Position numbers and translations under genes: made by a program
Shown here: positions 1 through 64,000 of the stretch, piece after piece
How the letters are laid out: every line of letters begins with the position of its first letter
How positions within the stretch are numbered: position 1 is the stretch's first letter
The notes under the pieces: model-generated
What the model was told of the DNA's origin: nothing
Database searches by the model: none
The model's input: only the letters and a program-made list of their open reading frames with translations
From: a virus
IMG/VR virus record: IMGVR_UViG_3300020157_000001
Span: 27,206-91,205 of that record
Strand: one strand, 5' to 3'
Length of the DNA: 64,000 nt

Positions 1-281
1 CAACGGATGACAGGTTTGATGGAGATAGCAGAGATAGTATCCCCAGTCTCCCCTTCTACGTCATCAAACCCTATAACGAATAGGAGATCTATGCCTCGGG
101 GGGCGACGAAGCCACGTGCAATAGCACATGCTTTAGCTGCTTGGTTGACTGCACTAGCGCCAATGGCACGGAGCTTGGGGGTTTGCCCAGCTACAACGGC
201 CCTTGCGAGAATGCTTCCAACACTTTGCGGGTTACTAGATCCGCCAACACGGATCATGTCATCAGACGGTTCGATACTCAT
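1..281 (-). CDS. spoVS: SpoVS-family (Alba-like) nucleic-acid-binding protein; stop codon cut by window edge
   Basis: Not in ORF track. Manual translation MSIEPSDDMIRVGGSSNPQSVGSILARAVVAGQTPKLRAIGASAVNQAAKACAIARGFVAPRGIDLLFVIGFDDVEGETGDTISAISIKPVIR matches the SpoVS signature AIGAxAxNQAxKAxAIARGFVAP; AAGGAG RBS at 287-292. Confidence 0.9.
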   Translation of the reverse strand, partial: MSIEPSDDMIRVGGSSNPQSVGSILARAVVAGQTPKLRAIGASAVNQAAKACAIARGFVAPRGIDLLFVIGFDDVEGETGDTISAISIKPVIR

Positions 282-322
282 TGATACTCCTTAGCAAACG
301 ACTTATATCGCTTCTAAGCCTA

Positions 323-697
323 TCAGAGGTATCCTGCGTCTTTTAGGAGATCAGCTAGATCTTCCAATCTAAGTAACGCATACGTATTACCTAGGGTTTT
401 AGTACCTACGCCGGGGCGCTTGAACACCACTACGGGAAGGGCGTTTCCCCCTACCTTAGTCATAGCAGCCTGCGTAACAGCATCATTTAGCCAGCCAGAT
501 AGGTGGAATGTCTTGTGGTTCTTGCACTGTATAATAGATTGTCTATGGGGTGCTTTGATACCGTTGATATCACCGCTATCCAGCGCACCACTTGTGGCAG
601 GGCGGTAGGCATTACCGAAGCCCTTTTCCTTGAGGAAGTCAACTACCTGAGTCTCAAAGGTCGTGCCCTTGGCCTTCATACGGTTTCCTGAACTCAC
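323..697 (-). CDS. Holliday junction resolvase-like PD-(D/E)XK nuclease
   Basis: KGTTFETQVVDFL...GDING...IQCKN motifs; GTG start overlapping the upstream stop (GTGA) preferred to 784. Confidence 0.75.
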   Translation of the reverse strand: MSSGNRMKAKGTTFETQVVDFLKEKGFGNAYRPATSGALDSGDINGIKAPHRQSIIQCKNHKTFHLSGWLNDAVTQAAMTKVGGNALPVVVFKRPGVGTKTLGNTYALLRLEDLADLLKDAGYL

Positions 698-1074
698 GCA
701 GTAGCCACCATGAAAGGGACTCCATGTCCTGCTGCGATAATGCGCTGAGACAGACTGAGGGATGCGTGATCCTGAGCAGGCCAAATGTTGGCTAGCCAGC
801 GACCGAACGAGTCTGCCTTGGCTGTCTCAATGTACAGAGGCCAAGGTGAGCCGTCGTCCCACGACCGGATCATAGCGTCGGTGAAGTTCATAGCCGCCAC
901 TCCTGCAACATGAGAGGCGGTGCGATGAACCTCGGGGCAGTTGACCCCCAGCAGACGCATATGGTCGGTACGAGTGGTACCAAACCCTGTGTCTACGACA
1001 AGCTCAACGGTGTCCCCGTCTACTACTCGTACGAACTTAGCTGGGTAACGATAAAAGAACGGTGCTGTAGCCAT
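694..1074 (-). CDS. Thermonuclease (staphylococcal nuclease family)
   Basis: VVDGDT, RLLGVNCPE and DSFGRWLA motifs. Confidence 0.9.
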   Translation of the reverse strand: MATAPFFYRYPAKFVRVVDGDTVELVVDTGFGTTRTDHMRLLGVNCPEVHRTASHVAGVAAMNFTDAMIRSWDDGSPWPLYIETAKADSFGRWLANIWPAQDHASLSLSQRIIAAGHGVPFMVATA

Positions 1075-1346
1075 TACGGAAGTCTACTATCCAAGATATG
1101 GCCGATGTATGCGAATCCCTCCATCATGGTAATCAAATCATGGAGTTGCTTGGGGTCAAGATTCTTCCAACTGCCCTTGCTATCTTTGTCAACAGATGGC
1201 AGCATCTGTGCAAGTTCGTACCGCTCGTCATCATTAAGACCTATATCAGTAGCCATACTAAAGGCTTTGCGTAGCCTGTTCTGGCGCTTCTCTTCAATGA
1301 TATTCTCGGAATCCTCTGGGAGGGGGCCTCTTACTATGTTTCTCAT
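1074..1346 (-). CDS. Hypothetical protein
   Basis: Coupled by ATGA and TAATG overlaps to both neighbours. Confidence 0.7.
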   Translation of the reverse strand: MRNIVRGPLPEDSENIIEEKRQNRLRKAFSMATDIGLNDDERYELAQMLPSVDKDSKGSWKNLDPKQLHDLITMMEGFAYIGHILDSRLP

Positions 1347-2230
1347 ACCGGCTTCCAACATGAAGTCTTGTAGGGACAGTACTTACAGGTATCGCATGTC
1401 TTATGCGTGGCCGATGCGGGCCTATCTGGAGTGGTTTTAGTGTGGAGGGCAGAAATTACTTCGACCGCTCCTACAAGTATGCCATTTACTAGGTTGGGGT
1501 CGAACTTGATGGAGAACTCTTTGATGTCCTGCGTTGGCTTCCACTCGTAGATAACAACAGCATCGTGTACGCCAAAGCAGTACATGTAGAGCTGGATCTG
1601 ACGGTTGTGAGAAGCAAGGGGGCGCTTGATGCGCTTCCATAGTTCGTCTAACCCAATCAAACCATCTGAGTAGGGCTTGTACAGGGCGGGGGCATCCATA
1701 CGGATCGTACCTAGTCCTACGCTCTTGATCTCTACGAGGGCTTGCCCTTTGTCGTCTTCGATAAGACCATCCGCATGACCCATAATCATATGCTCTTCGT
1801 TACGGATAGGAATCTCTGCGTATACGAGGTCCATCTCGTAGCATGAAGGGCAGCGATCAGGGGACTTAGCCCACCACTTGTGGGAGCACCGCTTACACTT
1901 CCAGTCCCCTACGAGCATCCCCGTCTTGTACATCCAGTGCTGCCACTTGGCATGGATGGAATGCCCCTCCTCAAAGATGTTCAGCCGTTGGAAGCTGAAC
2001 GAGTCAGGATCACTTACCTCGGTGTCGGTGATCTTGAAGTAAGACTGACGGGGGCACCAGTTCTCCTTAGCCATTTCGGATGGGTGGAGGTGGACGGTAT
2101 CACGCTGGGCATTACGCTCTGCCGAATCATAGAGCAGCACACGTTCGATAACTCCAAGAAGGCGACGCTCTGCCGTAGAAGACAGCATCTCCTTGTAGGT
2201 CTTAAGGTACCAAGGGATTGTGTCGCTCAT
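1343..2230 (-). CDS. Cas4-like/RecB-family exonuclease
   Basis: WCPRQ, GHSIH, GHADG..VEIKS, QIQLYM and C-terminal CKYCPYKTSC Fe-S cysteines. Confidence 0.85.
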   Translation of the reverse strand: MSDTIPWYLKTYKEMLSSTAERRLLGVIERVLLYDSAERNAQRDTVHLHPSEMAKENWCPRQSYFKITDTEVSDPDSFSFQRLNIFEEGHSIHAKWQHWMYKTGMLVGDWKCKRCSHKWWAKSPDRCPSCYEMDLVYAEIPIRNEEHMIMGHADGLIEDDKGQALVEIKSVGLGTIRMDAPALYKPYSDGLIGLDELWKRIKRPLASHNRQIQLYMYCFGVHDAVVIYEWKPTQDIKEFSIKFDPNLVNGILVGAVEVISALHTKTTPDRPASATHKTCDTCKYCPYKTSCWKPV

Positions 2231-2547
2231 TCGATGCCAGCTATCTCTAAGAAGTCGTCTTCCAGTAAGACTACATAGTTGTGACCACCCAAGTCAAACT
2301 GGAGAACAGGAATCCTGCTCGACGCGATGGCGTTCTTGGTTAAATCACGCAAGTCAAGGGCTTTAACGCTATATGACTTGGCGTTGATATCCATCTTGGT
2401 CTTGTTCTCAATAAGGAAGCGCTCGGTAGTCACGTCATTCTTACGTTTCCAGCCAGCTCCAGACATGATGTTTCGGGAGCCGTTGTACTTCTCAGCAGTG
2501 CGCTTCTCTTGAGCGTCTGACTTCTTCTGTACGTCAGTCCTGCTCAT
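2227..2547 (-). CDS. Small PD-(D/E)XK nuclease, putative second Holliday junction resolvase
   Basis: QEKRTA..SGAG..KNDV..LIENK motif, directly after recA. Confidence 0.65.
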   Translation of the reverse strand: MSRTDVQKKSDAQEKRTAEKYNGSRNIMSGAGWKRKNDVTTERFLIENKTKMDINAKSYSVKALDLRDLTKNAIASSRIPVLQFDLGGHNYVVLLEDDFLEIAGIE

Positions 2548-3640
2548 CTTCGTCCTCATATGCAAGGTCGCTCACGGGGGCGGTCATGGTATCACGCTCG
2601 GCAACGGCAGCGAAGGCTGACTCCCAGAGGTCACGCTGCAAGTCCAAGTCTTCACGCACGGCAGCAGGGATGATCGTCGTAGCGCAGTCCTTACCACGCC
2701 ACGTGTTCTCCTTAAAGCTGTACGTCGCACCTCGGCGCTCAATGACTCCAAGAGACAGACAGACGTTGACCATATCCTTGATGGTATCGAACTGCCCCAT
2801 CTTGAATGCACCGTTCTTGGTATCTGCGAAGTAGAAGTCAACCTGTGCCACCTGCTGTGGACGATAGGTCTTGTTCTTGAAGACTCGGGTCTTGATGGTC
2901 TGACCCACACGGTCTTCGATGCTGCTACTTTCCTTGATCCACTCGGCATTGGTGACTTCCATGCGAGTGAAGAAGTAATAGTTCTTAGCCTTACCGCCGG
3001 GGGTCGTGCGTGGGTCACCGAACATGACACCGATCTTGTCACGCCACTGGTTGATAGCGATCATCGTACAGCCACGCTCTTCGTCAGTAAGACTACGACG
3101 CTGTGCCACGGCTGACTTCTTGAAGAATCGACTAAGGATCTGTGCGCCCGTAGCAACCGAAGGTTCGTCCATATCCTTGTTCATCTCGGTGACTGTCACC
3201 ATGGCAGGCAGGGAGTCTAGCACGACTAGATCGACGGCACGGTTAGACACGGCCTTGAGCACTAGGTCTAGTGCAGGCTCCATCTCGTTGGTCTCAATGA
3301 CCCACATGCGATCAAGGTCTACCCCGAACGATGATGCGTACGACGGGACGTACTCCTCGGCAGCTACCCATAAGGCAATGAAGTTGGGGTCTAGTGCTTG
3401 GTTGGCAGCGATGGTCTTGTAGCAGAGGGCGGTCTTACCGCTGCTCTCTAGTCCAACGATCTCATTCCATTGGTTCTTAGCCCAGCCCCCACCAAGGGCA
3501 AGGTCATAAGCAAGGATGCCTGTGGTGAGATGAGGCACTTCTTGCCTAGCCTCTGATCCTAAGATCAGGATGGGGGCCTTCATCTTCTTGTTGATATCGG
3601 ATGCTAGCTCTTGTAACGTCCTGAAACGGTCGTCAGCCAT
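2534..3640 (-). CDS. recA: RecA/UvsX recombinase
   Basis: DLALGGG, Walker A GLESSGKT, VVLDSL, INQWRDKIGVMFGDPRTTPGGKA; GGAG RBS before ATG 3640. Confidence 0.95.
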   Translation of the reverse strand: MADDRFRTLQELASDINKKMKAPILILGSEARQEVPHLTTGILAYDLALGGGWAKNQWNEIVGLESSGKTALCYKTIAANQALDPNFIALWVAAEEYVPSYASSFGVDLDRMWVIETNEMEPALDLVLKAVSNRAVDLVVLDSLPAMVTVTEMNKDMDEPSVATGAQILSRFFKKSAVAQRRSLTDEERGCTMIAINQWRDKIGVMFGDPRTTPGGKAKNYYFFTRMEVTNAEWIKESSSIEDRVGQTIKTRVFKNKTYRPQQVAQVDFYFADTKNGAFKMGQFDTIKDMVNVCLSLGVIERRGATYSFKENTWRGKDCATTIIPAAVREDLDLQRDLWESAFAAVAERDTMTAPVSDLAYEDEDEQD

Positions 3641-3708
3641 AGTATTGTTCTCCACTTTATAGTTGTCTTGTGTAATGTCTTGTCTTTTAATGTTCTTACT
3701 ACTAACCA

Positions 3709-4107
3709 TTACACCCAGCTAGATTGATCCCCCTGAGTAATTCCATTGGCTTTCCAGCCACACTCAAAGCATCGGGCAGAGGTGCGTGCCGGTGTTCCCG
3801 AATTGAGGTTATGAATGGCTCCGGTGTTGCTCATACCGAACACGTTTCCAGAGCCACAATTAGGACAGGAGTTATGTCCTTCGGAACGCATAGCTTGCCC
3901 ACCCTTAACGCCCCAAGTGTTAAGGGCATCAATGAAGGTCTTGGGGATAGTTGGATCGTCTTGAGGAATGGGAACGGGTGACTGCTGCTGATATGGGGGT
4001 TGTTGAGGGGGAGGAGCATAAGGTTGCTGATATGGAAGTTGGTATGGCTGCTGCTGGGGTTGGGGGGTTCCACCCAACTTGCGGCTCCACCAATCAGAAT
4101 TGCTCAT
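3709..4107 (-). CDS. Hypothetical protein, Q/P-rich region plus zinc ribbon
   Basis: CPNCGS...CFECG motifs. Confidence 0.7.
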   Translation of the reverse strand: MSNSDWWSRKLGGTPQPQQQPYQLPYQQPYAPPPQQPPYQQQSPVPIPQDDPTIPKTFIDALNTWGVKGGQAMRSEGHNSCPNCGSGNVFGMSNTGAIHNLNSGTPARTSARCFECGWKANGITQGDQSSWV

Positions 4108-4570
4108 AGTCGTCATCCTCATCATCTTCGTAGTCTGGGTCGAAATCCATATAGCCTATATCTTCTTTGTAACTATATTCTAAGGAATCAATTGGAACTG
4201 CTGTCTCAGTATCAGCATCGTATTCTGCTAACACGATGGTAGGAGAGTACGCCAACATGATGAGACCTTCCTCCTGTAGGCGCATAAGTGTAGCAGCCAT
4301 AAGGGATACGAAAGCACTATAGGTTGATGACATATGGTCGAGATCCCAATCGGGTTGGCACACAAGATGCGTCATCCAACTAGCAGACTCCTTGGTGATA
4401 TCAAGGACTCCTGAGGCGTTGAGTGCCGCCCACCTCCGTAGTACTGCCATGCGCTCAAGGAATACACCTTGGTCATCTGGGGTGCCATACCCGATCTTCG
4501 CCGCCAACTCCTGTCCGTCGGTAACTGACATGTTGAGTATGAAGTTACGATGGTCAAGCATTTTACCCAT
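4094..4570 (-). CDS. Hypothetical protein with acidic C-terminus
   Basis: Tightly packed ORF in replication operon. Confidence 0.7.
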   Translation of the reverse strand: MGKMLDHRNFILNMSVTDGQELAAKIGYGTPDDQGVFLERMAVLRRWAALNASGVLDITKESASWMTHLVCQPDWDLDHMSSTYSAFVSLMAATLMRLQEEGLIMLAYSPTIVLAEYDADTETAVPIDSLEYSYKEDIGYMDFDPDYEDDEDDDYEQF

Positions 4571-4576
4571 ATGGAA

Positions 4577-6700
4577 CTACCCCTTAGCGTCGTACCAAGA
4601 CCCAGCATACCCTGCCGAAACTTTGATAGGTATACCCCTAATGATACTCCCATCTCCCATAGCATGTATGATCTTGGGTTCCCATTCTCCTAGTTCTTCG
4701 GTAGGAACTGAGAGAACCAACTCGTCATGTACCTGAATGAGAAGCTTTACATTCGTGTTACGGATGAGCTTGTCCACGTTAACGATTGCCTGCTTGCACA
4801 TCTCGGCAGCGGTGCCTTGGACAATAGCGTTCACGGCTTGGCGCTCGGCTGTCATGCGGAGAATACGTATCTTCTCATCGTTTCCAATGAGGTTTAGGTC
4901 AGGAAGTCTACGACGACGACCCCCCATAGTCTCAACATATCCAAGACGACGACCACGAACTACCACTTGTAGTTTCCAGTCTGTCATACCTTGATACGCC
5001 CTGTTATATTCCTTAATGACATCCTTAGCCCTGTCAAGGGTGATGACTCCGTTGGTGCTTTCCACCAAGCGCTTAGCTCCTCCACCGAATCCCATGAGGA
5101 AGTTGGGGGTCTTGCCGTACACCTGACGCTCTTCGGAGGTGACATCATCTACGTGCTTGCCAAGGATAAGGGAAGCTGTGCCAGAGTGAACGTCGATACC
5201 GCTCAAGAAGATCTTGGTGAGGTTCTTGTCCCCTGAGAACATAGCGAGGATGCGTAGCTCCACCTGATCGTAGTCAGCATCGAACAGCGAGTTGCCCGGT
5301 TCTGCTGTGAACAAGGAGCGTACCTTACCATCACGGGGGATGTTCTGTAGGTTGGGGCCGCTGCTGCTGAGACGGCCTGTAGCCGTGCGGTGCAAGTGGA
5401 ACTGCGGGTGCAGTCTGCCTGAGTGGAGCATAGGGAGAAGACCTTCAACATATGTTGACTTCATCTTCGTGAGTTCCTGCCAGCCAAGGAGGTGGTCAAC
5501 TACCTCATGCTTACCACGGAAGGACTCTAGTACGTCAGAGTCTACCGATGGGAGGGGGGCAGACTTAGCTCCTCCAGAGGTGAACTTCGTAGCCTTGAGG
5601 CCAAGTCCTCCCTCTTTCTTACCGGAGAATAGAAGCTGTCGCTTGTGCATGTTGGAGTCAGGGTTGAACCCCAGAGGAACGTGAGGGGACATCAGCAGGA
5701 GGAGGTTGTTCATCTCCAGAGTGAGAGACTTACCAAGCTTAGCCATTTCCCGCTTGTTCACCATCACACCAGCCTGCTCCATACGGGCAATAGGTCCGGT
5801 AACGGATATGTCCCCATACATGGCCTTAGTGAGGGAGGGGTGCTTTGTGATCTTACGGACGAGCTGCGAGTAGAGCATCCATGTCCACCGTGCGTCAAGA
5901 TGCACGTAGTAACAAGCCTTGCTGAACGATATGTTCTCCATATCAGCACCCAGCTTGCCGTCACGATAGTACGGCGACCATTGCTCAAACTGGTTGCCGA
6001 TCACCTTCTCCAGCGAGTAGCTCATCAGGTTCTCGCTGGTGATATGCATAAGGATCATGGTGTCGATGAGGCTGCCCTCAGGCATCCCACCGATGCTCTT
6101 AGCAATCGACCTAGCGTCGAACTTGATATTGTGCCCGACCTTAGGTATAGACGGGTCTAAGAACAGGGGGGCTAATGCACCCCATACTTCTGAGGGAGAG
6201 AGTTGCGTTGGGGGAGGGAGGAAGGTTCCCGGTACGAAGTACTTAGCCTTGGCTCCTGACTCCTTACCCGATGCAAGGACGGCGCGCATACCTAGAGGGG
6301 GCACAGTAGTACCATCGCCCCGCTCAGGAGGAGTAAGCATCTCACCGTGGGGATGAGTCATAGGGATAGCCCACGACTGCCCACGCACAGAGATACCAAT
6401 CCAAGTGACCTCGTTACGCAGAGGGTCTAGCGCCAGACTCTTCGTCCATGCCGCTTCCACTACCTGCTTGCTGCGAGCTATAACTGAGAGGTTGGTTGCC
6501 TTTAGCTCAGCCTGCTTGACGAGCCATTCCCGCTCAACCTCTTGGATGACTTCGGGATGGTTGTAGATGTTGCCGCGTGTCTCTACGTCAAAACAGAAGA
6601 TACCTTCCGTAGTGATAGCGTCTACAACCTCTTGTAATGCTTCGGAGGTCGATACGTAGGGGGGCGTTGCCCCCCTACGTACCTCAGTTGGGTTGACCAT
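4577..6700 (-). CDS. polA: Family A DNA polymerase with 3'-5' exonuclease
   Basis: ExoI FDVET, ExoII GHNIKFD, ExoIII YVHLD, TATGRLSSSGPNLQNIP, motif A DYDQVELR, motif C QVHDEL; start uncertain (6700 or 6736). Confidence 0.95.
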   Translation of the reverse strand: MVNPTEVRRGATPPYVSTSEALQEVVDAITTEGIFCFDVETRGNIYNHPEVIQEVEREWLVKQAELKATNLSVIARSKQVVEAAWTKSLALDPLRNEVTWIGISVRGQSWAIPMTHPHGEMLTPPERGDGTTVPPLGMRAVLASGKESGAKAKYFVPGTFLPPPTQLSPSEVWGALAPLFLDPSIPKVGHNIKFDARSIAKSIGGMPEGSLIDTMILMHITSENLMSYSLEKVIGNQFEQWSPYYRDGKLGADMENISFSKACYYVHLDARWTWMLYSQLVRKITKHPSLTKAMYGDISVTGPIARMEQAGVMVNKREMAKLGKSLTLEMNNLLLLMSPHVPLGFNPDSNMHKRQLLFSGKKEGGLGLKATKFTSGGAKSAPLPSVDSDVLESFRGKHEVVDHLLGWQELTKMKSTYVEGLLPMLHSGRLHPQFHLHRTATGRLSSSGPNLQNIPRDGKVRSLFTAEPGNSLFDADYDQVELRILAMFSGDKNLTKIFLSGIDVHSGTASLILGKHVDDVTSEERQVYGKTPNFLMGFGGGAKRLVESTNGVITLDRAKDVIKEYNRAYQGMTDWKLQVVVRGRRLGYVETMGGRRRRLPDLNLIGNDEKIRILRMTAERQAVNAIVQGTAAEMCKQAIVNVDKLIRNTNVKLLIQVHDELVLSVPTEELGEWEPKIIHAMGDGSIIRGIPIKVSAGYAGSWYDAKG

Positions 6701-6707
6701 CTTGTGG

Positions 6708-7412
6708 TCAGTCCGCTCCAATATCCTCTGCGGCAATAGCCTGCAAAGTCTTACGTGGAGTGATCTGAATGATGGAGTTGCTGTACACAGTCTTGCTCAA
6801 CTCGCTGAGTTGTGTAGCTGTGAGTGGGGCGTAGTCAGGCCAGTCTTCCTCAACGTCACGCTCCTTGACCAACTGAATGGCTGTGGCAGCGGAACCCTTT
6901 TTACCAGTCAAGGTGCAAGCCCAATAGTTCTTGCTCAGAGGACCTTGGGTTGGATTGTTGTGGAAGTTCTTCAACTGATCCAGCACTCGGGGGCCAACGT
7001 CGAAGCTACGACGGACAGCACCGCCGCCCTTCTCCATGAGGAGGACGTTGAATGAGAAGCGTGCGCTTGGGCGGTCGCCAGCATCGCACAGAGGGCAACC
7101 GCTAGGGTCAACCGATGCGAGGCACGTGAACGACTTCTGTCCCGAACGCTCAATCCAGTGCTGGTGGTAGCTGGCGTATGGATCATCCTCATCGAACTTG
7201 ATAAGGACAGGGACGGATGAGAGCTTCAAACGCTGGGCGAATGGGCTGTCAGCCGCAATGACTGAATCGGCTGCTCCCCAGCCACGCTTGATAACCCGAT
7301 TCGCTGTAGCAGCGACCTCAGGGCTAACTTGCTCACGCTCTGGAGCGGAGGGAGGAGTGTCGATCTCCTCGGTGGATACTGCACTATCGTCGGTGTCGTC
7401 GTAACGGCCCAT
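6708..7412 (-). CDS. Single-stranded DNA-binding protein, gp32-like
   Basis: YHQHW..SFTC..GCPLC zinc motif; position beside polymerase. Confidence 0.75.
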   Translation of the reverse strand: MGRYDDTDDSAVSTEEIDTPPSAPEREQVSPEVAATANRVIKRGWGAADSVIAADSPFAQRLKLSSVPVLIKFDEDDPYASYHQHWIERSGQKSFTCLASVDPSGCPLCDAGDRPSARFSFNVLLMEKGGGAVRRSFDVGPRVLDQLKNFHNNPTQGPLSKNYWACTLTGKKGSAATAIQLVKERDVEEDWPDYAPLTATQLSELSKTVYSNSIIQITPRKTLQAIAAEDIGAD

Positions 7413-7436
7413 GGTCTTCTCGTTTCTTGGAGTGTC

Positions 7437-7886
7437 TTAGGTAGTTGGGTATTGCTTGAGGTGCTGAATGAAACCAGTCCAGTCAGCGGTATTCGGTACG
7501 TCCAGTCGGAACTGATCGAACGCTTCGATCAAGTATACCACTTGATCTTGGGTGTACAATCGTCGCCCTTTGACTGGCTTACCTCCTAGGGTAGCACCTT
7601 CGGGGGGGCGTGTCCTAATCTTAGGACGAGGCAACCACCCTTTGAGTTCCCATGATCGGATGGTCACAGGCTTTCTACCAAGGACTTTAGATACCGCCCC
7701 GATGGTGTAGCACTGTTGGGCTACTCCACCAACAGAGTACAGCTTAGAGGGAAGTTCGTTGAGAAACACAACCTTATCGTTCTTCGGAGGAAGTTCCCCA
7801 CCCTTACGATTACGTGGGGTAGTACCACCGGGATAGTCTTTCGTATCCGTATCAGGGTTGTTGAACATGTCTAGTGGATCTCGCAC
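7437..7886 (-). CDS. MerR-like helix-turn-helix DNA-binding protein
   Basis: YTIGAVSKVLGRKPVTIRSWELKGWLP...RRLYTQDQV; start uncertain. Confidence 0.8.
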   Translation of the reverse strand: MRDPLDMFNNPDTDTKDYPGGTTPRNRKGGELPPKNDKVVFLNELPSKLYSVGGVAQQCYTIGAVSKVLGRKPVTIRSWELKGWLPRPKIRTRPPEGATLGGKPVKGRRLYTQDQVVYLIEAFDQFRLDVPNTADWTGFIQHLKQYPTT

Positions 7887-7888
7887 GG

Positions 7889-8296
7889 TCAGTACTCGTA
7901 CTTCTTCTGAGGTGTGGGGGCGGCGAACGCCCACGTTACCTTCTCGGTATTGAATGAGCGCACGACGCTCTCTACCTCTGGGTGGAGGAATGCGTAGGCT
8001 GCAATCTTGTCAGGGTCAACGAACACCTGAGTTACCGTCGTGGTAACGTCATCAGTGATACCCATTTCCTTGGCCCATGCCTCTGCTGCATCGGCGTTCC
8101 AGAACTTGGATACACGACGCTCACGCTTGAGCAGGTATTCGCCCCCGGCCAGCCAGTAATGCCCTGACGAGTCCTGCTCTCCTGCTTTTTCCACTTGTGC
8201 CATGAGCATGTTCTTGAGTTCATCTTTACGCTCCGTGGCTGCTTTAACGTGTGCGGTCTGCTTCAGGTACTCTTCTGCGAGTCGGTCGATGTTCAT
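7889..8296 (-). CDS. Hypothetical coiled-coil protein (possibly Gam/host-nuclease-inhibitor-like)
   Basis: Helical N-terminus; ATG 8296 lies 7 nt below a -10 box. Confidence 0.6.
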   Translation of the reverse strand: MNIDRLAEEYLKQTAHVKAATERKDELKNMLMAQVEKAGEQDSSGHYWLAGGEYLLKRERRVSKFWNADAAEAWAKEMGITDDVTTTVTQVFVDPDKIAAYAFLHPEVESVVRSFNTEKVTWAFAAPTPQKKYEY

Positions 8297-8303
8297 GGAC
8301 GAG

Positions 8304-8332
8304 ACCATACTCCCGCTATCGAAGAAAGTCAA
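8304..8332 (-). promoter_or_regulatory. SigA-type promoter, probably leaderless
   Basis: TTGACT-17 nt-TATGGT, then 7 nt to ATG. Confidence 0.7.
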
Positions 8333-8335
8333 TCA

Positions 8336-9877
8336 CTAAACAGTAGATTCTTTTAAGAATGTTGTGAGGGTGCCTACGTCGATGCTCATAGCACCTTGCT
8401 CGTCTTGGTGCTTACCGTCCACGAAGGCTTCGTTGACCTGCCGCTTGTGCATGAGCATCTCGTACTGGCGCTCTTCGATGCTGCCCTGCATGACAAAGCT
8501 GACAATGTTAACGTGCGGAAAGGTAGATGATAGCCGTATGATACGCGCCTCTCGCTGTTCTAACTTACCGCTTGACCACGGGAGGTCGTAGCTGATAAGG
8601 AAGTTAGCCATAGGGAGGTCAACGCCATACCCTCCAGCGTCAGACGATAGGAAGAGACGACACTTGGGGTCGGTAGCGAACTTCTGCTTTGCCTGATCTC
8701 TAGCCTCTGCTGGCATACCTCCCATGAATAGGACGCTGCCAGTCATGTGGGAGGTGGCCTCTTGGATGAGGCGTAGGTTCTTCTTGAAGAAGGAGAAGAG
8801 GACTACCTTGTTCTTGGGGTCTTCCGACAGTACCTCTTCGATGAATTCTACGACTGCCTCTAGCTTGGGAGACTTAGCCACCCCACTCATCCAGCCCTCA
8901 TCCACGATGTCAGATGCGTAAGCGCTGCCCATCGTCGTGGCAGGGTTCTTGTAGTCCGTGGCTGACCCTGTGACTAGAGCGGGGTTGTCGCAGAGCATAC
9001 GCAAGACAGTTAGGCGAGCCATGATCTGACCCTGCGCTTCGTTGTCATCCCCACCGTTGTAGTGGGCAAACAGGCTAAATCCCCCACCGGCCTTACGCAT
9101 CACTGCTGAAAGCTGCGCTAGTAGGTCATTTGATATACGTCGATATGCCTCGGCACCCTTGCTGTCAAACGAAACTGGTACAACTGTGTGAATGATTTTG
9201 GGGAGCTGATCCGCAATGTCTTCTCTTGTCTTACGCACCATACAGTCTTTCATAGCGGTATACATAACGGGTAAGTTGACGTACTTTAGCGCCTTGCCCC
9301 AGTGATCTCTACGAATAAACGTGCTATCAAATAGCTGGAAAGACCCTAATACATCCTTGTCTACGAACTCCATGATGGAGAACAGTTCTTCGGGGCGGTT
9401 CTCAATGGGCTGTCCCGTCAGGGCGTAGCGGTAGTGAATCGTCTTCCCAATCTTCTTGAGCAGCTTGGAGCGCTTGCTCGTACGGTTCTTAATCATGGTG
9501 GCTTCGTCAATAATCATCGCCCCGAAGGTACCCATGAACTTCTGATCGTTGACGAGAGTCTCTGGGTTGACGATGACATAGCGAGAGCCGATGCTCATAC
9601 GCCATGCCTTCTCACGCTGTGCTGGGCTACCGTCGATGACCGTTGCCTTAGCGTCTGTGAACTTAGCGATCTCTCGTAGCCACTGGAACTTGAGGCTAGC
9701 GGGGACGACAACTAGGCAGCGGTCTACCTCGCCTTGATCGTGCAGTTCCTCTAACGCAGAAAGGGTGATGACAGTTTTGCCACCACCCATCACTACGCCA
9801 AGGAGCATCTGACCTCTATCTACCATGCGATCTTTAGCGTCCTGCTGGTATGGCCAGAGGGTTCCGTTAAAGGTCAT
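8336..9877 (-). CDS. SNF2-family helicase
   Basis: MGGGKT, IIDEA, LTGQPIENRPEELFS, AGGYGVDL, QREARIIR. Confidence 0.9.
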   Translation of the reverse strand: MTFNGTLWPYQQDAKDRMVDRGQMLLGVVMGGGKTVITLSALEELHDQGEVDRCLVVVPASLKFQWLREIAKFTDAKATVIDGSPAQREKAWRMSIGSRYVIVNPETLVNDQKFMGTFGAMIIDEATMIKNRTSKRSKLLKKIGKTIHYRYALTGQPIENRPEELFSIMEFVDKDVLGSFQLFDSTFIRRDHWGKALKYVNLPVMYTAMKDCMVRKTREDIADQLPKIIHTVVPVSFDSKGAEAYRRISNDLLAQLSAVMRKAGGGFSLFAHYNGGDDNEAQGQIMARLTVLRMLCDNPALVTGSATDYKNPATTMGSAYASDIVDEGWMSGVAKSPKLEAVVEFIEEVLSEDPKNKVVLFSFFKKNLRLIQEATSHMTGSVLFMGGMPAEARDQAKQKFATDPKCRLFLSSDAGGYGVDLPMANFLISYDLPWSSGKLEQREARIIRLSSTFPHVNIVSFVMQGSIEERQYEMLMHKRQVNEAFVDGKHQDEQGAMSIDVGTLTTFLKESTV

Positions 9878-10809
9878 GGGCAGAGCTTCGTGGTTTTGAA
9901 CCCTGTGATCTGGGCATCCTGCATATCGCCAACATCCTTATCGGTAGAACCCTTGTAATCCCAGTACGACACACCCTTGCGAAAGGGTAGGCGCAGCTTA
10001 GCGAGACGACGGGTCTCCATAAGGCCAGCCTTATCTACGTATGGATTATCAAGTGCCATGATAAGTCTATCAAACCTTGACAACAGCAATGTAATTTGAT
10101 CTGATGACACATTGGCTCCAAAAGATGCAACAGGGGAGATATCGGTAGTATCCATAAGCCCTGCAAACCTTACGACATCTAAGGGGGACTCCATGAGCAG
10201 GGCGGTATGGCCTGTTGCTTGGGCGATACCGAACAATGTGCGACCCTTGTGTACACCTGTGGGCACGTTGACGAACCTGCCTACCCGCTTGCCTTGCCAC
10301 CCCATAAGCTCACCGAGGGGGGACACGATAGGAATGATCGTCATGTTCTCTTCGGTGCCGCTCTTGTCAATGGCTACCCCGCCCCACCGGACACCAAACT
10401 TGCGTACGGTATCTCCGTCGAGTTGACGTAGGTCAATGATCGACTGAGGGAGGGGGGAGAACTGGGCGTACTTGATCCAGTCAACAGCTACTGCTGGTTC
10501 CTCCCACTCGTCAGAACGGGTAAGCCTGTCAATACCATTGCGTATGAGCAAGGTATTGATAGCCATGATGCTGTCAGGGTTACCAGTGATCTGGCTGACG
10601 AGGACGGGGAGGTTGCCTCGCGCCCCACAGGTGAAGCAATGCCACAGACCTGAGTCGGTGTTCATGTACCAAGAGTAGCGAGACGACTCTCGCCCCTTGG
10701 TCAGATGGTGGACGGGGCAGCGACCATTGATCTCGTCCCCTGACACACGCTTTACGTCCACACCTAGATCCATGATGATGGTGGCTAGGTCTTGTGCCCG
10801 TTCAGTCAT
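9874..10809 (-). CDS. DNA primase (zinc finger + TOPRIM)
   Basis: CPVH...WHCFTCGARG; ESPLDV, LDN..D..G, DKDVGD. Confidence 0.85.
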   Translation of the reverse strand: MTERAQDLATIIMDLGVDVKRVSGDEINGRCPVHHLTKGRESSRYSWYMNTDSGLWHCFTCGARGNLPVLVSQITGNPDSIMAINTLLIRNGIDRLTRSDEWEEPAVAVDWIKYAQFSPLPQSIIDLRQLDGDTVRKFGVRWGGVAIDKSGTEENMTIIPIVSPLGELMGWQGKRVGRFVNVPTGVHKGRTLFGIAQATGHTALLMESPLDVVRFAGLMDTTDISPVASFGANVSSDQITLLLSRFDRLIMALDNPYVDKAGLMETRRLAKLRLPFRKGVSYWDYKGSTDKDVGDMQDAQITGFKTTKLCP

Positions 10810-12058
10810 ACGTCTCGTCCATGCCCTCTACGTCGTCCTCATGCACCTCAGAGAACTCCATAGTCTGCCAGTCCCATTTGATATGCACTTCTCCACGGGG
10901 GGCAGTACGGGCTTCGACAACACGGATGATGGACTGGTTGTCGATGTCAGGGTTGCGCTCCACACCAAGTACCAAGTCTGCGTCCTGACCCATAGCGGAT
11001 GAGTAGCCAATGGCATCGGCGGTAATCGCACGCGTACGCTTGTTGTTCAATTTCCAACCAAGAGCCTGCGTGGTACCAATGATAGGGATATCAAACCTCT
11101 GGCATAGACGCTTCATCCCTCGGGATACATTAGTGAGCGCTTGCGGGCTACCCTTTGGCTCACCGTTCTGATCGTCCATCAGATACATACCGTCAACCAC
11201 CACCATGTCAGGCTTCATCTCCTGAATCTTTCCGGCAATAGCATCGACGGTGGTGAGGCTGGACGAGTCTTCGGAGAACATGAACGGATGCATGTTCTTA
11301 CGAGCGACCATCATGTCGTGGATACGAGTCATCTCTGCGTTGCTCATATCGCCACTAAGGATTCTGTCGTAGGGGACTTGAGCGTTGAGAGCGTCCAGAC
11401 GAGAGGCTTGCTCCTCGCTACTCATCTCAAACGAAATGAGTAGAGGCTTCTTGCCGTGACGGTGACATGCCTCTGCCATGATGAGAACGATCAAGCTCTT
11501 ACCACGTTTCTGCTCTCCTGCTACCACGATGAACTGCTGGGGGCGCAGACCCTGAGTGATACGGTCTAGACCGTCGAACCCTGTAGGGATGCCTCGCAGC
11601 GTGTTCGGGTTAGCGCGCATGAACTCGTAGCGTGCAAAGCGATCTTCCCACGTAGAGATTACGTCGATGTCCCGTAGGCGGCTGGCCTCAACGGATGCCT
11701 TCTGCAATCCTTTGGAGAGGATAGACATAGCGCCGTCAACGTCATCAGCCTCAAGGCTGTTCATGGCGTTAGCTGTAGCCTCAAGAACTTCCCGCTGCTT
11801 GTACGCAGTAAGGATCTCCTCAAAGAGTCCGCTGAATGTTTCGTCGGATGAGTCAAGAACCTCTACGTCACCGAACTGAGAATTGAATGCACGCACAGAC
11901 GGCACCGCTGCGTGCTTGCTGTTGTAGTCAAGTATCCATAGGTACTTCGGCTCCCAGATAGGAGAGAAGTGGAACGGCTTGATGCCAGCCTTTACCGACT
12001 CAGTGAGCGACTGTAGCTCAATGATCTTGGAGATAGCTAGGTGCTCATGTGAGGCCAT
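10802..12058 (-). CDS. dnaB: DnaB-like replicative helicase
   Basis: GIPTGFDGLD, Walker A GEQKRGKS, SFEMS, VVVDGMYLM, QDADLVLG. Confidence 0.92.
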   Translation of the reverse strand: MASHEHLAISKIIELQSLTESVKAGIKPFHFSPIWEPKYLWILDYNSKHAAVPSVRAFNSQFGDVEVLDSSDETFSGLFEEILTAYKQREVLEATANAMNSLEADDVDGAMSILSKGLQKASVEASRLRDIDVISTWEDRFARYEFMRANPNTLRGIPTGFDGLDRITQGLRPQQFIVVAGEQKRGKSLIVLIMAEACHRHGKKPLLISFEMSSEEQASRLDALNAQVPYDRILSGDMSNAEMTRIHDMMVARKNMHPFMFSEDSSSLTTVDAIAGKIQEMKPDMVVVDGMYLMDDQNGEPKGSPQALTNVSRGMKRLCQRFDIPIIGTTQALGWKLNNKRTRAITADAIGYSSAMGQDADLVLGVERNPDIDNQSIIRVVEARTAPRGEVHIKWDWQTMEFSEVHEDDVEGMDETYD

Positions 12059-12513
12059 TAGACCCCCCAAGTTGAGCCGGGGGACATGACTGTACAGCGG
12101 GGGCCGAAGTAGGCAGCGTCGCTCTCAAACGGGGTGTACAGCGTATGCACATCCCTGTTGTACCTAAAGTCGTCCATGAGTCCCTCTGGGTCTTCGTATG
12201 AGTACACGGTTACGGATATTCCCTTACGTGCCAGCCAGTGCTCAATAGGCTCAATGTAGTCGGAGTCGTAGTACGTGTACACATCGACGTTTATCTTGAG
12301 TTGATTGACCATGTGACTCAACGACTTGATCGGCATCTCAGCGGTCTTCCATGACCGTACCACATCGTCTATCGTTATCCCCTGTTGGGGTACTGGCTTC
12401 TGCCAGAACTTCCTCTTCGCAGCGGGGGCATCCTCTTTAGGTATGAGGATCAGACCCTCAAACATGACAGCCACAGAGCTGGTCAGAAACGATCCAATGT
12501 CATTACCTTCCAC
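12058..12513 (-). CDS. Hypothetical protein
   Basis: Coupled to dnaB via TAATG. Confidence 0.7.
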   Translation of the reverse strand: MEGNDIGSFLTSSVAVMFEGLILIPKEDAPAAKRKFWQKPVPQQGITIDDVVRSWKTAEMPIKSLSHMVNQLKINVDVYTYYDSDYIEPIEHWLARKGISVTVYSYEDPEGLMDDFRYNRDVHTLYTPFESDAAYFGPRCTVMSPGSTWGV

Positions 12514-13114
12514 GGAGAGTCACCATATCCATATCCTTAGTAGGACCTTCCATCCTACTGGTATAGATATGGCGTATGTCTGCCGCTGAGTGCTCAGAGG
12601 TAATAATCGTCGTAAGCATGTGAGCGTGACGGTGACGGATCAAGCTGCCGATCTCATGCTTGGCAAAGTCGGTGAGGCGCTCCTGCCCTAGACCGTCGAT
12701 GACGAGGATGTCCCATGTTCCCTTGATGTACTTCAAGAGGTGCTGAGATGAGTACATCTCGGGCAGACCCTCGCTGGAGTCAAAGGAATCTTTCACCATG
12801 GCAACGTAGTCATCGGTGTCGATGAACCGCCCACTCACCTTGTGGTTCTCCATAAGGGCGGTGAGCACGTTGACTGCCTGAAAGGTCTTGCCAGTCAATG
12901 CGTAGCCCTGAATGAGCAGGCTCTTGCCGGGGGTGTACGAGGCTACCCACTTGTCAACGGCAGCGATGGATGGGTCTTTCCACGTAGGACTGACCGCACG
13001 TGTAGCAATGGCATGGCGAGCGGGAACCTTGGCGTGATAGACACGCTCTTCTAGTGAGCGGTTACGCCACCAGTTACCGCTCTTCCACTCTCTTGGTGTC
13101 TCAAATGATGTCAC
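12503..13114 (-). CDS. DnaC/IstB-like helicase loader ATPase
   Basis: LLIQGYALTGKT, ILVIDGLGQE, TIITS; upstream of dnaB. Confidence 0.75.
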   Translation of the reverse strand: MTSFETPREWKSGNWWRNRSLEERVYHAKVPARHAIATRAVSPTWKDPSIAAVDKWVASYTPGKSLLIQGYALTGKTFQAVNVLTALMENHKVSGRFIDTDDYVAMVKDSFDSSEGLPEMYSSQHLLKYIKGTWDILVIDGLGQERLTDFAKHEIGSLIRHRHAHMLTTIITSEHSAADIRHIYTSRMEGPTKDMDMVTLRGR

Positions 13115-13626
13115 AGGTACTCCACGATGATCTCAAACTTAGCCGTGGGTCCGTCCCGTTCACTGACGATACACCTATGGCGTATCTCTTCATCGTGTTC
13201 GGATGACCAAGGCGGCTGGTCGCTGGGGGGAAGACTATCACTCCGCACGTAGTCATTGGCAATGAATGCCAAGATACGTGGTCGGTACTCAATGGGGATT
13301 GGGTTAGCTGCGAGAAGTTTGTCTTGCACTTCCTTTTTGAGGAAGGTAAGGACGGGGCGCGCAACAGTACCCGCAGTGGTTTCGTAGAAGCTATCAATAG
13401 CCTGTTTGATATGCTCCTCTGATATGCCCCGTTTAATCAGTCGGGACATACCGATGAACAAGATCGTCCTGTCATCTTCGGAGAAGACTTGGTGCATCTT
13501 GGTCTTGGGGTGGGAGGTGAAGTACTCTCTGAGTACCGCTGCCCTACCTCCAATGGGTTTACTCTTCTTTGCTTTTGGTGCTACAGAAGGGGGGCTGACA
13601 TCTTCTGATCCTGCTCCATAGATCAT
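13111..13626 (-). CDS. Hypothetical protein, first gene of replication block (possible initiator)
   Basis: GGAAGG RBS; ATGA overlap with DnaC-like gene. Confidence 0.65.
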   Translation of the reverse strand: MIYGAGSEDVSPPSVAPKAKKSKPIGGRAAVLREYFTSHPKTKMHQVFSEDDRTILFIGMSRLIKRGISEEHIKQAIDSFYETTAGTVARPVLTFLKKEVQDKLLAANPIPIEYRPRILAFIANDYVRSDSLPPSDQPPWSSEHDEEIRHRCIVSERDGPTAKFEIIVEYL

Positions 13627-13645
13627 ATGTGCCTTCCATGAGAAA

Positions 13646-13745
13646 TTGAGGGGCGGGGGGAAAGGAGGGGAATCCTACTCAGTCACGTGCCGATGCTGGT
13701 ACGGATACCCTCTTCACCCTTGCGGAAGAAGCCCCCGCCCCTCAA
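13646..13745 (-). ncRNA. Candidate structured cis-regulatory RNA or sRNA
   Basis: Perfect 14-bp terminal inverted repeat enclosing a GCAA-capped hairpin and a second long hairpin, filling the intergenic gap. Confidence 0.5.
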
Positions 13746-13748
13746 GAC

Positions 13749-14771
13749 TTATCCGAGGATGATACCCTTTACTGACCGAGACACAACATCCTCAAGCGCT
13801 TTTAGTGCGAGTGAACGGTGACGGCCTGCGGGAACATTGGAAATGATGTGCTCACCCAACTGGAAGGCGGCGCTGGTGAGGTCGTTGATTGTCTCTGTCT
13901 CTCTACGGCTTGGCTCGCGAGCGTGATCGAAGAGGCTGGCACGAAGTTCCTCATAGCCAACGACTACTGGAGTAGTGGGAGCTGGCAAGGTCAGGTCGCT
14001 ATCACCAAGGGTGACGGGCATGGGCTTACCAATGTGCTGTGAGGGAAGAGGACCTGCCGTAGGCTTGTTCGCTGGATAAGGCTTAGCTGCCTTGGGAGTA
14101 ACGTGTACGGGGAGATCTTCCTTTGGGGGAAGAGCCTGCGCTGGCAAGGTAGTACCAAGGATGACCTTGATGTAGTTGGCCTTGCCTGACACCCCATCGG
14201 GGAGGTTGCCCGTCTCCATAGCGAGTCGCTTGAGCGATGCGACTGGCATGATGTTCAGTTCGTCCTCTGTGAACGCAACGGGGGCATCATCGGTCGGGTC
14301 ATCTTCTACGTACGATGTCGCAGCAGGTGTGACCTCTTCCTTTTCGGGAACAAGGGACAGAGAGATGGGGGCGAGTCCGTTGGACAACTCCAGTACAAGG
14401 GCGCTCTCTGGCACTGTGTCGAACACGAAGTTGACAAGCTCTTCTGCCTCGTTGTCATCCCAGAGGATGAGCACCTTACCCTTGTTCGCCATAGCGCCAA
14501 GGATCTGCTTCTCCACACCGTTCACCTCAAGGGTGCTGCCGGATTCTGCGGATGTGAATGCCTTGGGGGGCTTGTTGTCAGGGTTGTGGTACATGAGGAA
14601 CTGCACGTCGTTGTCAAGAATGTAGTCGTAGGCAGCAGCCAGACCATCGGTTGGCTTGCCGTACCACGGTAGTGCAACTACATCGTCCTCTTCAAGAAGA
14701 TCACGGAGACCTTCTTGGATTACTGTCTTGGGGGCATTACCTGTCCCCAGCAAAGCGTGGATACGTGACAT
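13749..14771 (-). CDS. Multidomain protein: alpha/beta N-domain, Rho-N/HeH-like motif, C-terminal Acb2/Tad1-like hairpin
   Basis: ELNIMPVASLKRLA..KANYIKVIL; C-terminal VPAGRHRSLALKALEDVV. Confidence 0.55.
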   Translation of the reverse strand: MSRIHALLGTGNAPKTVIQEGLRDLLEEDDVVALPWYGKPTDGLAAAYDYILDNDVQFLMYHNPDNKPPKAFTSAESGSTLEVNGVEKQILGAMANKGKVLILWDDNEAEELVNFVFDTVPESALVLELSNGLAPISLSLVPEKEEVTPAATSYVEDDPTDDAPVAFTEDELNIMPVASLKRLAMETGNLPDGVSGKANYIKVILGTTLPAQALPPKEDLPVHVTPKAAKPYPANKPTAGPLPSQHIGKPMPVTLGDSDLTLPAPTTPVVVGYEELRASLFDHAREPSRRETETINDLTSAAFQLGEHIISNVPAGRHRSLALKALEDVVSRSVKGIILG

Positions 14772-14803
14772 CGGGTCTCCCTGTCGTAGGTCTAAGGGTC
14801 GTC

Positions 14804-14832
14804 ACTGTACACCCCCACCAACGTCAATGCAA
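14804..14832 (-). promoter_or_regulatory. SigA-type promoter of the replication operon
   Basis: TTGCAT-17 nt-TACAGT. Confidence 0.65.
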
Positions 14833-14854
14833 GTAAGACTTGGTGTGACCCTTG

Positions 14855-15430
14855 TCACATACCTCGAACAGCGTTGTACGCAACGATTGAGTATTTAGCT
14901 TCCTCGGTGATCGGAAGGGTCGAAGTAAACAAAGTCTGCATTGCACCAACTGTCTTCTGATAGTCCTCGGAATAGATTGATACCGAGTTGTTAGCAGAGC
15001 TTACCCATCGGTAGTCACTGACCGCTGAGAGTATGCCGCCTATGGGCGTTGACCCGTCAAAGTACGTGCCAAGGAAGTTCACCTCTGCAAGGAGGTTTGC
15101 CGCTGTAAACGACCCTACCGACAGGTCAACCATGAACTCAACGAGGCAGTTGGTGTAGGTGGATGCGTTGGTAAAGGCAGTTACTGGGATCTCTACTACA
15201 GATACACCATTGATGATCTTGGAGCCGCTGCTCATCCCGACGATGCGGTTGGCTGAGTCGATGAGCCGCCCCCACTTAATCGCTGTGGTAGTACCTACGG
15301 AGAAGTAAGCACGGTCACCAAGTAACACGGGGATCACACTGTAGGCGGGGGAGAGGCTACCTATAGTAATGACCGCCCCCGTAGAGGGAGTAGTAGCAGT
15401 CCAAGTCTGACCAGAGAGAGTAACAGTCAT
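14855..15430 (-). CDS. Minor tail/baseplate protein
   Basis: YFDGS..DYRW..NNSVSIY motif typical of actinophage minor tail proteins; starts 1 nt after the giant gene's stop. Confidence 0.6.
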   Translation of the reverse strand: MTVTLSGQTWTATTPSTGAVITIGSLSPAYSVIPVLLGDRAYFSVGTTTAIKWGRLIDSANRIVGMSSGSKIINGVSVVEIPVTAFTNASTYTNCLVEFMVDLSVGSFTAANLLAEVNFLGTYFDGSTPIGGILSAVSDYRWVSSANNSVSIYSEDYQKTVGAMQTLFTSTLPITEEAKYSIVAYNAVRGM

Positions 15431-15431
15431 A

Positions 15432-18400
15432 CTAAACCGTCCCGTAGTAGGTGTTGATTGCTGCAATTTCAGTAGCGGTGAGCGCCCGTCGGAATATGGC
15501 TACAGCGAGAAGCTCCATCTGTGCGTATTGTGCCCCCCCAATGTCTTGACGACCTATGGTCATTGGTCCAGAGTTAGCAAGAGTTCCTACGGTGAAGTCT
15601 GTAACGGGTGTTCCCGCTACACCGTTTGTGTACAGAGTAACTTGGTCTGTCGCGGTATCCCGAACGCCAATCACGGTATTTACGGTCCCCGTTGTCGCAG
15701 TCGTATTTCCAGCAGCGATAGTTCCACCTGCGTCTCCAGTGATGGCCATGAATTGGGTGGAGCTTGGATTACCGTTGGTCAGATACCACCCTGAGGAGAC
15801 ACCGACGTTTGACCACTTCATTGCTATACGGGTGTCGGCGGGCGTGGTGCCCCATTGGCGTACAACTCCCACCACTGTGAATGAGTCTGTGGCAGAGAAA
15901 TCAAGTAAGTCGTTGTCTGGCACTTCCATATAGCTGGAAGATCCAAAAAGCCATGTTGGGCGGGTGACAGCTACTGCCTTCTTACCTGCTGCTGTGCTAC
16001 GGTTGATTGCCATTTCTTGACTTGATCTGGCGGGGTCGATCCATAGCACAGCAGTGGAGAGAAGCGCTACTGACTCTGCTGTCTCTTCTCCTTGGTAGTG
16101 CGTATTGATGAGAGCAACTTCAGTTGCAGTGAGAGCACGACGGAATACTGCTGCACCGTACATTTCAAACTCACCAAAGTAGACGGGGGTTCCACCTCCG
16201 TAATCAGAGCCAATGAGGAATGGAGCGGCGTTCGCTACACCCAATGTAGTTATGTCCGTAACACTAGCTCCAGCACTAGCACCAGAGTATGTGACTAGTG
16301 AGTCTGTTGAAGCGTTACGTACCCCAGAGAATACAGTTAGCGCACCAGCAGCAGGAACAGGTGAAAGTGACTCCGAGGTTTGACCTGTGGTACCAGCGTC
16401 TATTCTTAGACTTGTACCAAAGCTTGATTTTTGCAGAAAGCTAATAGTAGGAGAGGAGGGTGTTCCCGCTGATCCTTTAGAGAAGATACGCACATCGTTT
16501 GAGGGAGACCCCCACTGTCGGAGAGCAGCAACCATTGTGAATGAATCAGTAAGAGCAAAGTCAAGCAGGTCGTTGTCTGCTATAGACATGTAGTCGTTAC
16601 CACCGAATAGGAAGGTGGGGCGCACAACCGTCGCCCCCTTGTGTCCAGTGGTAGAACGAACCACAAGCGCCTTCTGTTGTGACGAAGCTGCATCAATCCA
16701 GAACTTAGCTGTATTGAGGATGGTTACAGCAGCGCTATCGAAGGCAGTGGTGTAATGGTTAGTGATCGTTGTGATCTGTGCTGCGCTTAGTGCGGACTTG
16801 AACACTGCTACAGCAATCAACTCAAAGTCTGTGTTAGTTCCGAAGAATGTTCCTAGTTGGCTACCTATACGAAGGGGGGACGTATTGGTCAGAGTTGATG
16901 TAGTGGTATCTGACACAGTAGTGCTAGCTGTGCCGTTGTTGTAGGTACGAAGCAACAAGTTGGCCCGATCACGAACACCTGCCATTACGTTGATTGTTCC
17001 CGCTGTTGGGGCGACAGCGGAAGCTACGTTGGGTGAGGCGGCAGTGTCACTAACAAGGAACTTAGTGGAGGTTGTGGTACCACTGTTATACAGGAGCCAA
17101 CCGGGTGTGTTAATTAAAGAGGTATACGCACCCTTGGTAACGAGTTGACCGTTAGTTTGAATAGTGTTCCATTGTCGGGTAACCGCTATTACCGTGAACG
17201 AGTCTCCTACTGCAAAGTTAATGTCAGCATGATCGGGGGCTTCCATGAAGTCGTCCCCACCAAAAAGCCAGACCGGGGCTTCAACAAGAACACCCCTACG
17301 ACCACTTGTTCCTCTTGAGGCTGTCCACACTCGTCCATTGGACGTTCCACCAGTTTGCCCCATGTCATTAGCTGACCAGTTAAGAACTGGGTTAGCGGTC
17401 ATATCTAATCCTGACCAAATCTTTGCCGCATAGTACTTGCCAGCAGTGAACGCTGCGCCTGCGTTATCTCCACCTACGTTGACGGGGACGGCACTAGCAC
17501 GGATGTTTGTCACACCGGAAGTGGTCACAGTTTCGTAGTTAGTCCAGTTAACCCCATCGGAAGATCGGTAGAAACGACAGGTAAAACCACCCGCACCGTT
17601 GTCAACGTCTAGAGATGCTCCAACCCACATCTTCTTGCCAGCAGGTATGCCATGAGGAACGATTCCATAAGCTGCACCGCTAGTACCTGCTGCTGTATTC
17701 CATACAAACGCTAAGGTTCCGCCTAACGTAGCGCTGCTATGAGCATTCAGTTGGTAGTTGTTAAATGATGAATCTACACCGCTAGCACGCTTTCCAAGAA
17801 GCCCTCTTTCAGAAGTAATATCATCAAGCTGAACCTGAACAGCTACCGCAATATCACCTGTAATACATACATCAGTAGTTGAGGGGGTTGACATGTAGTT
17901 TGCACCGCTGGTGAGACCGGGCTGATACCAATACTTATCCCCGTAGAAAGGCAGGTGCAGGGGGTCAGAAGTATCAGAAGCAGTAGCGTACTTACCGGCT
18001 TTAGCATTGAGAGCAGATCCTGTAGCACCAAGGTTCTTAATCAACTGGGAAGATGACCCCGCAACAGGGATCGAAGTCTGCGTGCCAGAAGTGATTTGCT
18101 TAGTGAAATCAATATCTACAATCGCCTGTCCAGCAATACCATTTCGTACTATAGCCCGATAATGCTTTCCTGTCATTGAGCCGTACCATGTACCCGATGT
18201 GTTCTGTGTAGTTGCACCAAACCCCATTGGATATCCGGTGTTAGCACGGGTGTTAACTATGCGTGTGTCTGTGTTAGCACCGATAGTTGTCCACGTAGTC
18301 GGTTCTGCTACTTGATCGGGGGCGTAGTAGAAGGTGGTAACGCCAGCACTAGCGGAGCGTGTGACCTTCAGCCAAAGTGTTGTACCGTTAGCAGGACGAG

Positions 18401-21400
18401 AAGCTGCTGCCCAAGTAACGGTTGGGTAAACGGCGGGGGCCGACCCCAATCCCAAAACAATGGTGGTAGAGGTAATGTAGAACCAGTAGTCGTTGCCAAA
18501 CCCTTTAGCTACCATAGCAGGAGAAGTACCTATGGTGTCGTACCAGTCGTCCATTGCAACACGGCACACGATTTCTACATCACGGTTACGCTCTATACGA
18601 GCAAAGTTTGTATCAGCCTGAGTTAGGCTAACGGTTGCAGCTAGAGAAGATCGTTCTGTAAACGATTGAGTGAACTGTGTTTGTTGGGTGAAGTCGGCAT
18701 CTATAGCAGCGGCTACTGATGCTCCTCCGATACCATTTCGTACCTTAACATTATAGATTCGCCCACTGAAGTTTCCTAACCCACCATCACGGCTTCCAAA
18801 CTGAACTTGTTGAGCGCCTGCTGTTTCTGGGGCAGTAGCGATTGTCCCCGTGCTGGAAGCTGTCCATGTAGTAGGTTCGTATGCTTGATCGGCTGCGTAG
18901 TAAAAGGACACGGAACCACCTGTTGAGGCACGGGTCACCTTGTACCAGCGAGTTGTCCCCACAACGAAGATGCCAGTGGTACTAACGGCGTTAACAGCCC
19001 AGTTGTTAGCGGAAGTTGAGTAGTGGGCAAGAACAATCTTGCTTGGGTCCGTCCCGTCCATGAGGACTCTCCAAGCAGTGTCTCTGACAACTAGTGCAGC
19101 GTTTGCGTTAACACTAGCGGGAGTGCATCGGAACACTATTTCGTAGTCACCGGGAAGGTCATAGGCGGTGTTAGTGGGGACAGCAACCCTGTAGCCGCTT
19201 GCTTGTGTACCGTGCAAAGACAAGAAGGTTGTTCCACTAGTAATCTTTGATGCGTTGCTAGTGCTAGCAACGGTAACTAGCGCGTTGTTAGCTGACCCTT
19301 CATTAAAGGTGGTTGCAAGTGCTACCTGCTTTGAGAAGTCAGCATCAAATACTGTTGCGCCAGAAGTGGTGTTACGGACAATGACACGGTAGATCTTTCC
19401 AGAAAAGGGGCGAGATAGTCCTGTCATATTACCGATACGCAAATCCATAGTATTATCTGCGATGGTAGTAACCGTGGTGTTTCCTGTGCCAATAGCTGTC
19501 CAAGATGTAGGTTCTATTGGCGAGTCCGCTGCCCAGAAAAAGGCATAAGCTCCGGTTCCCGTAGTCCAAGTTACTCTACCCCAAATGGGTTGACCTGCTG
19601 AAGCGTTGTGGGGGCTAGAGGAAACACCTTGGTTTGTGGTTCCATTACTTATTTGAAAGTTAAAAACTCCACCACTGCTATATACCTCATACCCACCACC
19701 GCTGGGAACACCTGCTCCATTAAGCTTAGAGACAATACGACCTCCAACAGCGGAGGTGTAACTATCAGCAGCAATCCTGAAGACTATCTCTACGCTGCTG
19801 CTTGGCATATCCAGTATGGTGCCGTTATCGGGGGTAGTTGCGTAGTTGCCGTCTATACCAGCCAACGATAGGAAGGTTGAACCGTCAACTATTTGCGCCC
19901 CACCTGCTGCTGTAGCTAAAGCTTTGCAGCGTGATTGGTCGGGGATAACTGTGGCACCGATTTCTGCCGAACTGAAGTCGAGATCAAGGACGGGGTTAGT
20001 CGATGGAGAGGATGGCCTAATAATGGTTCGGTACAACCTGACGTTGCCACCACTACCGGATACAGCTCCAATTGTAAGTGAGCTGGTGTTTGCACCCAAC
20101 GCCCCAGAAGTGACACCCCCCGTACCATTAGTTGCTGTACCCCATGAGGTTGGCTCAGTAGCTTGATCTGGTTGCTGATAAAAAGTAACCGCACCAGTAG
20201 AAGTGAATCGAACGACCTTTAGCCAGAAGGGGGTGCCTAGGGGGTAAGAGAAGCCAGAAGCTATCGCGTACTGGGGAGTACCGGGAGTGGCGGAAAGCTC
20301 TGTGCCGAGGGAGATTCCTCCGGTACCTAGTAACGATAGGAAGAATCCACCTGACGCTCCTAATCCCAATCCCTTTGTGATAAGAAGGTTGTCGTTAGTA
20401 AGGGCGGTATTGGCGAGCTTGTCAACTTGAAGCCTCATTACTATTTCAATAGTAGAAAGGTTGAACTGGTTGAGCACGGCATCGTTAGGTATTTCTACTC
20501 GCGCCCCACCTCCTGTACACGCCAAGAAGTTAGTACCGTTAGAGCCAAGTAATTCCATTGCTCCGTTGTCTGGTATAACAGCATAGTTGTCAGCGCTCTG
20601 ACCTGACGCGCCAACCACGCTACTGGTGGAGTAAAAGTAGTTCTCACCTGTGTGGGTAAGGAGGAGGGGGTCGTTAGTGTCAGGAGTACTTGAGCTACCA
20701 ACCTTTGCAACAAGGGCGCGCCCCCCAGTACCAAGGTTACTAAGGTATTGAGGAGTATAAGTAGACAAGGCTGTCCCCGTGAAAGGTACTGATACTTGAT
20801 TACCTGAGGTAAGACCTGTAGTGAAGTCAACGTCTACAACTGTGGGGCCACCACTTCCATTGCGAATAATGGTTCGGTAAATCTTCCCAGCAAGTGGAAG
20901 CGTTGATCCCGATTCTACGGTTCCTATTTCCAGAGGAGAGGTAGTCTGGAATACACTCAAAGATGCGGAACTTGTAGCAGTAAGAGTAGTGGTATAACTT
21001 GATGGTTCAGCCTGCCCTGTATCTACTGAGTAGCCAACAACCAATGTCCTTGTTGAAGGGGTGTACCTAGCCCGAATCCAATAAGAACTTCCATCGACTA
21101 GGGCGGGGGAGGGGACACCAGTAGTCTCCGAAAAAAAGGTGGATACTCCATCGGTAGAAACAAAGAACTGGAAGTTACCCGTTGCAGTCACTCTGAGGTG
21201 CCATGAATACTGGGTTGCCCTCCACTTACCAACTAGTATCTGACCTCCGGTAGGAGTCCAGTCGTCAAGGGATACACGCATTACAATTTCAATGACACCA
21301 GTCAAAGCCAACGACGGGTTATCGGGAATGGAAACATAGTTGCTTGCAACTCCCGGAAGGTACAGGTGGTTAGTACCTGTGTGCGGAAGGAGGAGGGGGT

Positions 21401-22544
21401 CGTTACCATCTACTCCAGTACCAGAACCGTAACGAGCGTTAAGAACAGACCCACCAGTACCTTGGTTGAGTGCAGCCTGCTCAGCGTTGACTGCTCTACC
21501 AGCATCAATGAAGAACTCAGCCCCCCGTAGAAGGTTAAGAGCAGTACCAGCAGTACTCTCACCGGGGTATGCCTCACGCCATACTGGGTTGACTGATGCA
21601 TTGGTAAGACCAGTCTTGGGGGTCGTGATGTAGTTAGCACGCTGACTCTGAATTGTGTACTGATGGTTTGTGTCGTTGTAGATTACGTTGCTTCCGGTGA
21701 TACCGCCTATCATCTGCTTAACAGCAGCGGGGGTTCCCTTGCTACGCTTGTACACACCGATGTTGTCAACGATGCCACGGAGACGCTGCTCACCAAGTTG
21801 TGACCCTTGGAGAGCGACGTTCATCAGGGATGCCAATGCATCCAAGGTCTCACCGTTAGCTACAAGTGGGTCACTTGAAATCATTACGTAATCTATGAGA
21901 GTACGTAGGTAATCCATATCATACCCAATGATGCTGAGGTACTTGAAGAGGGGGCCGACCTTATCCCCATGCGTCGTACCAATGTTCGATGAGTAGTTGG
22001 TAGTACCCTGCCGTATGTCTGCTGTGCGGGCGTATTCGGGAAGCTGATTCCACAAGGTAAGAGCTGACCCGTAATCTACTGGGACTAGGACTTCCAACTC
22101 AGCTACTTTGACAAAGTAGTTATCACCAGCGGTAGAGGTGTAGTTAATGAACAGTCCGTAGTATGCCCAAGACCCACTAGCCAAACTATCGTGCGTGAAA
22201 TCGCTGATACCGTTAGTAGTGCTAACGATTCGCTGACCGGACGATACAGTCTGAGGAACACCCGCTGGGGAATACACGACTGCAAGAGATGTCGGCCCAA
22301 CCGCAGAAGAGGCAGTTACTAGCGGTACTGACCAGTCAAGAAGAACAGACTGGTAAGTAATGGTCGTAGCGCTAAAGGTGCTCAGACCTGTGGCGGCGGC
22401 AGGAAGCTGAAGGCCGTCAGCACGGAGGGCACTGTCGTAGTCAGTACGAGCAGGGAATGCTCCACCTGTTACTTCTGGGTAACGGAGGAAACCACCTGAC
22501 CCGCTAGAGGGCAGTTGGCGTAGAACAAAAGATACTCTTGCCAT
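15432..22544 (-). CDS. Giant baseplate wedge/receptor-binding protein: P2 gpI-like region plus about nine LamG/concanavalin-like domains
   Basis: LWNQLPEY..PLFKYL..YKRSKGT wedge motif; repeated EIVxR..DDW, EPTxW, GKIYRxIIRN, DSFTx..RQW, FRRALTATE motifs. Confidence 0.8.
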   Translation of the reverse strand: MARVSFVLRQLPSSGSGGFLRYPEVTGGAFPARTDYDSALRADGLQLPAAATGLSTFSATTITYQSVLLDWSVPLVTASSAVGPTSLAVVYSPAGVPQTVSSGQRIVSTTNGISDFTHDSLASGSWAYYGLFINYTSTAGDNYFVKVAELEVLVPVDYGSALTLWNQLPEYARTADIRQGTTNYSSNIGTTHGDKVGPLFKYLSIIGYDMDYLRTLIDYVMISSDPLVANGETLDALASLMNVALQGSQLGEQRLRGIVDNIGVYKRSKGTPAAVKQMIGGITGSNVIYNDTNHQYTIQSQRANYITTPKTGLTNASVNPVWREAYPGESTAGTALNLLRGAEFFIDAGRAVNAEQAALNQGTGGSVLNARYGSGTGVDGNDPLLLPHTGTNHLYLPGVASNYVSIPDNPSLALTGVIEIVMRVSLDDWTPTGGQILVGKWRATQYSWHLRVTATGNFQFFVSTDGVSTFFSETTGVPSPALVDGSSYWIRARYTPSTRTLVVGYSVDTGQAEPSSYTTTLTATSSASLSVFQTTSPLEIGTVESGSTLPLAGKIYRTIIRNGSGGPTVVDVDFTTGLTSGNQVSVPFTGTALSTYTPQYLSNLGTGGRALVAKVGSSSTPDTNDPLLLTHTGENYFYSTSSVVGASGQSADNYAVIPDNGAMELLGSNGTNFLACTGGGARVEIPNDAVLNQFNLSTIEIVMRLQVDKLANTALTNDNLLITKGLGLGASGGFFLSLLGTGGISLGTELSATPGTPQYAIASGFSYPLGTPFWLKVVRFTSTGAVTFYQQPDQATEPTSWGTATNGTGGVTSGALGANTSSLTIGAVSGSGGNVRLYRTIIRPSSPSTNPVLDLDFSSAEIGATVIPDQSRCKALATAAGGAQIVDGSTFLSLAGIDGNYATTPDNGTILDMPSSSVEIVFRIAADSYTSAVGGRIVSKLNGAGVPSGGGYEVYSSGGVFNFQISNGTTNQGVSSSPHNASAGQPIWGRVTWTTGTGAYAFFWAADSPIEPTSWTAIGTGNTTVTTIADNTMDLRIGNMTGLSRPFSGKIYRVIVRNTTSGATVFDADFSKQVALATTFNEGSANNALVTVASTSNASKITSGTTFLSLHGTQASGYRVAVPTNTAYDLPGDYEIVFRCTPASVNANAALVVRDTAWRVLMDGTDPSKIVLAHYSTSANNWAVNAVSTTGIFVVGTTRWYKVTRASTGGSVSFYYAADQAYEPTTWTASSTGTIATAPETAGAQQVQFGSRDGGLGNFSGRIYNVKVRNGIGGASVAAAIDADFTQQTQFTQSFTERSSLAATVSLTQADTNFARIERNRDVEIVCRVAMDDWYDTIGTSPAMVAKGFGNDYWFYITSTTIVLGLGSAPAVYPTVTWAAASRPANGTTLWLKVTRSASAGVTTFYYAPDQVAEPTTWTTIGANTDTRIVNTRANTGYPMGFGATTQNTSGTWYGSMTGKHYRAIVRNGIAGQAIVDIDFTKQITSGTQTSIPVAGSSSQLIKNLGATGSALNAKAGKYATASDTSDPLHLPFYGDKYWYQPGLTSGANYMSTPSTTDVCITGDIAVAVQVQLDDITSERGLLGKRASGVDSSFNNYQLNAHSSATLGGTLAFVWNTAAGTSGAAYGIVPHGIPAGKKMWVGASLDVDNGAGGFTCRFYRSSDGVNWTNYETVTTSGVTNIRASAVPVNVGGDNAGAAFTAGKYYAAKIWSGLDMTANPVLNWSANDMGQTGGTSNGRVWTASRGTSGRRGVLVEAPVWLFGGDDFMEAPDHADINFAVGDSFTVIAVTRQWNTIQTNGQLVTKGAYTSLINTPGWLLYNSGTTTSTKFLVSDTAASPNVASAVAPTAGTINVMAGVRDRANLLLRTYNNGTASTTVSDTTTSTLTNTSPLRIGSQLGTFFGTNTDFELIAVAVFKSALSAAQITTITNHYTTAFDSAAVTILNTAKFWIDAASSQQKALVVRSTTGHKGATVVRPTFLFGGNDYMSIADNDLLDFALTDSFTMVAALRQWGSPSNDVRIFSKGSAGTPSSPTISFLQKSSFGTSLRIDAGTTGQTSESLSPVPAAGALTVFSGVRNASTDSLVTYSGASAGASVTDITTLGVANAAPFLIGSDYGGGTPVYFGEFEMYGAAVFRRALTATEVALINTHYQGEETAESVALLSTAVLWIDPARSSQEMAINRSTAAGKKAVAVTRPTWLFGSSSYMEVPDNDLLDFSATDSFTVVGVVRQWGTTPADTRIAMKWSNVGVSSGWYLTNGNPSSTQFMAITGDAGGTIAAGNTTATTGTVNTVIGVRDTATDQVTLYTNGVAGTPVTDFTVGTLANSGPMTIGRQDIGGAQYAQMELLAVAIFRRALTATEIAAINTYYGTV

Positions 22545-22547
22545 GGG

Positions 22548-24005
22548 TTAAACAGTTCCTCCAGATGTGGAGAACGTATAGCTACCCTTTTTAGGTAGCT
22601 TTAGAACGTCTATCAATATGTAGCTTTGAACTGCTGTACCGGGGTTTGCGTCAAACTTGGTAATGATCGCATAGTCCACACCAGTAACATTGTTTATTAT
22701 TCGGTACACCTGACCGAGGTGAATACGCTGACCAAAGAATACGTTGTCAAACGAGAACAATTCGTCTAGGGCGGTAGACACGGCAGTCTGGACATCGGCC
22801 CGAACAAACCTGTCCTGAACGACCAAGGTGATACCAAGGTCGATGTATGTCCAAGCAACAGCGGAAGCACTGAGCACACTCACGCCAAGAAGGGCGAGTG
22901 GTTGGAGAGTGTTGATAACTGCCAAGGAAGTTGCTGTAGAAACAGTTTCCGCTGACGCTGTAGTGGTGAGATAGTCTGACCTGTAGATCTGAGGATAGAT
23001 GGTAACGGAAGAGTTAGAGCTTGCCCCACCCTGCACGAATGAGAGCGACGCTTTAGCTACGCCCGGTACTTGCGATGCAAGAGCGATGAAGTCAGCGCGG
23101 GTTACAGCCCTGTTGTTGGTACCAGATATGGCTGGGATAGACCGCTTCATTGATGTGATTGATTCGTTGTCTGTGCCTCCTGTAAAGGAAGTACTAGACG
23201 TAATGGAGATACCAGTGGGGGTAGTCCCCGAGAACGCAGTGATGCAGTTAGCAGGGATGTTACCATCTGCGCCTGATGACTCTGTGTAAGTAGCTTTGAT
23301 CTTGGCTCCGGTAGGGGGGACGAAACCGTTTAGGTAAGTTCCAAAAATAACCTGAGTAGAACCGTCAGCAGCAGAGTAAATAGCGAATACCCGGTCTCCG
23401 GTGGGGGCATCAATGATCCGAGTAACACGTCGGTACTGGGTAGCAGTCAGTCCGTCCTCCAGTACATACACATAGATCGAATACGGATCAACATTGGTCG
23501 TGGTCAGGGAGTATCGCTGCCCAACGGTGCCGTCAGAACTTGAGGCAAGAACCTCTTCTACGTGGCGGGTACCCTCAGATACTGTTACCGCTGCGTTGTT
23601 TCCTGCGTTGATAGTTACGTTGCTAGTGGTGTAACACTGGTAACTCTTGCTGTTGTACTGAGCAATAAGGGGTGTGTACTGCGGCACTGAAATAGACGCT
23701 GCGGTTGAGTTCGTCAGGGTCAAGGTAGATACTGCACTGCTGCGCCCCCGAGGGGTGTAGTCCATAAGGTTAGCTATAGCAAGAAGACTTTCTCGCTGTG
23801 TAGCTGTGGTTATGGAAGTCTCCCCTGCTGCCCGATCAATGTAGTAGTGCATGATATCAGCAGCGTGCGCCCACAGGTCAACAAGCAACATACCGAAGTC
23901 AGAAGGATCTCGCTCTGTCCATTCAGGCATAACTTCTGTAGCGCGAGCCAACATATCCGCACGGATAGTATCGAAATCTCTTGAAGTGTAGTTAAATGCT
24001 GCCAT
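22548..24005 (-). CDS. Baseplate wedge subunit (T4 gp6/P2 gpJ-like)
   Basis: NYTSRDFDTIR..PEWT..SDFG, GGTDNES, RAVTRADF..VPGVAKA. Confidence 0.88.
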   Translation of the reverse strand: MAAFNYTSRDFDTIRADMLARATEVMPEWTERDPSDFGMLLVDLWAHAADIMHYYIDRAAGETSITTATQRESLLAIANLMDYTPRGRSSAVSTLTLTNSTAASISVPQYTPLIAQYNSKSYQCYTTSNVTINAGNNAAVTVSEGTRHVEEVLASSSDGTVGQRYSLTTTNVDPYSIYVYVLEDGLTATQYRRVTRIIDAPTGDRVFAIYSAADGSTQVIFGTYLNGFVPPTGAKIKATYTESSGADGNIPANCITAFSGTTPTGISITSSTSFTGGTDNESITSMKRSIPAISGTNNRAVTRADFIALASQVPGVAKASLSFVQGGASSNSSVTIYPQIYRSDYLTTTASAETVSTATSLAVINTLQPLALLGVSVLSASAVAWTYIDLGITLVVQDRFVRADVQTAVSTALDELFSFDNVFFGQRIHLGQVYRIINNVTGVDYAIITKFDANPGTAVQSYILIDVLKLPKKGSYTFSTSGGTV

Positions 24006-24007
24006 AA

Positions 24008-24397
24008 CTAGAAACCAGTCTCTTCTGATAGGTCGCCGGGGAGAGCGACGCGGAAGGTTGTCTGGCGGGCAGGTGCCAAAGGAAACTTGTAGTACACAGT
24101 TATGTCCGCTTCTGAATCGTTTACTCCAACAACTTTTACATCCATAAAGATAATACCACTTATTCTGTCTGACAGTTCCGTCATTGCTTCCATACGGAAG
24201 TCTGCTGATATCAAATCGTCAATGGGGCCAAACAGAAGCTGGTTAATCCCCGCCCCATATGAGGGTATGCCAATACGCTCATACCTATCAGTGGTAAGTA
24301 CGTTGAGCATCTTTTGTTCAGCCTGAGTTACAAGGTCTGTTGTCTGTCCAATGTGCCCACCTGTAACTGAGAAGGGGGTCAATATTGTTGTTGGCAT
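24008..24397 (-). CDS. gp25/gpW-like baseplate protein
   Basis: LTTDRYERIGIPSYGAGINQLLF motif; synteny. Confidence 0.8.
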   Translation of the reverse strand: MPTTILTPFSVTGGHIGQTTDLVTQAEQKMLNVLTTDRYERIGIPSYGAGINQLLFGPIDDLISADFRMEAMTELSDRISGIIFMDVKVVGVNDSEADITVYYKFPLAPARQTTFRVALPGDLSEETGF

Positions 24398-24410
24398 TAG
24401 TTAGATCCTG

Positions 24411-24551
24411 TCAGGGGGCTTTGAGGGATGCGTTCTCTTCTTCAAGTTCTTCTATACGAAGAATAAGTAGAGCACGCTCTATGATGTGGGGCGCATCGCG
24501 CTGGATGATCGCTAACACTTTGTTTCCGTCGATCTCTTTATTGTCTGACAT
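24411..24551 (-). CDS. Small coiled-coil protein
   Basis: AGAAAG RBS; LRIEELEEENASLK. Confidence 0.6.
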   Translation of the reverse strand: MSDNKEIDGNKVLAIIQRDAPHIIERALLILRIEELEEENASLKAP

Positions 24552-24626
24552 TTTATGTACCTTTCTGGGTTGAGTGAATACTACACGCCCGCTACTGGAT
24601 GCCAGCAACAGTAAGGCGACTCTTTC

Positions 24627-26576
24627 TTATGGGATTTGGGTCTCAAGGTATTCTATTCTGGTCAATGCACCTTGCAGAGCACCGACTACATCTGCGATCG
24701 TTGCAAATAAGTTCCACATGACTGGTACTGCATCGTTTAGATCAGGTTGGTTATCCATTAGCTCAATAGACAAAGTCCGATACTCGTCTTCTGGGTCAAC
24801 CCACCCCCAAGAAGCTAGGTAGTGATCAACTAGAGCGACCTCTTCTGCGACGAAACCTCTCTGAAGATGCAGCGAGGTGTACTCGTTATCGTCAGATAAA
24901 ACGCCCCTCTTGAAATAGAACTCAACTGGACGTAGACCCATTATCCGAGCAGTTGAATCTGAGTTCGGGATGCTTTGAATACGCTCTTTCAACACCTGCC
25001 GAGATGCGACTGTAGTCATAACTCCGAAGCCGTCTGGAGTGCAAACATTTCCTCCGTTAGCTACGGCCATGTTGATGGCTACAGCTCCACTTGTTCCGTT
25101 AATGGCTAGACGCTGCGCTCCGTTCGCATTCATGGAGACTCCTCCGGCTGTTATCGTGAACCCTCCGGAGCTAACGGTCAAACCGCCTGCAACGGTCACT
25201 ACGGTATTACTTACCTGAACTTGATGACTGGCATCGTTAGCCGGTCCTCTTATGTATGTACCTCCTGAACCAGAACTAATAAAAGTATCCGATGTAGTCA
25301 TTAGCATACCGTAACCATTACCGCCCGTCATTCCTGTAACGGTTATAGCGGAATGAGCTGTCGATAGGGTTCCACCGGGACTCCACACGGTACCTAGTTG
25401 CATTTGGGGGCTTCCACGCCCACCAATCAAGGCGTTACCAGTGCTGGTGCTTATTTCACCATTGGTAACCGTGAACGCTCCAGCGTTTACTGTTAACCCA
25501 GAGGAGTTTACCGTAGTACGGGCGGTTGTCAGTGTTCCATCCCTTACCTGAACGGAGGTCGCCCCAATTAAGATCAGGGGGGAACCGGAGTCAGCAACTA
25601 AACGAACATCCGAACCGACAACCCCCTGCAAATACCCAGTTCTTACAGCTGCACCTGTATCCCACATACTTAGGTAAGGGTTATTGCCAGACATGCGTAC
25701 CGCTTCACCTGTAGCTGCGAACGTAGACATTGCAGAAGCTATAAACGATGTCGTCGTAAGAGCGCCAGTAGGTGCAAGGGAAGCAATACTAGTAGCATTA
25801 GAGAACCATTTGAAAGATGCTCCTGTGGGGGCTGACGACCATAAAGTGCCACTGTTTATACCTATGGCGTAATCAGCATTAGAAGCGTCTAATGATGGGT
25901 AAAGAACTGCCTTAGTTCCTACTGACCTAGTGGTAGTAGCGGGGGCACCAAGACCAGCGTTGTTCCACTCCAACCAGTTAGATGTAACGCCCCCTAAGGC
26001 TAACTTGACTCCAGCAGCATTGTTTAGAGTAGCGGAAGCAAAGGTAGGAGCAGACGTAGTGTTAATGCTTTGCGGGGTTGATAGAGTAACGGAGTTAGCA
26101 GCGTGGGTAACTACTACTTGATCGGTTGTTCCTGCAACTGTCTTGTACTCGGGGGCCGTGGCAGCAGCATTCATGCCGACTACCTGATTGGCTGTTCCCT
26201 TTGCTAAACGAGTGAACGCAGATGCCCCCGTGGTTGCAGCATAGATAGTGTCTCCTGCAACATATGCTGAGGCACCAGTGCCCCCCTTAGAGGTGACAAG
26301 GGTAGTAGACAGAGTATCAGCGATTCCATTTCGCTGTTCCGATACAAAGAACACTCGGTCAGACACTCGGTTAGATGCTACAAAAACTGTGGAACCTACG
26401 GCAGGCACGTTGTAGAGACCAGCGACCATGGACAGTCCGATGTTGGATACATAGGTAAGAACCCCCGCTCCAGTTAGTTCAGGTATCTCAACTTGGCATA
26501 TGCCGGTAGAGGCATTAGTTACTCGTACTACGGCTCTGTGCGCTACATACCCTACGGAATGGTTAGACGTAAACAT
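24627..26576 (-). CDS. Central spike/fibre: gp5-like OB fold, beta-rich fibre, C-terminal peptidase S74 chaperone
   Basis: RAVV..CQVEIPEL..VPAVGSTVFV; SRQVLKERIQ..LRPVEF..GFVAEEV and terminal coiled coil. Confidence 0.75.
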   Translation of the reverse strand: MFTSNHSVGYVAHRAVVRVTNASTGICQVEIPELTGAGVLTYVSNIGLSMVAGLYNVPAVGSTVFVASNRVSDRVFFVSEQRNGIADTLSTTLVTSKGGTGASAYVAGDTIYAATTGASAFTRLAKGTANQVVGMNAAATAPEYKTVAGTTDQVVVTHAANSVTLSTPQSINTTSAPTFASATLNNAAGVKLALGGVTSNWLEWNNAGLGAPATTTRSVGTKAVLYPSLDASNADYAIGINSGTLWSSAPTGASFKWFSNATSIASLAPTGALTTTSFIASAMSTFAATGEAVRMSGNNPYLSMWDTGAAVRTGYLQGVVGSDVRLVADSGSPLILIGATSVQVRDGTLTTARTTVNSSGLTVNAGAFTVTNGEISTSTGNALIGGRGSPQMQLGTVWSPGGTLSTAHSAITVTGMTGGNGYGMLMTTSDTFISSGSGGTYIRGPANDASHQVQVSNTVVTVAGGLTVSSGGFTITAGGVSMNANGAQRLAINGTSGAVAINMAVANGGNVCTPDGFGVMTTVASRQVLKERIQSIPNSDSTARIMGLRPVEFYFKRGVLSDDNEYTSLHLQRGFVAEEVALVDHYLASWGWVDPEDEYRTLSIELMDNQPDLNDAVPVMWNLFATIADVVGALQGALTRIEYLETQIP

Positions 26577-27708
26577 TTACTGTCCTATATGAGCTAGTCC
26601 ATTGGTCATTGACATAGGTTGGCTTGGGGGGCAGTGAGTACGCTTGAGTACCTTTATCCCACAATACATCTACTTTGTTCTTGCGAAGGTCTAAGGTTGT
26701 AACAAACATTCCTGTCCTAAGGAAATGTCGAACACCTTCTACATACCATAGTCCATCAAATAGCCCGTCATACCTATCCAAGTTAACTATCCCACCGGGA
26801 AGTGCCCCAAGTAATCCAATTACAACTGCTGTTGCGGTGTAGTCGTAGTCTTCTCGTTGGGTGGATTTGAGGAGTCGAACAGCTTGGTCGTATGTGTTAA
26901 CAGCCGTATTAAGAGAAGTAGTTATCTCCCCAGCAACATCTAGCTTCTCAACATCGCTGGTAGAAACATCAAAGATTACGCCTAAGTCGGTATGCACAGT
27001 GGTGCTGGCATCTAGGTACGTGCCGTCTATTGTCATTCTAGAAAACTTTCCATCAAAGGAAGTGATCTGTCCGGGGGAAGGCTTAGACCCCGTACGAGTA
27101 ATGGTGGAGATCTTATGCACGGAAGTGCTTCTTCCAAAGGCTTTGTGGGGGTCAAAGATATGCATATGGGTACCGTGTACGGTTACGCAATACCCCATGA
27201 TGTCACAGTACCTAACCAAGAACTGCCAATCGGATTCGTTGGATTGAGTAAGGTTTTCAAATACCAGATCGTCTTTTGGTACGTCAAGAGACAGTCCGTA
27301 TGTACTACAGAACTCTCTGGCTACGTACTCCAATGTGTTATTGGCCCACACTCGGCTAATCATTCCCCTCATTTTGTAGGAGGTTCCGAAGCAGACAAAC
27401 ACTACCTCTTGAAGGAGGCTTCGGTTAACCGTTCCGTCAGCGGTAACAGACAACGGTTTAACGAATTCTATAGTTCCATAGAACTCTGATACATATGAGG
27501 GGCCGCTATCCATACGGACAAACACAGGCTTACCTATGTACTCAGTAACGAATCGTGCAGGAACTCCAGCCATAGTTACCTCGCACATATCGTGTGAGTC
27601 AGACTTAAGGTCAATAGTTACAGCAACAACTGAGTTGTAATCGACAGGTACATCACCAATGGTAATGGTAAGAGTTGGAGATATGCCTGTGGCGCTCTGA
27701 CGGATCAT
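26563..27708 (-). CDS. Baseplate hub (gp27/gpD-like)
   Basis: QSNESDWQFLVR, FDGLWYVEGVRH. Confidence 0.82.
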   Translation of the reverse strand: MIRQSATGISPTLTITIGDVPVDYNSVVAVTIDLKSDSHDMCEVTMAGVPARFVTEYIGKPVFVRMDSGPSYVSEFYGTIEFVKPLSVTADGTVNRSLLQEVVFVCFGTSYKMRGMISRVWANNTLEYVAREFCSTYGLSLDVPKDDLVFENLTQSNESDWQFLVRYCDIMGYCVTVHGTHMHIFDPHKAFGRSTSVHKISTITRTGSKPSPGQITSFDGKFSRMTIDGTYLDASTTVHTDLGVIFDVSTSDVEKLDVAGEITTSLNTAVNTYDQAVRLLKSTQREDYDYTATAVVIGLLGALPGGIVNLDRYDGLFDGLWYVEGVRHFLRTGMFVTTLDLRKNKVDVLWDKGTQAYSLPPKPTYVNDQWTSSYRTVNVYV

Positions 27709-27950
27709 CTAGGAATCCGTAGATAATCCCCAACGACAAGATCTTCGGGGAACTTAACCTGAGGATTGATATCAGCAATCTCCCACCAACGGCGATCATT
27801 GCCCAGAAGACGAGCAGCGACATTGCTAATAGTATCTCCCTGAGCAATTAGGTGTAGGGAGTACTGAACACCGTCAGTATTGACTTTGACAGAAGCTGTC
27901 TGTCCAGAAGCGTCTAGTGCGTAACGAGAGGTGGTGTCAAGTGCAACCAT
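27705..27950 (-). CDS. LysM/gpX-like baseplate protein
   Basis: QGDTISNVAARLLGNDRRWWEIADINP..GDYLRIP. Confidence 0.85.
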   Translation of the reverse strand: MVALDTTSRYALDASGQTASVKVNTDGVQYSLHLIAQGDTISNVAARLLGNDRRWWEIADINPQVKFPEDLVVGDYLRIPR

Positions 27951-27951
27951 A

Positions 27952-29763
27952 TCAGCGACCCGGCCTTGAGATAGATGGTTTTGGATTAACCGTAGTGGTG
28001 GTAGCACCAACAGTAGAGGAGGTACCGGGAACTAGAGACCCTGCTCTACTTTGCGAGGGCTTCACTACGGGAGGAGTGACAAATACTGTGGAGGGGGACA
28101 CAGAAGGATTTGATTGGGGACCGTTAGCTGGGGGTAAGGTAGATCCCGGCATGATTCCACCATCCCAGTTAATAACTACATCATTCCAAATAGTTGCGGA
28201 GTCGTTGTTCTCTGCGGGGTTGGACACTGATTTGTAGGACTTTCCATGTCCAGTAACTGAGTCTGCCCCGATAGTAACAGTAACCGACACGTTGAAAACC
28301 ATCATCCATACAGAGTTACCTCCAAACCAGTCACTTGTATCCACTAGGGTTCCCTCGGGAGGGGTTGATTTGGAAGTAACAACTTTTCCAACTGTACTTT
28401 TATTTAAGTAGTTTGTCCTGTAGTTGGTGTCAGAACCCCAGTTAGTGTTAGCAATCTTCTCTATTCCGTATAGATGTGACCAGTCTGGAATGTCAGATTG
28501 AACTGAGGAGGACAACTTGTGTAGTTTGGAGTCAAGAGTCCCGTCGTCAACAAAATCAGTTGTCTTAAGAAGTGGACCATACACATCCACACTTGCATCT
28601 ACGTGGATAGTTGCGTCTTGGTCGGATGTTGAATCTAGTTTATTCTTTATCTTGTCAGTTGTAGACCACGCGCACACAGCCTGAAGCCAATCAGATCCAT
28701 ACTTTTGGCTACCCATGCTTTTAACATTAGCTACTCTAAGGGTGGTATCAGGACCGTTCCAATTATCTTTATAAAGGAGAGCTACCTTTACGGAAGGGAA
28801 CGATTGAATGAGTGAGTTTGCATGTGCTATCTGAGCAGCGGTTGCTGCGGATTGCGTAGCTACCCACGTGTCATGCTGAGACTTCAGAGACTCAGTGGTG
28901 AACGTAGACTTCTTAGCGTATCCGACGTACGTTGCAACCATCTGTAATGTGCATCGTGCTCGCATAGGAACCATTGTCGAAGTAAACTTCTGATACTCAA
29001 TATCCACGTTGCTAACAAAACCCTCAACGATAAAGAGTGAGGAGAACACAACACGAACAGGAAGAGGCTGCAAGAACGCCGAGTTACCGAAGTTAACAGC
29101 TCCAATGATATTAGGAACATTGGTTTTAGCTTTTTCGTACTTCGCGGCATCGGCTGATGAACCTTGAGCTTCCTGCTCAGCCACGATCTGCCGCATAGCT
29201 ACCTTCTGTGCGTAGTCAACGCTTTGGGGGGTGAGTCCAACTCCGATGACAGCGTTAAGAGCAGCGATGTCCCTGAGTACACCAACTTGGTTAGGGTTCA
29301 AATCCAAGAGCATGTTGTTAGCCATATCTGGATTCACCCCTGACAAGTTACTTGACTCATTCAGTTCCATGGATCTATCGAAGTCAATGGAAAACTGAAA
29401 GTTGGTATTGGCTGCAACTGGGACTGAGAACTGACCTATGTCCTGCTGCATCATGTTCAAAAGGTCTTGTGCCATAGCTACGGAAGTGGCTAAGCGTTCT
29501 GGATTAAACTGAAAGGCGCACTTGCGTATCTGTAAGGATACGCCTTCCATATCTGTCATAAGAGATCTGATATACCCACGTTGAATCTTTGTGGTGTATA
29601 CGTTTCCAGAACTAGATTGATTGCGTATGGTATTGCCGGGGAACTTAAAGGGTGGATTGTCTGCGGAGCCGGTAGCCCAGTGACCATTAGGTCCTGCGGA
29701 TAGTTGTTCTTCTCCAGCCTTACCAGCACCGAAGAACTGATCGTTGTTAAATCCTGTGCTCAT
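27952..29763 (-). CDS. Tail tube initiator-like protein with long C-terminal extension
   Basis: FQFNPERL, GFVSNVDIEYQKF..MVPMRA; between tape measure and LysM gene. Confidence 0.7.
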   Translation of the reverse strand: MSTGFNNDQFFGAGKAGEEQLSAGPNGHWATGSADNPPFKFPGNTIRNQSSSGNVYTTKIQRGYIRSLMTDMEGVSLQIRKCAFQFNPERLATSVAMAQDLLNMMQQDIGQFSVPVAANTNFQFSIDFDRSMELNESSNLSGVNPDMANNMLLDLNPNQVGVLRDIAALNAVIGVGLTPQSVDYAQKVAMRQIVAEQEAQGSSADAAKYEKAKTNVPNIIGAVNFGNSAFLQPLPVRVVFSSLFIVEGFVSNVDIEYQKFTSTMVPMRARCTLQMVATYVGYAKKSTFTTESLKSQHDTWVATQSAATAAQIAHANSLIQSFPSVKVALLYKDNWNGPDTTLRVANVKSMGSQKYGSDWLQAVCAWSTTDKIKNKLDSTSDQDATIHVDASVDVYGPLLKTTDFVDDGTLDSKLHKLSSSVQSDIPDWSHLYGIEKIANTNWGSDTNYRTNYLNKSTVGKVVTSKSTPPEGTLVDTSDWFGGNSVWMMVFNVSVTVTIGADSVTGHGKSYKSVSNPAENNDSATIWNDVVINWDGGIMPGSTLPPANGPQSNPSVSPSTVFVTPPVVKPSQSRAGSLVPGTSSTVGATTTTVNPKPSISRPGR

Positions 29764-32700
29764 CGCGTCCTCAATAATTCAGTGTCTAGTTCTGACTTGA
29801 TCGCGTCTCGAACCTGATTGGCTATCTTTCTGATATCAACATCTGCTGGTACCCCTTGAAACGTGAAGTTCATAGGCATCGTTATAGACGGGGATGAGTT
29901 GATATGCACGGTGCTGTTACCGCTAGTCGGTGGAGCCATATTCCCAGAAGACCTAGGCATGGGGTCACCGGATACTGAGACCCTGCTAGATGAAACTGGC
30001 GTGCCACCAACTGGTAGGTTTTGGATAGGCATAGGGTCACCGCTATTAAACCCTGCCTGCTTAACTCCATCTATTGCAAGGGGCATCTGCTTCTGAATGG
30101 CGGGGGAATCTATACCGTTCTCTGGCTTGTAACCTAGCCAGTCGTAAAGAGCTTTATCACCCTTAGCAGATCCACCCCTCTTTGAATACGCCGCAAAGGC
30201 TGCTTTAGCAGCAATGTTAGGATCAAGGAGTTGAGATCCTGTGTACCCTAGTTTGGTCATTAGGGGGCCGAGTGCTTCTGGGCGCATGTTGATCTGCCAG
30301 AGACCATAGGATTGATCCTTGGTCGTGTTATTCATGTTCATGCTGCTTGGGTGACCACTGGATTCACGAAGAGCTACAGCGACCATTGTTGTTAGATCTT
30401 TGCCACGGAACCCAGCGTTGAAAGCTACTTGAGCGATCTGTGCTGGTGTCATAGTTCCATCTTTGGGAATGGAAAGACTAGCTCCCGTAGGTGCGGGGGA
30501 AGCTCCCGACGACGTACCGGCTAATGTATTCTGACCTTGGCTATTCCCTCCTGACCCCATAGCTTCCCCTAGGGAAAGTCGTGGTCGTACTCTTCCACGA
30601 TCTAGGGTAAGTCCAAGGTTACCTCTGCCCGTACTCAGCGGATTAGGTGATGAGGTAGTTCCAGCTACGTTTGCACCATCAGTGATGCTTATTGCTGGGG
30701 GAGATCCTGCGGTGGCCTCTTTGGGAAGGGGGGAATCGGTAGAGCCGTCTGCGTACTTACCCTTTGCAACGCCCTTCTCATACTCTCCTCTACCTGCTGG
30801 AAACTCTGAAGGTTGAGTATGCCAAGGCTCTGAGTTCTCATTAGCAAACGTCTTCAGACCAAAGCGAGCAGCATTGGATTGCCACCAGTTGAGGTCTCCC
30901 TTAAGGTCAGCGGCAAGACCGATCTCATGCATGGACTGGCCGGGAGGGGCGGCATCCGCACCCTTAACTTTTATCCAGTTAGACCCTTGCCACTCAACTG
31001 TGTCTTTCGTCTTCGTAGCAGTCTTGCGATACCTGTCCAAGAAGGTACGCTCTTGAGTAGCTGAGCTTCTCCAACCTTCACCTATACCGAGGGCTGGATG
31101 TTCACGGAATGCTTTAAGAAGACGTTCCTTCAGAATCGGCTTGAGCTGAGCAAACGTGGACCAAGACTTTAGTTGAGTAAGGGTCTTTGTCTCGTTCTTC
31201 CAACCAACTGGGATGGAAATGTTATCGTCGTTAGCTGCTGAGGCAGAATTGGCCGGAGGGGTGGGGGTGGGCTGAGCGGACGGAGTAGCGGCAGGTGCTG
31301 GAGAGGCTGACGGTACTGGAGATACGGAGCCGGGGTTGGCGGTAGAAGAAGACCCAGCAGTGGCTGTAGACACATCGGCTGGGTTAGCGGGGGCACCGTC
31401 GCCACCTGTTGCTACCGACGAAACTCCACTGACTACTCCTCCTGCAAGAGCAAGTGGGATACCAATTTCTGGGGCGATAAAGCTCATGGCGGCACCGGCA
31501 GTACCCATAGCATTGCCAACGAACTTGCCAATTCCTCCTAGTGCTTGCTGGAAACCACGGGTATTAGCGCGAGCACCTATAAGGCCACTCAGTTTGTCTT
31601 CAACCTTACCCAAAGCTTTAATCAGAGACTGGTTTGACTTCTCAAGCTTGGAGTAATTATCAGCTTGCCTGCGATACATGTTCTCTTCGCGCTGACCCTG
31701 TACACGCTTGGTCTCTTCAGACTGGTTAGCGAAGTTATCCTCAACGCCCATGCGCTTGCGGTCAGCCTTCTTGCTAGGGTCGTAGTCCCCCTTGCCACCC
31801 TTCTTCTTAAACTGGATGTTCTCTTGGGCGTACTGAAGCATCAAGTCTTGAGCTTGAGCGTCAAGTCCTAGGTTGGAGAGGTTTGCTCGTACAGCGGAAC
31901 CTTGCTGGAAGGCTCCTTTAAGAGTCTTCTCATTACCAAGACCGGACATCTTTCCAATCTTCTGGAAAGACTGGAACATGTCTGCTGCCCCGCCACCCAT
32001 CTTATTGAAGTTAGTACCTCCAGTAAGGGCGAACATTCGGTTAGCAACTTGAGGACCCATCAATGAGTTCTGCATACCAACGAGGTCTTGCGTTGATACG
32101 GAGTATCCAGTCGCAGCACGCATCGCCTCATATCCAGCAGCTTGTTTACCTGCGTCGATACCATATCGAACTTGATTAGAGAGAAGGGCGTTGAGTCCAC
32201 CATCTCCAAGCTTGTAGTTGGTGAGAGGTTTACGAAGGTTGTTAGCAACCTGATTCTGGGACATGCCCGTCATCTGTTGCTGCACCATGCTTAGACGATC
32301 AGCGGGGAGGGCGTACGCCATGTTCTCGTCAATGCGACGGTCTGCTAGTTGAACACCTTTACTCGCAATTGATGTTGCTGCGGCAAAGGCCCCCGCAACA
32401 ATAGATCCTTTAGACGTTCCAGAGGACTCAGCGATAGCGCCGCCAATGCCCTTAATCTTGGACATGAACCCACCGGCTTCGGGGGGACCGGAGGTGGAAG
32501 GAACGGAACTACCGGGGGCACCGATAGTAGTGGACTTAAGCTTACCTACGGTTTTAGGACCACCGCTTGGTGTACTGGTGGACACTGCTCCCGCTACAGA
32601 GGTACCAGCTTTAGTAGCGTCAGAGATTAAACCTTGAAACTCTGCTCTGGCCTTCTTAATGGCTTGAGTGAGGCTATTAAAGGCTGTGGTGATTGACCTG

Positions 32701-32789
32701 ACAGAAGACGTGTCAGCGGTAACACCTGTTTTAGACGAAGCTATAGAGCGGGTGTGTTCACCGCCAATACCTGCCTCTGAATCTGCCAT
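29760..32789 (-). CDS. Tape measure protein with M15 peptidase and lysozyme-like transglycosylase domains
   Basis: Helical N-half; WRS..Q..AAPPGQSMHEIGLAAD..EPWH; VALRESS..SYGLWQINM. Confidence 0.85.
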   Translation of the reverse strand: MADSEAGIGGEHTRSIASSKTGVTADTSSVRSITTAFNSLTQAIKKARAEFQGLISDATKAGTSVAGAVSTSTPSGGPKTVGKLKSTTIGAPGSSVPSTSGPPEAGGFMSKIKGIGGAIAESSGTSKGSIVAGAFAAATSIASKGVQLADRRIDENMAYALPADRLSMVQQQMTGMSQNQVANNLRKPLTNYKLGDGGLNALLSNQVRYGIDAGKQAAGYEAMRAATGYSVSTQDLVGMQNSLMGPQVANRMFALTGGTNFNKMGGGAADMFQSFQKIGKMSGLGNEKTLKGAFQQGSAVRANLSNLGLDAQAQDLMLQYAQENIQFKKKGGKGDYDPSKKADRKRMGVEDNFANQSEETKRVQGQREENMYRRQADNYSKLEKSNQSLIKALGKVEDKLSGLIGARANTRGFQQALGGIGKFVGNAMGTAGAAMSFIAPEIGIPLALAGGVVSGVSSVATGGDGAPANPADVSTATAGSSSTANPGSVSPVPSASPAPAATPSAQPTPTPPANSASAANDDNISIPVGWKNETKTLTQLKSWSTFAQLKPILKERLLKAFREHPALGIGEGWRSSATQERTFLDRYRKTATKTKDTVEWQGSNWIKVKGADAAPPGQSMHEIGLAADLKGDLNWWQSNAARFGLKTFANENSEPWHTQPSEFPAGRGEYEKGVAKGKYADGSTDSPLPKEATAGSPPAISITDGANVAGTTSSPNPLSTGRGNLGLTLDRGRVRPRLSLGEAMGSGGNSQGQNTLAGTSSGASPAPTGASLSIPKDGTMTPAQIAQVAFNAGFRGKDLTTMVAVALRESSGHPSSMNMNNTTKDQSYGLWQINMRPEALGPLMTKLGYTGSQLLDPNIAAKAAFAAYSKRGGSAKGDKALYDWLGYKPENGIDSPAIQKQMPLAIDGVKQAGFNSGDPMPIQNLPVGGTPVSSSRVSVSGDPMPRSSGNMAPPTSGNSTVHINSSPSITMPMNFTFQGVPADVDIRKIANQVRDAIKSELDTELLRTR

Positions 32790-32801
32790 TGCCGCCTCCG
32801 T

Positions 32802-32948
32802 CTACTTACTACGCCAGACCGCCATTCGGAACCAGTAATCCCGAGCACGAACTGACATGTTCTTTATTGATTCTAGATTAAACCCTTTGTAGACAGAGGC
32901 TATGGCTTCGTATTCCCAATAAAGTTCTCCGATATTAACCGAGTAGAA
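32802..32948 (-). CDS. Tail assembly chaperone extension (probably reached by +1 frameshift)
   Basis: Open frame FYSVNIGELYWEYEAIASVYKGFNLESIKNMSVRARDYWFRMAVWRSK* filling the gap to the tape measure gene; no credible RBS. Confidence 0.6.
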   Translation of the reverse strand, partial: FYSVNIGELYWEYEAIASVYKGFNLESIKNMSVRARDYWFRMAVWRSK

Positions 32949-33726
32949 GTGAGACCCAGTTGAGCGCAACTGTCATATCAACTTCACAATGGGCACAATG
33001 GGTATTCACCGCCCCCAACTTTGGTCCTAGCTCGATACTAAGAAGTCGGTCAACAATCTTATGGCGGTCACCTAAGTTTATCTTACGCGCCCACTCCAAA
33101 CGGTTAGAAGGCTCATCCTCAGCAGAGAATACTGCACACCGAGAGAGGATAAGGGTGTTGGCTTCTGCATCGTTCTTACACTTTGATGCAGCAGTTGTGT
33201 CTGCTCCTGTGGGAATGTTGAAGAGGTAGGTGCGATTACGGCCCTTGATCTCTATTGGGGAATCAACTTTGAAGTCAGGCTTCTTGTAGATGAAGTCCTT
33301 ATCAAGTTCAATATCAATATCGTTCTTCTCTCCGCAAGAGTTGCAAGCAGCTTGCACGGTGCGGATCAACCCATAGGTAGCACGGATAACAGCAAGATAC
33401 AGAATGTCCCGATCCCCATTGATAAGGGTATCAAGAACACTAGGACTGGTGATAGGGGTATCACCTATGCTGATAACTGTTCTGCCAAGGAGGGCAGTTA
33501 GGTATTCACCAAAACTTACTCCATCCTTGGCAGCTAGAACAGCTAATGCCTCTTCGTCGGTACCATCCATCTCACGAACTTGTGCCTTAGTGTCAAACTG
33601 ATTGGTATCAGCGTTCCACAACCCACGTATAAGTTCTGTTTCAGTTGATAGTGCTGGCTGCATATAGGGGGCTTTTTCTTCCGCTATAGCATCGTTGATT
33701 GAATCTACCCCTGCGGTAGCGCTCAT
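32935..33726 (-). CDS. Tail assembly chaperone / T4 gp26-like protein
   Basis: VREMDGTDEE, GDRDIL..IRATYG, two CxxC pairs; between tube and tape measure. Confidence 0.78.
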   Translation of the reverse strand: MSATAGVDSINDAIAEEKAPYMQPALSTETELIRGLWNADTNQFDTKAQVREMDGTDEEALAVLAAKDGVSFGEYLTALLGRTVISIGDTPITSPSVLDTLINGDRDILYLAVIRATYGLIRTVQAACNSCGEKNDIDIELDKDFIYKKPDFKVDSPIEIKGRNRTYLFNIPTGADTTAASKCKNDAEANTLILSRCAVFSAEDEPSNRLEWARKINLGDRHKIVDRLLSIELGPKLGAVNTHCAHCEVDMTVALNWVSLLLG

Positions 33727-33768
33727 GGTGTTCTCCTAGTGTAAGACGTATGTATAACTAACTCAGAA

Positions 33769-34383
33769 TTAGAGTCCGGTGAGTGGTGCTTCTCCGTTAG
33801 CGTCCGAAGCAAACGACACAGCGAAACCTTCATGGTTGATAACCATCTGCTGAATCATAATGCTGCTTTCGCCAGCCGACAAGTCGGTGAGCGAGTACGA
33901 AGCTGGCCAACAGTTGTACAGCTTGAAAGCAAGCTTACGCCTGCCGGGGCTGGCGTTGTTGTTAACAGCTTCACCGGGGGTGGTGTAACTGCCGCTTGAT
34001 ACGGGATGATCATATACTGATACGAGGATATCGGCGCGGTAGTCATTGTCGTTGGACGATGAGCCGCCACCAACACCACCCTGAGTCCAGTTATGCATGA
34101 AGGTTTGCCACTTGTACAGGCTTGCTTCGTGGGCAAAAAGGCCCTTGCTAAAGGTGACTGGGGCGTAATCAGACTGCCCGATCATCTTATGAGGGTGGGT
34201 ATTCATGCCACCCTCACGGTACTGGATGAGTTCGTTGCTGACCGAAAGACCGGAGACAACCGCGAAGCCAAGTGTACCTATCTGCTGATCACCGACTTGG
34301 TTCTTCAGGGCTGCTCCCTGAGGAAGAATCTGCACTCGGAACTTAAAGTTGCGAATTGGATCTGTTTTATTTGGACGTGCCAT
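33769..34383 (-). CDS. Tail tube protein (T4 gp19-like)
   Basis: DPIRNFKFRV, GF..VSGL..YREGG, YNCWP. Confidence 0.9.
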   Translation of the reverse strand: MARPNKTDPIRNFKFRVQILPQGAALKNQVGDQQIGTLGFAVVSGLSVSNELIQYREGGMNTHPHKMIGQSDYAPVTFSKGLFAHEASLYKWQTFMHNWTQGGVGGGSSSNDNDYRADILVSVYDHPVSSGSYTTPGEAVNNNASPGRRKLAFKLYNCWPASYSLTDLSAGESSIMIQQMVINHEGFAVSFASDANGEAPLTGL

Positions 34384-34401
34384 TGCTAACTCCTAGGGTA
34401 C

Positions 34402-35970
34402 TTAGACGTTGATCTCTGCTGCATTGCTGCCACCAGTCCACTGGCTGAGGTTAATCACAATGAACTCTGCGGGATAGACAAGTGCTACGCCGACAGATAC
34501 GTTGACTATGCCTTGGTCAATCGAAGTGGCGTTGTTGTTAGTCGAATCGCAGACAACAAAGAATGCGTCAGTTGACTTCGCGCCCTTGAGTCCACCTGCA
34601 CGCCAGAAGTTGAGCAAGAAGTTACTAATACCATTGTTAACTTCGATCCACAAGTTGGCATCATTAGGCTCAAACACCGAAGGCTGAACAATTTCCTTAA
34701 TGGATTTACGGATGTAGTTAAGCGACCGGCGAACAGGGATGAACTTATCGGGGTTAACTTTCTCAAGGGTACGGGTACCGTTGATAAATACACCTGCGCC
34801 CGGTACCGCTTTAAATGTGTTGCAAGGAGGGGTGAGGTCATACAGCTCACCAACTTGAGCGTCGGAAAGTTTAATAGTCAAACCAAGAGCACCAACAATG
34901 GTGGAATCATAACCAGCAGGAGCCTTTGCAACCGACCGAGCAAGTTCGGTGCGAACGTACACACCTGCAACCGCGCCTCCGGGGAAGGTAGTACGCAATG
35001 CACCGGGGCCAGTCTTCAGTGGGTCAACCATCTCAAGCATAGGAGTGTATTGAGCGACGAAGTTTCCTCCCGTGACGCCACTGGCACCTGTAGCGGTGGT
35101 TTTCAAACTACTGTAGCTAGCGTCAGTACCGTTAGGGTCTGCGATAACAAAGCTATCACCTCGGGAGGCTGCCTTAGTAGCAAGGTACTGCACAACTGTT
35201 GTACCCTTGCCCACTGCATTAAGCAGCAAGTTACCGGGAATGCTGTCAATAAGATCAATACCGCTAGCTCCGTTGTAGGCTGTGTCGCCTACAGATCCTC
35301 CGCTTGCTCCACCAGAAAGACTGGCTGAGGCGGATGTAAACGTACCAAGTGTTGAGGCGGCAGCAACCGAGCTAGATGTGATTGTAGAAATACTTGACGC
35401 AGTAATAAACTTACTGTATCGGTTTAGCATCTCTGGGAAGAATCGGTTTGCATTTTCATCCATAGAAAGCTCTTTCCAGCTTTCTACCTCTACGTTATTT
35501 AGAGCAACAGACAAGTTAAAGGTTGGCTTTGCTACTGACGAACTTGTCACAAGGCCAGTCGAGGTAGTTAGCTTTAGGCTGTTACCCCATGTACCGGGAC
35601 TGTTAGCCGAGAATGTAGCTAGGGATACAGATCCACCTACGCTACTTCCAGTGTAAACCGTAATAGAGGAAGCTCCAGTAGAGGGGCTGGTAGAAGCAGA
35701 AGTGGCAGAGCTATTATAAATACGGATAATGTAAGCCGAGCGACCACCATTAGCGAAGTAGTGGTACACGCTGTAGCACATGTCGTAAGCGTTGTCAAGA
35801 TCCCCAAACAGAGTCTTGTAGGACTGCCAATCAGTAATAAGCGTTGGACCTTGGGGGCCGCGGGGCGACTCACCAAGGAACACAGCAGCGGTAGGACCAC
35901 TAGGTGCCTGAATCAGTGATGCGAGCTGCGATTCCGCGATGTAAACGCCGGGAACATTATAGGTTGCCAT
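34402..35970 (-). CDS. Tail sheath protein
   Basis: PGVYI, YFANGG, KAPAG, GTRTL..IPVRR, VFEPND..W, YPAEFIVI. Confidence 0.95.
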   Translation of the reverse strand: MATYNVPGVYIAESQLASLIQAPSGPTAAVFLGESPRGPQGPTLITDWQSYKTLFGDLDNAYDMCYSVYHYFANGGRSAYIIRIYNSSATSASTSPSTGASSITVYTGSSVGGSVSLATFSANSPGTWGNSLKLTTSTGLVTSSSVAKPTFNLSVALNNVEVESWKELSMDENANRFFPEMLNRYSKFITASSISTITSSSVAAASTLGTFTSASASLSGGASGGSVGDTAYNGASGIDLIDSIPGNLLLNAVGKGTTVVQYLATKAASRGDSFVIADPNGTDASYSSLKTTATGASGVTGGNFVAQYTPMLEMVDPLKTGPGALRTTFPGGAVAGVYVRTELARSVAKAPAGYDSTIVGALGLTIKLSDAQVGELYDLTPPCNTFKAVPGAGVFINGTRTLEKVNPDKFIPVRRSLNYIRKSIKEIVQPSVFEPNDANLWIEVNNGISNFLLNFWRAGGLKGAKSTDAFFVVCDSTNNNATSIDQGIVNVSVGVALVYPAEFIVINLSQWTGGSNAAEINV

Positions 35971-36743
35971 TAGAAAGCCTCCGTGAGGTCGTAGTTGTTA
36001 TTAGCGGTAGGGGGCGAATGGTTTTCCACGTTCAACGTCGGCTTGAAGGCCCATACACTATTTGTAAGAGAAAGATCAGATGCGGGTATCTCTGCGTTCA
36101 TCCGAAGGGTAAATACCTTTCGGAATATACGTTTTGTGTACGCCGCCTCTACGTCAAGAAGATTAGATGAAGACCAGTTTAGTAGATCTAATCGTCTAAT
36201 TGTGCCATCTTCGGGTATATCAATAAATCCCCTTCTAAAAGGAGTTATACGACGAAGCATGGTGTTTGTTATCTGCCTATCGTGATCTTGTGATCTTGCA
36301 TAGGAAGTAACCTGATACATCAGATCCACAGGTACGAATGAGTCAGTAGACATAAATGACCCAGCGGGAGTCAGTGCGTCCAATTGGTCATGGGTATACG
36401 TGGACGGATAATATGCTAAGTCATCTCGGTACCAAGCAGCTTGGGCAGCGGTCATGCGAGATGTATCCGACACATTGTAATACGTAGTCTCTGATTGCTG
36501 ACGATCAGTAGCATGGTTTATATTGAGAAGATCTATAGTTAAAAATGGATATGACTTTTCGGTGACATCATGAGGATATCGAAAGAATACATCGCATATC
36601 CGTTGACTCTTGCGATCATCTGTAACGGGGATATTCGCTATACGACGCTTGATAGCAGCGTCTTCTGCTCGTATGAAGTTGGTGGTAACAGGGGCAATAC
36701 TTGCCCGAGTATTCCTCCACGTACGATAGACCAGAAGTGTCAT
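35970..36743 (-). CDS. Tail terminator/completion protein
   Basis: YPFLTIDL, PVDLMYQV; directly upstream of sheath. Confidence 0.65.
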   Translation of the reverse strand: MTLLVYRTWRNTRASIAPVTTNFIRAEDAAIKRRIANIPVTDDRKSQRICDVFFRYPHDVTEKSYPFLTIDLLNINHATDRQQSETTYYNVSDTSRMTAAQAAWYRDDLAYYPSTYTHDQLDALTPAGSFMSTDSFVPVDLMYQVTSYARSQDHDRQITNTMLRRITPFRRGFIDIPEDGTIRRLDLLNWSSSNLLDVEAAYTKRIFRKVFTLRMNAEIPASDLSLTNSVWAFKPTLNVENHSPPTANNNYDLTEAF

Positions 36744-37135
36744 TAAGGAGTCAACTCCGTACCAATAAGAGAACCGCTGCCGTCAGCAGCCCATGTAGCG
36801 TAAAGCGTTCCAGTATAAATTGGTGTTGGCATTACCCAATATCCATTTGCTGGGATCGACACAACAAACGCAGTAGAAGAAGCTACCGCTCCGTAGTTTA
36901 CGTATACGGCGTTGGCATCGGTGTTTGTTAGAATAAGACCGATACGAGCGCTATTAGAAGCTTTAAGTGTTTGAGATGTTGCTAATGACGCTACCGAAAT
37001 AGCAGTAACGTTACCTGCTTTAGGGTATGAGTCTGCAATGGTTACGCGCTGCGTGTTGGCATCGACTGCCCCTACACCTGTGGTAACGGAGTAGTCGTTC
37101 CCTAGACCTGTTGCATTTCCAATAGTAATAGCCAT
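36743..37135 (-). CDS. Virion protein, unknown function
   Basis: Beta-rich ORF coupled via TAATG in neck region. Confidence 0.6.
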   Translation of the reverse strand: MAITIGNATGLGNDYSVTTGVGAVDANTQRVTIADSYPKAGNVTAISVASLATSQTLKASNSARIGLILTNTDANAVYVNYGAVASSTAFVVSIPANGYWVMPTPIYTGTLYATWAADGSGSLIGTELTP

Positions 37136-37148
37136 GAGTCAATATCCT

Positions 37149-37550
37149 TTACAGGTTCATTCGCAGAGTAAGTTGCCTACTGATTGCATCGGTGTTACGT
37201 ACTGCGGTGGATCTAACGATGGGGGCAGGTTCAAGTTGAGGACTGCCATGCTCTAACTCGCGCATGTGCTGCAACTCTTCATCGGTTCCACGGAGCATGT
37301 ACAGGAAGCCCTGCTCCTTAGGACTGTACTGCACATACATCTGGTCGGCGTACTCTGCCCAATGCTCGTTATGCTCTGCGGCGGATTGGAGAGCATGAGT
37401 GGCATACGCTGCGGCACTACGGGTAGCGGCGGCGTACTCGTCCCCAAAGTTTGAGAGGAAAGAATCCGCTGCATCCAGTACGCCTAGATCCCCAGAAAAG
37501 ATGGGTTTAGGTGCGCCAGAACTAGGGGATACAGATTGAGAATGAGCCAT
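37149..37550 (-). CDS. Putative neck/tail completion protein
   Basis: LEHGSPQLEPAPIVR resembles HK97-gp10-like LEyGT..P.P motif. Confidence 0.5.
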   Translation of the reverse strand: MAHSQSVSPSSGAPKPIFSGDLGVLDAADSFLSNFGDEYAAATRSAAAYATHALQSAAEHNEHWAEYADQMYVQYSPKEQGFLYMLRGTDEELQHMRELEHGSPQLEPAPIVRSTAVRNTDAISRQLTLRMNL

Positions 37551-37624
37551 AAGGCTTCCCCAGTTCTAGGCGATGAACATACAGGCGCACACCTGTAATG
37601 ACTTCATACTAGCATAAGAAGATA

Positions 37625-38152
37625 TCAGGGGAGCGTATCTGGCCAAGGAAGGTCTTGTATATTTGGATGATTAGAGCTAAACACATCGTTCATCATCTCT
37701 TGATCGACATACACTTCCTTACCACTTACACGGACAAGGACTTCTCCACGAAGGCGACCCCTTACCGTGTAAGTAGCCACTGAGTAATACCGACCATCGT
37801 ACAGGAACAGATCCTTCATACGTGGTTGGTATTCCCATGGGGTGGTAATGCCTGCACCGATCATGGCCTTCATGGAGATAACAATATCGGTGTTCTGAGT
37901 CGGTTGACGACCAGTGTCGATAGCTCGGTTGTTATCTTCCTCTTCACTAACAAAGAGAGTGGGGACTGTTACTCCAGCTTTATAGGTAAGACCAGTAACT
38001 CCTCGGGGGGACTCGTCATATACATCGTCGTACACGCTCCCCTCTGACAAAGACAAGAACTCGTACCACACAACTGCCTCTCCAGCCTGTCGCTGGTGGC
38101 GCTCGTAGTGCTTGTTAATGTTATTTAGTTCTCTACGAAGGTCGAGGCTCAC
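37625..38152 (-). CDS. Putative head closure protein
   Basis: GEAVVWYEF, DLFLYDGRYYSV; synteny. Confidence 0.6.
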   Translation of the reverse strand: MSLDLRRELNNINKHYERHQRQAGEAVVWYEFLSLSEGSVYDDVYDESPRGVTGLTYKAGVTVPTLFVSEEEDNNRAIDTGRQPTQNTDIVISMKAMIGAGITTPWEYQPRMKDLFLYDGRYYSVATYTVRGRLRGEVLVRVSGKEVYVDQEMMNDVFSSNHPNIQDLPWPDTLP

Positions 38153-38958
38153 TGGAAGAAGATGTCACTTACGTAGGTAACAGGGGGGTCGCCTTCCACA
38201 AACACGTCCTCGCGAAGTGGATCGCCTTCATCAGCAGTGTGAATCATACCGCTATCAATAGCTGGCCACAGGCGTTCGATTGGACTGTAGTCTCCAACCT
38301 CACGCTCACGGTAGATGGGAACAAGGCGTTCTGTGGTGTGACTGCGGCGGCGAAGAGTAAATACTTCGATGCGGTCAAGGCCAACATTAAGAGCCTGTGC
38401 TCGCTTCTTGTATTCTTCTTGCCAGTATGACAGCAACCCCTGAACCATACGGTATCGCTGAGATGCTGATATATGCACGCTCTCGGATGTGATGACATCA
38501 ATGTCTCGGCTGAACTCTGACACTAGCCCCCAGAGAGCTTCAACCAGAGTGAGGACGCCTACAAGGTCACGAACTACGGGAGCCAAGTTATCCAAAGGAG
38601 TATGGATATTATGAGTAATGAGATTGATAGCCATTTCGGAGTAGAAATCAAGGTCATCATCGGATAACCACTCGTAGTGATATCCCTCTACTAGAAGTTT
38701 GTAAGCATCAACTAGGGGTGTCTTGAGACGGAGGATGCTGTTTCGGGAATCCAAATCGTATTGAGTTGACGAAAGAACGGTAGCTGATCCTGCCGATGCG
38801 CTGTTTGATATATACGCACACCATAACGATGTGGGGTCGATATTAGGAGACGACAACTCATAGGTTCTACCTGACGGGGAGAACTCCATCTGGAAGAAGG
38901 TGGGAAAGTCTCTCAGGTAGTTCCGTGCTACCCTAATGATATTGGCTTTAGTTTCCAT
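38149..38958 (-). CDS. Putative head-tail adaptor (neck protein)
   Basis: Synteny; GGAG RBS before ATG 38958. Confidence 0.6.
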   Translation of the reverse strand: METKANIIRVARNYLRDFPTFFQMEFSPSGRTYELSSPNIDPTSLWCAYISNSASAGSATVLSSTQYDLDSRNSILRLKTPLVDAYKLLVEGYHYEWLSDDDLDFYSEMAINLITHNIHTPLDNLAPVVRDLVGVLTLVEALWGLVSEFSRDIDVITSESVHISASQRYRMVQGLLSYWQEEYKKRAQALNVGLDRIEVFTLRRRSHTTERLVPIYREREVGDYSPIERLWPAIDSGMIHTADEGDPLREDVFVEGDPPVTYVSDIFFQ

Positions 38959-39115
38959 GAGCTTCCTCCCAATCGGCACTTCCTAAGCCTTGGATAACGT
39001 CCATTGCAGCTTGGTTAACGCCGGGGTGGGCATCTCTGAATTTATGCGTGGTTGTGCCACGGCGCAGAGAGTGGTCAGCTAAAGTTCCACTATCAATAGG
39101 TGGGATGCTAGTCAC
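38948..39115 (-). CDS. Small hypothetical protein
   Basis: GTGA overlap with upstream stop; fills the gap. Confidence 0.5.
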   Translation of the reverse strand: MTSIPPIDSGTLADHSLRRGTTTHKFRDAHPGVNQAAMDVIQGLGSADWEEAHGN

Positions 39116-40641
39116 AGCGCCCGAATGATCCAACGAATATACTTAGAAGCCTGAACCATGCTCATAGCGGTTCCGCTACCCACGGTGTTGGTAGATGCCC
39201 CCGTACCAGAAGTACCGTTAGACATGGTTGCACTTGATGTGGCGTTACCCACTGGCTGGCCAGTACTGGTGAGGGTGTGACTGTGATCACCTATGATTCC
39301 ACCGTTGGTGATAGGAGTATGAGTGTGGGAAGCAGCCGCCGTTAGAGTTGCAGCATCTACTATAAAAGGTTGAAGAGTTACCGTTCCTCCTGCTGGAGAT
39401 GAAGTGTTAATGGTTACTAAACTCGCACCAATAGCAGTACCGCCAGCGCCGTAGTATGACATTGTTCCAAATCCTCCAGCACCAAAGGATGTTCCTCCGT
39501 TGCGAAGATAGGTGCCAGTTAGTCCGACCTGAGAGTCTGTAGTAGGAGTCATGGTAATAGCATGGCCATGATCTCCAGTACCTGTAGCGGGAGAGACGGG
39601 TGCAGCCGTGTTGCTCAGCACTCCAGAGGTATGGGTATGGCCGAAGGTATGAGTGTGATCCACCAAGTGTTGGTGGACTGCCATTTCACCTACTGTCATT
39701 GACCGAGTATCTGAACCGACTGATGCACCGGGAGAAGTAGATTGACCGGAGGTATTAGTGGTAGTACCTTTAGGAACGTACCCACCACTACCATTAAAGT
39801 CAGGAATATAGAAGTGGGTGGAATCTGCAACTCCATATAAGGCACCTGATGCATAAGTACCAAACAATGTTGGGTAATCAGTCCTAGTTAAAGACTGCCC
39901 GTCAGCGGACAGATATCCACTAGGAAGATTTCCTATTGTTGGCCACCCAATCATTCCACCGATAGGTATAAACGCTGCGGGGGCATTAGCTGCCAACTCA
40001 GTCCAGTTACCATCTGAGGCACCTACGTACAGGTTTGAACCTGACCCTGAGGGGGCGGAGGCATTGTTGTAGTACAACTGCCCTTTTGTAGCGGTGCCTG
40101 CGGTAGGAACGGCAGCGGCCTGCTTGCTTACAAGCTGTGTCTTACCGAAAGCTCGCTTGTCTACGATATGAGTAGAGCCAACAGTTGCAGCAACTGGACG
40201 GTAAATAGCAGCCAATATAACGTCAGTATTACTATCGAAATGTATTGTGCTATCAAAGGTAGCAGTTGTAATAGCCCTAGACGCGGGGTACGTAGGGTTG
40301 GTAGCGTTCTCTGTTCCACGTATAACAGCCAACGCTGCCACTGTGCTACTACTCGCTCGGATAACAACGAGGTCAAACCTCTTGTCAGTGGGAGTGGGGG
40401 TCGGAAGCGACAGGGCAGAGTTGGCTGCAATAGTGTAGTAGTTACCGTCTATCACTACTGAAGCAGCAGAGACGTTAACGGTAGTGCTATTACTGTTAGT
40501 GGTTACTGCCCCACCCGATATAACGAACGTGCGGGAGATGTTACCGAGAGCTTCAAAGTCAAGAGAGTCTGGCTCACTTTGATCTAGGACAGCAAAGGGA
40601 GTGCCAGTTGCATCGGGGGCGTTAGGCAGTAGGTATGTCAT
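39112..40641 (-). CDS. Fibre protein with phage tail collar domain and HxH motifs
   Basis: PIGGMIGW..PSGYLSADGQ..DYPTLF collar; HQH, HTH, HGH, HSH; YIRWIIRA end. Confidence 0.85.
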   Translation of the reverse strand: MTYLLPNAPDATGTPFAVLDQSEPDSLDFEALGNISRTFVISGGAVTTNSNSTTVNVSAASVVIDGNYYTIAANSALSLPTPTPTDKRFDLVVIRASSSTVAALAVIRGTENATNPTYPASRAITTATFDSTIHFDSNTDVILAAIYRPVAATVGSTHIVDKRAFGKTQLVSKQAAAVPTAGTATKGQLYYNNASAPSGSGSNLYVGASDGNWTELAANAPAAFIPIGGMIGWPTIGNLPSGYLSADGQSLTRTDYPTLFGTYASGALYGVADSTHFYIPDFNGSGGYVPKGTTTNTSGQSTSPGASVGSDTRSMTVGEMAVHQHLVDHTHTFGHTHTSGVLSNTAAPVSPATGTGDHGHAITMTPTTDSQVGLTGTYLRNGGTSFGAGGFGTMSYYGAGGTAIGASLVTINTSSPAGGTVTLQPFIVDAATLTAAASHTHTPITNGGIIGDHSHTLTSTGQPVGNATSSATMSNGTSGTGASTNTVGSGTAMSMVQASKYIRWIIRAL

Positions 40642-40650
40642 TTGTGTCCC

Positions 40651-40887
40651 TTACAGAGTGTCGTAAATGTTACCAGCAGACAGCAGATAATGGTAGAGAT
40701 CAAGAGGAAGGTCATAGCGTTGCTTATCCACGAAGTCGTAGTAAGTACCATCAAAGTGCAAAGTCCAAGTACCCTTGACTCGTCCAGACTTGATGTATGG
40801 GTTGACCACCACTTCTGGAGAGGAGTCCACAACAACTGCCTCTGGTTCCTCGGTAAATGCTTCAACTGCTTTTTGTAATGCGCTCAT
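40651..40887 (-). CDS. Hypothetical protein after capsid gene
   Basis: AAGGAG RBS. Confidence 0.7.
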   Translation of the reverse strand: MSALQKAVEAFTEEPEAVVVDSSPEVVVNPYIKSGRVKGTWTLHFDGTYYDFVDKQRYDLPLDLYHYLLSAGNIYDTL

Positions 40888-40949
40888 AGAGGTATTCTCC
40901 TTATGGTATGAAATTACACTTACTGCTACAACTATACCATAGGGTATAT

Positions 40950-40979
40950 GGAAAGGCCCCCCTTGCGGGGGGCCTTCCC
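40950..40979 (-). terminator. Intrinsic terminator after major capsid gene
   Basis: GGGAAGGCCCCCC-GCAA-GGGGGGCCTTTCC hairpin. Confidence 0.8.
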
Positions 40980-41006
40980 ACTAATATCAGAAGCGAGGTA
41001 CTACCA

Positions 41007-42113
41007 TTACGAGATAGCGCCACCCTTGGTAGCAATAAGAACTCGGCTTTCGTGAGTGATCACACCGAAGCCCCAAATCGAGTACCAAGCGAGGCCATGC
41101 TCACGACCGAAGTCAAGAACGCCGCCGTCTCGCAACTCAACTGGGAGGCTGATTGCGTGACCGAATGCGTTGTCACCGATCATAATTCCACCGTAAACGC
41201 CCGCTCCCAAGCTGCCTTGGCCACCGATAGCTATACCGGATTCAACCTGAGTGGTCTCAATGAAAACCACGTCGTAGATGCGGCCGATTTCACCAAGCAT
41301 GAAGTTACCGGGGGCGGCGTACTTCGATACTTCGATGAATTCTGGCCAGTCACGAAGCGAACGGCTCTGGGCTGGGTTCACGAAGCAAACATAAGTATCG
41401 CCAATGCGAGGAATGTTTGCCTGAGCAAGAACCGTGACGGCATCCTTGACAGTAGCTGGCGACATGAAACCAGCGTTATAAGCACCGGAAGAACCACCAG
41501 TTACAAGGCTAGCGCTAGTAGACGCACTGAGGCTTGCGCTCAGAGTACCTGCATCGTACGGGGCGATTGCGCCACGGACTGAACCCAGCGTGGAGCGGCC
41601 GAATATGATGTTAGGAGGGGTAGAGGTAGTCGAACCGAATGGGCAACTGTTGGTGTACAGAGCGTTACGTGCCTCGTAGTCCATGGTCTGCGCCATGTGG
41701 CGACCGAGCAAACGCGAGCTTGATGCCATCACGTCATCGAACGCTGCGTTGAGCAACAGTTCGGTAACTGCAACGGCCTTACCGCGCTCTGCCACCGTGA
41801 TCGAAATCTGGCTAGCGGTGAGGTTAACCGGCTCCATACGAACACCTTCAACGAGCGACGCACCTGCCGAGGCGGAGATGTTGTTATAGCGCATGAAGTT
41901 AATCTGCAAACCGGGCTGAACACCAAGTTCCGTCTTCTTAACAGCGAACTGCTCAAAACGAAGGACTGGCATGGCCTGAAAGAGGATCTCTTTCGACCAA
42001 ATGGTCTGGATAGCGCCGGTAAGACCGAAAGCAGAACCAGAGGTGTAACCGCTAGTGGTAGTAATGTTGGCAGTTGACGTGATAGCGCCGCCTGCGGCTG
42101 CGGGGAAGGCCAT
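41007..42113 (-). CDS. Major capsid protein (N4-gp56-like, HK97 fold)
   Basis: IWSKEILFQAMPVLRFEQFA, GEIGRIYDVVFIET, DFGREHGLAWY; GGAGGA RBS. Confidence 0.92.
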   Translation of the reverse strand: MAFPAAAGGAITSTANITTTSGYTSGSAFGLTGAIQTIWSKEILFQAMPVLRFEQFAVKKTELGVQPGLQINFMRYNNISASAGASLVEGVRMEPVNLTASQISITVAERGKAVAVTELLLNAAFDDVMASSSRLLGRHMAQTMDYEARNALYTNSCPFGSTTSTPPNIIFGRSTLGSVRGAIAPYDAGTLSASLSASTSASLVTGGSSGAYNAGFMSPATVKDAVTVLAQANIPRIGDTYVCFVNPAQSRSLRDWPEFIEVSKYAAPGNFMLGEIGRIYDVVFIETTQVESGIAIGGQGSLGAGVYGGIMIGDNAFGHAISLPVELRDGGVLDFGREHGLAWYSIWGFGVITHESRVLIATKGGAIS

Positions 42114-42162
42114 GTTAAATCCTCCAAGGATTAGGTAGTTATGTTGTTAGGAGTGTTGCAAC

Positions 42163-42984
42163 TCACCCACGATATGGGCGAGTCTGTGCCATGAGCCTGT
42201 CTCGTACCTTAGCGTAATCCGCCAATGACATATTCTTAATGTCATTTGCTGTCACTGTCTGCTGCTCCATAATGTTGTCCAGTGGCCCGGTGGGGGCACC
42301 CCCAGTTGGGGATACCCCACGCAGTCGCTGCTGTTGCGTTGACTGCTGGATATTCTCAAGCATACTAGAAGATTTAGTTACAAGAGCCGAAATAGCCCTT
42401 TCTACTTCTTCTTCTGAATTTCCGAACCCAGATGTCTCTTCCAACAACTGTACAAATTCGGGAACAATAGATTCTGCAACTTCGTTGAGACGGCGGTTCT
42501 TATATGAGAGAACTGCTTGGAAGTGCTGCTCTTGAGCAAGGAGTGCTGCTGCTGCGTCGCGCTCAGCTTGAAGAGCATCAATTCTCTGACTCCAGCTATT
42601 CTCTGCTGCGGTAAGTTTCTGATTCCATTCTGACTCTTTAACAGAAATCAGTTCTTTGGCAGACAGCTCTTCTTGCTCACGTGCTTTACGAGCTTCGTCC
42701 TGACGATTGGCTTCCTCAGCCATAATTCGGGCAGCTTCTTCTCGCTCTTTTGTGTACTGGTCAAGTTGATTGGAAAGGAGGTTTACTCGTTCCTTTTCCT
42801 TCTCAATAGTCTGATACAACTTGTCCTTTTCCTGCTTGCGAATAGCCTCTACTTCTTCTTCGGTGAATACTCGACCGGGAGTAGAAGTGTTAGTAGCGGG
42901 GGGCGCTTTGGCAGGAACGTCAATAATGAAAGCAGACTCCGAAAGGTCGTTGAGCTGCTCTGGGGTAACTTGCTTAGCTGGCAT
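42163..42984 (-). CDS. Capsid scaffolding protein
   Basis: FTEEEVEAIRKQEKDKLY, long coiled coil, IKNMSLADYAKVRDRL end; between portal and MCP. Confidence 0.8.
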   Translation of the reverse strand: MPAKQVTPEQLNDLSESAFIIDVPAKAPPATNTSTPGRVFTEEEVEAIRKQEKDKLYQTIEKEKERVNLLSNQLDQYTKEREEAARIMAEEANRQDEARKAREQEELSAKELISVKESEWNQKLTAAENSWSQRIDALQAERDAAAALLAQEQHFQAVLSYKNRRLNEVAESIVPEFVQLLEETSGFGNSEEEVERAISALVTKSSSMLENIQQSTQQQRLRGVSPTGGAPTGPLDNIMEQQTVTANDIKNMSLADYAKVRDRLMAQTRPYRG

Positions 42985-43038
42985 GGGTTAATCCTCAAGT
43001 TGTTTGGCTAATAATGAAATGTATTGGAGACCGTATGG

Positions 43039-44727
43039 TTAGCTAGGTTCCGGTACTCGGGTTTGGGCAAGCTGCCCACCGAATGCTCGGGTTGTCAATT
43101 GGTTTACAACATCTCCATCGACTTGTACGCCGGGGAGAATTCCGTTACCGCCACCAGAAGTGCCGGTACTATTTACACCTTCACCACCGGCTGGTGCTGT
43201 CTCAACTGGACCGTATCCACCTTTTCCGGTGGGAGCCACTCCAGTCATAGCCATAACAGCCGCTGATATGTGTGATTGAATCATATCAAGAGCGCCTTGG
43301 TCGTAAGCGTCATCTCGCAGTTCTTGATAGATTTCTGCAATCTTTTCATTCGGGAACTCTTCGCCCAAAGCTGCAAGAGCACCACGCTTTGACTCAAGAC
43401 CAACAGCCATTTTAGCCTGAATTTCGTTGAGCTTAATAAGTACATCAACTGGAAGAGGCTCTGGCCAATGACAGGTAGTCCTGTATGTGTTGGGATTACG
43501 GGGGTCAAGAATAGTAAGTTGATCTGACTCTGGGGGCGATGATGATCCGGGAGTCCACTGCAATGTCTCAGGCTTGTGGACTGCTGAGGTACGAATAATC
43601 AATTCGTTGATGCGCTCAAGACCCTTAGAGAAATGAACCTTCTTCATAAAGTATCGGTTCATCATTGGCTGGTACTGAATAGCAAGTGCAACGCCTGAGG
43701 TGTTACTAATGGGCTGGGTCTTACCGAGGGCTGTCTCGGGGACACCAATCAATTCGTGCATAACCATTTTGATGAATGCGATGTATTGCATGGCTCCAGC
43801 CATTTCACCTGAGGACTCAAGGTTGAATACGTGGGCATCTTTGGGTAGACCTGCCCAGACCTTCTTAGCACCTCGCTCCAACTGTGAAGCTTTAGCACCT
43901 GTGATAATAGTCACGGGGGCTGAGTGATAATTGATGATGTCTGACACTTCAGTCATCTTGTCGTTTAGCTCACGGTTTAGAGAGATGATATCCCAGATAT
44001 CAGATTGGCCCCAAGGAGACGATGAGATGGTCACGTTGGGAATATGCACGATTGGAACAGTTCCAATAGGATTTGGATAGCTATCAATCAACTCATCATT
44101 GATGTACTGCTCAACCATGTCATCGGTGAGGATCTCCACGAATGTGAATACCTGACGAGTACCTTCTGGAGATGTGCCCCAGAAACGGTACTTCAGCTTA
44201 AACCGTTGTAACCGCTCACGGTCATGGGGGTGATACTCGGGAAACGCATGAGCAGGGTTGATCGGGATGATACGGATACGACCGGGGTGCTGGACACCGA
44301 TGCTGTCTTCCCATGGATCTTCGTAGGCAACCTTAACGAAGCAATCACCAGTAACGCTGGCGAGTTGACCCATCTCCCAAAGAGTGTGAGCCTTGTTGTT
44401 ATCCACTTCCCAGACATCGTGGAGAAGGCGGGGGATGATAGCTGAGTTCTCTTCGGGGGCACGGAACTGAATGGGCTTTCCAAAGCAGAAGTTGGTGATG
44501 TAGTCAGACAGGGCGCGGGTGTAGTTGAGAGTGATTGCCTCTTCGCCCATCTCACGTCGCTGCGAATGGTGGTGACCCAAGTACCACGCCCAGCACGATG
44601 CATACCGATTAAGGCGGGGGCCATGGACTTCAAACTCTTCGTCGGCAAGCTCAACCAGCCCCAATGGGGAAATGGCTATTGCAAGATCGCTAGAAGAGGC
44701 TCTACCTGAGGGAGACCAGAAGTCCAT
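43039..44727 (-). CDS. Portal protein
   Basis: ASVTGDCFVKV, PIVHIPN..WGQSD, SNTSGVAL. Confidence 0.9.
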   Translation of the reverse strand: MDFWSPSGRASSSDLAIAISPLGLVELADEEFEVHGPRLNRYASCWAWYLGHHHSQRREMGEEAITLNYTRALSDYITNFCFGKPIQFRAPEENSAIIPRLLHDVWEVDNNKAHTLWEMGQLASVTGDCFVKVAYEDPWEDSIGVQHPGRIRIIPINPAHAFPEYHPHDRERLQRFKLKYRFWGTSPEGTRQVFTFVEILTDDMVEQYINDELIDSYPNPIGTVPIVHIPNVTISSSPWGQSDIWDIISLNRELNDKMTEVSDIINYHSAPVTIITGAKASQLERGAKKVWAGLPKDAHVFNLESSGEMAGAMQYIAFIKMVMHELIGVPETALGKTQPISNTSGVALAIQYQPMMNRYFMKKVHFSKGLERINELIIRTSAVHKPETLQWTPGSSSPPESDQLTILDPRNPNTYRTTCHWPEPLPVDVLIKLNEIQAKMAVGLESKRGALAALGEEFPNEKIAEIYQELRDDAYDQGALDMIQSHISAAVMAMTGVAPTGKGGYGPVETAPAGGEGVNSTGTSGGGNGILPGVQVDGDVVNQLTTRAFGGQLAQTRVPEPS

Positions 44728-44782
44728 GGTGCTCGTTTCGTGTATAATGTAGGTCGCTTATATCCTACCACGCAGCGTAAAT

Positions 44783-45247
44783 CTATCTTACCTTTTGAGA
44801 CGTTATCAATGCAGTCTCAAAGTCCCATCCAGCATCTAATCTCTCCCAGAGTATCTTATATGATACTGCACATCTGGGATCTTCTGCCCACTGAGATAGA
44901 GATTGCTCCACCCCGTCAAACAGAACTATCTTGTTATTGCCCTTATTACGGTTCTGTTCGGTGACCGTTGCCCACCTACAGTTCTCTGGGCAGTAGTTGC
45001 CGTCAGAGTTGATGCGGTCAATAGTTAGCCCCGGCTCCCAACCTGACTCCATAGCCCACCTACGGAACATGGGGTAGCTATTCCATATAGCTTCTACACG
45101 AATACCTCTAGCACCATAGCGGTGGTAACGGTTGTGCTTAGGGTTCTCACAGCGGGCGTGCATTGTAGACCAAACTGGATACAGGTCTTCCTTGGATATG
45201 GCTACCTTAGCGAGGGGCTTCCTTCTTGGAAGGGGGTTCTTCTCCAT
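44783..45247 (-). CDS. HNH endonuclease
   Basis: W..M..RC..YGARGIRV..LTIDRINSDGNYCPENCRWAT..EQNRN. Confidence 0.9.
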   Translation of the reverse strand: MEKNPLPRRKPLAKVAISKEDLYPVWSTMHARCENPKHNRYHRYGARGIRVEAIWNSYPMFRRWAMESGWEPGLTIDRINSDGNYCPENCRWATVTEQNRNKGNNKIVLFDGVEQSLSQWAEDPRCAVSYKILWERLDAGWDFETALITSQKVR

Positions 45248-45486
45248 TACGTGAGTGTCTTTATCCCAGCAATGCAAGCGATGGGTATATTGAACGTCCC
45301 ACGAACGTCTCCCTCTTCAGTCTTGGTATGAGTCACCGTAATGTACTTCTTCGTCTTCTTGACGAGGATTCCTACTGTCACTACCTTCATACCTACAGCT
45401 ACAGCTTTGGGGGCAACCCACTCACCAAGGTGAGCGTCATGTGCGTCGTGCCATGAGATCTCAACGTAATGAAGTTTAGATGCCAT
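45247..45486 (-). CDS. Hypothetical phage protein
   Basis: VEISWHDAH..TVG..IP motif; coupled to neighbours. Confidence 0.65.
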   Translation of the reverse strand: MASKLHYVEISWHDAHDAHLGEWVAPKAVAVGMKVVTVGILVKKTKKYITVTHTKTEEGDVRGTFNIPIACIAGIKTLT

Positions 45487-46642
45487 AGATCTTCCCATTA
45501 TATAAAGCAGCACCATTGTGGAACGGAACCTGCTCGTAGAAGAATCGGTGATCACCATCGGTCTCGTATGTTACTACGCCCAGTCCTTGCTGCCAGTCTT
45601 CTACAACTGTGAGGGGGCGACCGTGGAGGTCAAGAGCACCTTTGGTGGAGGGTACTTCGCCAGTGGTCTTAGCGAGACAGCCGGGGGACGCAGCCATGAT
45701 TGTCTTAGCACCATCCCACTTATCGAACGTCTGCTCTGCCCACTCACGGCGGTGAATGTGACCGTACAGGACGCTCGTCTTCTCGCTGTGCAAGTAGACA
45801 TGGGCGGTGCTCCCGCTGGACTTTACGCGGGTACCGTGGATGACCTTGAGTCGTTCGTTGACCCAGAACTTGCCAGCAGGATACCCAGCGATGTACTCCA
45901 CATCGGACTCGTCAAGTCTGCACAGGTGGGGGACGCTGAGAACAGGCCAGCCCTCAGGAGTATTGCCCTGACGGAGACCAAAGGCTGCTGCTGCATTATC
46001 TAAAATGTAGTTGCAAAGTCTTTCCTCATGGTTGCCAGCGAGCCACACGATGCGTGCTGATGGGGCAACAGCCCTAATGCGGAACATCAAGGTAGTTGCG
46101 TAGTCAATAGCTTCTTGGGTGGTGCGGTTGAATGCTGGGCTAAGCCTGTATTTGCCAAACTCTGGAAGGTCTAGGTTGTCACCGACTAATACGACTAGTT
46201 CTGGATTGATCGACTTAGTAATAGAAAGAGCAAGATCAATAGCATCTTCATCGTGGGTTGATACAAGCCCGTCCTTCCCTTGGAAGTATCCTATTTGCAT
46301 ATCGGGCCATATGACTGCCCGCTGAAACTGCAAAGATGCCTTAACAGCTCCTGCTTTAGGAGCTGGGATCTTGACAGATGGGCCGGGTTGTACCACGGGC
46401 CATTCGGGGCCGGATTCCCACTTAGGACTAAGGACGATGGAAGCCATGTCCTTAACTTCTAGCTCTTCGTAAGCCTTGCCATTGGCATCGGTCTTACCTA
46501 CTTTGGCAAGTCCCTGATAAAGACGAACGTCTTTAATACGATGCAGTTGTCCTACGTCACTCGGCTCAATGCCGTTACGGGTAAGAAGATCTCGTATCGC
46601 CCCAAGGCCGACAGCGTAATCAAGGTCATTGGCTAATGTCAC
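45476..46642 (-). CDS. Calcineurin-like metallophosphoesterase
   Basis: PDMQ, GDNLD, GNHE, HG, GHIHR motifs. Confidence 0.88.
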   Translation of the reverse strand: MTLANDLDYAVGLGAIRDLLTRNGIEPSDVGQLHRIKDVRLYQGLAKVGKTDANGKAYEELEVKDMASIVLSPKWESGPEWPVVQPGPSVKIPAPKAGAVKASLQFQRAVIWPDMQIGYFQGKDGLVSTHDEDAIDLALSITKSINPELVVLVGDNLDLPEFGKYRLSPAFNRTTQEAIDYATTLMFRIRAVAPSARIVWLAGNHEERLCNYILDNAAAAFGLRQGNTPEGWPVLSVPHLCRLDESDVEYIAGYPAGKFWVNERLKVIHGTRVKSSGSTAHVYLHSEKTSVLYGHIHRREWAEQTFDKWDGAKTIMAASPGCLAKTTGEVPSTKGALDLHGRPLTVVEDWQQGLGVVTYETDGDHRFFYEQVPFHNGAALYNGKIYGI

Positions 46643-46904
46643 AGGAGCACCTCTCGTTGATGTGCTCGGAGATTACTGTCCTGCCGATTTCATGCCCCCA
46701 AGAACTCAGGGACTGCTCTAGCCATGCAGCAGTAAACGCTCGCTTATGTACCTGAAGGCTCTTATCTTCCCGAGCTTTCTCCACGTACAGAACTAACGCT
46801 TCACTGGTCGCTGGGTCAAGAGCCTTAATAAGCTCACCGAGTTTGCATCGCTTGGGAAGCGATCCTTCACCGTGCTTACGAAGAAGATCATCTACAAGTG
46901 CCAC
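46626..46904 (-). CDS. Hypothetical protein (possible HTH, C-terminal H/CxC)
   Basis: AGGAG RBS, GTG start; EHINERCSC. Confidence 0.65.
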   Translation of the reverse strand: MALVDDLLRKHGEGSLPKRCKLGELIKALDPATSEALVLYVEKAREDKSLQVHKRAFTAAWLEQSLSSWGHEIGRTVISEHINERCSCDISQ

Positions 46905-46938
46905 AGAAGACTCTCCTACTACATATAGGTAATGTCTT

Positions 46939-46968
46939 ACTATAGCCGATATACCACCGTCATGTCAA
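46939..46968 (-). promoter_or_regulatory. SigA-type promoter inside the late region
   Basis: TTGACA-18 nt-TATAGT. Confidence 0.7.
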
Positions 46969-47002
46969 CGTAAGCACGCCGTAACCATTAAAGGTGGGAA
47001 GA

Positions 47003-47107
47003 TTACTTGCTAACGGATTTCCTTGCCTTAGAGCACATAGCGCATTTGCATTTGCAGCCCTTCTCTGGCTTACCGGCCTTGCACTTACAATCACATGATG
47101 CACACAT
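47003..47107 (-). CDS. 34-aa cysteine-rich metallothionein-like peptide
   Basis: Not in ORF track: MCASCDCKCKAGKPEKGCKCKCAMCSKARKSVSK*, 8 Cys, AGAAAG RBS. Confidence 0.65.
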   Translation of the reverse strand: MCASCDCKCKAGKPEKGCKCKCAMCSKARKSVSK

Positions 47108-47129
47108 CAGTTTCACACTTTCTTTGTTG

Positions 47130-47405
47130 TTAGCAATCCCATGCCCGAAGGGACTTGTTGATTCTACTATTTGGATCATTAGCAGTCTTTGCAGAAGTGT
47201 TCTTCTTCTTCATGCCTTCCATACGATCACAGAACGACTCACGTCGTGCAGCACTCTTTGGGGACTTAGCTGCTTCGGCCTTCTTAACGGGGGGTTTCAG
47301 GTTGCTTCCGGGGTTGGCCTTCTCGTAGGACTTGCGCCCCTTCTCGTTCAGGCCACCCTTAGGATTCTTACCCTCTGCGCGAGTCCATGCTTCTGACTTA
47401 GCCAT
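47130..47405 (-). CDS. Basic DUF6321-like protein
   Basis: AWTRAEGKNPKGGLNEKGR..RRESFCDRM..SLRAWDC. Confidence 0.75.
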   Translation of the reverse strand: MAKSEAWTRAEGKNPKGGLNEKGRKSYEKANPGSNLKPPVKKAEAAKSPKSAARRESFCDRMEGMKKKNTSAKTANDPNSRINKSLRAWDC

Positions 47406-47414
47406 GCCCATTCC

Positions 47415-47849
47415 TTACTTAGTTGATGCTCGGAGCTGCCAGCCCCATTTGCTATGCATATCAATACGTTCTGCTAAGAAGTTAGCGATGCCCTGCTCGT
47501 CCTCATCCATTGCTGCTTTGAACGTCTTATTCAAACTAGCAATGATGGAGACGTTTGACTTAAGCAGAGCTTTAGCCATAGCGCTAGGGGACTGTTGGGC
47601 TGCACCAAAGTCGAAGGTACGAAGGCTCATAAACTGCTTCAGAGCAAAGGGGGCGTACTGGTCAAGTTTGCGAATGTTCTCAGCAATGGGGTCGATGGAG
47701 GAATACACATCCTCATAGATCGACTCAAAGAGAGAGTGATACTGAGAGAAGTCCTGACCCTCTACGTTCCAGTGGTAACCATGCGCCTGAAAATACATGG
47801 TTACCGCATCTCCCAAAAGGGATGAAAGGGCTTCAGTTAGCTTGCTCAT
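47415..47849 (-). CDS. dps: Dps ferritin-like DNA-protection protein
   Basis: HGYHWNVEG..F..YHSLFE..Y..D.IAENIR ferroxidase signature; HSKWGWQL. Confidence 0.92.
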   Translation of the reverse strand: MSKLTEALSSLLGDAVTMYFQAHGYHWNVEGQDFSQYHSLFESIYEDVYSSIDPIAENIRKLDQYAPFALKQFMSLRTFDFGAAQQSPSAMAKALLKSNVSIIASLNKTFKAAMDEDEQGIANFLAERIDMHSKWGWQLRASTK

Positions 47850-47862
47850 GTTGAGCTATATC

Positions 47863-48267
47863 TCAGCCTTCGACGCGCATCTTATTGGGTCGAGCCTGAT
47901 GACCGCCGCTGTTGAACGCACGCTCCCAGCCGCCCAACGACGAACCGACATCGCCACTCTGTGTACCGATAACGAAGTCGCTCAGAACTTCAGGAGCCTC
48001 AACCCATGCAGCCGAGCCGATGTGGGCGCGCTCACGCATGGTGACTTCTGCACGCTTGTAGTTCGACTCCACGATCTGATGATTGCGGCTGTCGCCTGCG
48101 GTGTCTTGGTATGCGCCAATGCCAAAGTCGCGAGGAACATCGGTCTCGGTAGCAACGCCTTCTTCAAAACGAAGAGGGCCACGGTTGCCGGGGATGTTTG
48201 GAGCCATGGTGCGCTCAAAGACATTAATGCCTTTTTCTGGTGCGCCATTCGATGGTGAAATTGCCAT
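47863..48267 (-). CDS. Hypothetical protein after terminase
   Basis: AGGAGG RBS; GPLRFEEGVATETDVP. Confidence 0.7.
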   Translation of the reverse strand: MAISPSNGAPEKGINVFERTMAPNIPGNRGPLRFEEGVATETDVPRDFGIGAYQDTAGDSRNHQIVESNYKRAEVTMRERAHIGSAAWVEAPEVLSDFVIGTQSGDVGSSLGGWERAFNSGGHQARPNKMRVEG

Positions 48268-48358
48268 GTGGATTCCTCCTAGAGGGTTTACTGTAGTATA
48301 AGAGTAGCACATATGAGCTTATATGAGGTGAAAACCTGTAGCCTCTGGATATATAAGA

Positions 48359-49912
48359 TCAGCGGAAGAACGGGTTATCTGATGCAGTTACAGTGGGCAT
48401 GGTGTCACGTATGGACATGGAGCACGCAATGGCTAAAGAATCGGGGTAGTCGTCAAAGGCACCCCTCTCGTCGGGGGCAGCAGCCAACATGTACGGACCT
48501 CGCTGCACCTTCTCAAGGTCGCTCATCTGCTGGTTGAACCTCTTCCAAGGTCGGGTGCGGCGAGCTTTACTATGGCCGGGTACCAACATCTGGTCTCGCT
48601 GAATCAACTGAGTCAAATGAGTCCATCGGTCGTTCTGAGTTTTCGCATCTGACGAAACAGACACGACCTCACATTGCGGGAGCAAAAGAGCTAAACGCTC
48701 GGCTACAGCACCGCCAACGCCTTGAGCATCGACCCCCACTCGGAGGATGTTGTATTGACGTAGGAAGTCAACGATCTCAAAGTACTGAGTCTCCCACTCC
48801 ACATTGTTGATCTCCAACCAGTTGAGTACTCGGTGCTCATAGAACCCAAAGCCGTCTGGATGATCCCAGTCAACCCAAACGGGGGTGACGATGGTGGAGT
48901 CGTTACTACGAGCAACGTCGATACCTACAACAATGGGGGTCTTCCACCAAGTCTTGACAAGTCCCATCGACGGGTCGTACATCCGCTCAAGGCGCTCATC
49001 CGACACGAACATGCCCTTCTCCAGAAGCCACTGGTTCGCATACGACATGCGGAACTCATCGGAGTCCTCACCGATACGAAGCTTCTCTTTGGCAATGTAC
49101 TTAGCGTAGTTAGGGTTGTATTTGGCTGCGATCTTCCAGTCATACTCATGGTGTGACTGGCGGTGGCCGCGGGCGCTGTTGATGTCTCGTCGCCTGTTGT
49201 ACTGGATAGCTGCGTAGAAGTATGACTTCTCTCGACGGGCGGTTCCACCAAGTACAAGGGTTCCGTTGTTCCACGCAAGCATGGGCTTGATGGAACGCTT
49301 AATCATGCCCTCGTCTGCTTCTTGGGCCTCGTCAATGAACGCAAAGTGATACGTCTTAGATTCAATCTTTGCCTTGGGGTTGCAGGTCTGCATACGGCAG
49401 AACGAACCGCTACGACGCAGGGAGATGATCTTTCCCTTACCTCGGCTACCTCCCGCATGAGCCTTATCGTCAATCTCTGGATCTAAGAGAAAGTCAACTG
49501 CGTGGTCACTCGTCAGCTTAGATACGACTCGTCCAAACACTGTATCTGCCTGATCTTCGGTGGGGGCGAACACGCCTACCATGAATCCCTGTTTGAACTT
49601 GCCTAACCATACGGGATAGACATCAGCCAAGCGAGGGAGAATAACCATCAGCCCAGCGATGACATTAGAGAGAATCTCGGACTTGCCGCTCTGACGAGTA
49701 GCGATGATAGTCTTCTCTTCACCATCACCAAGGACGATGCTTTCGATGATGTTGTACGCAATAGGTGCTTGATATGGAAAGAACTTAGTATCACAAAAGG
49801 TTTCAATGAATACAAGCAGCTTCTTGACAAGATCGTCTACAAATTCAGAACTAGTTTCATCTAGGGCTGACTTGTCTTCCTCGTCATCTACGTCAGAAGC
49901 AATAGTGCTCAT
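48359..49912 (-). CDS. Terminase large subunit
   Basis: Walker A TRQSGKS, Walker B FIDEAQ, RNase H-fold GIDVA and DDYPDS. Confidence 0.92.
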   Translation of the reverse strand: MSTIASDVDDEEDKSALDETSSEFVDDLVKKLLVFIETFCDTKFFPYQAPIAYNIIESIVLGDGEEKTIIATRQSGKSEILSNVIAGLMVILPRLADVYPVWLGKFKQGFMVGVFAPTEDQADTVFGRVVSKLTSDHAVDFLLDPEIDDKAHAGGSRGKGKIISLRRSGSFCRMQTCNPKAKIESKTYHFAFIDEAQEADEGMIKRSIKPMLAWNNGTLVLGGTARREKSYFYAAIQYNRRRDINSARGHRQSHHEYDWKIAAKYNPNYAKYIAKEKLRIGEDSDEFRMSYANQWLLEKGMFVSDERLERMYDPSMGLVKTWWKTPIVVGIDVARSNDSTIVTPVWVDWDHPDGFGFYEHRVLNWLEINNVEWETQYFEIVDFLRQYNILRVGVDAQGVGGAVAERLALLLPQCEVVSVSSDAKTQNDRWTHLTQLIQRDQMLVPGHSKARRTRPWKRFNQQMSDLEKVQRGPYMLAAAPDERGAFDDYPDSLAIACSMSIRDTMPTVTASDNPFFR

Positions 49913-50143
49913 CTATGCCCCTCTTGCCTGAAGTTCAGTCCATATAGCATAAAACGCATCAATGCACATTGTCACTTCTTCTGGGTCTCCTTTATGGAAG
50001 CGCCACCTGTCGGTAGCCACTCCAAGAGACATCGCTGTCGTATCCAACCATCCAAGAAGCATTGGTGTCTCAGTCTTGCTAGCCCTCCTCACCATTTGAG
50101 GGGAAACAATCCTCTTGATGGGCTTACGTCGAAACTTACCCAC
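49913..50143 (-). CDS. Hypothetical protein
   Basis: Abuts terminase; start uncertain. Confidence 0.55.
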   Translation of the reverse strand: MGKFRRKPIKRIVSPQMVRRASKTETPMLLGWLDTTAMSLGVATDRWRFHKGDPEEVTMCIDAFYAIWTELQARGA

Positions 50144-50498
50144 GCTTGGCGGCATCGTGGTATACGCCAGATTCATCGTAGTAACCAATTTCTCTGCCCT
50201 CAAGGACATTCATTACTCCGGTGAATTCATCGTCGGTTTGAACACCACTTCGGCAGATACCAAATTGGAATGTATGAGTACCAAAACGTACCTGAATACC
50301 ATGTCCCTGTTTCCACGGGGGGGAAAGTTGCCACGCTCGCGCCCTAAAGGATATGAAAGAACTACCGGGAACACCGTTATCTCGGGTAACCCAATACACG
50401 GGACCGAAGTATTGGAATAGGTTCATAGAACCACGAAAGACCATGTATGAGAGCAGGGCAGAATAGAGTGCTAAAAAAAGCATTACTACAGTAAACAT
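50136..50498 (-). CDS. Hypothetical protein
   Basis: ORF in operon; true start may be 50426. Confidence 0.55.
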   Translation of the reverse strand: MFTVVMLFLALYSALLSYMVFRGSMNLFQYFGPVYWVTRDNGVPGSSFISFRARAWQLSPPWKQGHGIQVRFGTHTFQFGICRSGVQTDDEFTGVMNVLEGREIGYYDESGVYHDAAKRG

Positions 50499-50909
50499 TT
50501 ATACTCCTGTGAACATGTCCATCTCTGAACTGGATGCTGGATAGTGAGAGGTGTAGTTTAAGGTTGAGTTGATGTATTTGCCCTTTGAGGGGGCGGCATC
50601 AAAAGCTTCAAATAGTGCTGGGTATACATCATCATACACCCAAGGTGTCTTGCCGTTCTGCCAAGTGATGTAAAGAGAATTAGAACTGTAGTCGTACATG
50701 TAGGCACGTACTCGGGAGGAATCTGGGTATTTCCATGGAGTAGTGAGTGGAGTAGCTGGCGGCTTGTTTTCACCGAACAGGCCACGACCGTAGTTCTGTG
50801 TCTGCTCAGGGTCGAACTGGTCAGTAAGCCTATCTTTTCCCCAACTACCAAGTCCAGACTGCTTAGCTGGCCCAGCCTGTTTCGGGGAACGGGGGTTACG
50901 AGTTACCAT
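50499..50909 (-). CDS. KTSC domain protein
   Basis: SSRVRAYMYD..L.I.W..YDDV..F..APSKGKYIN. Confidence 0.8.
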   Translation of the reverse strand: MVTRNPRSPKQAGPAKQSGLGSWGKDRLTDQFDPEQTQNYGRGLFGENKPPATPLTTPWKYPDSSRVRAYMYDYSSNSLYITWQNGKTPWVYDDVYPALFEAFDAAPSKGKYINSTLNYTSHYPASSSEMDMFTGV

Positions 50910-50923
50910 GTCCGCAGCTTACC

Positions 50924-51202
50924 CTAGTGGATTACTACTCGTTCTTGGGTTTTAGCTATTTGCTCCCGAGAACGTGCAATGTTTATGTCGGTAACCTGAG
51001 TGTGAGTAAGAGCCACATTCTTGGATGGGGTCACCTTAGTGCGTACCACAGCAGAGATAGCGGCAATCCACCCAGAGAGGGCTACCGAAATAGCTCCAAC
51101 TAGCTGGGGATCTACCTTGAAGTAGAGCAGGATAGCGATGGTGGACACTGCGGCAGAGTTGATCAATCCGCCAATAGCTACAGGTTCATTCGATACAGCC
51201 AT
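50924..51202 (-). CDS. Putative holin
   Basis: EPVAI start, two hydrophobic helices, VRTKVTP motif. Confidence 0.6.
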   Translation of the reverse strand: MAVSNEPVAIGGLINSAAVSTIAILLYFKVDPQLVGAISVALSGWIAAISAVVRTKVTPSKNVALTHTQVTDINIARSREQIAKTQERVVIH

Positions 51203-51215
51203 GCCATTCTCCTAT

Positions 51216-51509
51216 CTAAGTTTCTGGGGGATCTAACCCGTCTATGCGGTCTTCAAGTGCTTCAGTCCTATGTACTAGCTTATCTACAGCATCTCGGAGA
51301 GATGAACCACCGTTTGGCCGAAGTTCTTTCTCCACAAAGTCTACTGCCGCCATAATGCGATGTTGACGCTCTAAGAATCCCCGCACACCCCACACAAATG
51401 GCTTAACAGTATAACGATATATGATACCTATAGACACAAGTGTTGCTGATATCAGTATCAGTACGTTGGCAGGTTCTTGCCAAAAGATCGTAGAAAGAAG
51501 GGAAGACAT
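51216..51509 (-). CDS. Membrane protein, lysis-associated
   Basis: N-terminal TM helix; ELRPNGGSSLRDAVD motif common in actinophage lysis cassettes. Confidence 0.6.
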   Translation of the reverse strand: MSSLLSTIFWQEPANVLILISATLVSIGIIYRYTVKPFVWGVRGFLERQHRIMAAVDFVEKELRPNGGSSLRDAVDKLVHRTEALEDRIDGLDPPET

Positions 51510-51629
51510 AGCTATGGGCTACCTCCGAGAACGTGTACATGTACTCTTGTGTACACATGTCCCTATGCTACTACAGGCCAGAGGTTCTTCACTAAAAGAA
51601 TGTGACCAAAGTCATATCTACTTTAGATT

Positions 51630-53354
51630 TTATGCGTTGATAGTTACCCACTGAGATGTAGTGGGGTCGTAAGCCTTAGCGCGGTAGTCAACGCCCCAAG
51701 ATCCCCCATTCCACATCCTCTCATACTTAGGTGCCCACGCAGTGCCGTTCCATACCTTGGCTCGTAGTAGCAGTTCCAACTTAGCCACATTGAGTAAATA
51801 CAACGTACTAGTAGAAGAAATGCTAGAAACAAGTATAAGAGCGTAAGAGGTAACTACCGATAGAGGTATTGCTGTGGTTGATCTGTTTATAGGGGCCGTT
51901 ACGTTCCCAGTTGCCTTAAACGTAATAGCGTTAGGAGTAGCTACAGCAGCTACAACGGGGGCCTGAGCCGTAGATACTACGTATGCTGAAGTAGAAATGG
52001 CTGTAGCTAAACACGGTATGACGGAAGAGGAAGCTATACGGGAAGAGGAGACAACAGGAGAAATGGGGGAAGACAGGCATATCAAAGTGCTAGTTGAAAC
52101 GCTAGCCGTCGAACTTAAAGTAAGGGAATATGTAGTTACAGAGGAAGAAACAACGGGGGAAGTAATCGTTATTCCAGAAGTTACTGGGGTAGTAGATAGA
52201 GACGACGACGTTGAGATAGTAGAAGAAGTGACGCTAGCCGTAGTGCTCAACGCTGGCGTTACCGCTGAAGATGACGTTGAGATAGTAGGAGAAGTGACAC
52301 TGGCAGAAGTACTCAACGCTGGCGTTACCGCTGAAGATGACGTTGAAATTGTAGACGAAGTGACGCTAGCCGTAGTTTTTAGCGAAGGTGATATCGCTGA
52401 CGATGAAGTTGAAATTGTAGGAGAAGTGACGCTAGCTGTAGTGCTCAACGCTGGCGTTACCACCGATGATGTCGTTGAGATAGTGCTAGGGGTAATAGTC
52501 GTACTAACAGAACTAGAGAATGTTACGGATATAGAGGAACAAGTACTCAGCGAAGAGATAGTAGGAGAAGTGACGCTAGCTGTAGTGCTCAACGCTGGCG
52601 TTACCGCTGAGGATGACGTTGAAATAGTGGATGCCGGTACTGGTATAGCAGTACTCAACGCTGGCGTTACCGCTGAAGATGACGTTGAAATTGTAGACGA
52701 AGTGACGCTAGCCGTAGTGCTCAACGCTGGCGTTACCGCTGAGGATGACGTTGAAATTGTAGACGAAGTGACGCTAGCCGTAGTTTTTAGCGAAGGTGAT
52801 ATCGCTGAAGATGAAGTTGAAATCGTAGACGAAGTGACGCTGGCATAAGTACTCAGCGCTGGCGTTACCGCTGACGATGACGTTGAGATAGTAGAAGATG
52901 ATACGGACGCTGCTGACGATACAAGAGCCGTGGGAAGAGAAGACAGCGCCCCAATGGTTGAGACGTTGATCGTAGTGGTAGGTGCAGATGTCGTTGCTGG
53001 CAGTTCAAAGTCAGCCCAAGAAACTACTAGTTGCTTGGATGCTGCCCCAAAGAAGGTACCAGTTATCCATAGCTCAAGGGAAGTAGTCGAAGTTATAGCT
53101 GAGGATTCAGCGAGCGTTAGGTACCTAGTGAAGATTTGGAAGCTACTGGATACAACAGCGCTAAGGGTTGCACGTAAAACCCCTGACTCACGCAGTTCAG
53201 CGGTGAGTACACCTGCACCGTCCCCCCCTACTCCTTTAGCTCTTATGTTTATAAGCCCATAGAAGGGGGCGGAGGTACCATCGTTGAGTAGAAAGTCACT
53301 CCCATCCTGCTGAATAAGAGTATCTACTCCGTTTTGGAGCAGGAAGGATGACAC
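51630..53354 (-). CDS. Ser/Thr-rich repetitive virion fibre protein
   Basis: 22-aa repeats; C-terminal VWNGTAW/WNGGSW motifs; GAGGAG RBS. Confidence 0.75.
   Translation of the reverse strand: MSSFLLQNGVDTLIQQDGSDFLLNDGTSAPFYGLINIRAKGVGGDGAGVLTAELRESGVLRATLSAVVSSSFQIFTRYLTLAESSAITSTTSLELWITGTFFGAASKQLVVSWADFELPATTSAPTTTINVSTIGALSSLPTALVSSAASVSSSTISTSSSAVTPALSTYASVTSSTISTSSSAISPSLKTTASVTSSTISTSSSAVTPALSTTASVTSSTISTSSSAVTPALSTAIPVPASTISTSSSAVTPALSTTASVTSPTISSLSTCSSISVTFSSSVSTTITPSTISTTSSVVTPALSTTASVTSPTISTSSSAISPSLKTTASVTSSTISTSSSAVTPALSTSASVTSPTISTSSSAVTPALSTTASVTSSTISTSSSLSTTPVTSGITITSPVVSSSVTTYSLTLSSTASVSTSTLICLSSPISPVVSSSRIASSSVIPCLATAISTSAYVVSTAQAPVVAAVATPNAITFKATGNVTAPINRSTTAIPLSVVTSYALILVSSISSTSTLYLLNVAKLELLLRAKVWNGTAWAPKYERMWNGGSWGVDYRAKAYDPTTSQWVTINA
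52175..52910. repeat. About 11 tandem 66-bp coding repeats
   Basis: Unit ASVTSSTISTSSSAVTPALSTT, near-identical at DNA level. Confidence 0.9.
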
Positions 53355-53371
53355 AGTACTCCTCTAACTAA

Positions 53372-54019
53372 CTAAGTTGAAGAGGAAATGTTGCAGCCAA
53401 ATACCGTAAATCCACTACCTGCCTTCATCTGGCAACCACTACCTCCACCCTCATCAAACACAAGCATGGATACTCTATTCATAGTAAAGTACGCGTATCC
53501 TCCACCATTCCCAGAAAATGACATAATGTCGTTATAGGTAACATTACTCCAGTTGTACCAATGTGTGGTACTAGCAAAAGTTGGAAACTTGTAAGTGGCG
53601 GTTATATGCCTAGAAGTTACAGATTTTGGAGATGCACCTGCGCTTGGAGGACTCTTTATATACATAGTTCCGGCAGAAGGAGTACTTTGAATAAATCCAG
53701 CATTGGCTTGAATGAAGGGTTCACCTATTGCTGAGGAATCGTCAAGGATCACCGCCCATGGATAAGGGTAAAGCAGGTAGTCTTGCCACTGCTGGCCAGT
53801 GGTATAATGTGGCCTATAAGCATAATACATGTTTTGATCTGTGTTAAACGATTCAAGTCCTGAGGTAAAGAATAGTCTTCCACTAGGAACACTTCCAGTA
53901 AGACCTGTGCATTTCCAGCAAATCATAAGAAAATCTGTTGTAGGCCATTGCAGGGATAATGCCTGAGTATCAACATCTGCTTCTACAGTTCCTAAATTAA
54001 CCCAGTTTTTATAGTCCAA
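53372..54019 (-). CDS. Putative virion accessory protein
   Basis: Beta-rich, aromatic; ends GSGFTVFGCNI like its neighbour. Confidence 0.65.
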   Translation of the reverse strand: MDYKNWVNLGTVEADVDTQALSLQWPTTDFLMICWKCTGLTGSVPSGRLFFTSGLESFNTDQNMYYAYRPHYTTGQQWQDYLLYPYPWAVILDDSSAIGEPFIQANAGFIQSTPSAGTMYIKSPPSAGASPKSVTSRHITATYKFPTFASTTHWYNWSNVTYNDIMSFSGNGGGYAYFTMNRVSMLVFDEGGGSGCQMKAGSGFTVFGCNISSST

Positions 54020-54566
54020 TGTTACACCCCCATGCTATGAAGCCGGATTTAGCTTGTAGTAAAGATCCGTTAGCTGTGTAAAATTCAATAGAAGATATAT
54101 CAGAAGATGATTTGTAGTCTCCAGCTCCTAGTAACTCAATGCCAAGTGGGTTGGTATACGCAGAGTAGTTCATTGTGCTATTAGCTATAGTCATAAGGTT
54201 ATGACCAGTACTAGGCATCGTAGTTATATGTATTGATCCAGATTGACTAACGTATATACCTGATTGAAACGCTGATATACGAATACCTGAGGCGGAGGGG
54301 GATGTAAACTCAGTGGGGGCGAGTAGCATGTTAGATGAAGTGTATCCAATTACGTGATTTGCGTAACTAGCACCAGTTTCTCCGTTAAACCTGACAAGTA
54401 TGTCGTCATTACCGCCTGAACCATCGTCTACTCCTGTAAAACTGTAGTAGAGATGGATGAAATCTACGGAGCTTATATATACAGGACCTGTGGATATGGC
54501 GGGGCCTTGCAGATACGTTTTTCCTAACTCAAACCAGTTTAAGGAACCTAAAGCCATGTTATCTCT
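54009..54566 (-). CDS. Putative virion accessory protein, distant paralog of 53372-54019
   Basis: W.ELG start, VRFNGETGASY, ISSIEF, SGFIAWGCNI end; start approximate. Confidence 0.65.
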   Translation of the reverse strand, partial: RDNMALGSLNWFELGKTYLQGPAISTGPVYISSVDFIHLYYSFTGVDDGSGGNDDILVRFNGETGASYANHVIGYTSSNMLLAPTEFTSPSASGIRISAFQSGIYVSQSGSIHITTMPSTGHNLMTIANSTMNYSAYTNPLGIELLGAGDYKSSSDISSIEFYTANGSLLQAKSGFIAWGCNIGL

Positions 54567-55362
54567 CCCACCATCCAACTTCTAGGTCTAGAGTAGACGG
54601 TGTAAGAACAGTACTGTTACACCAAATATGAAATGCCATAAACTGACCGGGACCAAGAATAAGTGGACCTGTCGATGCAGCGTACTGACCAGCTAGAGAT
54701 GCTGAGTACGATTGACCTTCACTTTTATGGTCACCAAAATCTAAGGTATATACATCACCTAAAACATATGGAGAAAGAGTTGCCGTTCCAGCATCCTTAA
54801 ACTTACCACGTGCATGAATATTTAGCTTTGATCCTGAGAACCCTCCTAGCGTTAGCAGGTTTCCAGAAGTAGCCGAGGTAGCGGTAGACGAATATACTTT
54901 TGCAATGGGAGATGTAGTAACTACGGAGTTAGTAGAGTATGTAATTAGGGCAGTAGCACCGGCAGATGCTGACCCAAACCTATCGTATGGGTTGGTAGTG
55001 ACTGCGTAAAGAACTTTGGCACCAGCTAGTGCTGAGTTGGAGGAAGTCATGGCTACGCGGATATAGTCTATGGATATGTTATGCATCGGATTACCGCTTG
55101 AATTAACAATAGCCATAGTAGCTGAGGAATCATTAAGTTTTGAGTCAGCGGCAGCTATCGAAGCAATATGAGATCCAAATGATGCGTTTCCTGCTGGGGT
55201 ACTTGCCTTAAAGTATGCCCCTTCGTCTGATATGCAACTATGGTTATCAAGCAACTGAATAGTCTTAAGTTCACCTCTATGCGTAAGAGATAAGTTTAAG
55301 TTAGAAGTATCGGATGCTGACGTTGGCTTGTCTCTGCTTGTAAGACCTAAGAATTTTGGCAT
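54559..55362 (-). CDS. WWER paralog 3, putative virion protein
   Basis: DEGAYFKA, IDYIR, DFGDH, EVGWWER. Confidence 0.75.
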   Translation of the reverse strand: MPKFLGLTSRDKPTSASDTSNLNLSLTHRGELKTIQLLDNHSCISDEGAYFKASTPAGNASFGSHIASIAAADSKLNDSSATMAIVNSSGNPMHNISIDYIRVAMTSSNSALAGAKVLYAVTTNPYDRFGSASAGATALITYSTNSVVTTSPIAKVYSSTATSATSGNLLTLGGFSGSKLNIHARGKFKDAGTATLSPYVLGDVYTLDFGDHKSEGQSYSASLAGQYAASTGPLILGPGQFMAFHIWCNSTVLTPSTLDLEVGWWER

Positions 55363-56226
55363 TTATCTCTCCCACCATGCTATTTCATATTCCATATGAA
55401 CGGGGTTGGACACTGCTCCATAGCCGGGATACCATAAATAAAATAGAAAAGAACTACCACCAGCTATAACTACGGGTCCAGAAGATGCTGGGACTGACTT
55501 AGACGTGCCGGATACGAAGGCAGTTGACGATGCGATATGATCTCCAAAATCCACAGTGTACATATCCCCAGCAGTTGGTATACCGACTGTTGAGGAGTTA
55601 GTTGAAGCTGCCGATCTAAACATATGACGGAATACAGTTCGATAGCTAGCAGATGTGGAGGCAGATATCCTATTAGAGTTAGCTAAGGTTAACGTGGTAA
55701 CACCATTACCAAACCATAAGGACGTATTAGAGGCTAGTTGGTTATTTACGTTCGCATTAAATGGGGAAGATACCAAGCCACCTGATCTGTATGCATTAGT
55801 TGGATCAAGCCAAGCAACGCATTGAACTCCTGTAGCAGTTGATGCTCCTGTCGTATTAGTGGATACAGAACTATTAGAAGAACTATTAGAAACTACCCCT
55901 ATGCGTATATAGTCCAAAAATATCCTTTTACCACCTACTGGGCTGTTGTTGTACATCATAAACACGGGACTAGCAGGAGTAAATGAGGATGTGGTAGTTG
56001 TATAAACCCCTGTAACTGAGGTAAAGGAGGGGGCGGTTCCTGCGGAAGCAGTGAATCCGTATGTAGCTTTGAAGTAGCTTCCTTCATCTGCTAATGCATT
56101 ATGAGAGTCCCCTAATTGAATTGTGTAAGTATCACCTAAATGCGATACACGTTGCTGTAGTTGCAGGTACTCAACGCTAGCGGACGTTGGCTTAGTCCGT
56201 AACACACGACCATATACTCTTGGCAT
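55363..56226 (-). CDS. WWER paralog 2, putative virion protein
   Basis: DEGSYFKA, LDYIR, DFGDH, EIAWWER. Confidence 0.75.
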   Translation of the reverse strand: MPRVYGRVLRTKPTSASVEYLQLQQRVSHLGDTYTIQLGDSHNALADEGSYFKATYGFTASAGTAPSFTSVTGVYTTTTSSFTPASPVFMMYNNSPVGGKRIFLDYIRIGVVSNSSSNSSVSTNTTGASTATGVQCVAWLDPTNAYRSGGLVSSPFNANVNNQLASNTSLWFGNGVTTLTLANSNRISASTSASYRTVFRHMFRSAASTNSSTVGIPTAGDMYTVDFGDHIASSTAFVSGTSKSVPASSGPVVIAGGSSFLFYLWYPGYGAVSNPVHMEYEIAWWER

Positions 56227-56985
56227 CTATCGTTCCCACCAACCTATTTCGTATTCAAAGGAGGGAGCAGCAGCAGCAGGATACCATAAGTAAAAAAGGA
56301 GGGAGTGGCCGGGACCGATAACTGCTGGTCCTACGGAAAGAGCGTAGGCTCCAGCGGAAGATCCAGTAAGCGATCCAGATCCAGCAGAGTGCTCCCCAAA
56401 ATCCATAGCATAGATATCCCCTTGGACTAGTGGAGACGTTAAAGTAGCTTGAGTCTTAAAAGGACTACGAACTATTTGCTTAGGGTTACCAGTGGAGCTA
56501 CATACAAGTCCGCCTCCTAGTAAAAAAGTAGAAACCGTACTAACGGAAGATGCCGAATTAACATTGAATACGTTTCCTGCCGACCCACCTGATGTATACC
56601 TACTGGTAACAGTATTATCATCTAGAACTACTGCACATTGAATAGATTGACTGGCAGCGGAAGCTCCAGTAGCAGAGGCTACGAACAAGCGCACGTAGTC
56701 AAGAAACACCCTCTTACCAGTAGCTGCTCCTGACGCATTTGTAAGAATAAACACTGGGGAAGCCGCTGTATACGTAGAGACTGATGCTGCCAAGACACCA
56801 GATCCAAAGGTGGAACTGGCGTTGGTAGCCTTGAAGTAGCTTCCTTCATCGGCAAGTGAACTGTGGTTATCACCGAGTTGTGTTGTGACAAGATCACCGT
56901 AACCAGTGACTCTCTGCTGAACTTGAGTGTTGTCGGAGTTAATGATTGGGAGTGCTCTAGATACTTTTCCAAAGATTTGTGGCAT
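56227..56985 (-). CDS. WWER paralog 1, putative virion protein
   Basis: DEGSYFKA, LDYVR, DFGEH, EIGWWER. Confidence 0.75.
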   Translation of the reverse strand: MPQIFGKVSRALPIINSDNTQVQQRVTGYGDLVTTQLGDNHSSLADEGSYFKATNASSTFGSGVLAASVSTYTAASPVFILTNASGAATGKRVFLDYVRLFVASATGASAASQSIQCAVVLDDNTVTSRYTSGGSAGNVFNVNSASSVSTVSTFLLGGGLVCSSTGNPKQIVRSPFKTQATLTSPLVQGDIYAMDFGEHSAGSGSLTGSSAGAYALSVGPAVIGPGHSLLFYLWYPAAAAPSFEYEIGWWER

Positions 56986-56988
56986 TGT

Positions 56989-57405
56989 CTATCCGATCAG
57001 GTAACAAAGGACGATGGTTTCGGTTGGATTGGATTCAGTGGGGTCGCCCATACCCCAGTCAAGACACGCAATATCAACGTCAAATCCGGTACTAGCAATT
57101 ATGTTGCACACATTAGCTATGTACATATAGCCCAAGTTGTCAGAATCTAATGAAGTAGAGGGGCGCTGGACACTAACAACTATCTTAGAATCTGAGGCAA
57201 CGGTAACGTCTGGAACATTAAACCTAACGTAGGGATCGCCTGTGAAGGTGTACGAGTAAGTACCAATCATGGATTTACGGAGATTAGCTACCGTAACTTT
57301 GTTGTCCGCTGGGGTACTACCGGGAGTTACCACGACTGGGAGAACGGCATCAAATGCTACGGAAGTAGCTTCGGTTAAGGCTTGAATCTTCTGACTAGCC
57401 ACCAA
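56989..57405 (-). CDS. Fibre adaptor-like protein
   Basis: N-terminal QKIQAL..D..LPVV..KVTVANL, a recurrent phage fibre N-terminal motif. Confidence 0.6.
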   Translation of the reverse strand: MVASQKIQALTEATSVAFDAVLPVVVTPGSTPADNKVTVANLRKSMIGTYSYTFTGDPYVRFNVPDVTVASDSKIVVSVQRPSTSLDSDNLGYMYIANVCNIIASTGFDVDIACLDWGMGDPTESNPTETIVLCYLIG

Positions 57406-57438
57406 CTACCTCTCTCTCGTATAAGTATCCATATCCTA

Positions 57439-57915
57439 TCAGACTAGAGTTAGCGCCAACTTAGCTATAGACGTTGTGCCATAGGTAAGTGCCTCTGAGG
57501 TTATGAAGTCTGAGTCGTCGTAGGCTGCTTCGTCCACCTTTGACCAAAGGGGAGAAATTGTCCAAGATCCAGAGAAAGTGTCACCAGTTGGACGTAGGTA
57601 CCTACGATCCGTAAGTGCTACAACACTACCGTATGCAACTACCCCATAAATAGAAGGAGCACCAGCAAGAACAACGCTAAACAAAGAAACACTAGATAGG
57701 GATGAGGATGTAGAAATGGTGCTAGGAAGAACAATGTTGTTAATTCCTACATTAGGAGAAACAACACTAGCTGCCGAGGTAATCGTTGAGACGGAAATAT
57801 TTACACTAGAAGATACAAGTGCCTGAGCTACGGATGATGAGGTATCTACCGTTGGAGCAGTAGGGGCGGCAGGATTAAATACTCCGCCAGAACTTAAGAG
57901 AAGGATTACAGACAT
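57439..57915 (-). CDS. Ser-rich virion protein
   Basis: STISTSSS repeats as in 51630-53354; RPTGD..W..PLWSKVDE..DD.DFI. Confidence 0.65.
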   Translation of the reverse strand: MSVILLLSSGGVFNPAAPTAPTVDTSSSVAQALVSSSVNISVSTITSAASVVSPNVGINNIVLPSTISTSSSLSSVSLFSVVLAGAPSIYGVVAYGSVVALTDRRYLRPTGDTFSGSWTISPLWSKVDEAAYDDSDFITSEALTYGTTSIAKLALTLV

Positions 57916-58722
57916 TTAACGCCTTGTGCGTACAGGTATGGTGGTCTGTACCAGTGAGGGTCGAGGACAGCGTTCTAAGGTGGTCAAAGTTCCACCAACA
58001 GTTGGAGCAATTTGAGAATAAATGCTAGAAACAGGAGTCCAGTCGTATGGAGGAGTTGTCAAGTTAAATAAAGTACGATTTGGTAGAGGATCAGACATGG
58101 GAGAAATAGGGGAACTAAGCCATGCTGGAGTAACTATTGACTCTAGTATCAGTTGTTCCTCTAAGGAAGTAATAGTTCCTACGGTAGCAATTTGGTAAAT
58201 ACTGGTAACTGGACCAAATCCTTCAAAGTTATCTAACTGACCAATAAATGGGGTTGTTAAGGCAGATGTATTACCTATTTGACTAATAAAAGCGGTAGTA
58301 GCAATAGTTGAGGCTGCTGCCGGAACATTAGCGGTTAACGTAGCCGCCACGGGAGGATCAGTGGTAGACCCAAGCCACAGTCGGACAGCTTGCGATATGG
58401 GAGCGGTAGTAGTTGTAGTCACTAAGCAAAAAAACCTCCACTCATTAACTACGACAGCAGCTCCAGAGGTCGTGTAACTAGCTGAGGTATCAGCTAAGGT
58501 ACTGCTGTTAATCCTAGAGAGAACGAATAGTAATTCCGATGATCCGGTTAAAGACAAGGTATTATTTGCTGCTGCAAAAAGAGGTCTTCCCGACGTGAAT
58601 GTTGTCGGCTTAAACCACCCCCACATATAGGTAGAAGAGCCAGCTCCATAACCTACTCTAGCGCTATTAACTGCCGTAAATTGAAGCACGTCACCAGTGG
58701 TCGCTCCAAAAGTGACCGCCAT
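57916..58722 (-). CDS. LamG-like virion protein
   Basis: TYMWGWFKP, NEWRFFCLV, IGN..FIGQLD. Confidence 0.6.
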   Translation of the reverse strand: MAVTFGATTGDVLQFTAVNSARVGYGAGSSTYMWGWFKPTTFTSGRPLFAAANNTLSLTGSSELLFVLSRINSSTLADTSASYTTSGAAVVVNEWRFFCLVTTTTTAPISQAVRLWLGSTTDPPVAATLTANVPAAASTIATTAFISQIGNTSALTTPFIGQLDNFEGFGPVTSIYQIATVGTITSLEEQLILESIVTPAWLSSPISPMSDPLPNRTLFNLTTPPYDWTPVSSIYSQIAPTVGGTLTTLERCPRPSLVQTTIPVRTRR

Positions 58723-58723
58723 G

Positions 58724-59383
58724 TCAGTTTCTTTCTACATAGACATTTAGTGTAAGTATGTTTGCGGTAGCAAACGTAACACCAGATCGACCAATTATGT
58801 ATGCAAATAACGAGGTACTGCCAGAAGCACAAACATACGGTATAGCAATGTTTATTGCTTGAGAAATACGTCCAGCAGATGCTGCTGTAGCTCCAAGTGC
58901 ATAAGCTCCAGCAGCTTGAGCTACACCTTGTACTTTAGTATAATCTGTAAGGGGAGAAAAGCTAAAGGCTGTGTTGTTGCCACTAACAGTAGTAAATGAT
59001 GAGTTAGTAAAAAGAATATCTACAGCACCTAAAACTATTCCTGAGGCTAACACGTTAGCTCCTACTATAGTTCCAGAACCACCTGCAATAGTTGCGGCAT
59101 TAGCAATAGTGCTTACTCCACCGATAGAGTTTCCAGAACTATAAGATGAGGCGGTATTAGCTACCGCAACGGATATTACTTGAAGATCTCTACGAGCAAC
59201 GATATTCAGTGATCCCGCCAGTGTTCCTGCGGAACCTGCTGTAATGGGGGCCAACCCACCGTTTGTCCCATCAACAAGCTTCATGTACTGAACATGACCT
59301 ACTGCTGGGTTACCCGTGACCTGCACTTCGTCGGTAGCTACCGTGGTACCAGCACCTGCCGTGATGGAGATATTGTCAGCCAC
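58724..59383 (-). CDS. Putative virion protein
   Basis: MADNISITAGAG..VATD..HVQYMKLVDG N-terminal motif; beta-rich. Confidence 0.6.
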   Translation of the reverse strand: MADNISITAGAGTTVATDEVQVTGNPAVGHVQYMKLVDGTNGGLAPITAGSAGTLAGSLNIVARRDLQVISVAVANTASSYSSGNSIGGVSTIANAATIAGGSGTIVGANVLASGIVLGAVDILFTNSSFTTVSGNNTAFSFSPLTDYTKVQGVAQAAGAYALGATAASAGRISQAINIAIPYVCASGSTSLFAYIIGRSGVTFATANILTLNVYVERN

Positions 59384-59386
59384 GGG

Positions 59387-59992
59387 TTAAACCGTAATAG
59401 TAAATAGGGTGTTGTTAGTAGCAGTGATAGTAAGGGTTCCCGACGTAACACCGTAGCTAGACCCACCAAAGTACCAGAACCCAACACCTGCACTAGCAGC
59501 CGAGCCGCCACCAGCGGTGGTTGTATTAGGGAAGTAAATGAACATGCCACCTACGTTAGACAAGGTAACAGCAGAGGCGTTAGACGTAGGTAAGCACTGG
59601 AATCCGACGGAACAGCCTGTCGCAAAATCCGTTCGGGCAAGGGATGGAGTATTTATATCCCTTCCACCTACTACCCAATCAGTGGCGTTAGTTCCAACTG
59701 ACCCATACACCTGAGCACTAGCAGCATTTCCGGTACCAGCAGATCCACTAGTGCTACCAAGCGCTGTCCAAGGAGAACCAACACCTCCATACCCAAGTAG
59801 TGCTCCTGTCGCAGATGCGCTTGGCGTAACAGAAAGATCATACAACGCCATTCGGGCACATGATCCAGCCGTCGTCTGGTTAAAGTCCATAGCAATAGAT
59901 GCTGCGGTGTAGTTAAACGCAAGAATGTCAAGAAGACTTTGAGCTATAAGATGAGAACCTGCGGATGACGCAGTAAGACCCGACCATGCCAT
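59387..59992 (-). CDS. Putative virion protein
   Basis: RMALY..W.VGG..YFGG..VTSGTLTI beta-rich pattern. Confidence 0.6.
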   Translation of the reverse strand: MAWSGLTASSAGSHLIAQSLLDILAFNYTAASIAMDFNQTTAGSCARMALYDLSVTPSASATGALLGYGGVGSPWTALGSTSGSAGTGNAASAQVYGSVGTNATDWVVGGRDINTPSLARTDFATGCSVGFQCLPTSNASAVTLSNVGGMFIYFPNTTTAGGGSAASAGVGFWYFGGSSYGVTSGTLTITATNNTLFTITV

Positions 59993-59994
59993 AG

Positions 59995-60276
59995 TTAATT
60001 ACCCTTCAAAAGAGAAACTGCTTCTGAAGAGGAAGCAAGAGTATCGACGTTAATGGAAGTAAGCCCTTCAGTGGGAGGGGGGGCATCCACTGCTGCTATG
60101 TAATCACGGATACCGCCCCAGTACAGGCTCAATGCTCCCCACTCCTGTGAAGCCGCCAGCCAACGATCACCATCGGTGTGGCGTGTTTCCCGAGCTTCTT
60201 CAAGTTCGACCACAATAGGGGTAATAGATTGATAAAAGGCAAGATCGTTTTGTAGCTTCTCTATGTGTGAAGTCAT
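59995..60276 (-). CDS. Hypothetical protein
   Basis: Tightly packed ORF. Confidence 0.6.
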   Translation of the reverse strand: MTSHIEKLQNDLAFYQSITPIVVELEEARETRHTDGDRWLAASQEWGALSLYWGGIRDYIAAVDAPPPTEGLTSINVDTLASSSEAVSLLKGN

Positions 60277-60278
60277 AT

Positions 60279-60500
60279 CTAGTCCATGTCTCCCATGCTC
60301 AACTTCTTTTGAATAGTGGGGGCTACTATCGTGGCATCAACTCGTCCAGACCAATGCTCGGTATGGAACCCTCCAATAGCGCCGTTGTCTTCACGGCGAA
60401 CTGGAATGTCACGATTTGTACCCGCGTAGCGCCCGTATCTAACTTGACGTTGCCCCACACCAATCTTGGCTTGAAACTCATTCATTGGTATATCATACAA
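60279..60500 (-). CDS. Hypothetical protein
   Basis: TEHWSGRVDATI; start uncertain. Confidence 0.6.
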   Translation of the reverse strand: MYDIPMNEFQAKIGVGQRQVRYGRYAGTNRDIPVRREDNGAIGGFHTEHWSGRVDATIVAPTIQKKLSMGDMD

Positions 60501-60542
60501 CTATACGAGGTATCAGGGGGGCCAAAACCCCCATGAGGATGA

Positions 60543-61337
60543 TCAAACTTGCTGGATGGTCGCCACAACTGACGAGGTAGTCGGACTATACGCAGTAACA
60601 GGTGGGGTGTCCAGAACTATCCCTGAGTTGATAGTTGAAGCCACATCAGATGCCCATATGAACTGAAAGTACTGTCCAGCAGTGAATGGGTGGATGAAGT
60701 TCCACCCAGACACAATATGACCCTCATTACCGGGCACTGTAACTACTCCAGTAGATCCGACCCATGGGGTACCGTCAATGCTAATCCAAATACGAACATC
60801 TGTGGCGACGTTGTTTTGGTGGTTAGTAAACTGCCCAGACCACTGAAAGTTGTACACACCTGTTCGACTAATAGTTATCCTGCTACCATTTACAAGTGAG
60901 ATTCCGTTTGTGGAATCTAACCCATCAAACATTATGGGTTGACCAGTACTTGCTGAGGTACACCATTGCCGAGCTGTGGAGTACAGAGACCCATAATGCC
61001 CAAGCGCCCCGTTAGAAACAATAGGAACACTGGTATCAACCCATACTAAAGTTGTATCGGCGGGGGCCGTGGGACCCACATATACGCCGGGATCTCCGGT
61101 ATCCCCTTTTGCACCAGCAGCACCAGCAGGTCCTGACTGCCCAACATCAGCGGCTATGACCGTACTGACTTGGACGTGAGTGACTACCTCTTGGTTGGAC
61201 TTGGTAGTGACTACAGACCTAATGGGGGGCTGAGTCTCAGAAACCCCCCCACCTGATTGTGAAGTAGAGACAGTATCAGGGGAAGAGGTTGTAGTTACAG
61301 TCCTTACAGGGGGCTTAACTACAGATACTGTGGTCAC
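60543..61337 (-). CDS. Collagen-like fibre with C-terminal C1q/BclA-like domain
   Basis: GQSGPAGAAGAKGDTGDPG; GISLVNGSRITISRTGVYNFQWS. Confidence 0.75.
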   Translation of the reverse strand: MTTVSVVKPPVRTVTTTSSPDTVSTSQSGGGVSETQPPIRSVVTTKSNQEVVTHVQVSTVIAADVGQSGPAGAAGAKGDTGDPGVYVGPTAPADTTLVWVDTSVPIVSNGALGHYGSLYSTARQWCTSASTGQPIMFDGLDSTNGISLVNGSRITISRTGVYNFQWSGQFTNHQNNVATDVRIWISIDGTPWVGSTGVVTVPGNEGHIVSGWNFIHPFTAGQYFQFIWASDVASTINSGIVLDTPPVTAYSPTTSSVVATIQQV

Positions 61338-62053
61338 GTGGATCTATCAGTAATCGAAGCCACTACAACAAGCGTGCCAGTGGCTACGGTATCCCAATCA
61401 CCTGCCGCGTCCATTGCTTGTATATCAAATGGATAGCTTCCAGCGGCAATGGTATTAGTGTCTGAGATGTGCATCGTCAGACTTGTTCCTGTTTTAGGAG
61501 CAAGGTACCCGCGGGTGTAGGTTGGAGTGAGAGCTACAACAGTCGATTCAGAAGGAGCAGTCGCATACCATTTAAGGTCAAGGGCAATAGCGCTTGCTGA
61601 GGTCCTCGCCTGCATACGAGCACTAGCGGCAGTAATAAGAGACCCAGACGAATCAGTCCAAGAGAAGTCAAGACGGTAGTCAGTACGCTGACGGTAGGTG
61701 ATCTGCATGTCGAACGTGCCCTCCAATGGGGTGATCTGAGCGATAGTGGATACCTCTATGGTGCCAGTTTCGATGGTCCTCAGTCGGACAGCATCAGCTA
61801 CGACATCGTAAGAGTACGTACCATCAACTAGGTCTGAAGTCTCTGCCTCAGACATAACCAGCAAAATACTGCCACGATAAGAGTCAACCACGCACGTAAT
61901 GGGGATCTTTATATTGGAAGTAGATGCTTGCATCATTGCAGAAGCCACAGTAACGGGGACGATCCTACGGGTGCGTTTATCTTTGACGATAATAAGACGC
62001 TGCCAGTACTCACCTCTACGTATATGTCGGGTTGAACTTTGAAGCATCCCCAT
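61334..62053 (-). CDS. Protein with two tandem BppU-like beta-sandwich domains (fibre anchor)
   Basis: Internal duplication: ASAMMQ..GTYSYDV..GTIEV and ASARMQ..GSYPFDI..GTLVV. Confidence 0.65.
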   Translation of the reverse strand: MGMLQSSTRHIRRGEYWQRLIIVKDKRTRRIVPVTVASAMMQASTSNIKIPITCVVDSYRGSILLVMSEAETSDLVDGTYSYDVVADAVRLRTIETGTIEVSTIAQITPLEGTFDMQITYRQRTDYRLDFSWTDSSGSLITAASARMQARTSASAIALDLKWYATAPSESTVVALTPTYTRGYLAPKTGTSLTMHISDTNTIAAGSYPFDIQAMDAAGDWDTVATGTLVVVASITDRST

Positions 62054-62103
62054 ATGATATCAGAGCGAAGGGGGCTGGGGGTCCCCATCACAACATGTAG
62101 TCC

Positions 62104-62460
62104 TCATTCCACATTGTTTACATTTGGAGTGAGCGTGTTCTGGGACAAGAGGTCCTCCACCGCAGAAGTCACATTGTCTTGAGTCTTCCATTTGTTGACC
62201 CCTTCCATCCAGTCTGGCCTCTGCCGAGCATAGCTCAAAGAGGGAACCTCAGCGACGTTAACACCGGCAACAGCCTCTGGAACGATGTTAAACATCTGCA
62301 TTTGACCGTCAGGTTGGGCAGGGGGGTTGTAGTCGATGCGTTGGTTGGTGCAGGAAATGACAATACCGGGGGCATTTTCATACTCGTTGAGGATTCCAAG
62401 AAGTTGGTACCCAGCGCTATCAGGTGCGGTTTTGAACCATGTGATGAGGTTGGATGACAT
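62104..62460 (-). CDS. Hypothetical protein
   Basis: ATG 62460 lies 7 nt below a -10 box. Confidence 0.6.
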   Translation of the reverse strand: MSSNLITWFKTAPDSAGYQLLGILNEYENAPGIVISCTNQRIDYNPPAQPDGQMQMFNIVPEAVAGVNVAEVPSLSYARQRPDWMEGVNKWKTQDNVTSAVEDLLSQNTLTPNVNNVE

Positions 62461-62467
62461 GGGGAGC

Positions 62468-62497
62468 ACCTTACCACCATCATCTCTAAAAAGTCAA
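62468..62497 (-). promoter_or_regulatory. SigA-type promoter, probably leaderless
   Basis: TTGACT-18 nt-TAAGGT. Confidence 0.6.
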
Positions 62498-62534
62498 GAT
62501 CCCAAAACCCCCAGACCCTTCACGACAGCGCTAT

Positions 62535-62563
62535 TTGACACGGGTCCTAAAAATGTGTACAAT
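62535..62563 (+). promoter_or_regulatory. Near-consensus SigA promoter, divergent
   Basis: TTGACA-17 nt-TACAAT with TG immediately upstream of -10. Confidence 0.8.
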
Positions 62564-62751
62564 GCGAGCGGAGCGAGCCAAGTAGTAGTGGAAGCGATGA
62601 GCCGTAGGCTCACCACCACGTGAACGTCAGGGCCTTGGGGGTAGGGGTAATCTCTTGTTCAACCCCTACTTCAGTGGAGTTAAGGTGAAGTCTGCCTAAA
62701 TCCATGTCATAATAGAGTAAGCTACGTATTCCCCTTAACGGAAGGAACTGT

Positions 62752-62877
62752 ATGACTACCCCAGAATGGATTGAAAGTGATGACGAATTTGAAGGTGTTG
62801 GAGCGCACCGAGACAATCCCCGCTACACCCCCGTTGACGAACCCGGCTACAACCCAGAAACAGGGGTTCCACAATGA
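62752..62877 (+). CDS. 41-aa acidic peptide coupled to endolysin
   Basis: Not in ORF track: MTTPEWIESDDEFEGVGAHRDNPRYTPVDEPGYNPETGVPQ*; GGAAGGA RBS; ATGA overlap. Confidence 0.65.
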   Translation: MTTPEWIESDDEFEGVGAHRDNPRYTPVDEPGYNPETGVPQ

Positions 62878-63830
62878 CTATCACAGCAGCAGAACTAGTA
62901 CACCGTTTGGACGGGCCGGATTGCTCACATTACCAATCGGATGCTGGGCACTTAGATCTCTCTGTGACCAGAGCCGTGCCAACTCACTTTCTCGGTTGGA
63001 AAGCAACTCAAAGCACCGCGTACATCGACCCATCATTTAACACGTTCCGAGGTATTGCTTCGGCTCTTAAGTTCAACTGGGTGCTCCCCTACCACTGGCT
63101 CAGTTCCACTACTGATCCAGTAGCTCAGGCTGACCATTACCTCGCAGCAGTCGGTACTTTCCGACCAAGCGAAGGGGCGATGCTTGACGCTGAAGAGGCA
63201 GGTATTACTGTCGAAAAGTGCCTCGCATGGCTTGAGCGCGTTGAGGATGTTACTCATCGTCCTTCGTCTGTGTACACGGGTATTTACGTTGCGGGGGGCA
63301 GTATTTGGAAAGATGCTCGTATCCGCACCTCAAAGTACGGTCCCCGTATGATGCATCTTGCTGCATATGTTTCCTCGGATAACCTCGTAGCCCGTCTAAC
63401 AGCACTTGGTTTGCTTGAACTTCCTATTGATGCTTGGCAGTGGTCATCGAATGGTCCAGTTCCCGGCATTACTGGTCGCTGCGACATGAATGCAGTATTC
63501 AACCTCAAGGGTTACGACTCCATCGTTGCCCCTGCTCCACCTCCTGCACCTTGGCCCCCATTTGATCCAGTGAATGGTAAGTGGGGACTTTACCCAATCG
63601 CAGTCAAACCAGTCATCAAAGAAGGTGCCCAAGGCACTAACAAGGATCTGGTGCGGTACCTGCAAGGAGTCATCTTGGTTAAGGCTGGTGGCGCTATCGT
63701 TGTTGACGGTACTTTTGGCCCCCAGACGACAAAGCGAGTCAAAGACTTCCAGAAGTTCTTCGGCCTTTACATTGACGGAATTGTTGGACCCAAGACTTGG
63801 GCCGCGATAGATTACGTGTCACAACGCTAG
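62874..63830 (+). CDS. Endolysin: GH25 muramidase + Pro linker + peptidoglycan-binding domain
   Basis: DCSHYQ, KATQ, YHW, MLDAEE, WQWS, CDMN; VDGTFGPQT..FQ..IDGIVGPKTW. Confidence 0.9.
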   Translation: MTITAAELVHRLDGPDCSHYQSDAGHLDLSVTRAVPTHFLGWKATQSTAYIDPSFNTFRGIASALKFNWVLPYHWLSSTTDPVAQADHYLAAVGTFRPSEGAMLDAEEAGITVEKCLAWLERVEDVTHRPSSVYTGIYVAGGSIWKDARIRTSKYGPRMMHLAAYVSSDNLVARLTALGLLELPIDAWQWSSNGPVPGITGRCDMNAVFNLKGYDSIVAPAPPPAPWPPFDPVNGKWGLYPIAVKPVIKEGAQGTNKDLVRYLQGVILVKAGGAIVVDGTFGPQTTKRVKDFQKFFGLYIDGIVGPKTWAAIDYVSQR

Positions 63831-63891
63831 TATCAATAGGTATCAATATACCTATACCGATATCAGTGACTGGTGTCACTTTTGGTAATAA

Positions 63892-63919
63892 GAAAAGCCC
63901 CCCAAATGGGGGGCTTTTC
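63892..63919. terminator. Bidirectional intrinsic terminator
   Basis: GAAAAGCCCCCC-AAAT-GGGGGGCTTTTC between convergent genes. Confidence 0.85.
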
Positions 63920-63938
63920 CATTGATACCGTTAAACCC

Positions 63939-64000
63939 TTAGGCCCAAGGATTGGGACGGTAAATCTCGTATGGGACATACGGTGGATACGGGTTCTTAG
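63939..64000 (-). CDS. 3' end of a gene entering from beyond the window
   Basis: Open frame ..KNPYPPYVPYEIYRPNPWA* facing the terminator. Confidence 0.4.
   Translation of the reverse strand, partial: KNPYPPYVPYEIYRPNPWA

What the first reader, a model, noticed from the sequence alone, without database searches (positions are those of the whole stretch)
13749..14771. Candidate anti-defence fusion: Acb2/Tad1-like sponge domain joined to two other domains
Seen: last about 60 aa (FDH..INDL..AFQLGEHIISNVPAGRHRSLALKALEDVVSRSVKGII) resemble the P.gRe.SLA..kLEea..wa..ai helical hairpin; a mid Rho-N/HeH-like motif; an N-terminal alpha/beta domain weakly SLOG-like. First gene after an early-type promoter. 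Known: Tad1 and Acb2 are small stand-alone proteins sequestering Thoeris/CBASS signals. Inference: a multidomain anti-signalling or nucleotide-sensing protein; loss of the usual MW motif could mean altered ligand or inactivity.
Basis: inference. Interest (0 to 1): 0.7.

Follow-up and report, generated by a model that had tools for sequence, protein, structure and literature searches.

The report
SLOG-like protein with Acb2-type tail
A conserved gene at the head of this phage's replication genes joins a nucleotide-binding-type (SLOG-like) domain and a DNA-tether motif to a complete copy of the small "sponge" unit that other phages use to soak up bacterial alarm nucleotides; this architecture is undescribed, and its function is still open.

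Summary
The 340-aa ORF (13749-14771, minus strand) is real, and all three domain calls survive testing.

- **C-terminus:** the last 72 aa are an Acb2/Tad1-type unit. PF24729 is sub-threshold in the window, but 18 of 21 relatives match it. The closest cultured relatives are 80-86-aa stand-alone Acb2-like proteins of Microbacterium phages. The best PDB superposition is Acb2_43, and self-association is predicted.
- **Middle:** a probable HeH/SAP motif.
- **N-terminus:** the fold is LOG/DprA/YpsA-like (SLOG-like), with no sequence-level membership.

- The gene is a core, syntenic gene between the tail-fibre and replication genes.
- A sister clade of the family carries a different small tail instead of the hairpin.
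- The window clade has replaced several Acb2/Tad1 ligand or hexamer residues, keeping only the key arginine.

My best reading is that the hairpin is the assembly core of a nucleic-acid-tethered oligomer of SLOG-like heads. A true immune-signal sponge remains a serious rival.

The scan has flagged other Acb2/Tad1 fusions and SLOG neighbours on other DNA, but not this architecture. I rate it a new variant of a known kind, of moderate interest.

The parts
13749..14771 (-). Whole CDS, 340 aa plus stop; ATG at 14769-14771
   Evidence: ORF list. Full-length homologues are 40-99% identical and share the same start.
14358..14771 (-). N-terminal alpha/beta domain, residues 1-138, SLOG-like Rossmannoid fold, very acidic (pI 4.3)
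   Evidence: AF2 pLDDT >90. VIA Z 8-9.7 to LOG, YvdD, ShosA, YpsA, DprA and MCP. ESM Atlas neighbours carry YAcAr/DprA at score 0.89, a lead only. 211 representative clusters in 1.84 billion proteins; apart from one spurious repeat-protein match, all carry the domain at the N-terminus. G9, G11, W104, G132 and P135 are conserved in 83-97% of 149 representatives; W36 in 64% and N131 in 75%.
14277..14357 (-). Acidic disordered linker, residues 139-165, with the conserved motif E-x-DPTDD-x-P
   Evidence: pLDDT <50 at 140-165. E156, P159 and D161 are nearly invariant. Net charge -7.
14142..14276 (-). HeH (SAP/Rho-N-like) helix-extended loop-helix motif, residues 166-210
   Evidence: Helices 169-173, 177-187 and 197-205. 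Weak Rho_N/SAP/MANF-SAP matches. Detected in 137 of the 168 proteins then on file, nearly all of them family members. Most conserved module, mean pairwise identity 0.61.
13968..14141 (-). Pro-rich disordered linker, residues 211-268, variable in length and sequence
   Evidence: pLDDT <50 at 217-268. Mean pairwise identity 0.30. Indels in alignment A1.
13752..13967 (-). C-terminal Acb2/Tad1-type unit, residues 269-340: short helix 273-281, then a hairpin of helices 289-312 and 317-339
   Evidence: PF24729 at 285-337. Microbacterium phage stand-alone homologues align over the whole unit. Domain model pLDDT 86.7. 9PTQ, 7UQ2 and 8H2J at ranks 1, 3 and 14. Self-association model score 0.73 against best control 0.00.
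14804..14832 (-). Weak promoter-like element TTGCAT - 17 nt - TACAGT upstream of the gene
   Evidence: Read from the sequence. Below the scan threshold. Hexamers identical in L001 and L027 while the spacer differs in L001.
14777..14781 (-). Shine-Dalgarno GGGAG, 5 nt before the ATG
   Evidence: Sequence; conserved in L001 and L027.

Best explanation
The gene encodes a modular, self-assembling protein that belongs to the phage's replication-gene block.

**Shown**
- An N-terminal domain with a SLOG-like (LOG/DprA/YpsA-type) Rossmannoid fold.
- A probable HeH/SAP motif set between two disordered linkers.
- A complete Acb2/Tad1-family unit at the C-terminus: a short helix plus a two-helix hairpin, the same extent as the 80-86-aa stand-alone Acb2-like proteins of Microbacterium phages.

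**Inferred mechanism**
- The hairpins zip together (at least into dimers, possibly a trimer of dimers as in Acb2 and Tad1) and form the core of an oligomer.
- The HeH motif tethers that oligomer to nucleic acid.
- The SLOG-like heads hang on flexible linkers. Their conserved residues sit at the C-terminal ends of the strands, the usual ligand crevice, so each head probably binds a nucleoside- or nucleotide-like ligand or a partner protein.

On this reading the Acb2/Tad1 hairpin is first of all the assembly module. A sister clade of the family does the same job with a beta-beta-alpha tail. The protein would act with the replication genes as a ligand-binding, DNA-associated accessory or regulatory factor. 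Residual sponge activity of the hairpin core is possible but is not the core function: it keeps R317, the equivalent of the cyclic-trinucleotide and hexamer arginine R67 of Acb2 and R88 of Tad1.
For: **Architecture and folds**
- AF2 models.
- SLOG-family chains fill the top structural ranks.
- PF24729 matches in the family and in the stand-alone relatives.

**Self-association of residues 265-340**
- Four copies were modelled: score 0.73 against best control 0.00.
- The mark was reached by 20 of 30 proteins solved as pairs of one chain and by 1 of 23 solved as single chains.
- Runs agree in at least 66% of their contacts, and the partner's pLDDT is at least 68.
- The pass may come from memory of the solved Acb2/Tad1 complexes.

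**Core-gene status and fixed position**
- In 25 IMG/VR loci the gene always follows the tail-fibre gene and its 203-aa neighbour. Wherever the contig extends downstream, it is followed by the DnaC-like loader, a 151-aa gene, DnaB, primase and SNF2 helicase. The 171-aa downstream gene is detectable only in the hairpin-type loci.
- All 14 loci found through DnaB alone that have enough upstream sequence carry it.
- A remote structural homologue, Streptomyces phage BRock gp120 (Foldseek E 5.6e-5), also lies upstream of that phage's DnaC-like loader and DnaB. It has a basic Ala/Lys/Pro-rich tract where the window has the HeH motif.

**Tail classes**
- Of 143 representative family members, 39 have hairpin-type tails, 64 have beta-beta-alpha tails and 40 are unclassified.
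- The N-domain tree needs only 2 changes of tail type, against a shuffled mean of 31 and 0 of 500 shuffles as low.
- Both clades keep the N-domain, and the HeH-like motif is found in most of the family.

**Conservation and residues**
- HeH is the most conserved module (0.61). The hairpin (0.54) is as conserved as the N-domain (0.52).
- The window clade has replaced residues that are ligand contacts elsewhere: T299 where Acb2 has K26 (R in 19 of 24 relatives) and K324 where Acb2 has T74 and Tad1 T95 (T in 18 of 24). Among hexamer-interface residues, S331 stands at Tad1 M102 and R332 at W103. R317, R319, S320, E327 and K335 are kept.
Against: - No direct evidence links the protein to replication. 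Adjacency and co-conservation are the only ties.
- The N-domain is strongly acidic (pI 4.3) and has no conserved basic residue, unlike DNA-binding DprA.
- The C-terminal unit is as close to stand-alone Acb2-like genes as to in-family hairpins. One of those stand-alone genes is annotated as a cyclic-oligonucleotide-sequestering protein. Stand-alone units have no obvious role other than ligand binding.
- Conserved basic residues (R317, R319, K335, plus R299 and R332 in relatives) lie at the predicted inter-protomer interface, which is the hallmark used to recognise sponges.
- Known sponge domains are often fused to each other, and viral SLOG domains have been proposed to act on ADP-ribose-derived immune signals.
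- The HeH assignment rests on sub-threshold matches.
Confidence: 0.45

Rival explanations
1. This is a genuine counter-defence protein. The Acb2-type core sequesters a cyclic oligonucleotide or an ADP-ribose-derived signal in inter-protomer pockets, and/or the SLOG-like heads act as decoy sensors (like the SLOG domain of ThsA) that bind Thoeris-type signals. One polypeptide would then neutralise one or several signalling defences at the onset of replication.
For: - PF24729 homology.
- Best PDB superposition is Acb2_43, which binds 3'cADPR (paper).
- The nearest cultured relatives are stand-alone Acb2-like proteins.
- R317 sits at the position of the cA3-binding arginine of Acb2 (R67) and Tad1 (R88). 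T is kept at the T74/T95 position in 18 of 24 relatives, and R or K at the K26 position in 21 of 24.
- Basic residues lie at the predicted interface.
- Fusion of sponge domains is a known theme, for example Tad2-Acb4 and Sequestin.
- Iyer et al. 2022 predict that viral SLOG domains counter ADP-ribose-derived signals.
- Acb2 in JBD67 also sits inside a conserved module, between head genes, so a fixed position does not exclude anti-defence.
Against: - The window clade lacks Y11, K26 and T74 equivalents and the MW pair, and its Pfam score is sub-threshold.
- The sister clade keeps the N-domain and HeH without any hairpin.
- The gene is present in every related phage examined, whereas anti-defence genes are usually patchy.
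- The HeH motif, the most conserved module, has no role in a soluble sponge.
- The N-domain has no conserved basic residues for phosphates and no sequence-level SLOG membership.
Confidence: 0.3
2. The SLOG-like head is an enzyme: a LOG/DNPH1-type N-glycosidase or a related hydrolase. It would act on a nucleotide, either an immune signal (cADPR-type) or a nucleotide-pool component relevant to this phage's DNA metabolism. The hairpin would provide the oligomeric state and the HeH motif the localisation.
For: - The top structural matches are LOG phosphoribohydrolases with AMP bound (5ZBL Z 9.7, 5ZBK Z 9.6). DNPH1 appears among the Foldseek hits.
- Conserved acidic and aromatic residues (W36, D49, D53, W104-D105, N131), most of them at or beside the strand ends, could hold a ribose or a base.
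- Iyer et al. propose cleavage of 1'-ribosyl-adenine bonds by viral SLOG domains.
Against: - The LOG signature PGGxGTxxE was not seen by eye in the N-domain alignment, and no LOG/DprA-type family appears in any Pfam scan.
- The domain is shorter than LOG: about 125 aligned residues of 180, rmsd ~3 A.
- E128 is invariant only in the close subfamily.
- Z of 8-9.7 is only a little above the usual background of 7-8 stated by the tool.
Confidence: 0.12
3. The resemblances are chance or compositional: a generic helical hairpin and a generic Rossmann-like fold with no relation to Acb2/Tad1 or SLOG.
For: - The window's own PF24729 score is below the cut-off.
- Foldseek against the PDB with the C-terminal model gives nothing below E 3.6.
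- VIA Z values of 6-7 are tied with unrelated hairpins.
- hhalign against single sequences finds nothing.
Against: - 18 of 21 relatives pass PF24729, down to E 5e-10.
- In-family canonical hairpins score E 1e-12 to 1e-15.
- tblastn gives E 4e-7 to proteins that are clear PF24729 members.
- Three Acb2 structures rank within the top 14 of 48,161 chains.
- The first 18 entries of the second-look search are all SLOG proteins.
Confidence: 0.04

Closest known systems
Stand-alone Acb2-like proteins of Microbacterium phages (Lyell gp34, 83 aa; Wolfstar gp30, 86 aa, annotated 'cyclic oligonucleotide sequestering protein'; vB_MoxS-ISF9 ISF9_033, 80 aa)
   Same: They align with the whole C-terminal unit (short helix plus hairpin) at 34-37% identity across the full alignment, and 44% in the best local match. 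They share the second-helix motif, including M-R where canonical members have M-W, and are clear PF24729 members.
   Different: They are small, independent genes in an early accessory region next to NrdH and metallophosphatase genes. The window's unit is the tail of a 340-aa protein and has T299, K324 and S331 where they have Q, T or K, and M. Their function is annotation only and has not been tested.
Acb2 (PaMx33, JBD67, T4 Vs.4; PDB 8H2J, 7UQ2) and Acb2_43 (PDB 9PTQ)
   Same: Same Pfam family and the same two long antiparallel helices. 9PTQ superposes at rmsd 1.8 A over 59 aa. R317 corresponds to R67, the arginine essential for cA3 binding. Self-association is predicted.
   Different: Acb2 proteins are 69-110-aa stand-alone hexamers. 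The window lacks the cGAMP residues Y11 and K26 and has K at T74. It has no beta strands like those that form the 3'cADPR pocket of Acb2_43. The hexamer was not modelled and ligand binding was not tested.
Tad1 (CmTad1 PDB 8KBB, CbTad1 7UAV/7UAW)
   Same: The second helix of in-family canonical hairpins aligns with CmTad1's C-R-E-N-A-M-A-I-T-K-L-Q-E-C-L-M-W stretch. It is the only PDB hit, at E 1. The arginine equivalent to R88 is kept. Tad1 is a precedent for a hairpin carrying another ligand-binding domain N-terminal to it.
   Different: Tad1's partner domain is a directly attached beta sheet that forms the gcADPR pocket together with the hairpin. Here the partner is a SLOG-like domain about 130 residues away, across disordered linkers. 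The hexamer-interface residues M102 and W103 are S-R in the window.
SLOG superfamily (LOG, YvdD, PpnN, DprA, ShosA, YpsA, Moco carrier protein; viral YAcAr/DprA-like proteins)
   Same: Three-layer alpha/beta fold with a Gly-rich loop after strand 1. Best structural matches have Z 8-9.7 over ~125 residues. Protein-language-model neighbours are small viral YAcAr/DprA-like proteins. Phage DprA-like and YspA-like proteins appear among the BFVD hits.
   Different: No sequence-level match to any SLOG Pfam family. The domain is shorter, ending right after the last strand's E-L-x-N-G-L-x-P motif. It is acidic, with no LOG or DprA signature.
Fused sponges (Tad2-Acb4 of Pasteurella phage Pm86; Sequestin PF21825 fusions)
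   Same: One polypeptide combines a known sponge unit with another small domain, and fusion is used as a guide to new anti-signalling domains.
   Different: Those fusions join two short sponge domains directly. Here the partner is a 138-aa SLOG-like domain plus a HeH motif with long linkers, in a core replication-module gene.
Streptomyces phage BRock gp120 (374 aa, hypothetical protein)
   Same: Foldseek E 5.6e-5 to the whole model. By eye its N-domain has the same motif order (I-T-G-S-G-N ... V-V-L-Y-D-E-S ... L-N-L-S-E-G-L). It has the same position and orientation upstream of the DnaC-like loader, DnaB, primase and helicase.
   Different: No detectable sequence similarity by BLAST or hhalign. 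A basic Ala/Lys/Pro-rich tract stands where the window has HeH, and no PF24729-type hairpin was recognised.

Membership tests
Acb2/Tad1 hairpin family (Pfam PF24729) | Match to the family HMM above the curated cut-off (27 bits) | tested here: inconclusive
   The window scores 22.3 bits, E 1.5e-4, covering model positions 3-56 of 58, and 25.7 bits in the six-frame search. 18 of 21 full-length relatives match, best E 5e-10. In-family canonical hairpins score 47.8-57.8 bits. Membership is secure for the protein family and sub-threshold for this copy.
Acb2/Tad1 hairpin family (Pfam PF24729) | Two long antiparallel helices that superpose on solved Acb2/Tad1 protomers | tested here: met
   Domain model pLDDT 86.7. 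9PTQ_A is rank 1 of 48,161 (Z 7.1, rmsd 1.8 A, 59 aa), 7UQ2_A rank 3 (Z 6.7, 2.5 A, 62 aa) and 8H2J_A rank 14 (Z 6.1). Z values are tied with unrelated hairpins, so this counts only together with the sequence evidence.
Acb2/Tad1 hairpin family (Pfam PF24729) | Homo-oligomer (hexamer, a trimer of dimers) with pockets between protomers | tested here: inconclusive
   Four copies of residues 265-340 score 0.73 against best control 0.00. The mark was reached by 20 of 30 proteins solved as pairs and by 1 of 23 solved as single chains. Contacts agree at 66% or more and pLDDT is 68 or more. The interface is a symmetric hairpin-hairpin pair. Six copies could not be submitted, so the hexamer is untested. 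The pass may reflect memory of solved Acb2/Tad1 complexes.
Acb2 (anti-CBASS 2) | Cyclic-dinucleotide pocket residues Y11 and K26 | tested here: not met
   Mapping uses the Pfam coordinates and the pattern (S/T)-x-(D/E)-x-(I/V)-(D/E)-x-(I/M)-x-x-(L/V)-(K/R). The Y11 position is A284 (N or T in relatives). The K26 position is T299 in the window clade, but R in 19 and K in 2 of 24 relatives. Residue roles are from PMC10312549.
Acb2 / Tad1 | Cyclic-trinucleotide pocket pair R67/T74 (Acb2), equivalent to R88/T95 (CmTad1) | tested here: inconclusive
   R317 is invariant in 24 of 24. The position seven residues later is K324 in the window clade and T in 18 of 24 relatives.
Tad1 (Thoeris anti-defence 1) | N-terminal antiparallel beta sheet packed on the hairpin, forming the gcADPR pocket; hexamer interface Q98/E99/M102/W103/K106 | tested here: not met
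   No beta sheet adjoins the hairpin: a short helix and a disordered linker precede it. The interface positions read E327, D328, S331, R332 and K335, so the M-W pair is lost.
Acb2 / Tad1 sponges | Small stand-alone protein (about 70-130 aa) | tested here: not met
   The unit is the C-terminal 72 aa of a 340-aa protein. No stand-alone close relative was found among shorter proteins, only a fragment of the same gene.
Acb2 / Tad1 sponges | High-affinity binding of an immune nucleotide signal and rescue of phage on CBASS or Thoeris hosts | not testable with these tools
   Needs ITC or native-gel binding assays and plaque assays.
SLOG superfamily | Three-layer alpha/beta Rossmannoid fold close to solved SLOG members | tested here: met
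   The first 18 entries of the second-look search are LOG, ShosA, DprA and MCP (Z 7.7-9.7, rmsd ~3 A, 120-146 aligned). The wide search gives the same result plus YpsA at Z 8.9. Foldseek probability is 0.98-1.0 but E is 5e-3 to 5e-2. The Z values lie only modestly above the tool's stated background of 7-8.
SLOG superfamily | Gly-rich or polar nucleotide-contact loop after strand 1 | tested here: met
   G9 (97%) and G11 (91%) directly follow strand 4-9.
SLOG superfamily | Sequence-profile membership in a SLOG family (LOG/Lysine_decarbox, DprA PF02481, YAcAr PF10686, YpsA) or signature motifs such as PGGxGTxxE | tested here: not met
   No SLOG family at E <= 1 for 21 plus 20 family members. PF10686 and PF02481 find nothing in the genome at E <= 10. 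The N-domain profile hits no SLOG chain in the PDB. The only sequence-derived hint is an ESM Atlas neighbour score of 0.89, a lead.
HeH / SAP / Rho-N motif | Significant match to SAP (PF02037) or Rho_N (PF07498), and a helix-extended loop-helix structure | tested here: inconclusive
   Rho_N E 0.015 (P0079) and 0.13. SAP E 0.1-0.19. MANF SAP domain E 0.52. The AF2 model shows helices 177-187 and 197-205 with pLDDT ~80. Nucleic-acid binding was not tested.

The most novel reading that the evidence does not exclude
A new class of multi-domain counter-defence protein. An Acb2-type oligomeric core displays several SLOG-like heads that act as viral decoys of the ThsA-type SLOG sensor and capture ADP-ribose-derived (Thoeris-type) signals. 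The core may still hold cyclic trinucleotides at its conserved arginine. The HeH motif would keep the complex on the replicating phage DNA. This would make the ~211-cluster N-domain family a previously unrecognised sponge or sensor family and give experimental footing to the predicted anti-signalling role of viral SLOG domains.
Probability: 0.2. Interest if true: 0.8.

Novelty: new variant of a known kind. Interest (0 to 1): 0.55.

Why it matters
Acb2 and Tad1 have been studied as small stand-alone sponges, and the large homologue surveys set multi-domain forms aside. This case shows an Acb2/Tad1-type unit inherited stably for a long time as the tail of a larger, conserved replication-module protein.

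Two outcomes are possible, and both are informative.
- The hairpin may be a general self-assembly module. PF24729 hits could then not be read as 'sponge' by default, which matters for annotation. SEA-PHAGES already labels a relative 'cyclic oligonucleotide sequestering protein'.
- The SLOG-like/HeH partner may be a new player in the conflict over nucleotide signals. That would be the first physical link between the two.

Either way, the N-domain family is uncharacterised, matches no Pfam family and is restricted to phages. It has about 211 clusters at 50% identity and two ancient tail types. Simple binding, oligomerisation and plaque assays can address it.

Tried and rejected
**Searches that found nothing or little**
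- tblastn of the full protein and megablast of 11 kb against 50,697 phage genomes found no match. tblastn of the N-domain alone found only a chance hit.
- A search for shorter relatives of residues 268-340 found only a fragment of the same gene.
- phmmer or profile searches of the PDB found no Acb2/Tad1 or SLOG hit with the full profile, the C-terminal 73 aa, P0010 or the N-domain profile. P0040 gave CmTad1 as the only hit, but at E 1.
- The metagenome scan returned only 11 loci, mostly already known.
- PF10686 and PF02481 gave nothing in the genome.

**Comparisons that were uninformative**
- hhalign of the family profile against single sequences (JBD67 Acb2, BRock gp120) carried too little information.
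- MAFFT placed JBD67 Acb2's first helix differently from Pfam. I used the Pfam coordinates and the residue pattern instead.
- Foldseek against the PDB with the C-terminal model gave nothing below E 3.6. T4 Vs.4 had the highest probability, 0.63.

**Ideas rejected**
- 'GYEEL equals the Acb2 GYRDL tyrosine' is rejected. By Pfam coordinates the Tyr position falls at A284, and Y273 is not conserved in the family.
- 'The C-terminal tails are freely swapped' is rejected by the N-domain tree: 2 changes only.

**Other dead ends**
- The promoter scan found no site upstream.
- A literature search for YAcAr returned caiman papers. A search for DUF2493 gave nothing useful, and the 2015 SLOG paper is not held.
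- P0134 (1117 aa), a hit of the N-domain profile, is a repeat-rich surface protein and the hit is spurious.
Full report
**1. What is there**

The window is the right-hand 64 kb of a 91,205-bp virus record judged 97% complete. All its genes run on the minus strand.

The ORF at 13749-14771 (340 aa) has a GGGAG ribosome-binding site. It lies between two gene blocks:
- upstream, a 2370-aa tail-fibre-like gene and a 203-aa gene;
- downstream, a replication block made of a 171-aa gene, a DnaC-like loader, a 151-aa gene, DnaB, a DnaG-type primase, an SNF2 helicase, PolA and RecA.

No cultured phage is close. The best helicase match is Streptomyces phage BRock at 40% identity.

**2. Family and architecture**

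The protein search found 20 relatives. Eighteen of the 21 aligned sequences, the window's included, share the full architecture at 40-99% identity. The AF2 model shows:
- a confident alpha/beta domain at residues 1-138 (pLDDT >90);
- a disordered acidic linker with a conserved DPTDD motif;
- three short helices at 169-205;
- a disordered Pro-rich linker at 217-268;
- a short helix (273-281) followed by a helical hairpin (289-312 and 317-339).

**3. The C-terminal unit is an Acb2/Tad1-family member**

*Sequence evidence*
- PF24729 matches residues 285-337 over nearly the whole model, but below the cut-off (22.3 against 27 bits).
- 18 of 21 relatives match it, down to E 5e-10.
- More distant family members with the canonical S-R-E-R-S-L-A-I-T-K-L-E-E-A-V-M-W motif score 48-58 bits.
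- tblastn of the last 76 aa against all phage genomes finds 80-86-aa stand-alone proteins of Microbacterium phages: Lyell gp34 at E 4e-7, Wolfstar gp30 (annotated 'cyclic oligonucleotide sequestering protein') and ISF9_033.
- These stand-alone proteins are clear PF24729 members (E ~1e-13). They align with the whole unit, including the short helix before the hairpin.
- They also carry M-R where canonical members have M-W. The 'lost MW motif' is therefore a subfamily trait, and only the M-to-S change is specific to the window clade.

*Structure evidence*
- A domain-only model (pLDDT 86.7) was compared with 48,161 PDB representatives.

| Entry | Protein | Rank | Z | rmsd, aligned |
|---|---|---|---|---|
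| 9PTQ | Acb2_43, a 3'cADPR sponge | 1 | 7.1 | 1.8 A, 59 aa |
| 7UQ2 | T4 Vs.4 | 3 | 6.7 | 2.5 A, 62 aa |
| 8H2J | PaMx33 Acb2 | 14 | 6.1 | 4.2 A, 66 aa |

- The Z values are tied with unrelated hairpins, and Foldseek alone is not significant. Structure therefore only corroborates the sequence evidence.
- BFVD lists the ISF9 'Acb2/Tad1 hairpin domain-containing protein' at 40% identity.

*Self-association*
- A four-copy model of residues 265-340 passes the self-association test: score 0.73 against best control 0.00.
- The mark was reached by 20 of 30 proteins solved as pairs of one chain and by 1 of 23 solved as single chains.
- Contact agreement is at least 66% and pLDDT at least 68.
- The pass may come from memory of solved Acb2/Tad1 complexes. 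The hexamer could not be tested.

**4. Functional residues**

Residue roles come from PMC10312549, 10.1101/2023.11.15.567273 and 10.1101/2025.08.24.671296. Positions were mapped with the Pfam coordinates of JBD67 Acb2 and the window and with column counts over 24 fused hairpins.

| Role in Acb2 / Tad1 | Known residue | Window | Relatives (24 fused hairpins) |
|---|---|---|---|
| cGAMP stacking | Acb2 Y11 | A284 | never aromatic |
| cGAMP contact | Acb2 K26 | T299 | R in 19, K in 2 |
| cA3 phosphate binding and hexamer | Acb2 R67 / CmTad1 R88 | R317 | invariant |
| cA3 phosphate binding | Acb2 T74 / CmTad1 T95 | K324 | T in 18 |
| hexamer interface | CmTad1 M102, W103 | S331, R332 | M in 14; R in 17, W in 7 |

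R319, S320, E327 and K335 are nearly invariant. The window clade has therefore diverged at several positions that matter in the solved sponges, while the scaffold and the key arginine are kept. That could mean a new specificity or a relaxed ligand function.

**5. The N-domain**

*What supports a SLOG-like fold*
- Foldseek's best rows are LOG, Moco carrier protein, DprA, ShosA and DNPH1, at probability 0.98-1.0 but E 5e-3 to 5e-2.
- The Foldseek-independent search puts LOG (Z 9.6), YvdD (9.4), ShosA (8.9), YpsA (8.9), DprA (8.8) and MCP (8.1) first.
- The second look lists 18 SLOG entries before the first non-SLOG fold.
- A protein-language-model look-up points to small viral proteins carrying YAcAr and DprA Pfam families, at score 0.89, a lead only.

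*What argues against full membership*
- No SLOG Pfam family matches any of 41 family members or the genome.
- The N-domain profile hits no SLOG structure by sequence.

*Other properties*
- Across 149 representatives the conserved residues are G9, G11, D24, W36, Y48, D49, D53, W104, D105, N131, G132 and P135.
- G9, G11, W36, W104-D105 and N131-G132 sit at the C-terminal ends of strands 1, 2, 4 and 5, the usual ligand crevice of Rossmannoid folds. That placement is inference.
- The domain is acidic (pI 4.3) and has no conserved basic residue. This argues against DprA-like DNA binding and is unusual for a phosphate-binding sponge.

My conclusion is a SLOG-like fold, with membership not shown by sequence.

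**6. The wider family and its evolution**

- A profile of the N-domain found 211 representative clusters among 1.84 billion proteins. Those listed are 103-347 aa long and carry the domain at the N-terminus, apart from one spurious repeat protein.
- A HeH-like segment follows in 137 of the 168 proteins then on file, nearly all of them family members.
- The C-terminal tails of 143 representatives fall into three groups: one linked cluster of 39 hairpin-type tails, 64 beta-beta-alpha tails, and 40 unclassified. The hairpin cluster contains the window type, the canonical MW type, a 'LLWYHYG' type and an 'ARLWMLK' type.
- On a FastTree of the N-domain the two tail types need only 2 changes (shuffled mean 31; 0 of 500 shuffles as low). 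A 98%-supported clade of 54 rows holds 37 hairpin tails.
- The hairpin is thus an old, vertically inherited part of one half of the family. The other half does without it.
- Within the window's subfamily, mean pairwise identity is 0.54 for the hairpin, 0.52 for the N-domain and 0.61 for the HeH motif.

**7. Context**

- In 25 IMG/VR loci the gene always follows the tail-fibre gene and its 203-aa neighbour. Wherever the contig extends downstream, the replication genes follow.
- All 14 loci found through DnaB alone that have enough upstream sequence contain it about 2.7 kb upstream.
- BRock gp120 (374 aa) is a Foldseek match to the whole model (E 5.6e-5). It lies upstream of BRock's DnaC-like loader and DnaB, and has a basic Ala/Lys/Pro-rich tract in place of the HeH motif.
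- This is the pattern of a core gene tied to the replication block, and both middle regions look like nucleic-acid tethers.
A weak TTGCAT-17-TACAGT has conserved hexamers and a variable spacer in a relative.

**8. Interpretation**

The structural claims are solid: a SLOG-like head, a HeH motif and a self-associating Acb2/Tad1 unit. Function is inferred.

*Best reading (0.45).* The hairpin is the assembly core of a nucleic-acid-tethered oligomer of ligand-binding-type heads that works with the replication genes. Three observations lead me there:
- the function shared by both clades cannot depend on Acb2-type pockets;
- the most conserved module is the tether;
- the gene is core.

*Sponge or decoy reading (0.30).* It remains serious for these reasons:
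- stand-alone relatives of the unit exist;
- basic residues lie at the predicted interface;
- sponge domains are known to fuse (10.1101/2025.07.12.664507);
- viral SLOG domains have been predicted to act on ADP-ribose-derived signals, including in fusions to nucleic-acid-binding domains (PMC9503650).

*Other readings.* An enzymatic head (0.12) and chance resemblance (0.04) complete the list.

**9. Novelty**

None of the papers I searched describes this architecture. The large Acb2/Tad1 survey removed proteins carrying two named extra domains (PF21825 or PDB 6E3C) and those over 500 aa.

Other windows of this scan have noted Acb2/Tad1 units fused to other domains and SLOG genes next to such units. 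None noted this SLOG-like/HeH/hairpin protein. I did not test those notes.

I rate the finding a new variant of a known kind, interest 0.55.

Noticed in passing
window 13627-13748 (minus strand): The 122-nt gap between this gene and the next folds into a strong structure closed by a 14-bp G/C-rich stem (GAGGGGCGGGGG... / ...CCCCCGCCCCUC). MFE is -57.6 kcal/mol, z -3.0 against shuffles. It is already noted by the scan as e1-6016544; I only folded it.
   Followed up: partly
L042:11505-12629 (Streptomyces phage BRock gp120, NC_048650.1 57504-58628): This 374-aa hypothetical protein is a whole-length Foldseek match (E 5.6e-5) and a positional counterpart upstream of the DnaC-like loader and DnaB. 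It has a basic Ala/Lys/Pro-rich tract instead of the HeH motif. It is a cultivable handle on the family.
   Followed up: partly
proteins P0044, P0061-P0168 (family members); loci L015-L025: About 45% of the N-domain family ends in a ~30-aa beta-beta-alpha tail instead of a hairpin. Typical patterns are V-V-V-x-Y-S-D-G... or C-M-V-T-V-V-M-P-N-G-T-V-I-S...L-L-G-L. The tail has no Pfam match and may be an alternative assembly module.
   Followed up: partly
window 14277-14357 (residues 139-165); also P0053: A nearly invariant acidic motif E-x-D-P-T-D-D-x-P sits in a disordered linker. In P0053 the same motif occurs in the second linker instead. It may be a short linear motif for a partner protein.
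   Followed up: no
window 13111-13626 (minus strand); L020:6702-7621: The 171-aa downstream gene is conserved only over its middle (residues 31-132) in hairpin-type loci. In beta-tail loci a 171-aa HTH-like protein is inserted before a diverged counterpart. The replication-block head therefore varies with the tail type.
   Followed up: partly
alignment A2 members (L002-L037 loci): Four shorter family members give weak hits to Pfam DUF7440 (best E 0.0027). The region matched was not examined.
   Followed up: no
window 14853-14866 (minus strand, overlapping the stop codon of the 203-aa gene): A small inverted repeat, GTGAC-AAGG-GTCAC, overlaps the stop codon of the upstream gene. It is conserved, with one change, in L001. 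It could be a weak terminator or an operator in front of the promoter-like element.
   Followed up: no
window 1-12070 and 22548-26576: Gene content places the phage far from cultured ones: DnaB, DnaG-type primase, SNF2 helicase, PolA with exonuclease, RecA, a MerR-like protein, baseplate J and an S74 chaperone-domain fibre. The best match is Streptomyces phage BRock at 40% for the helicase.
   Followed up: partly
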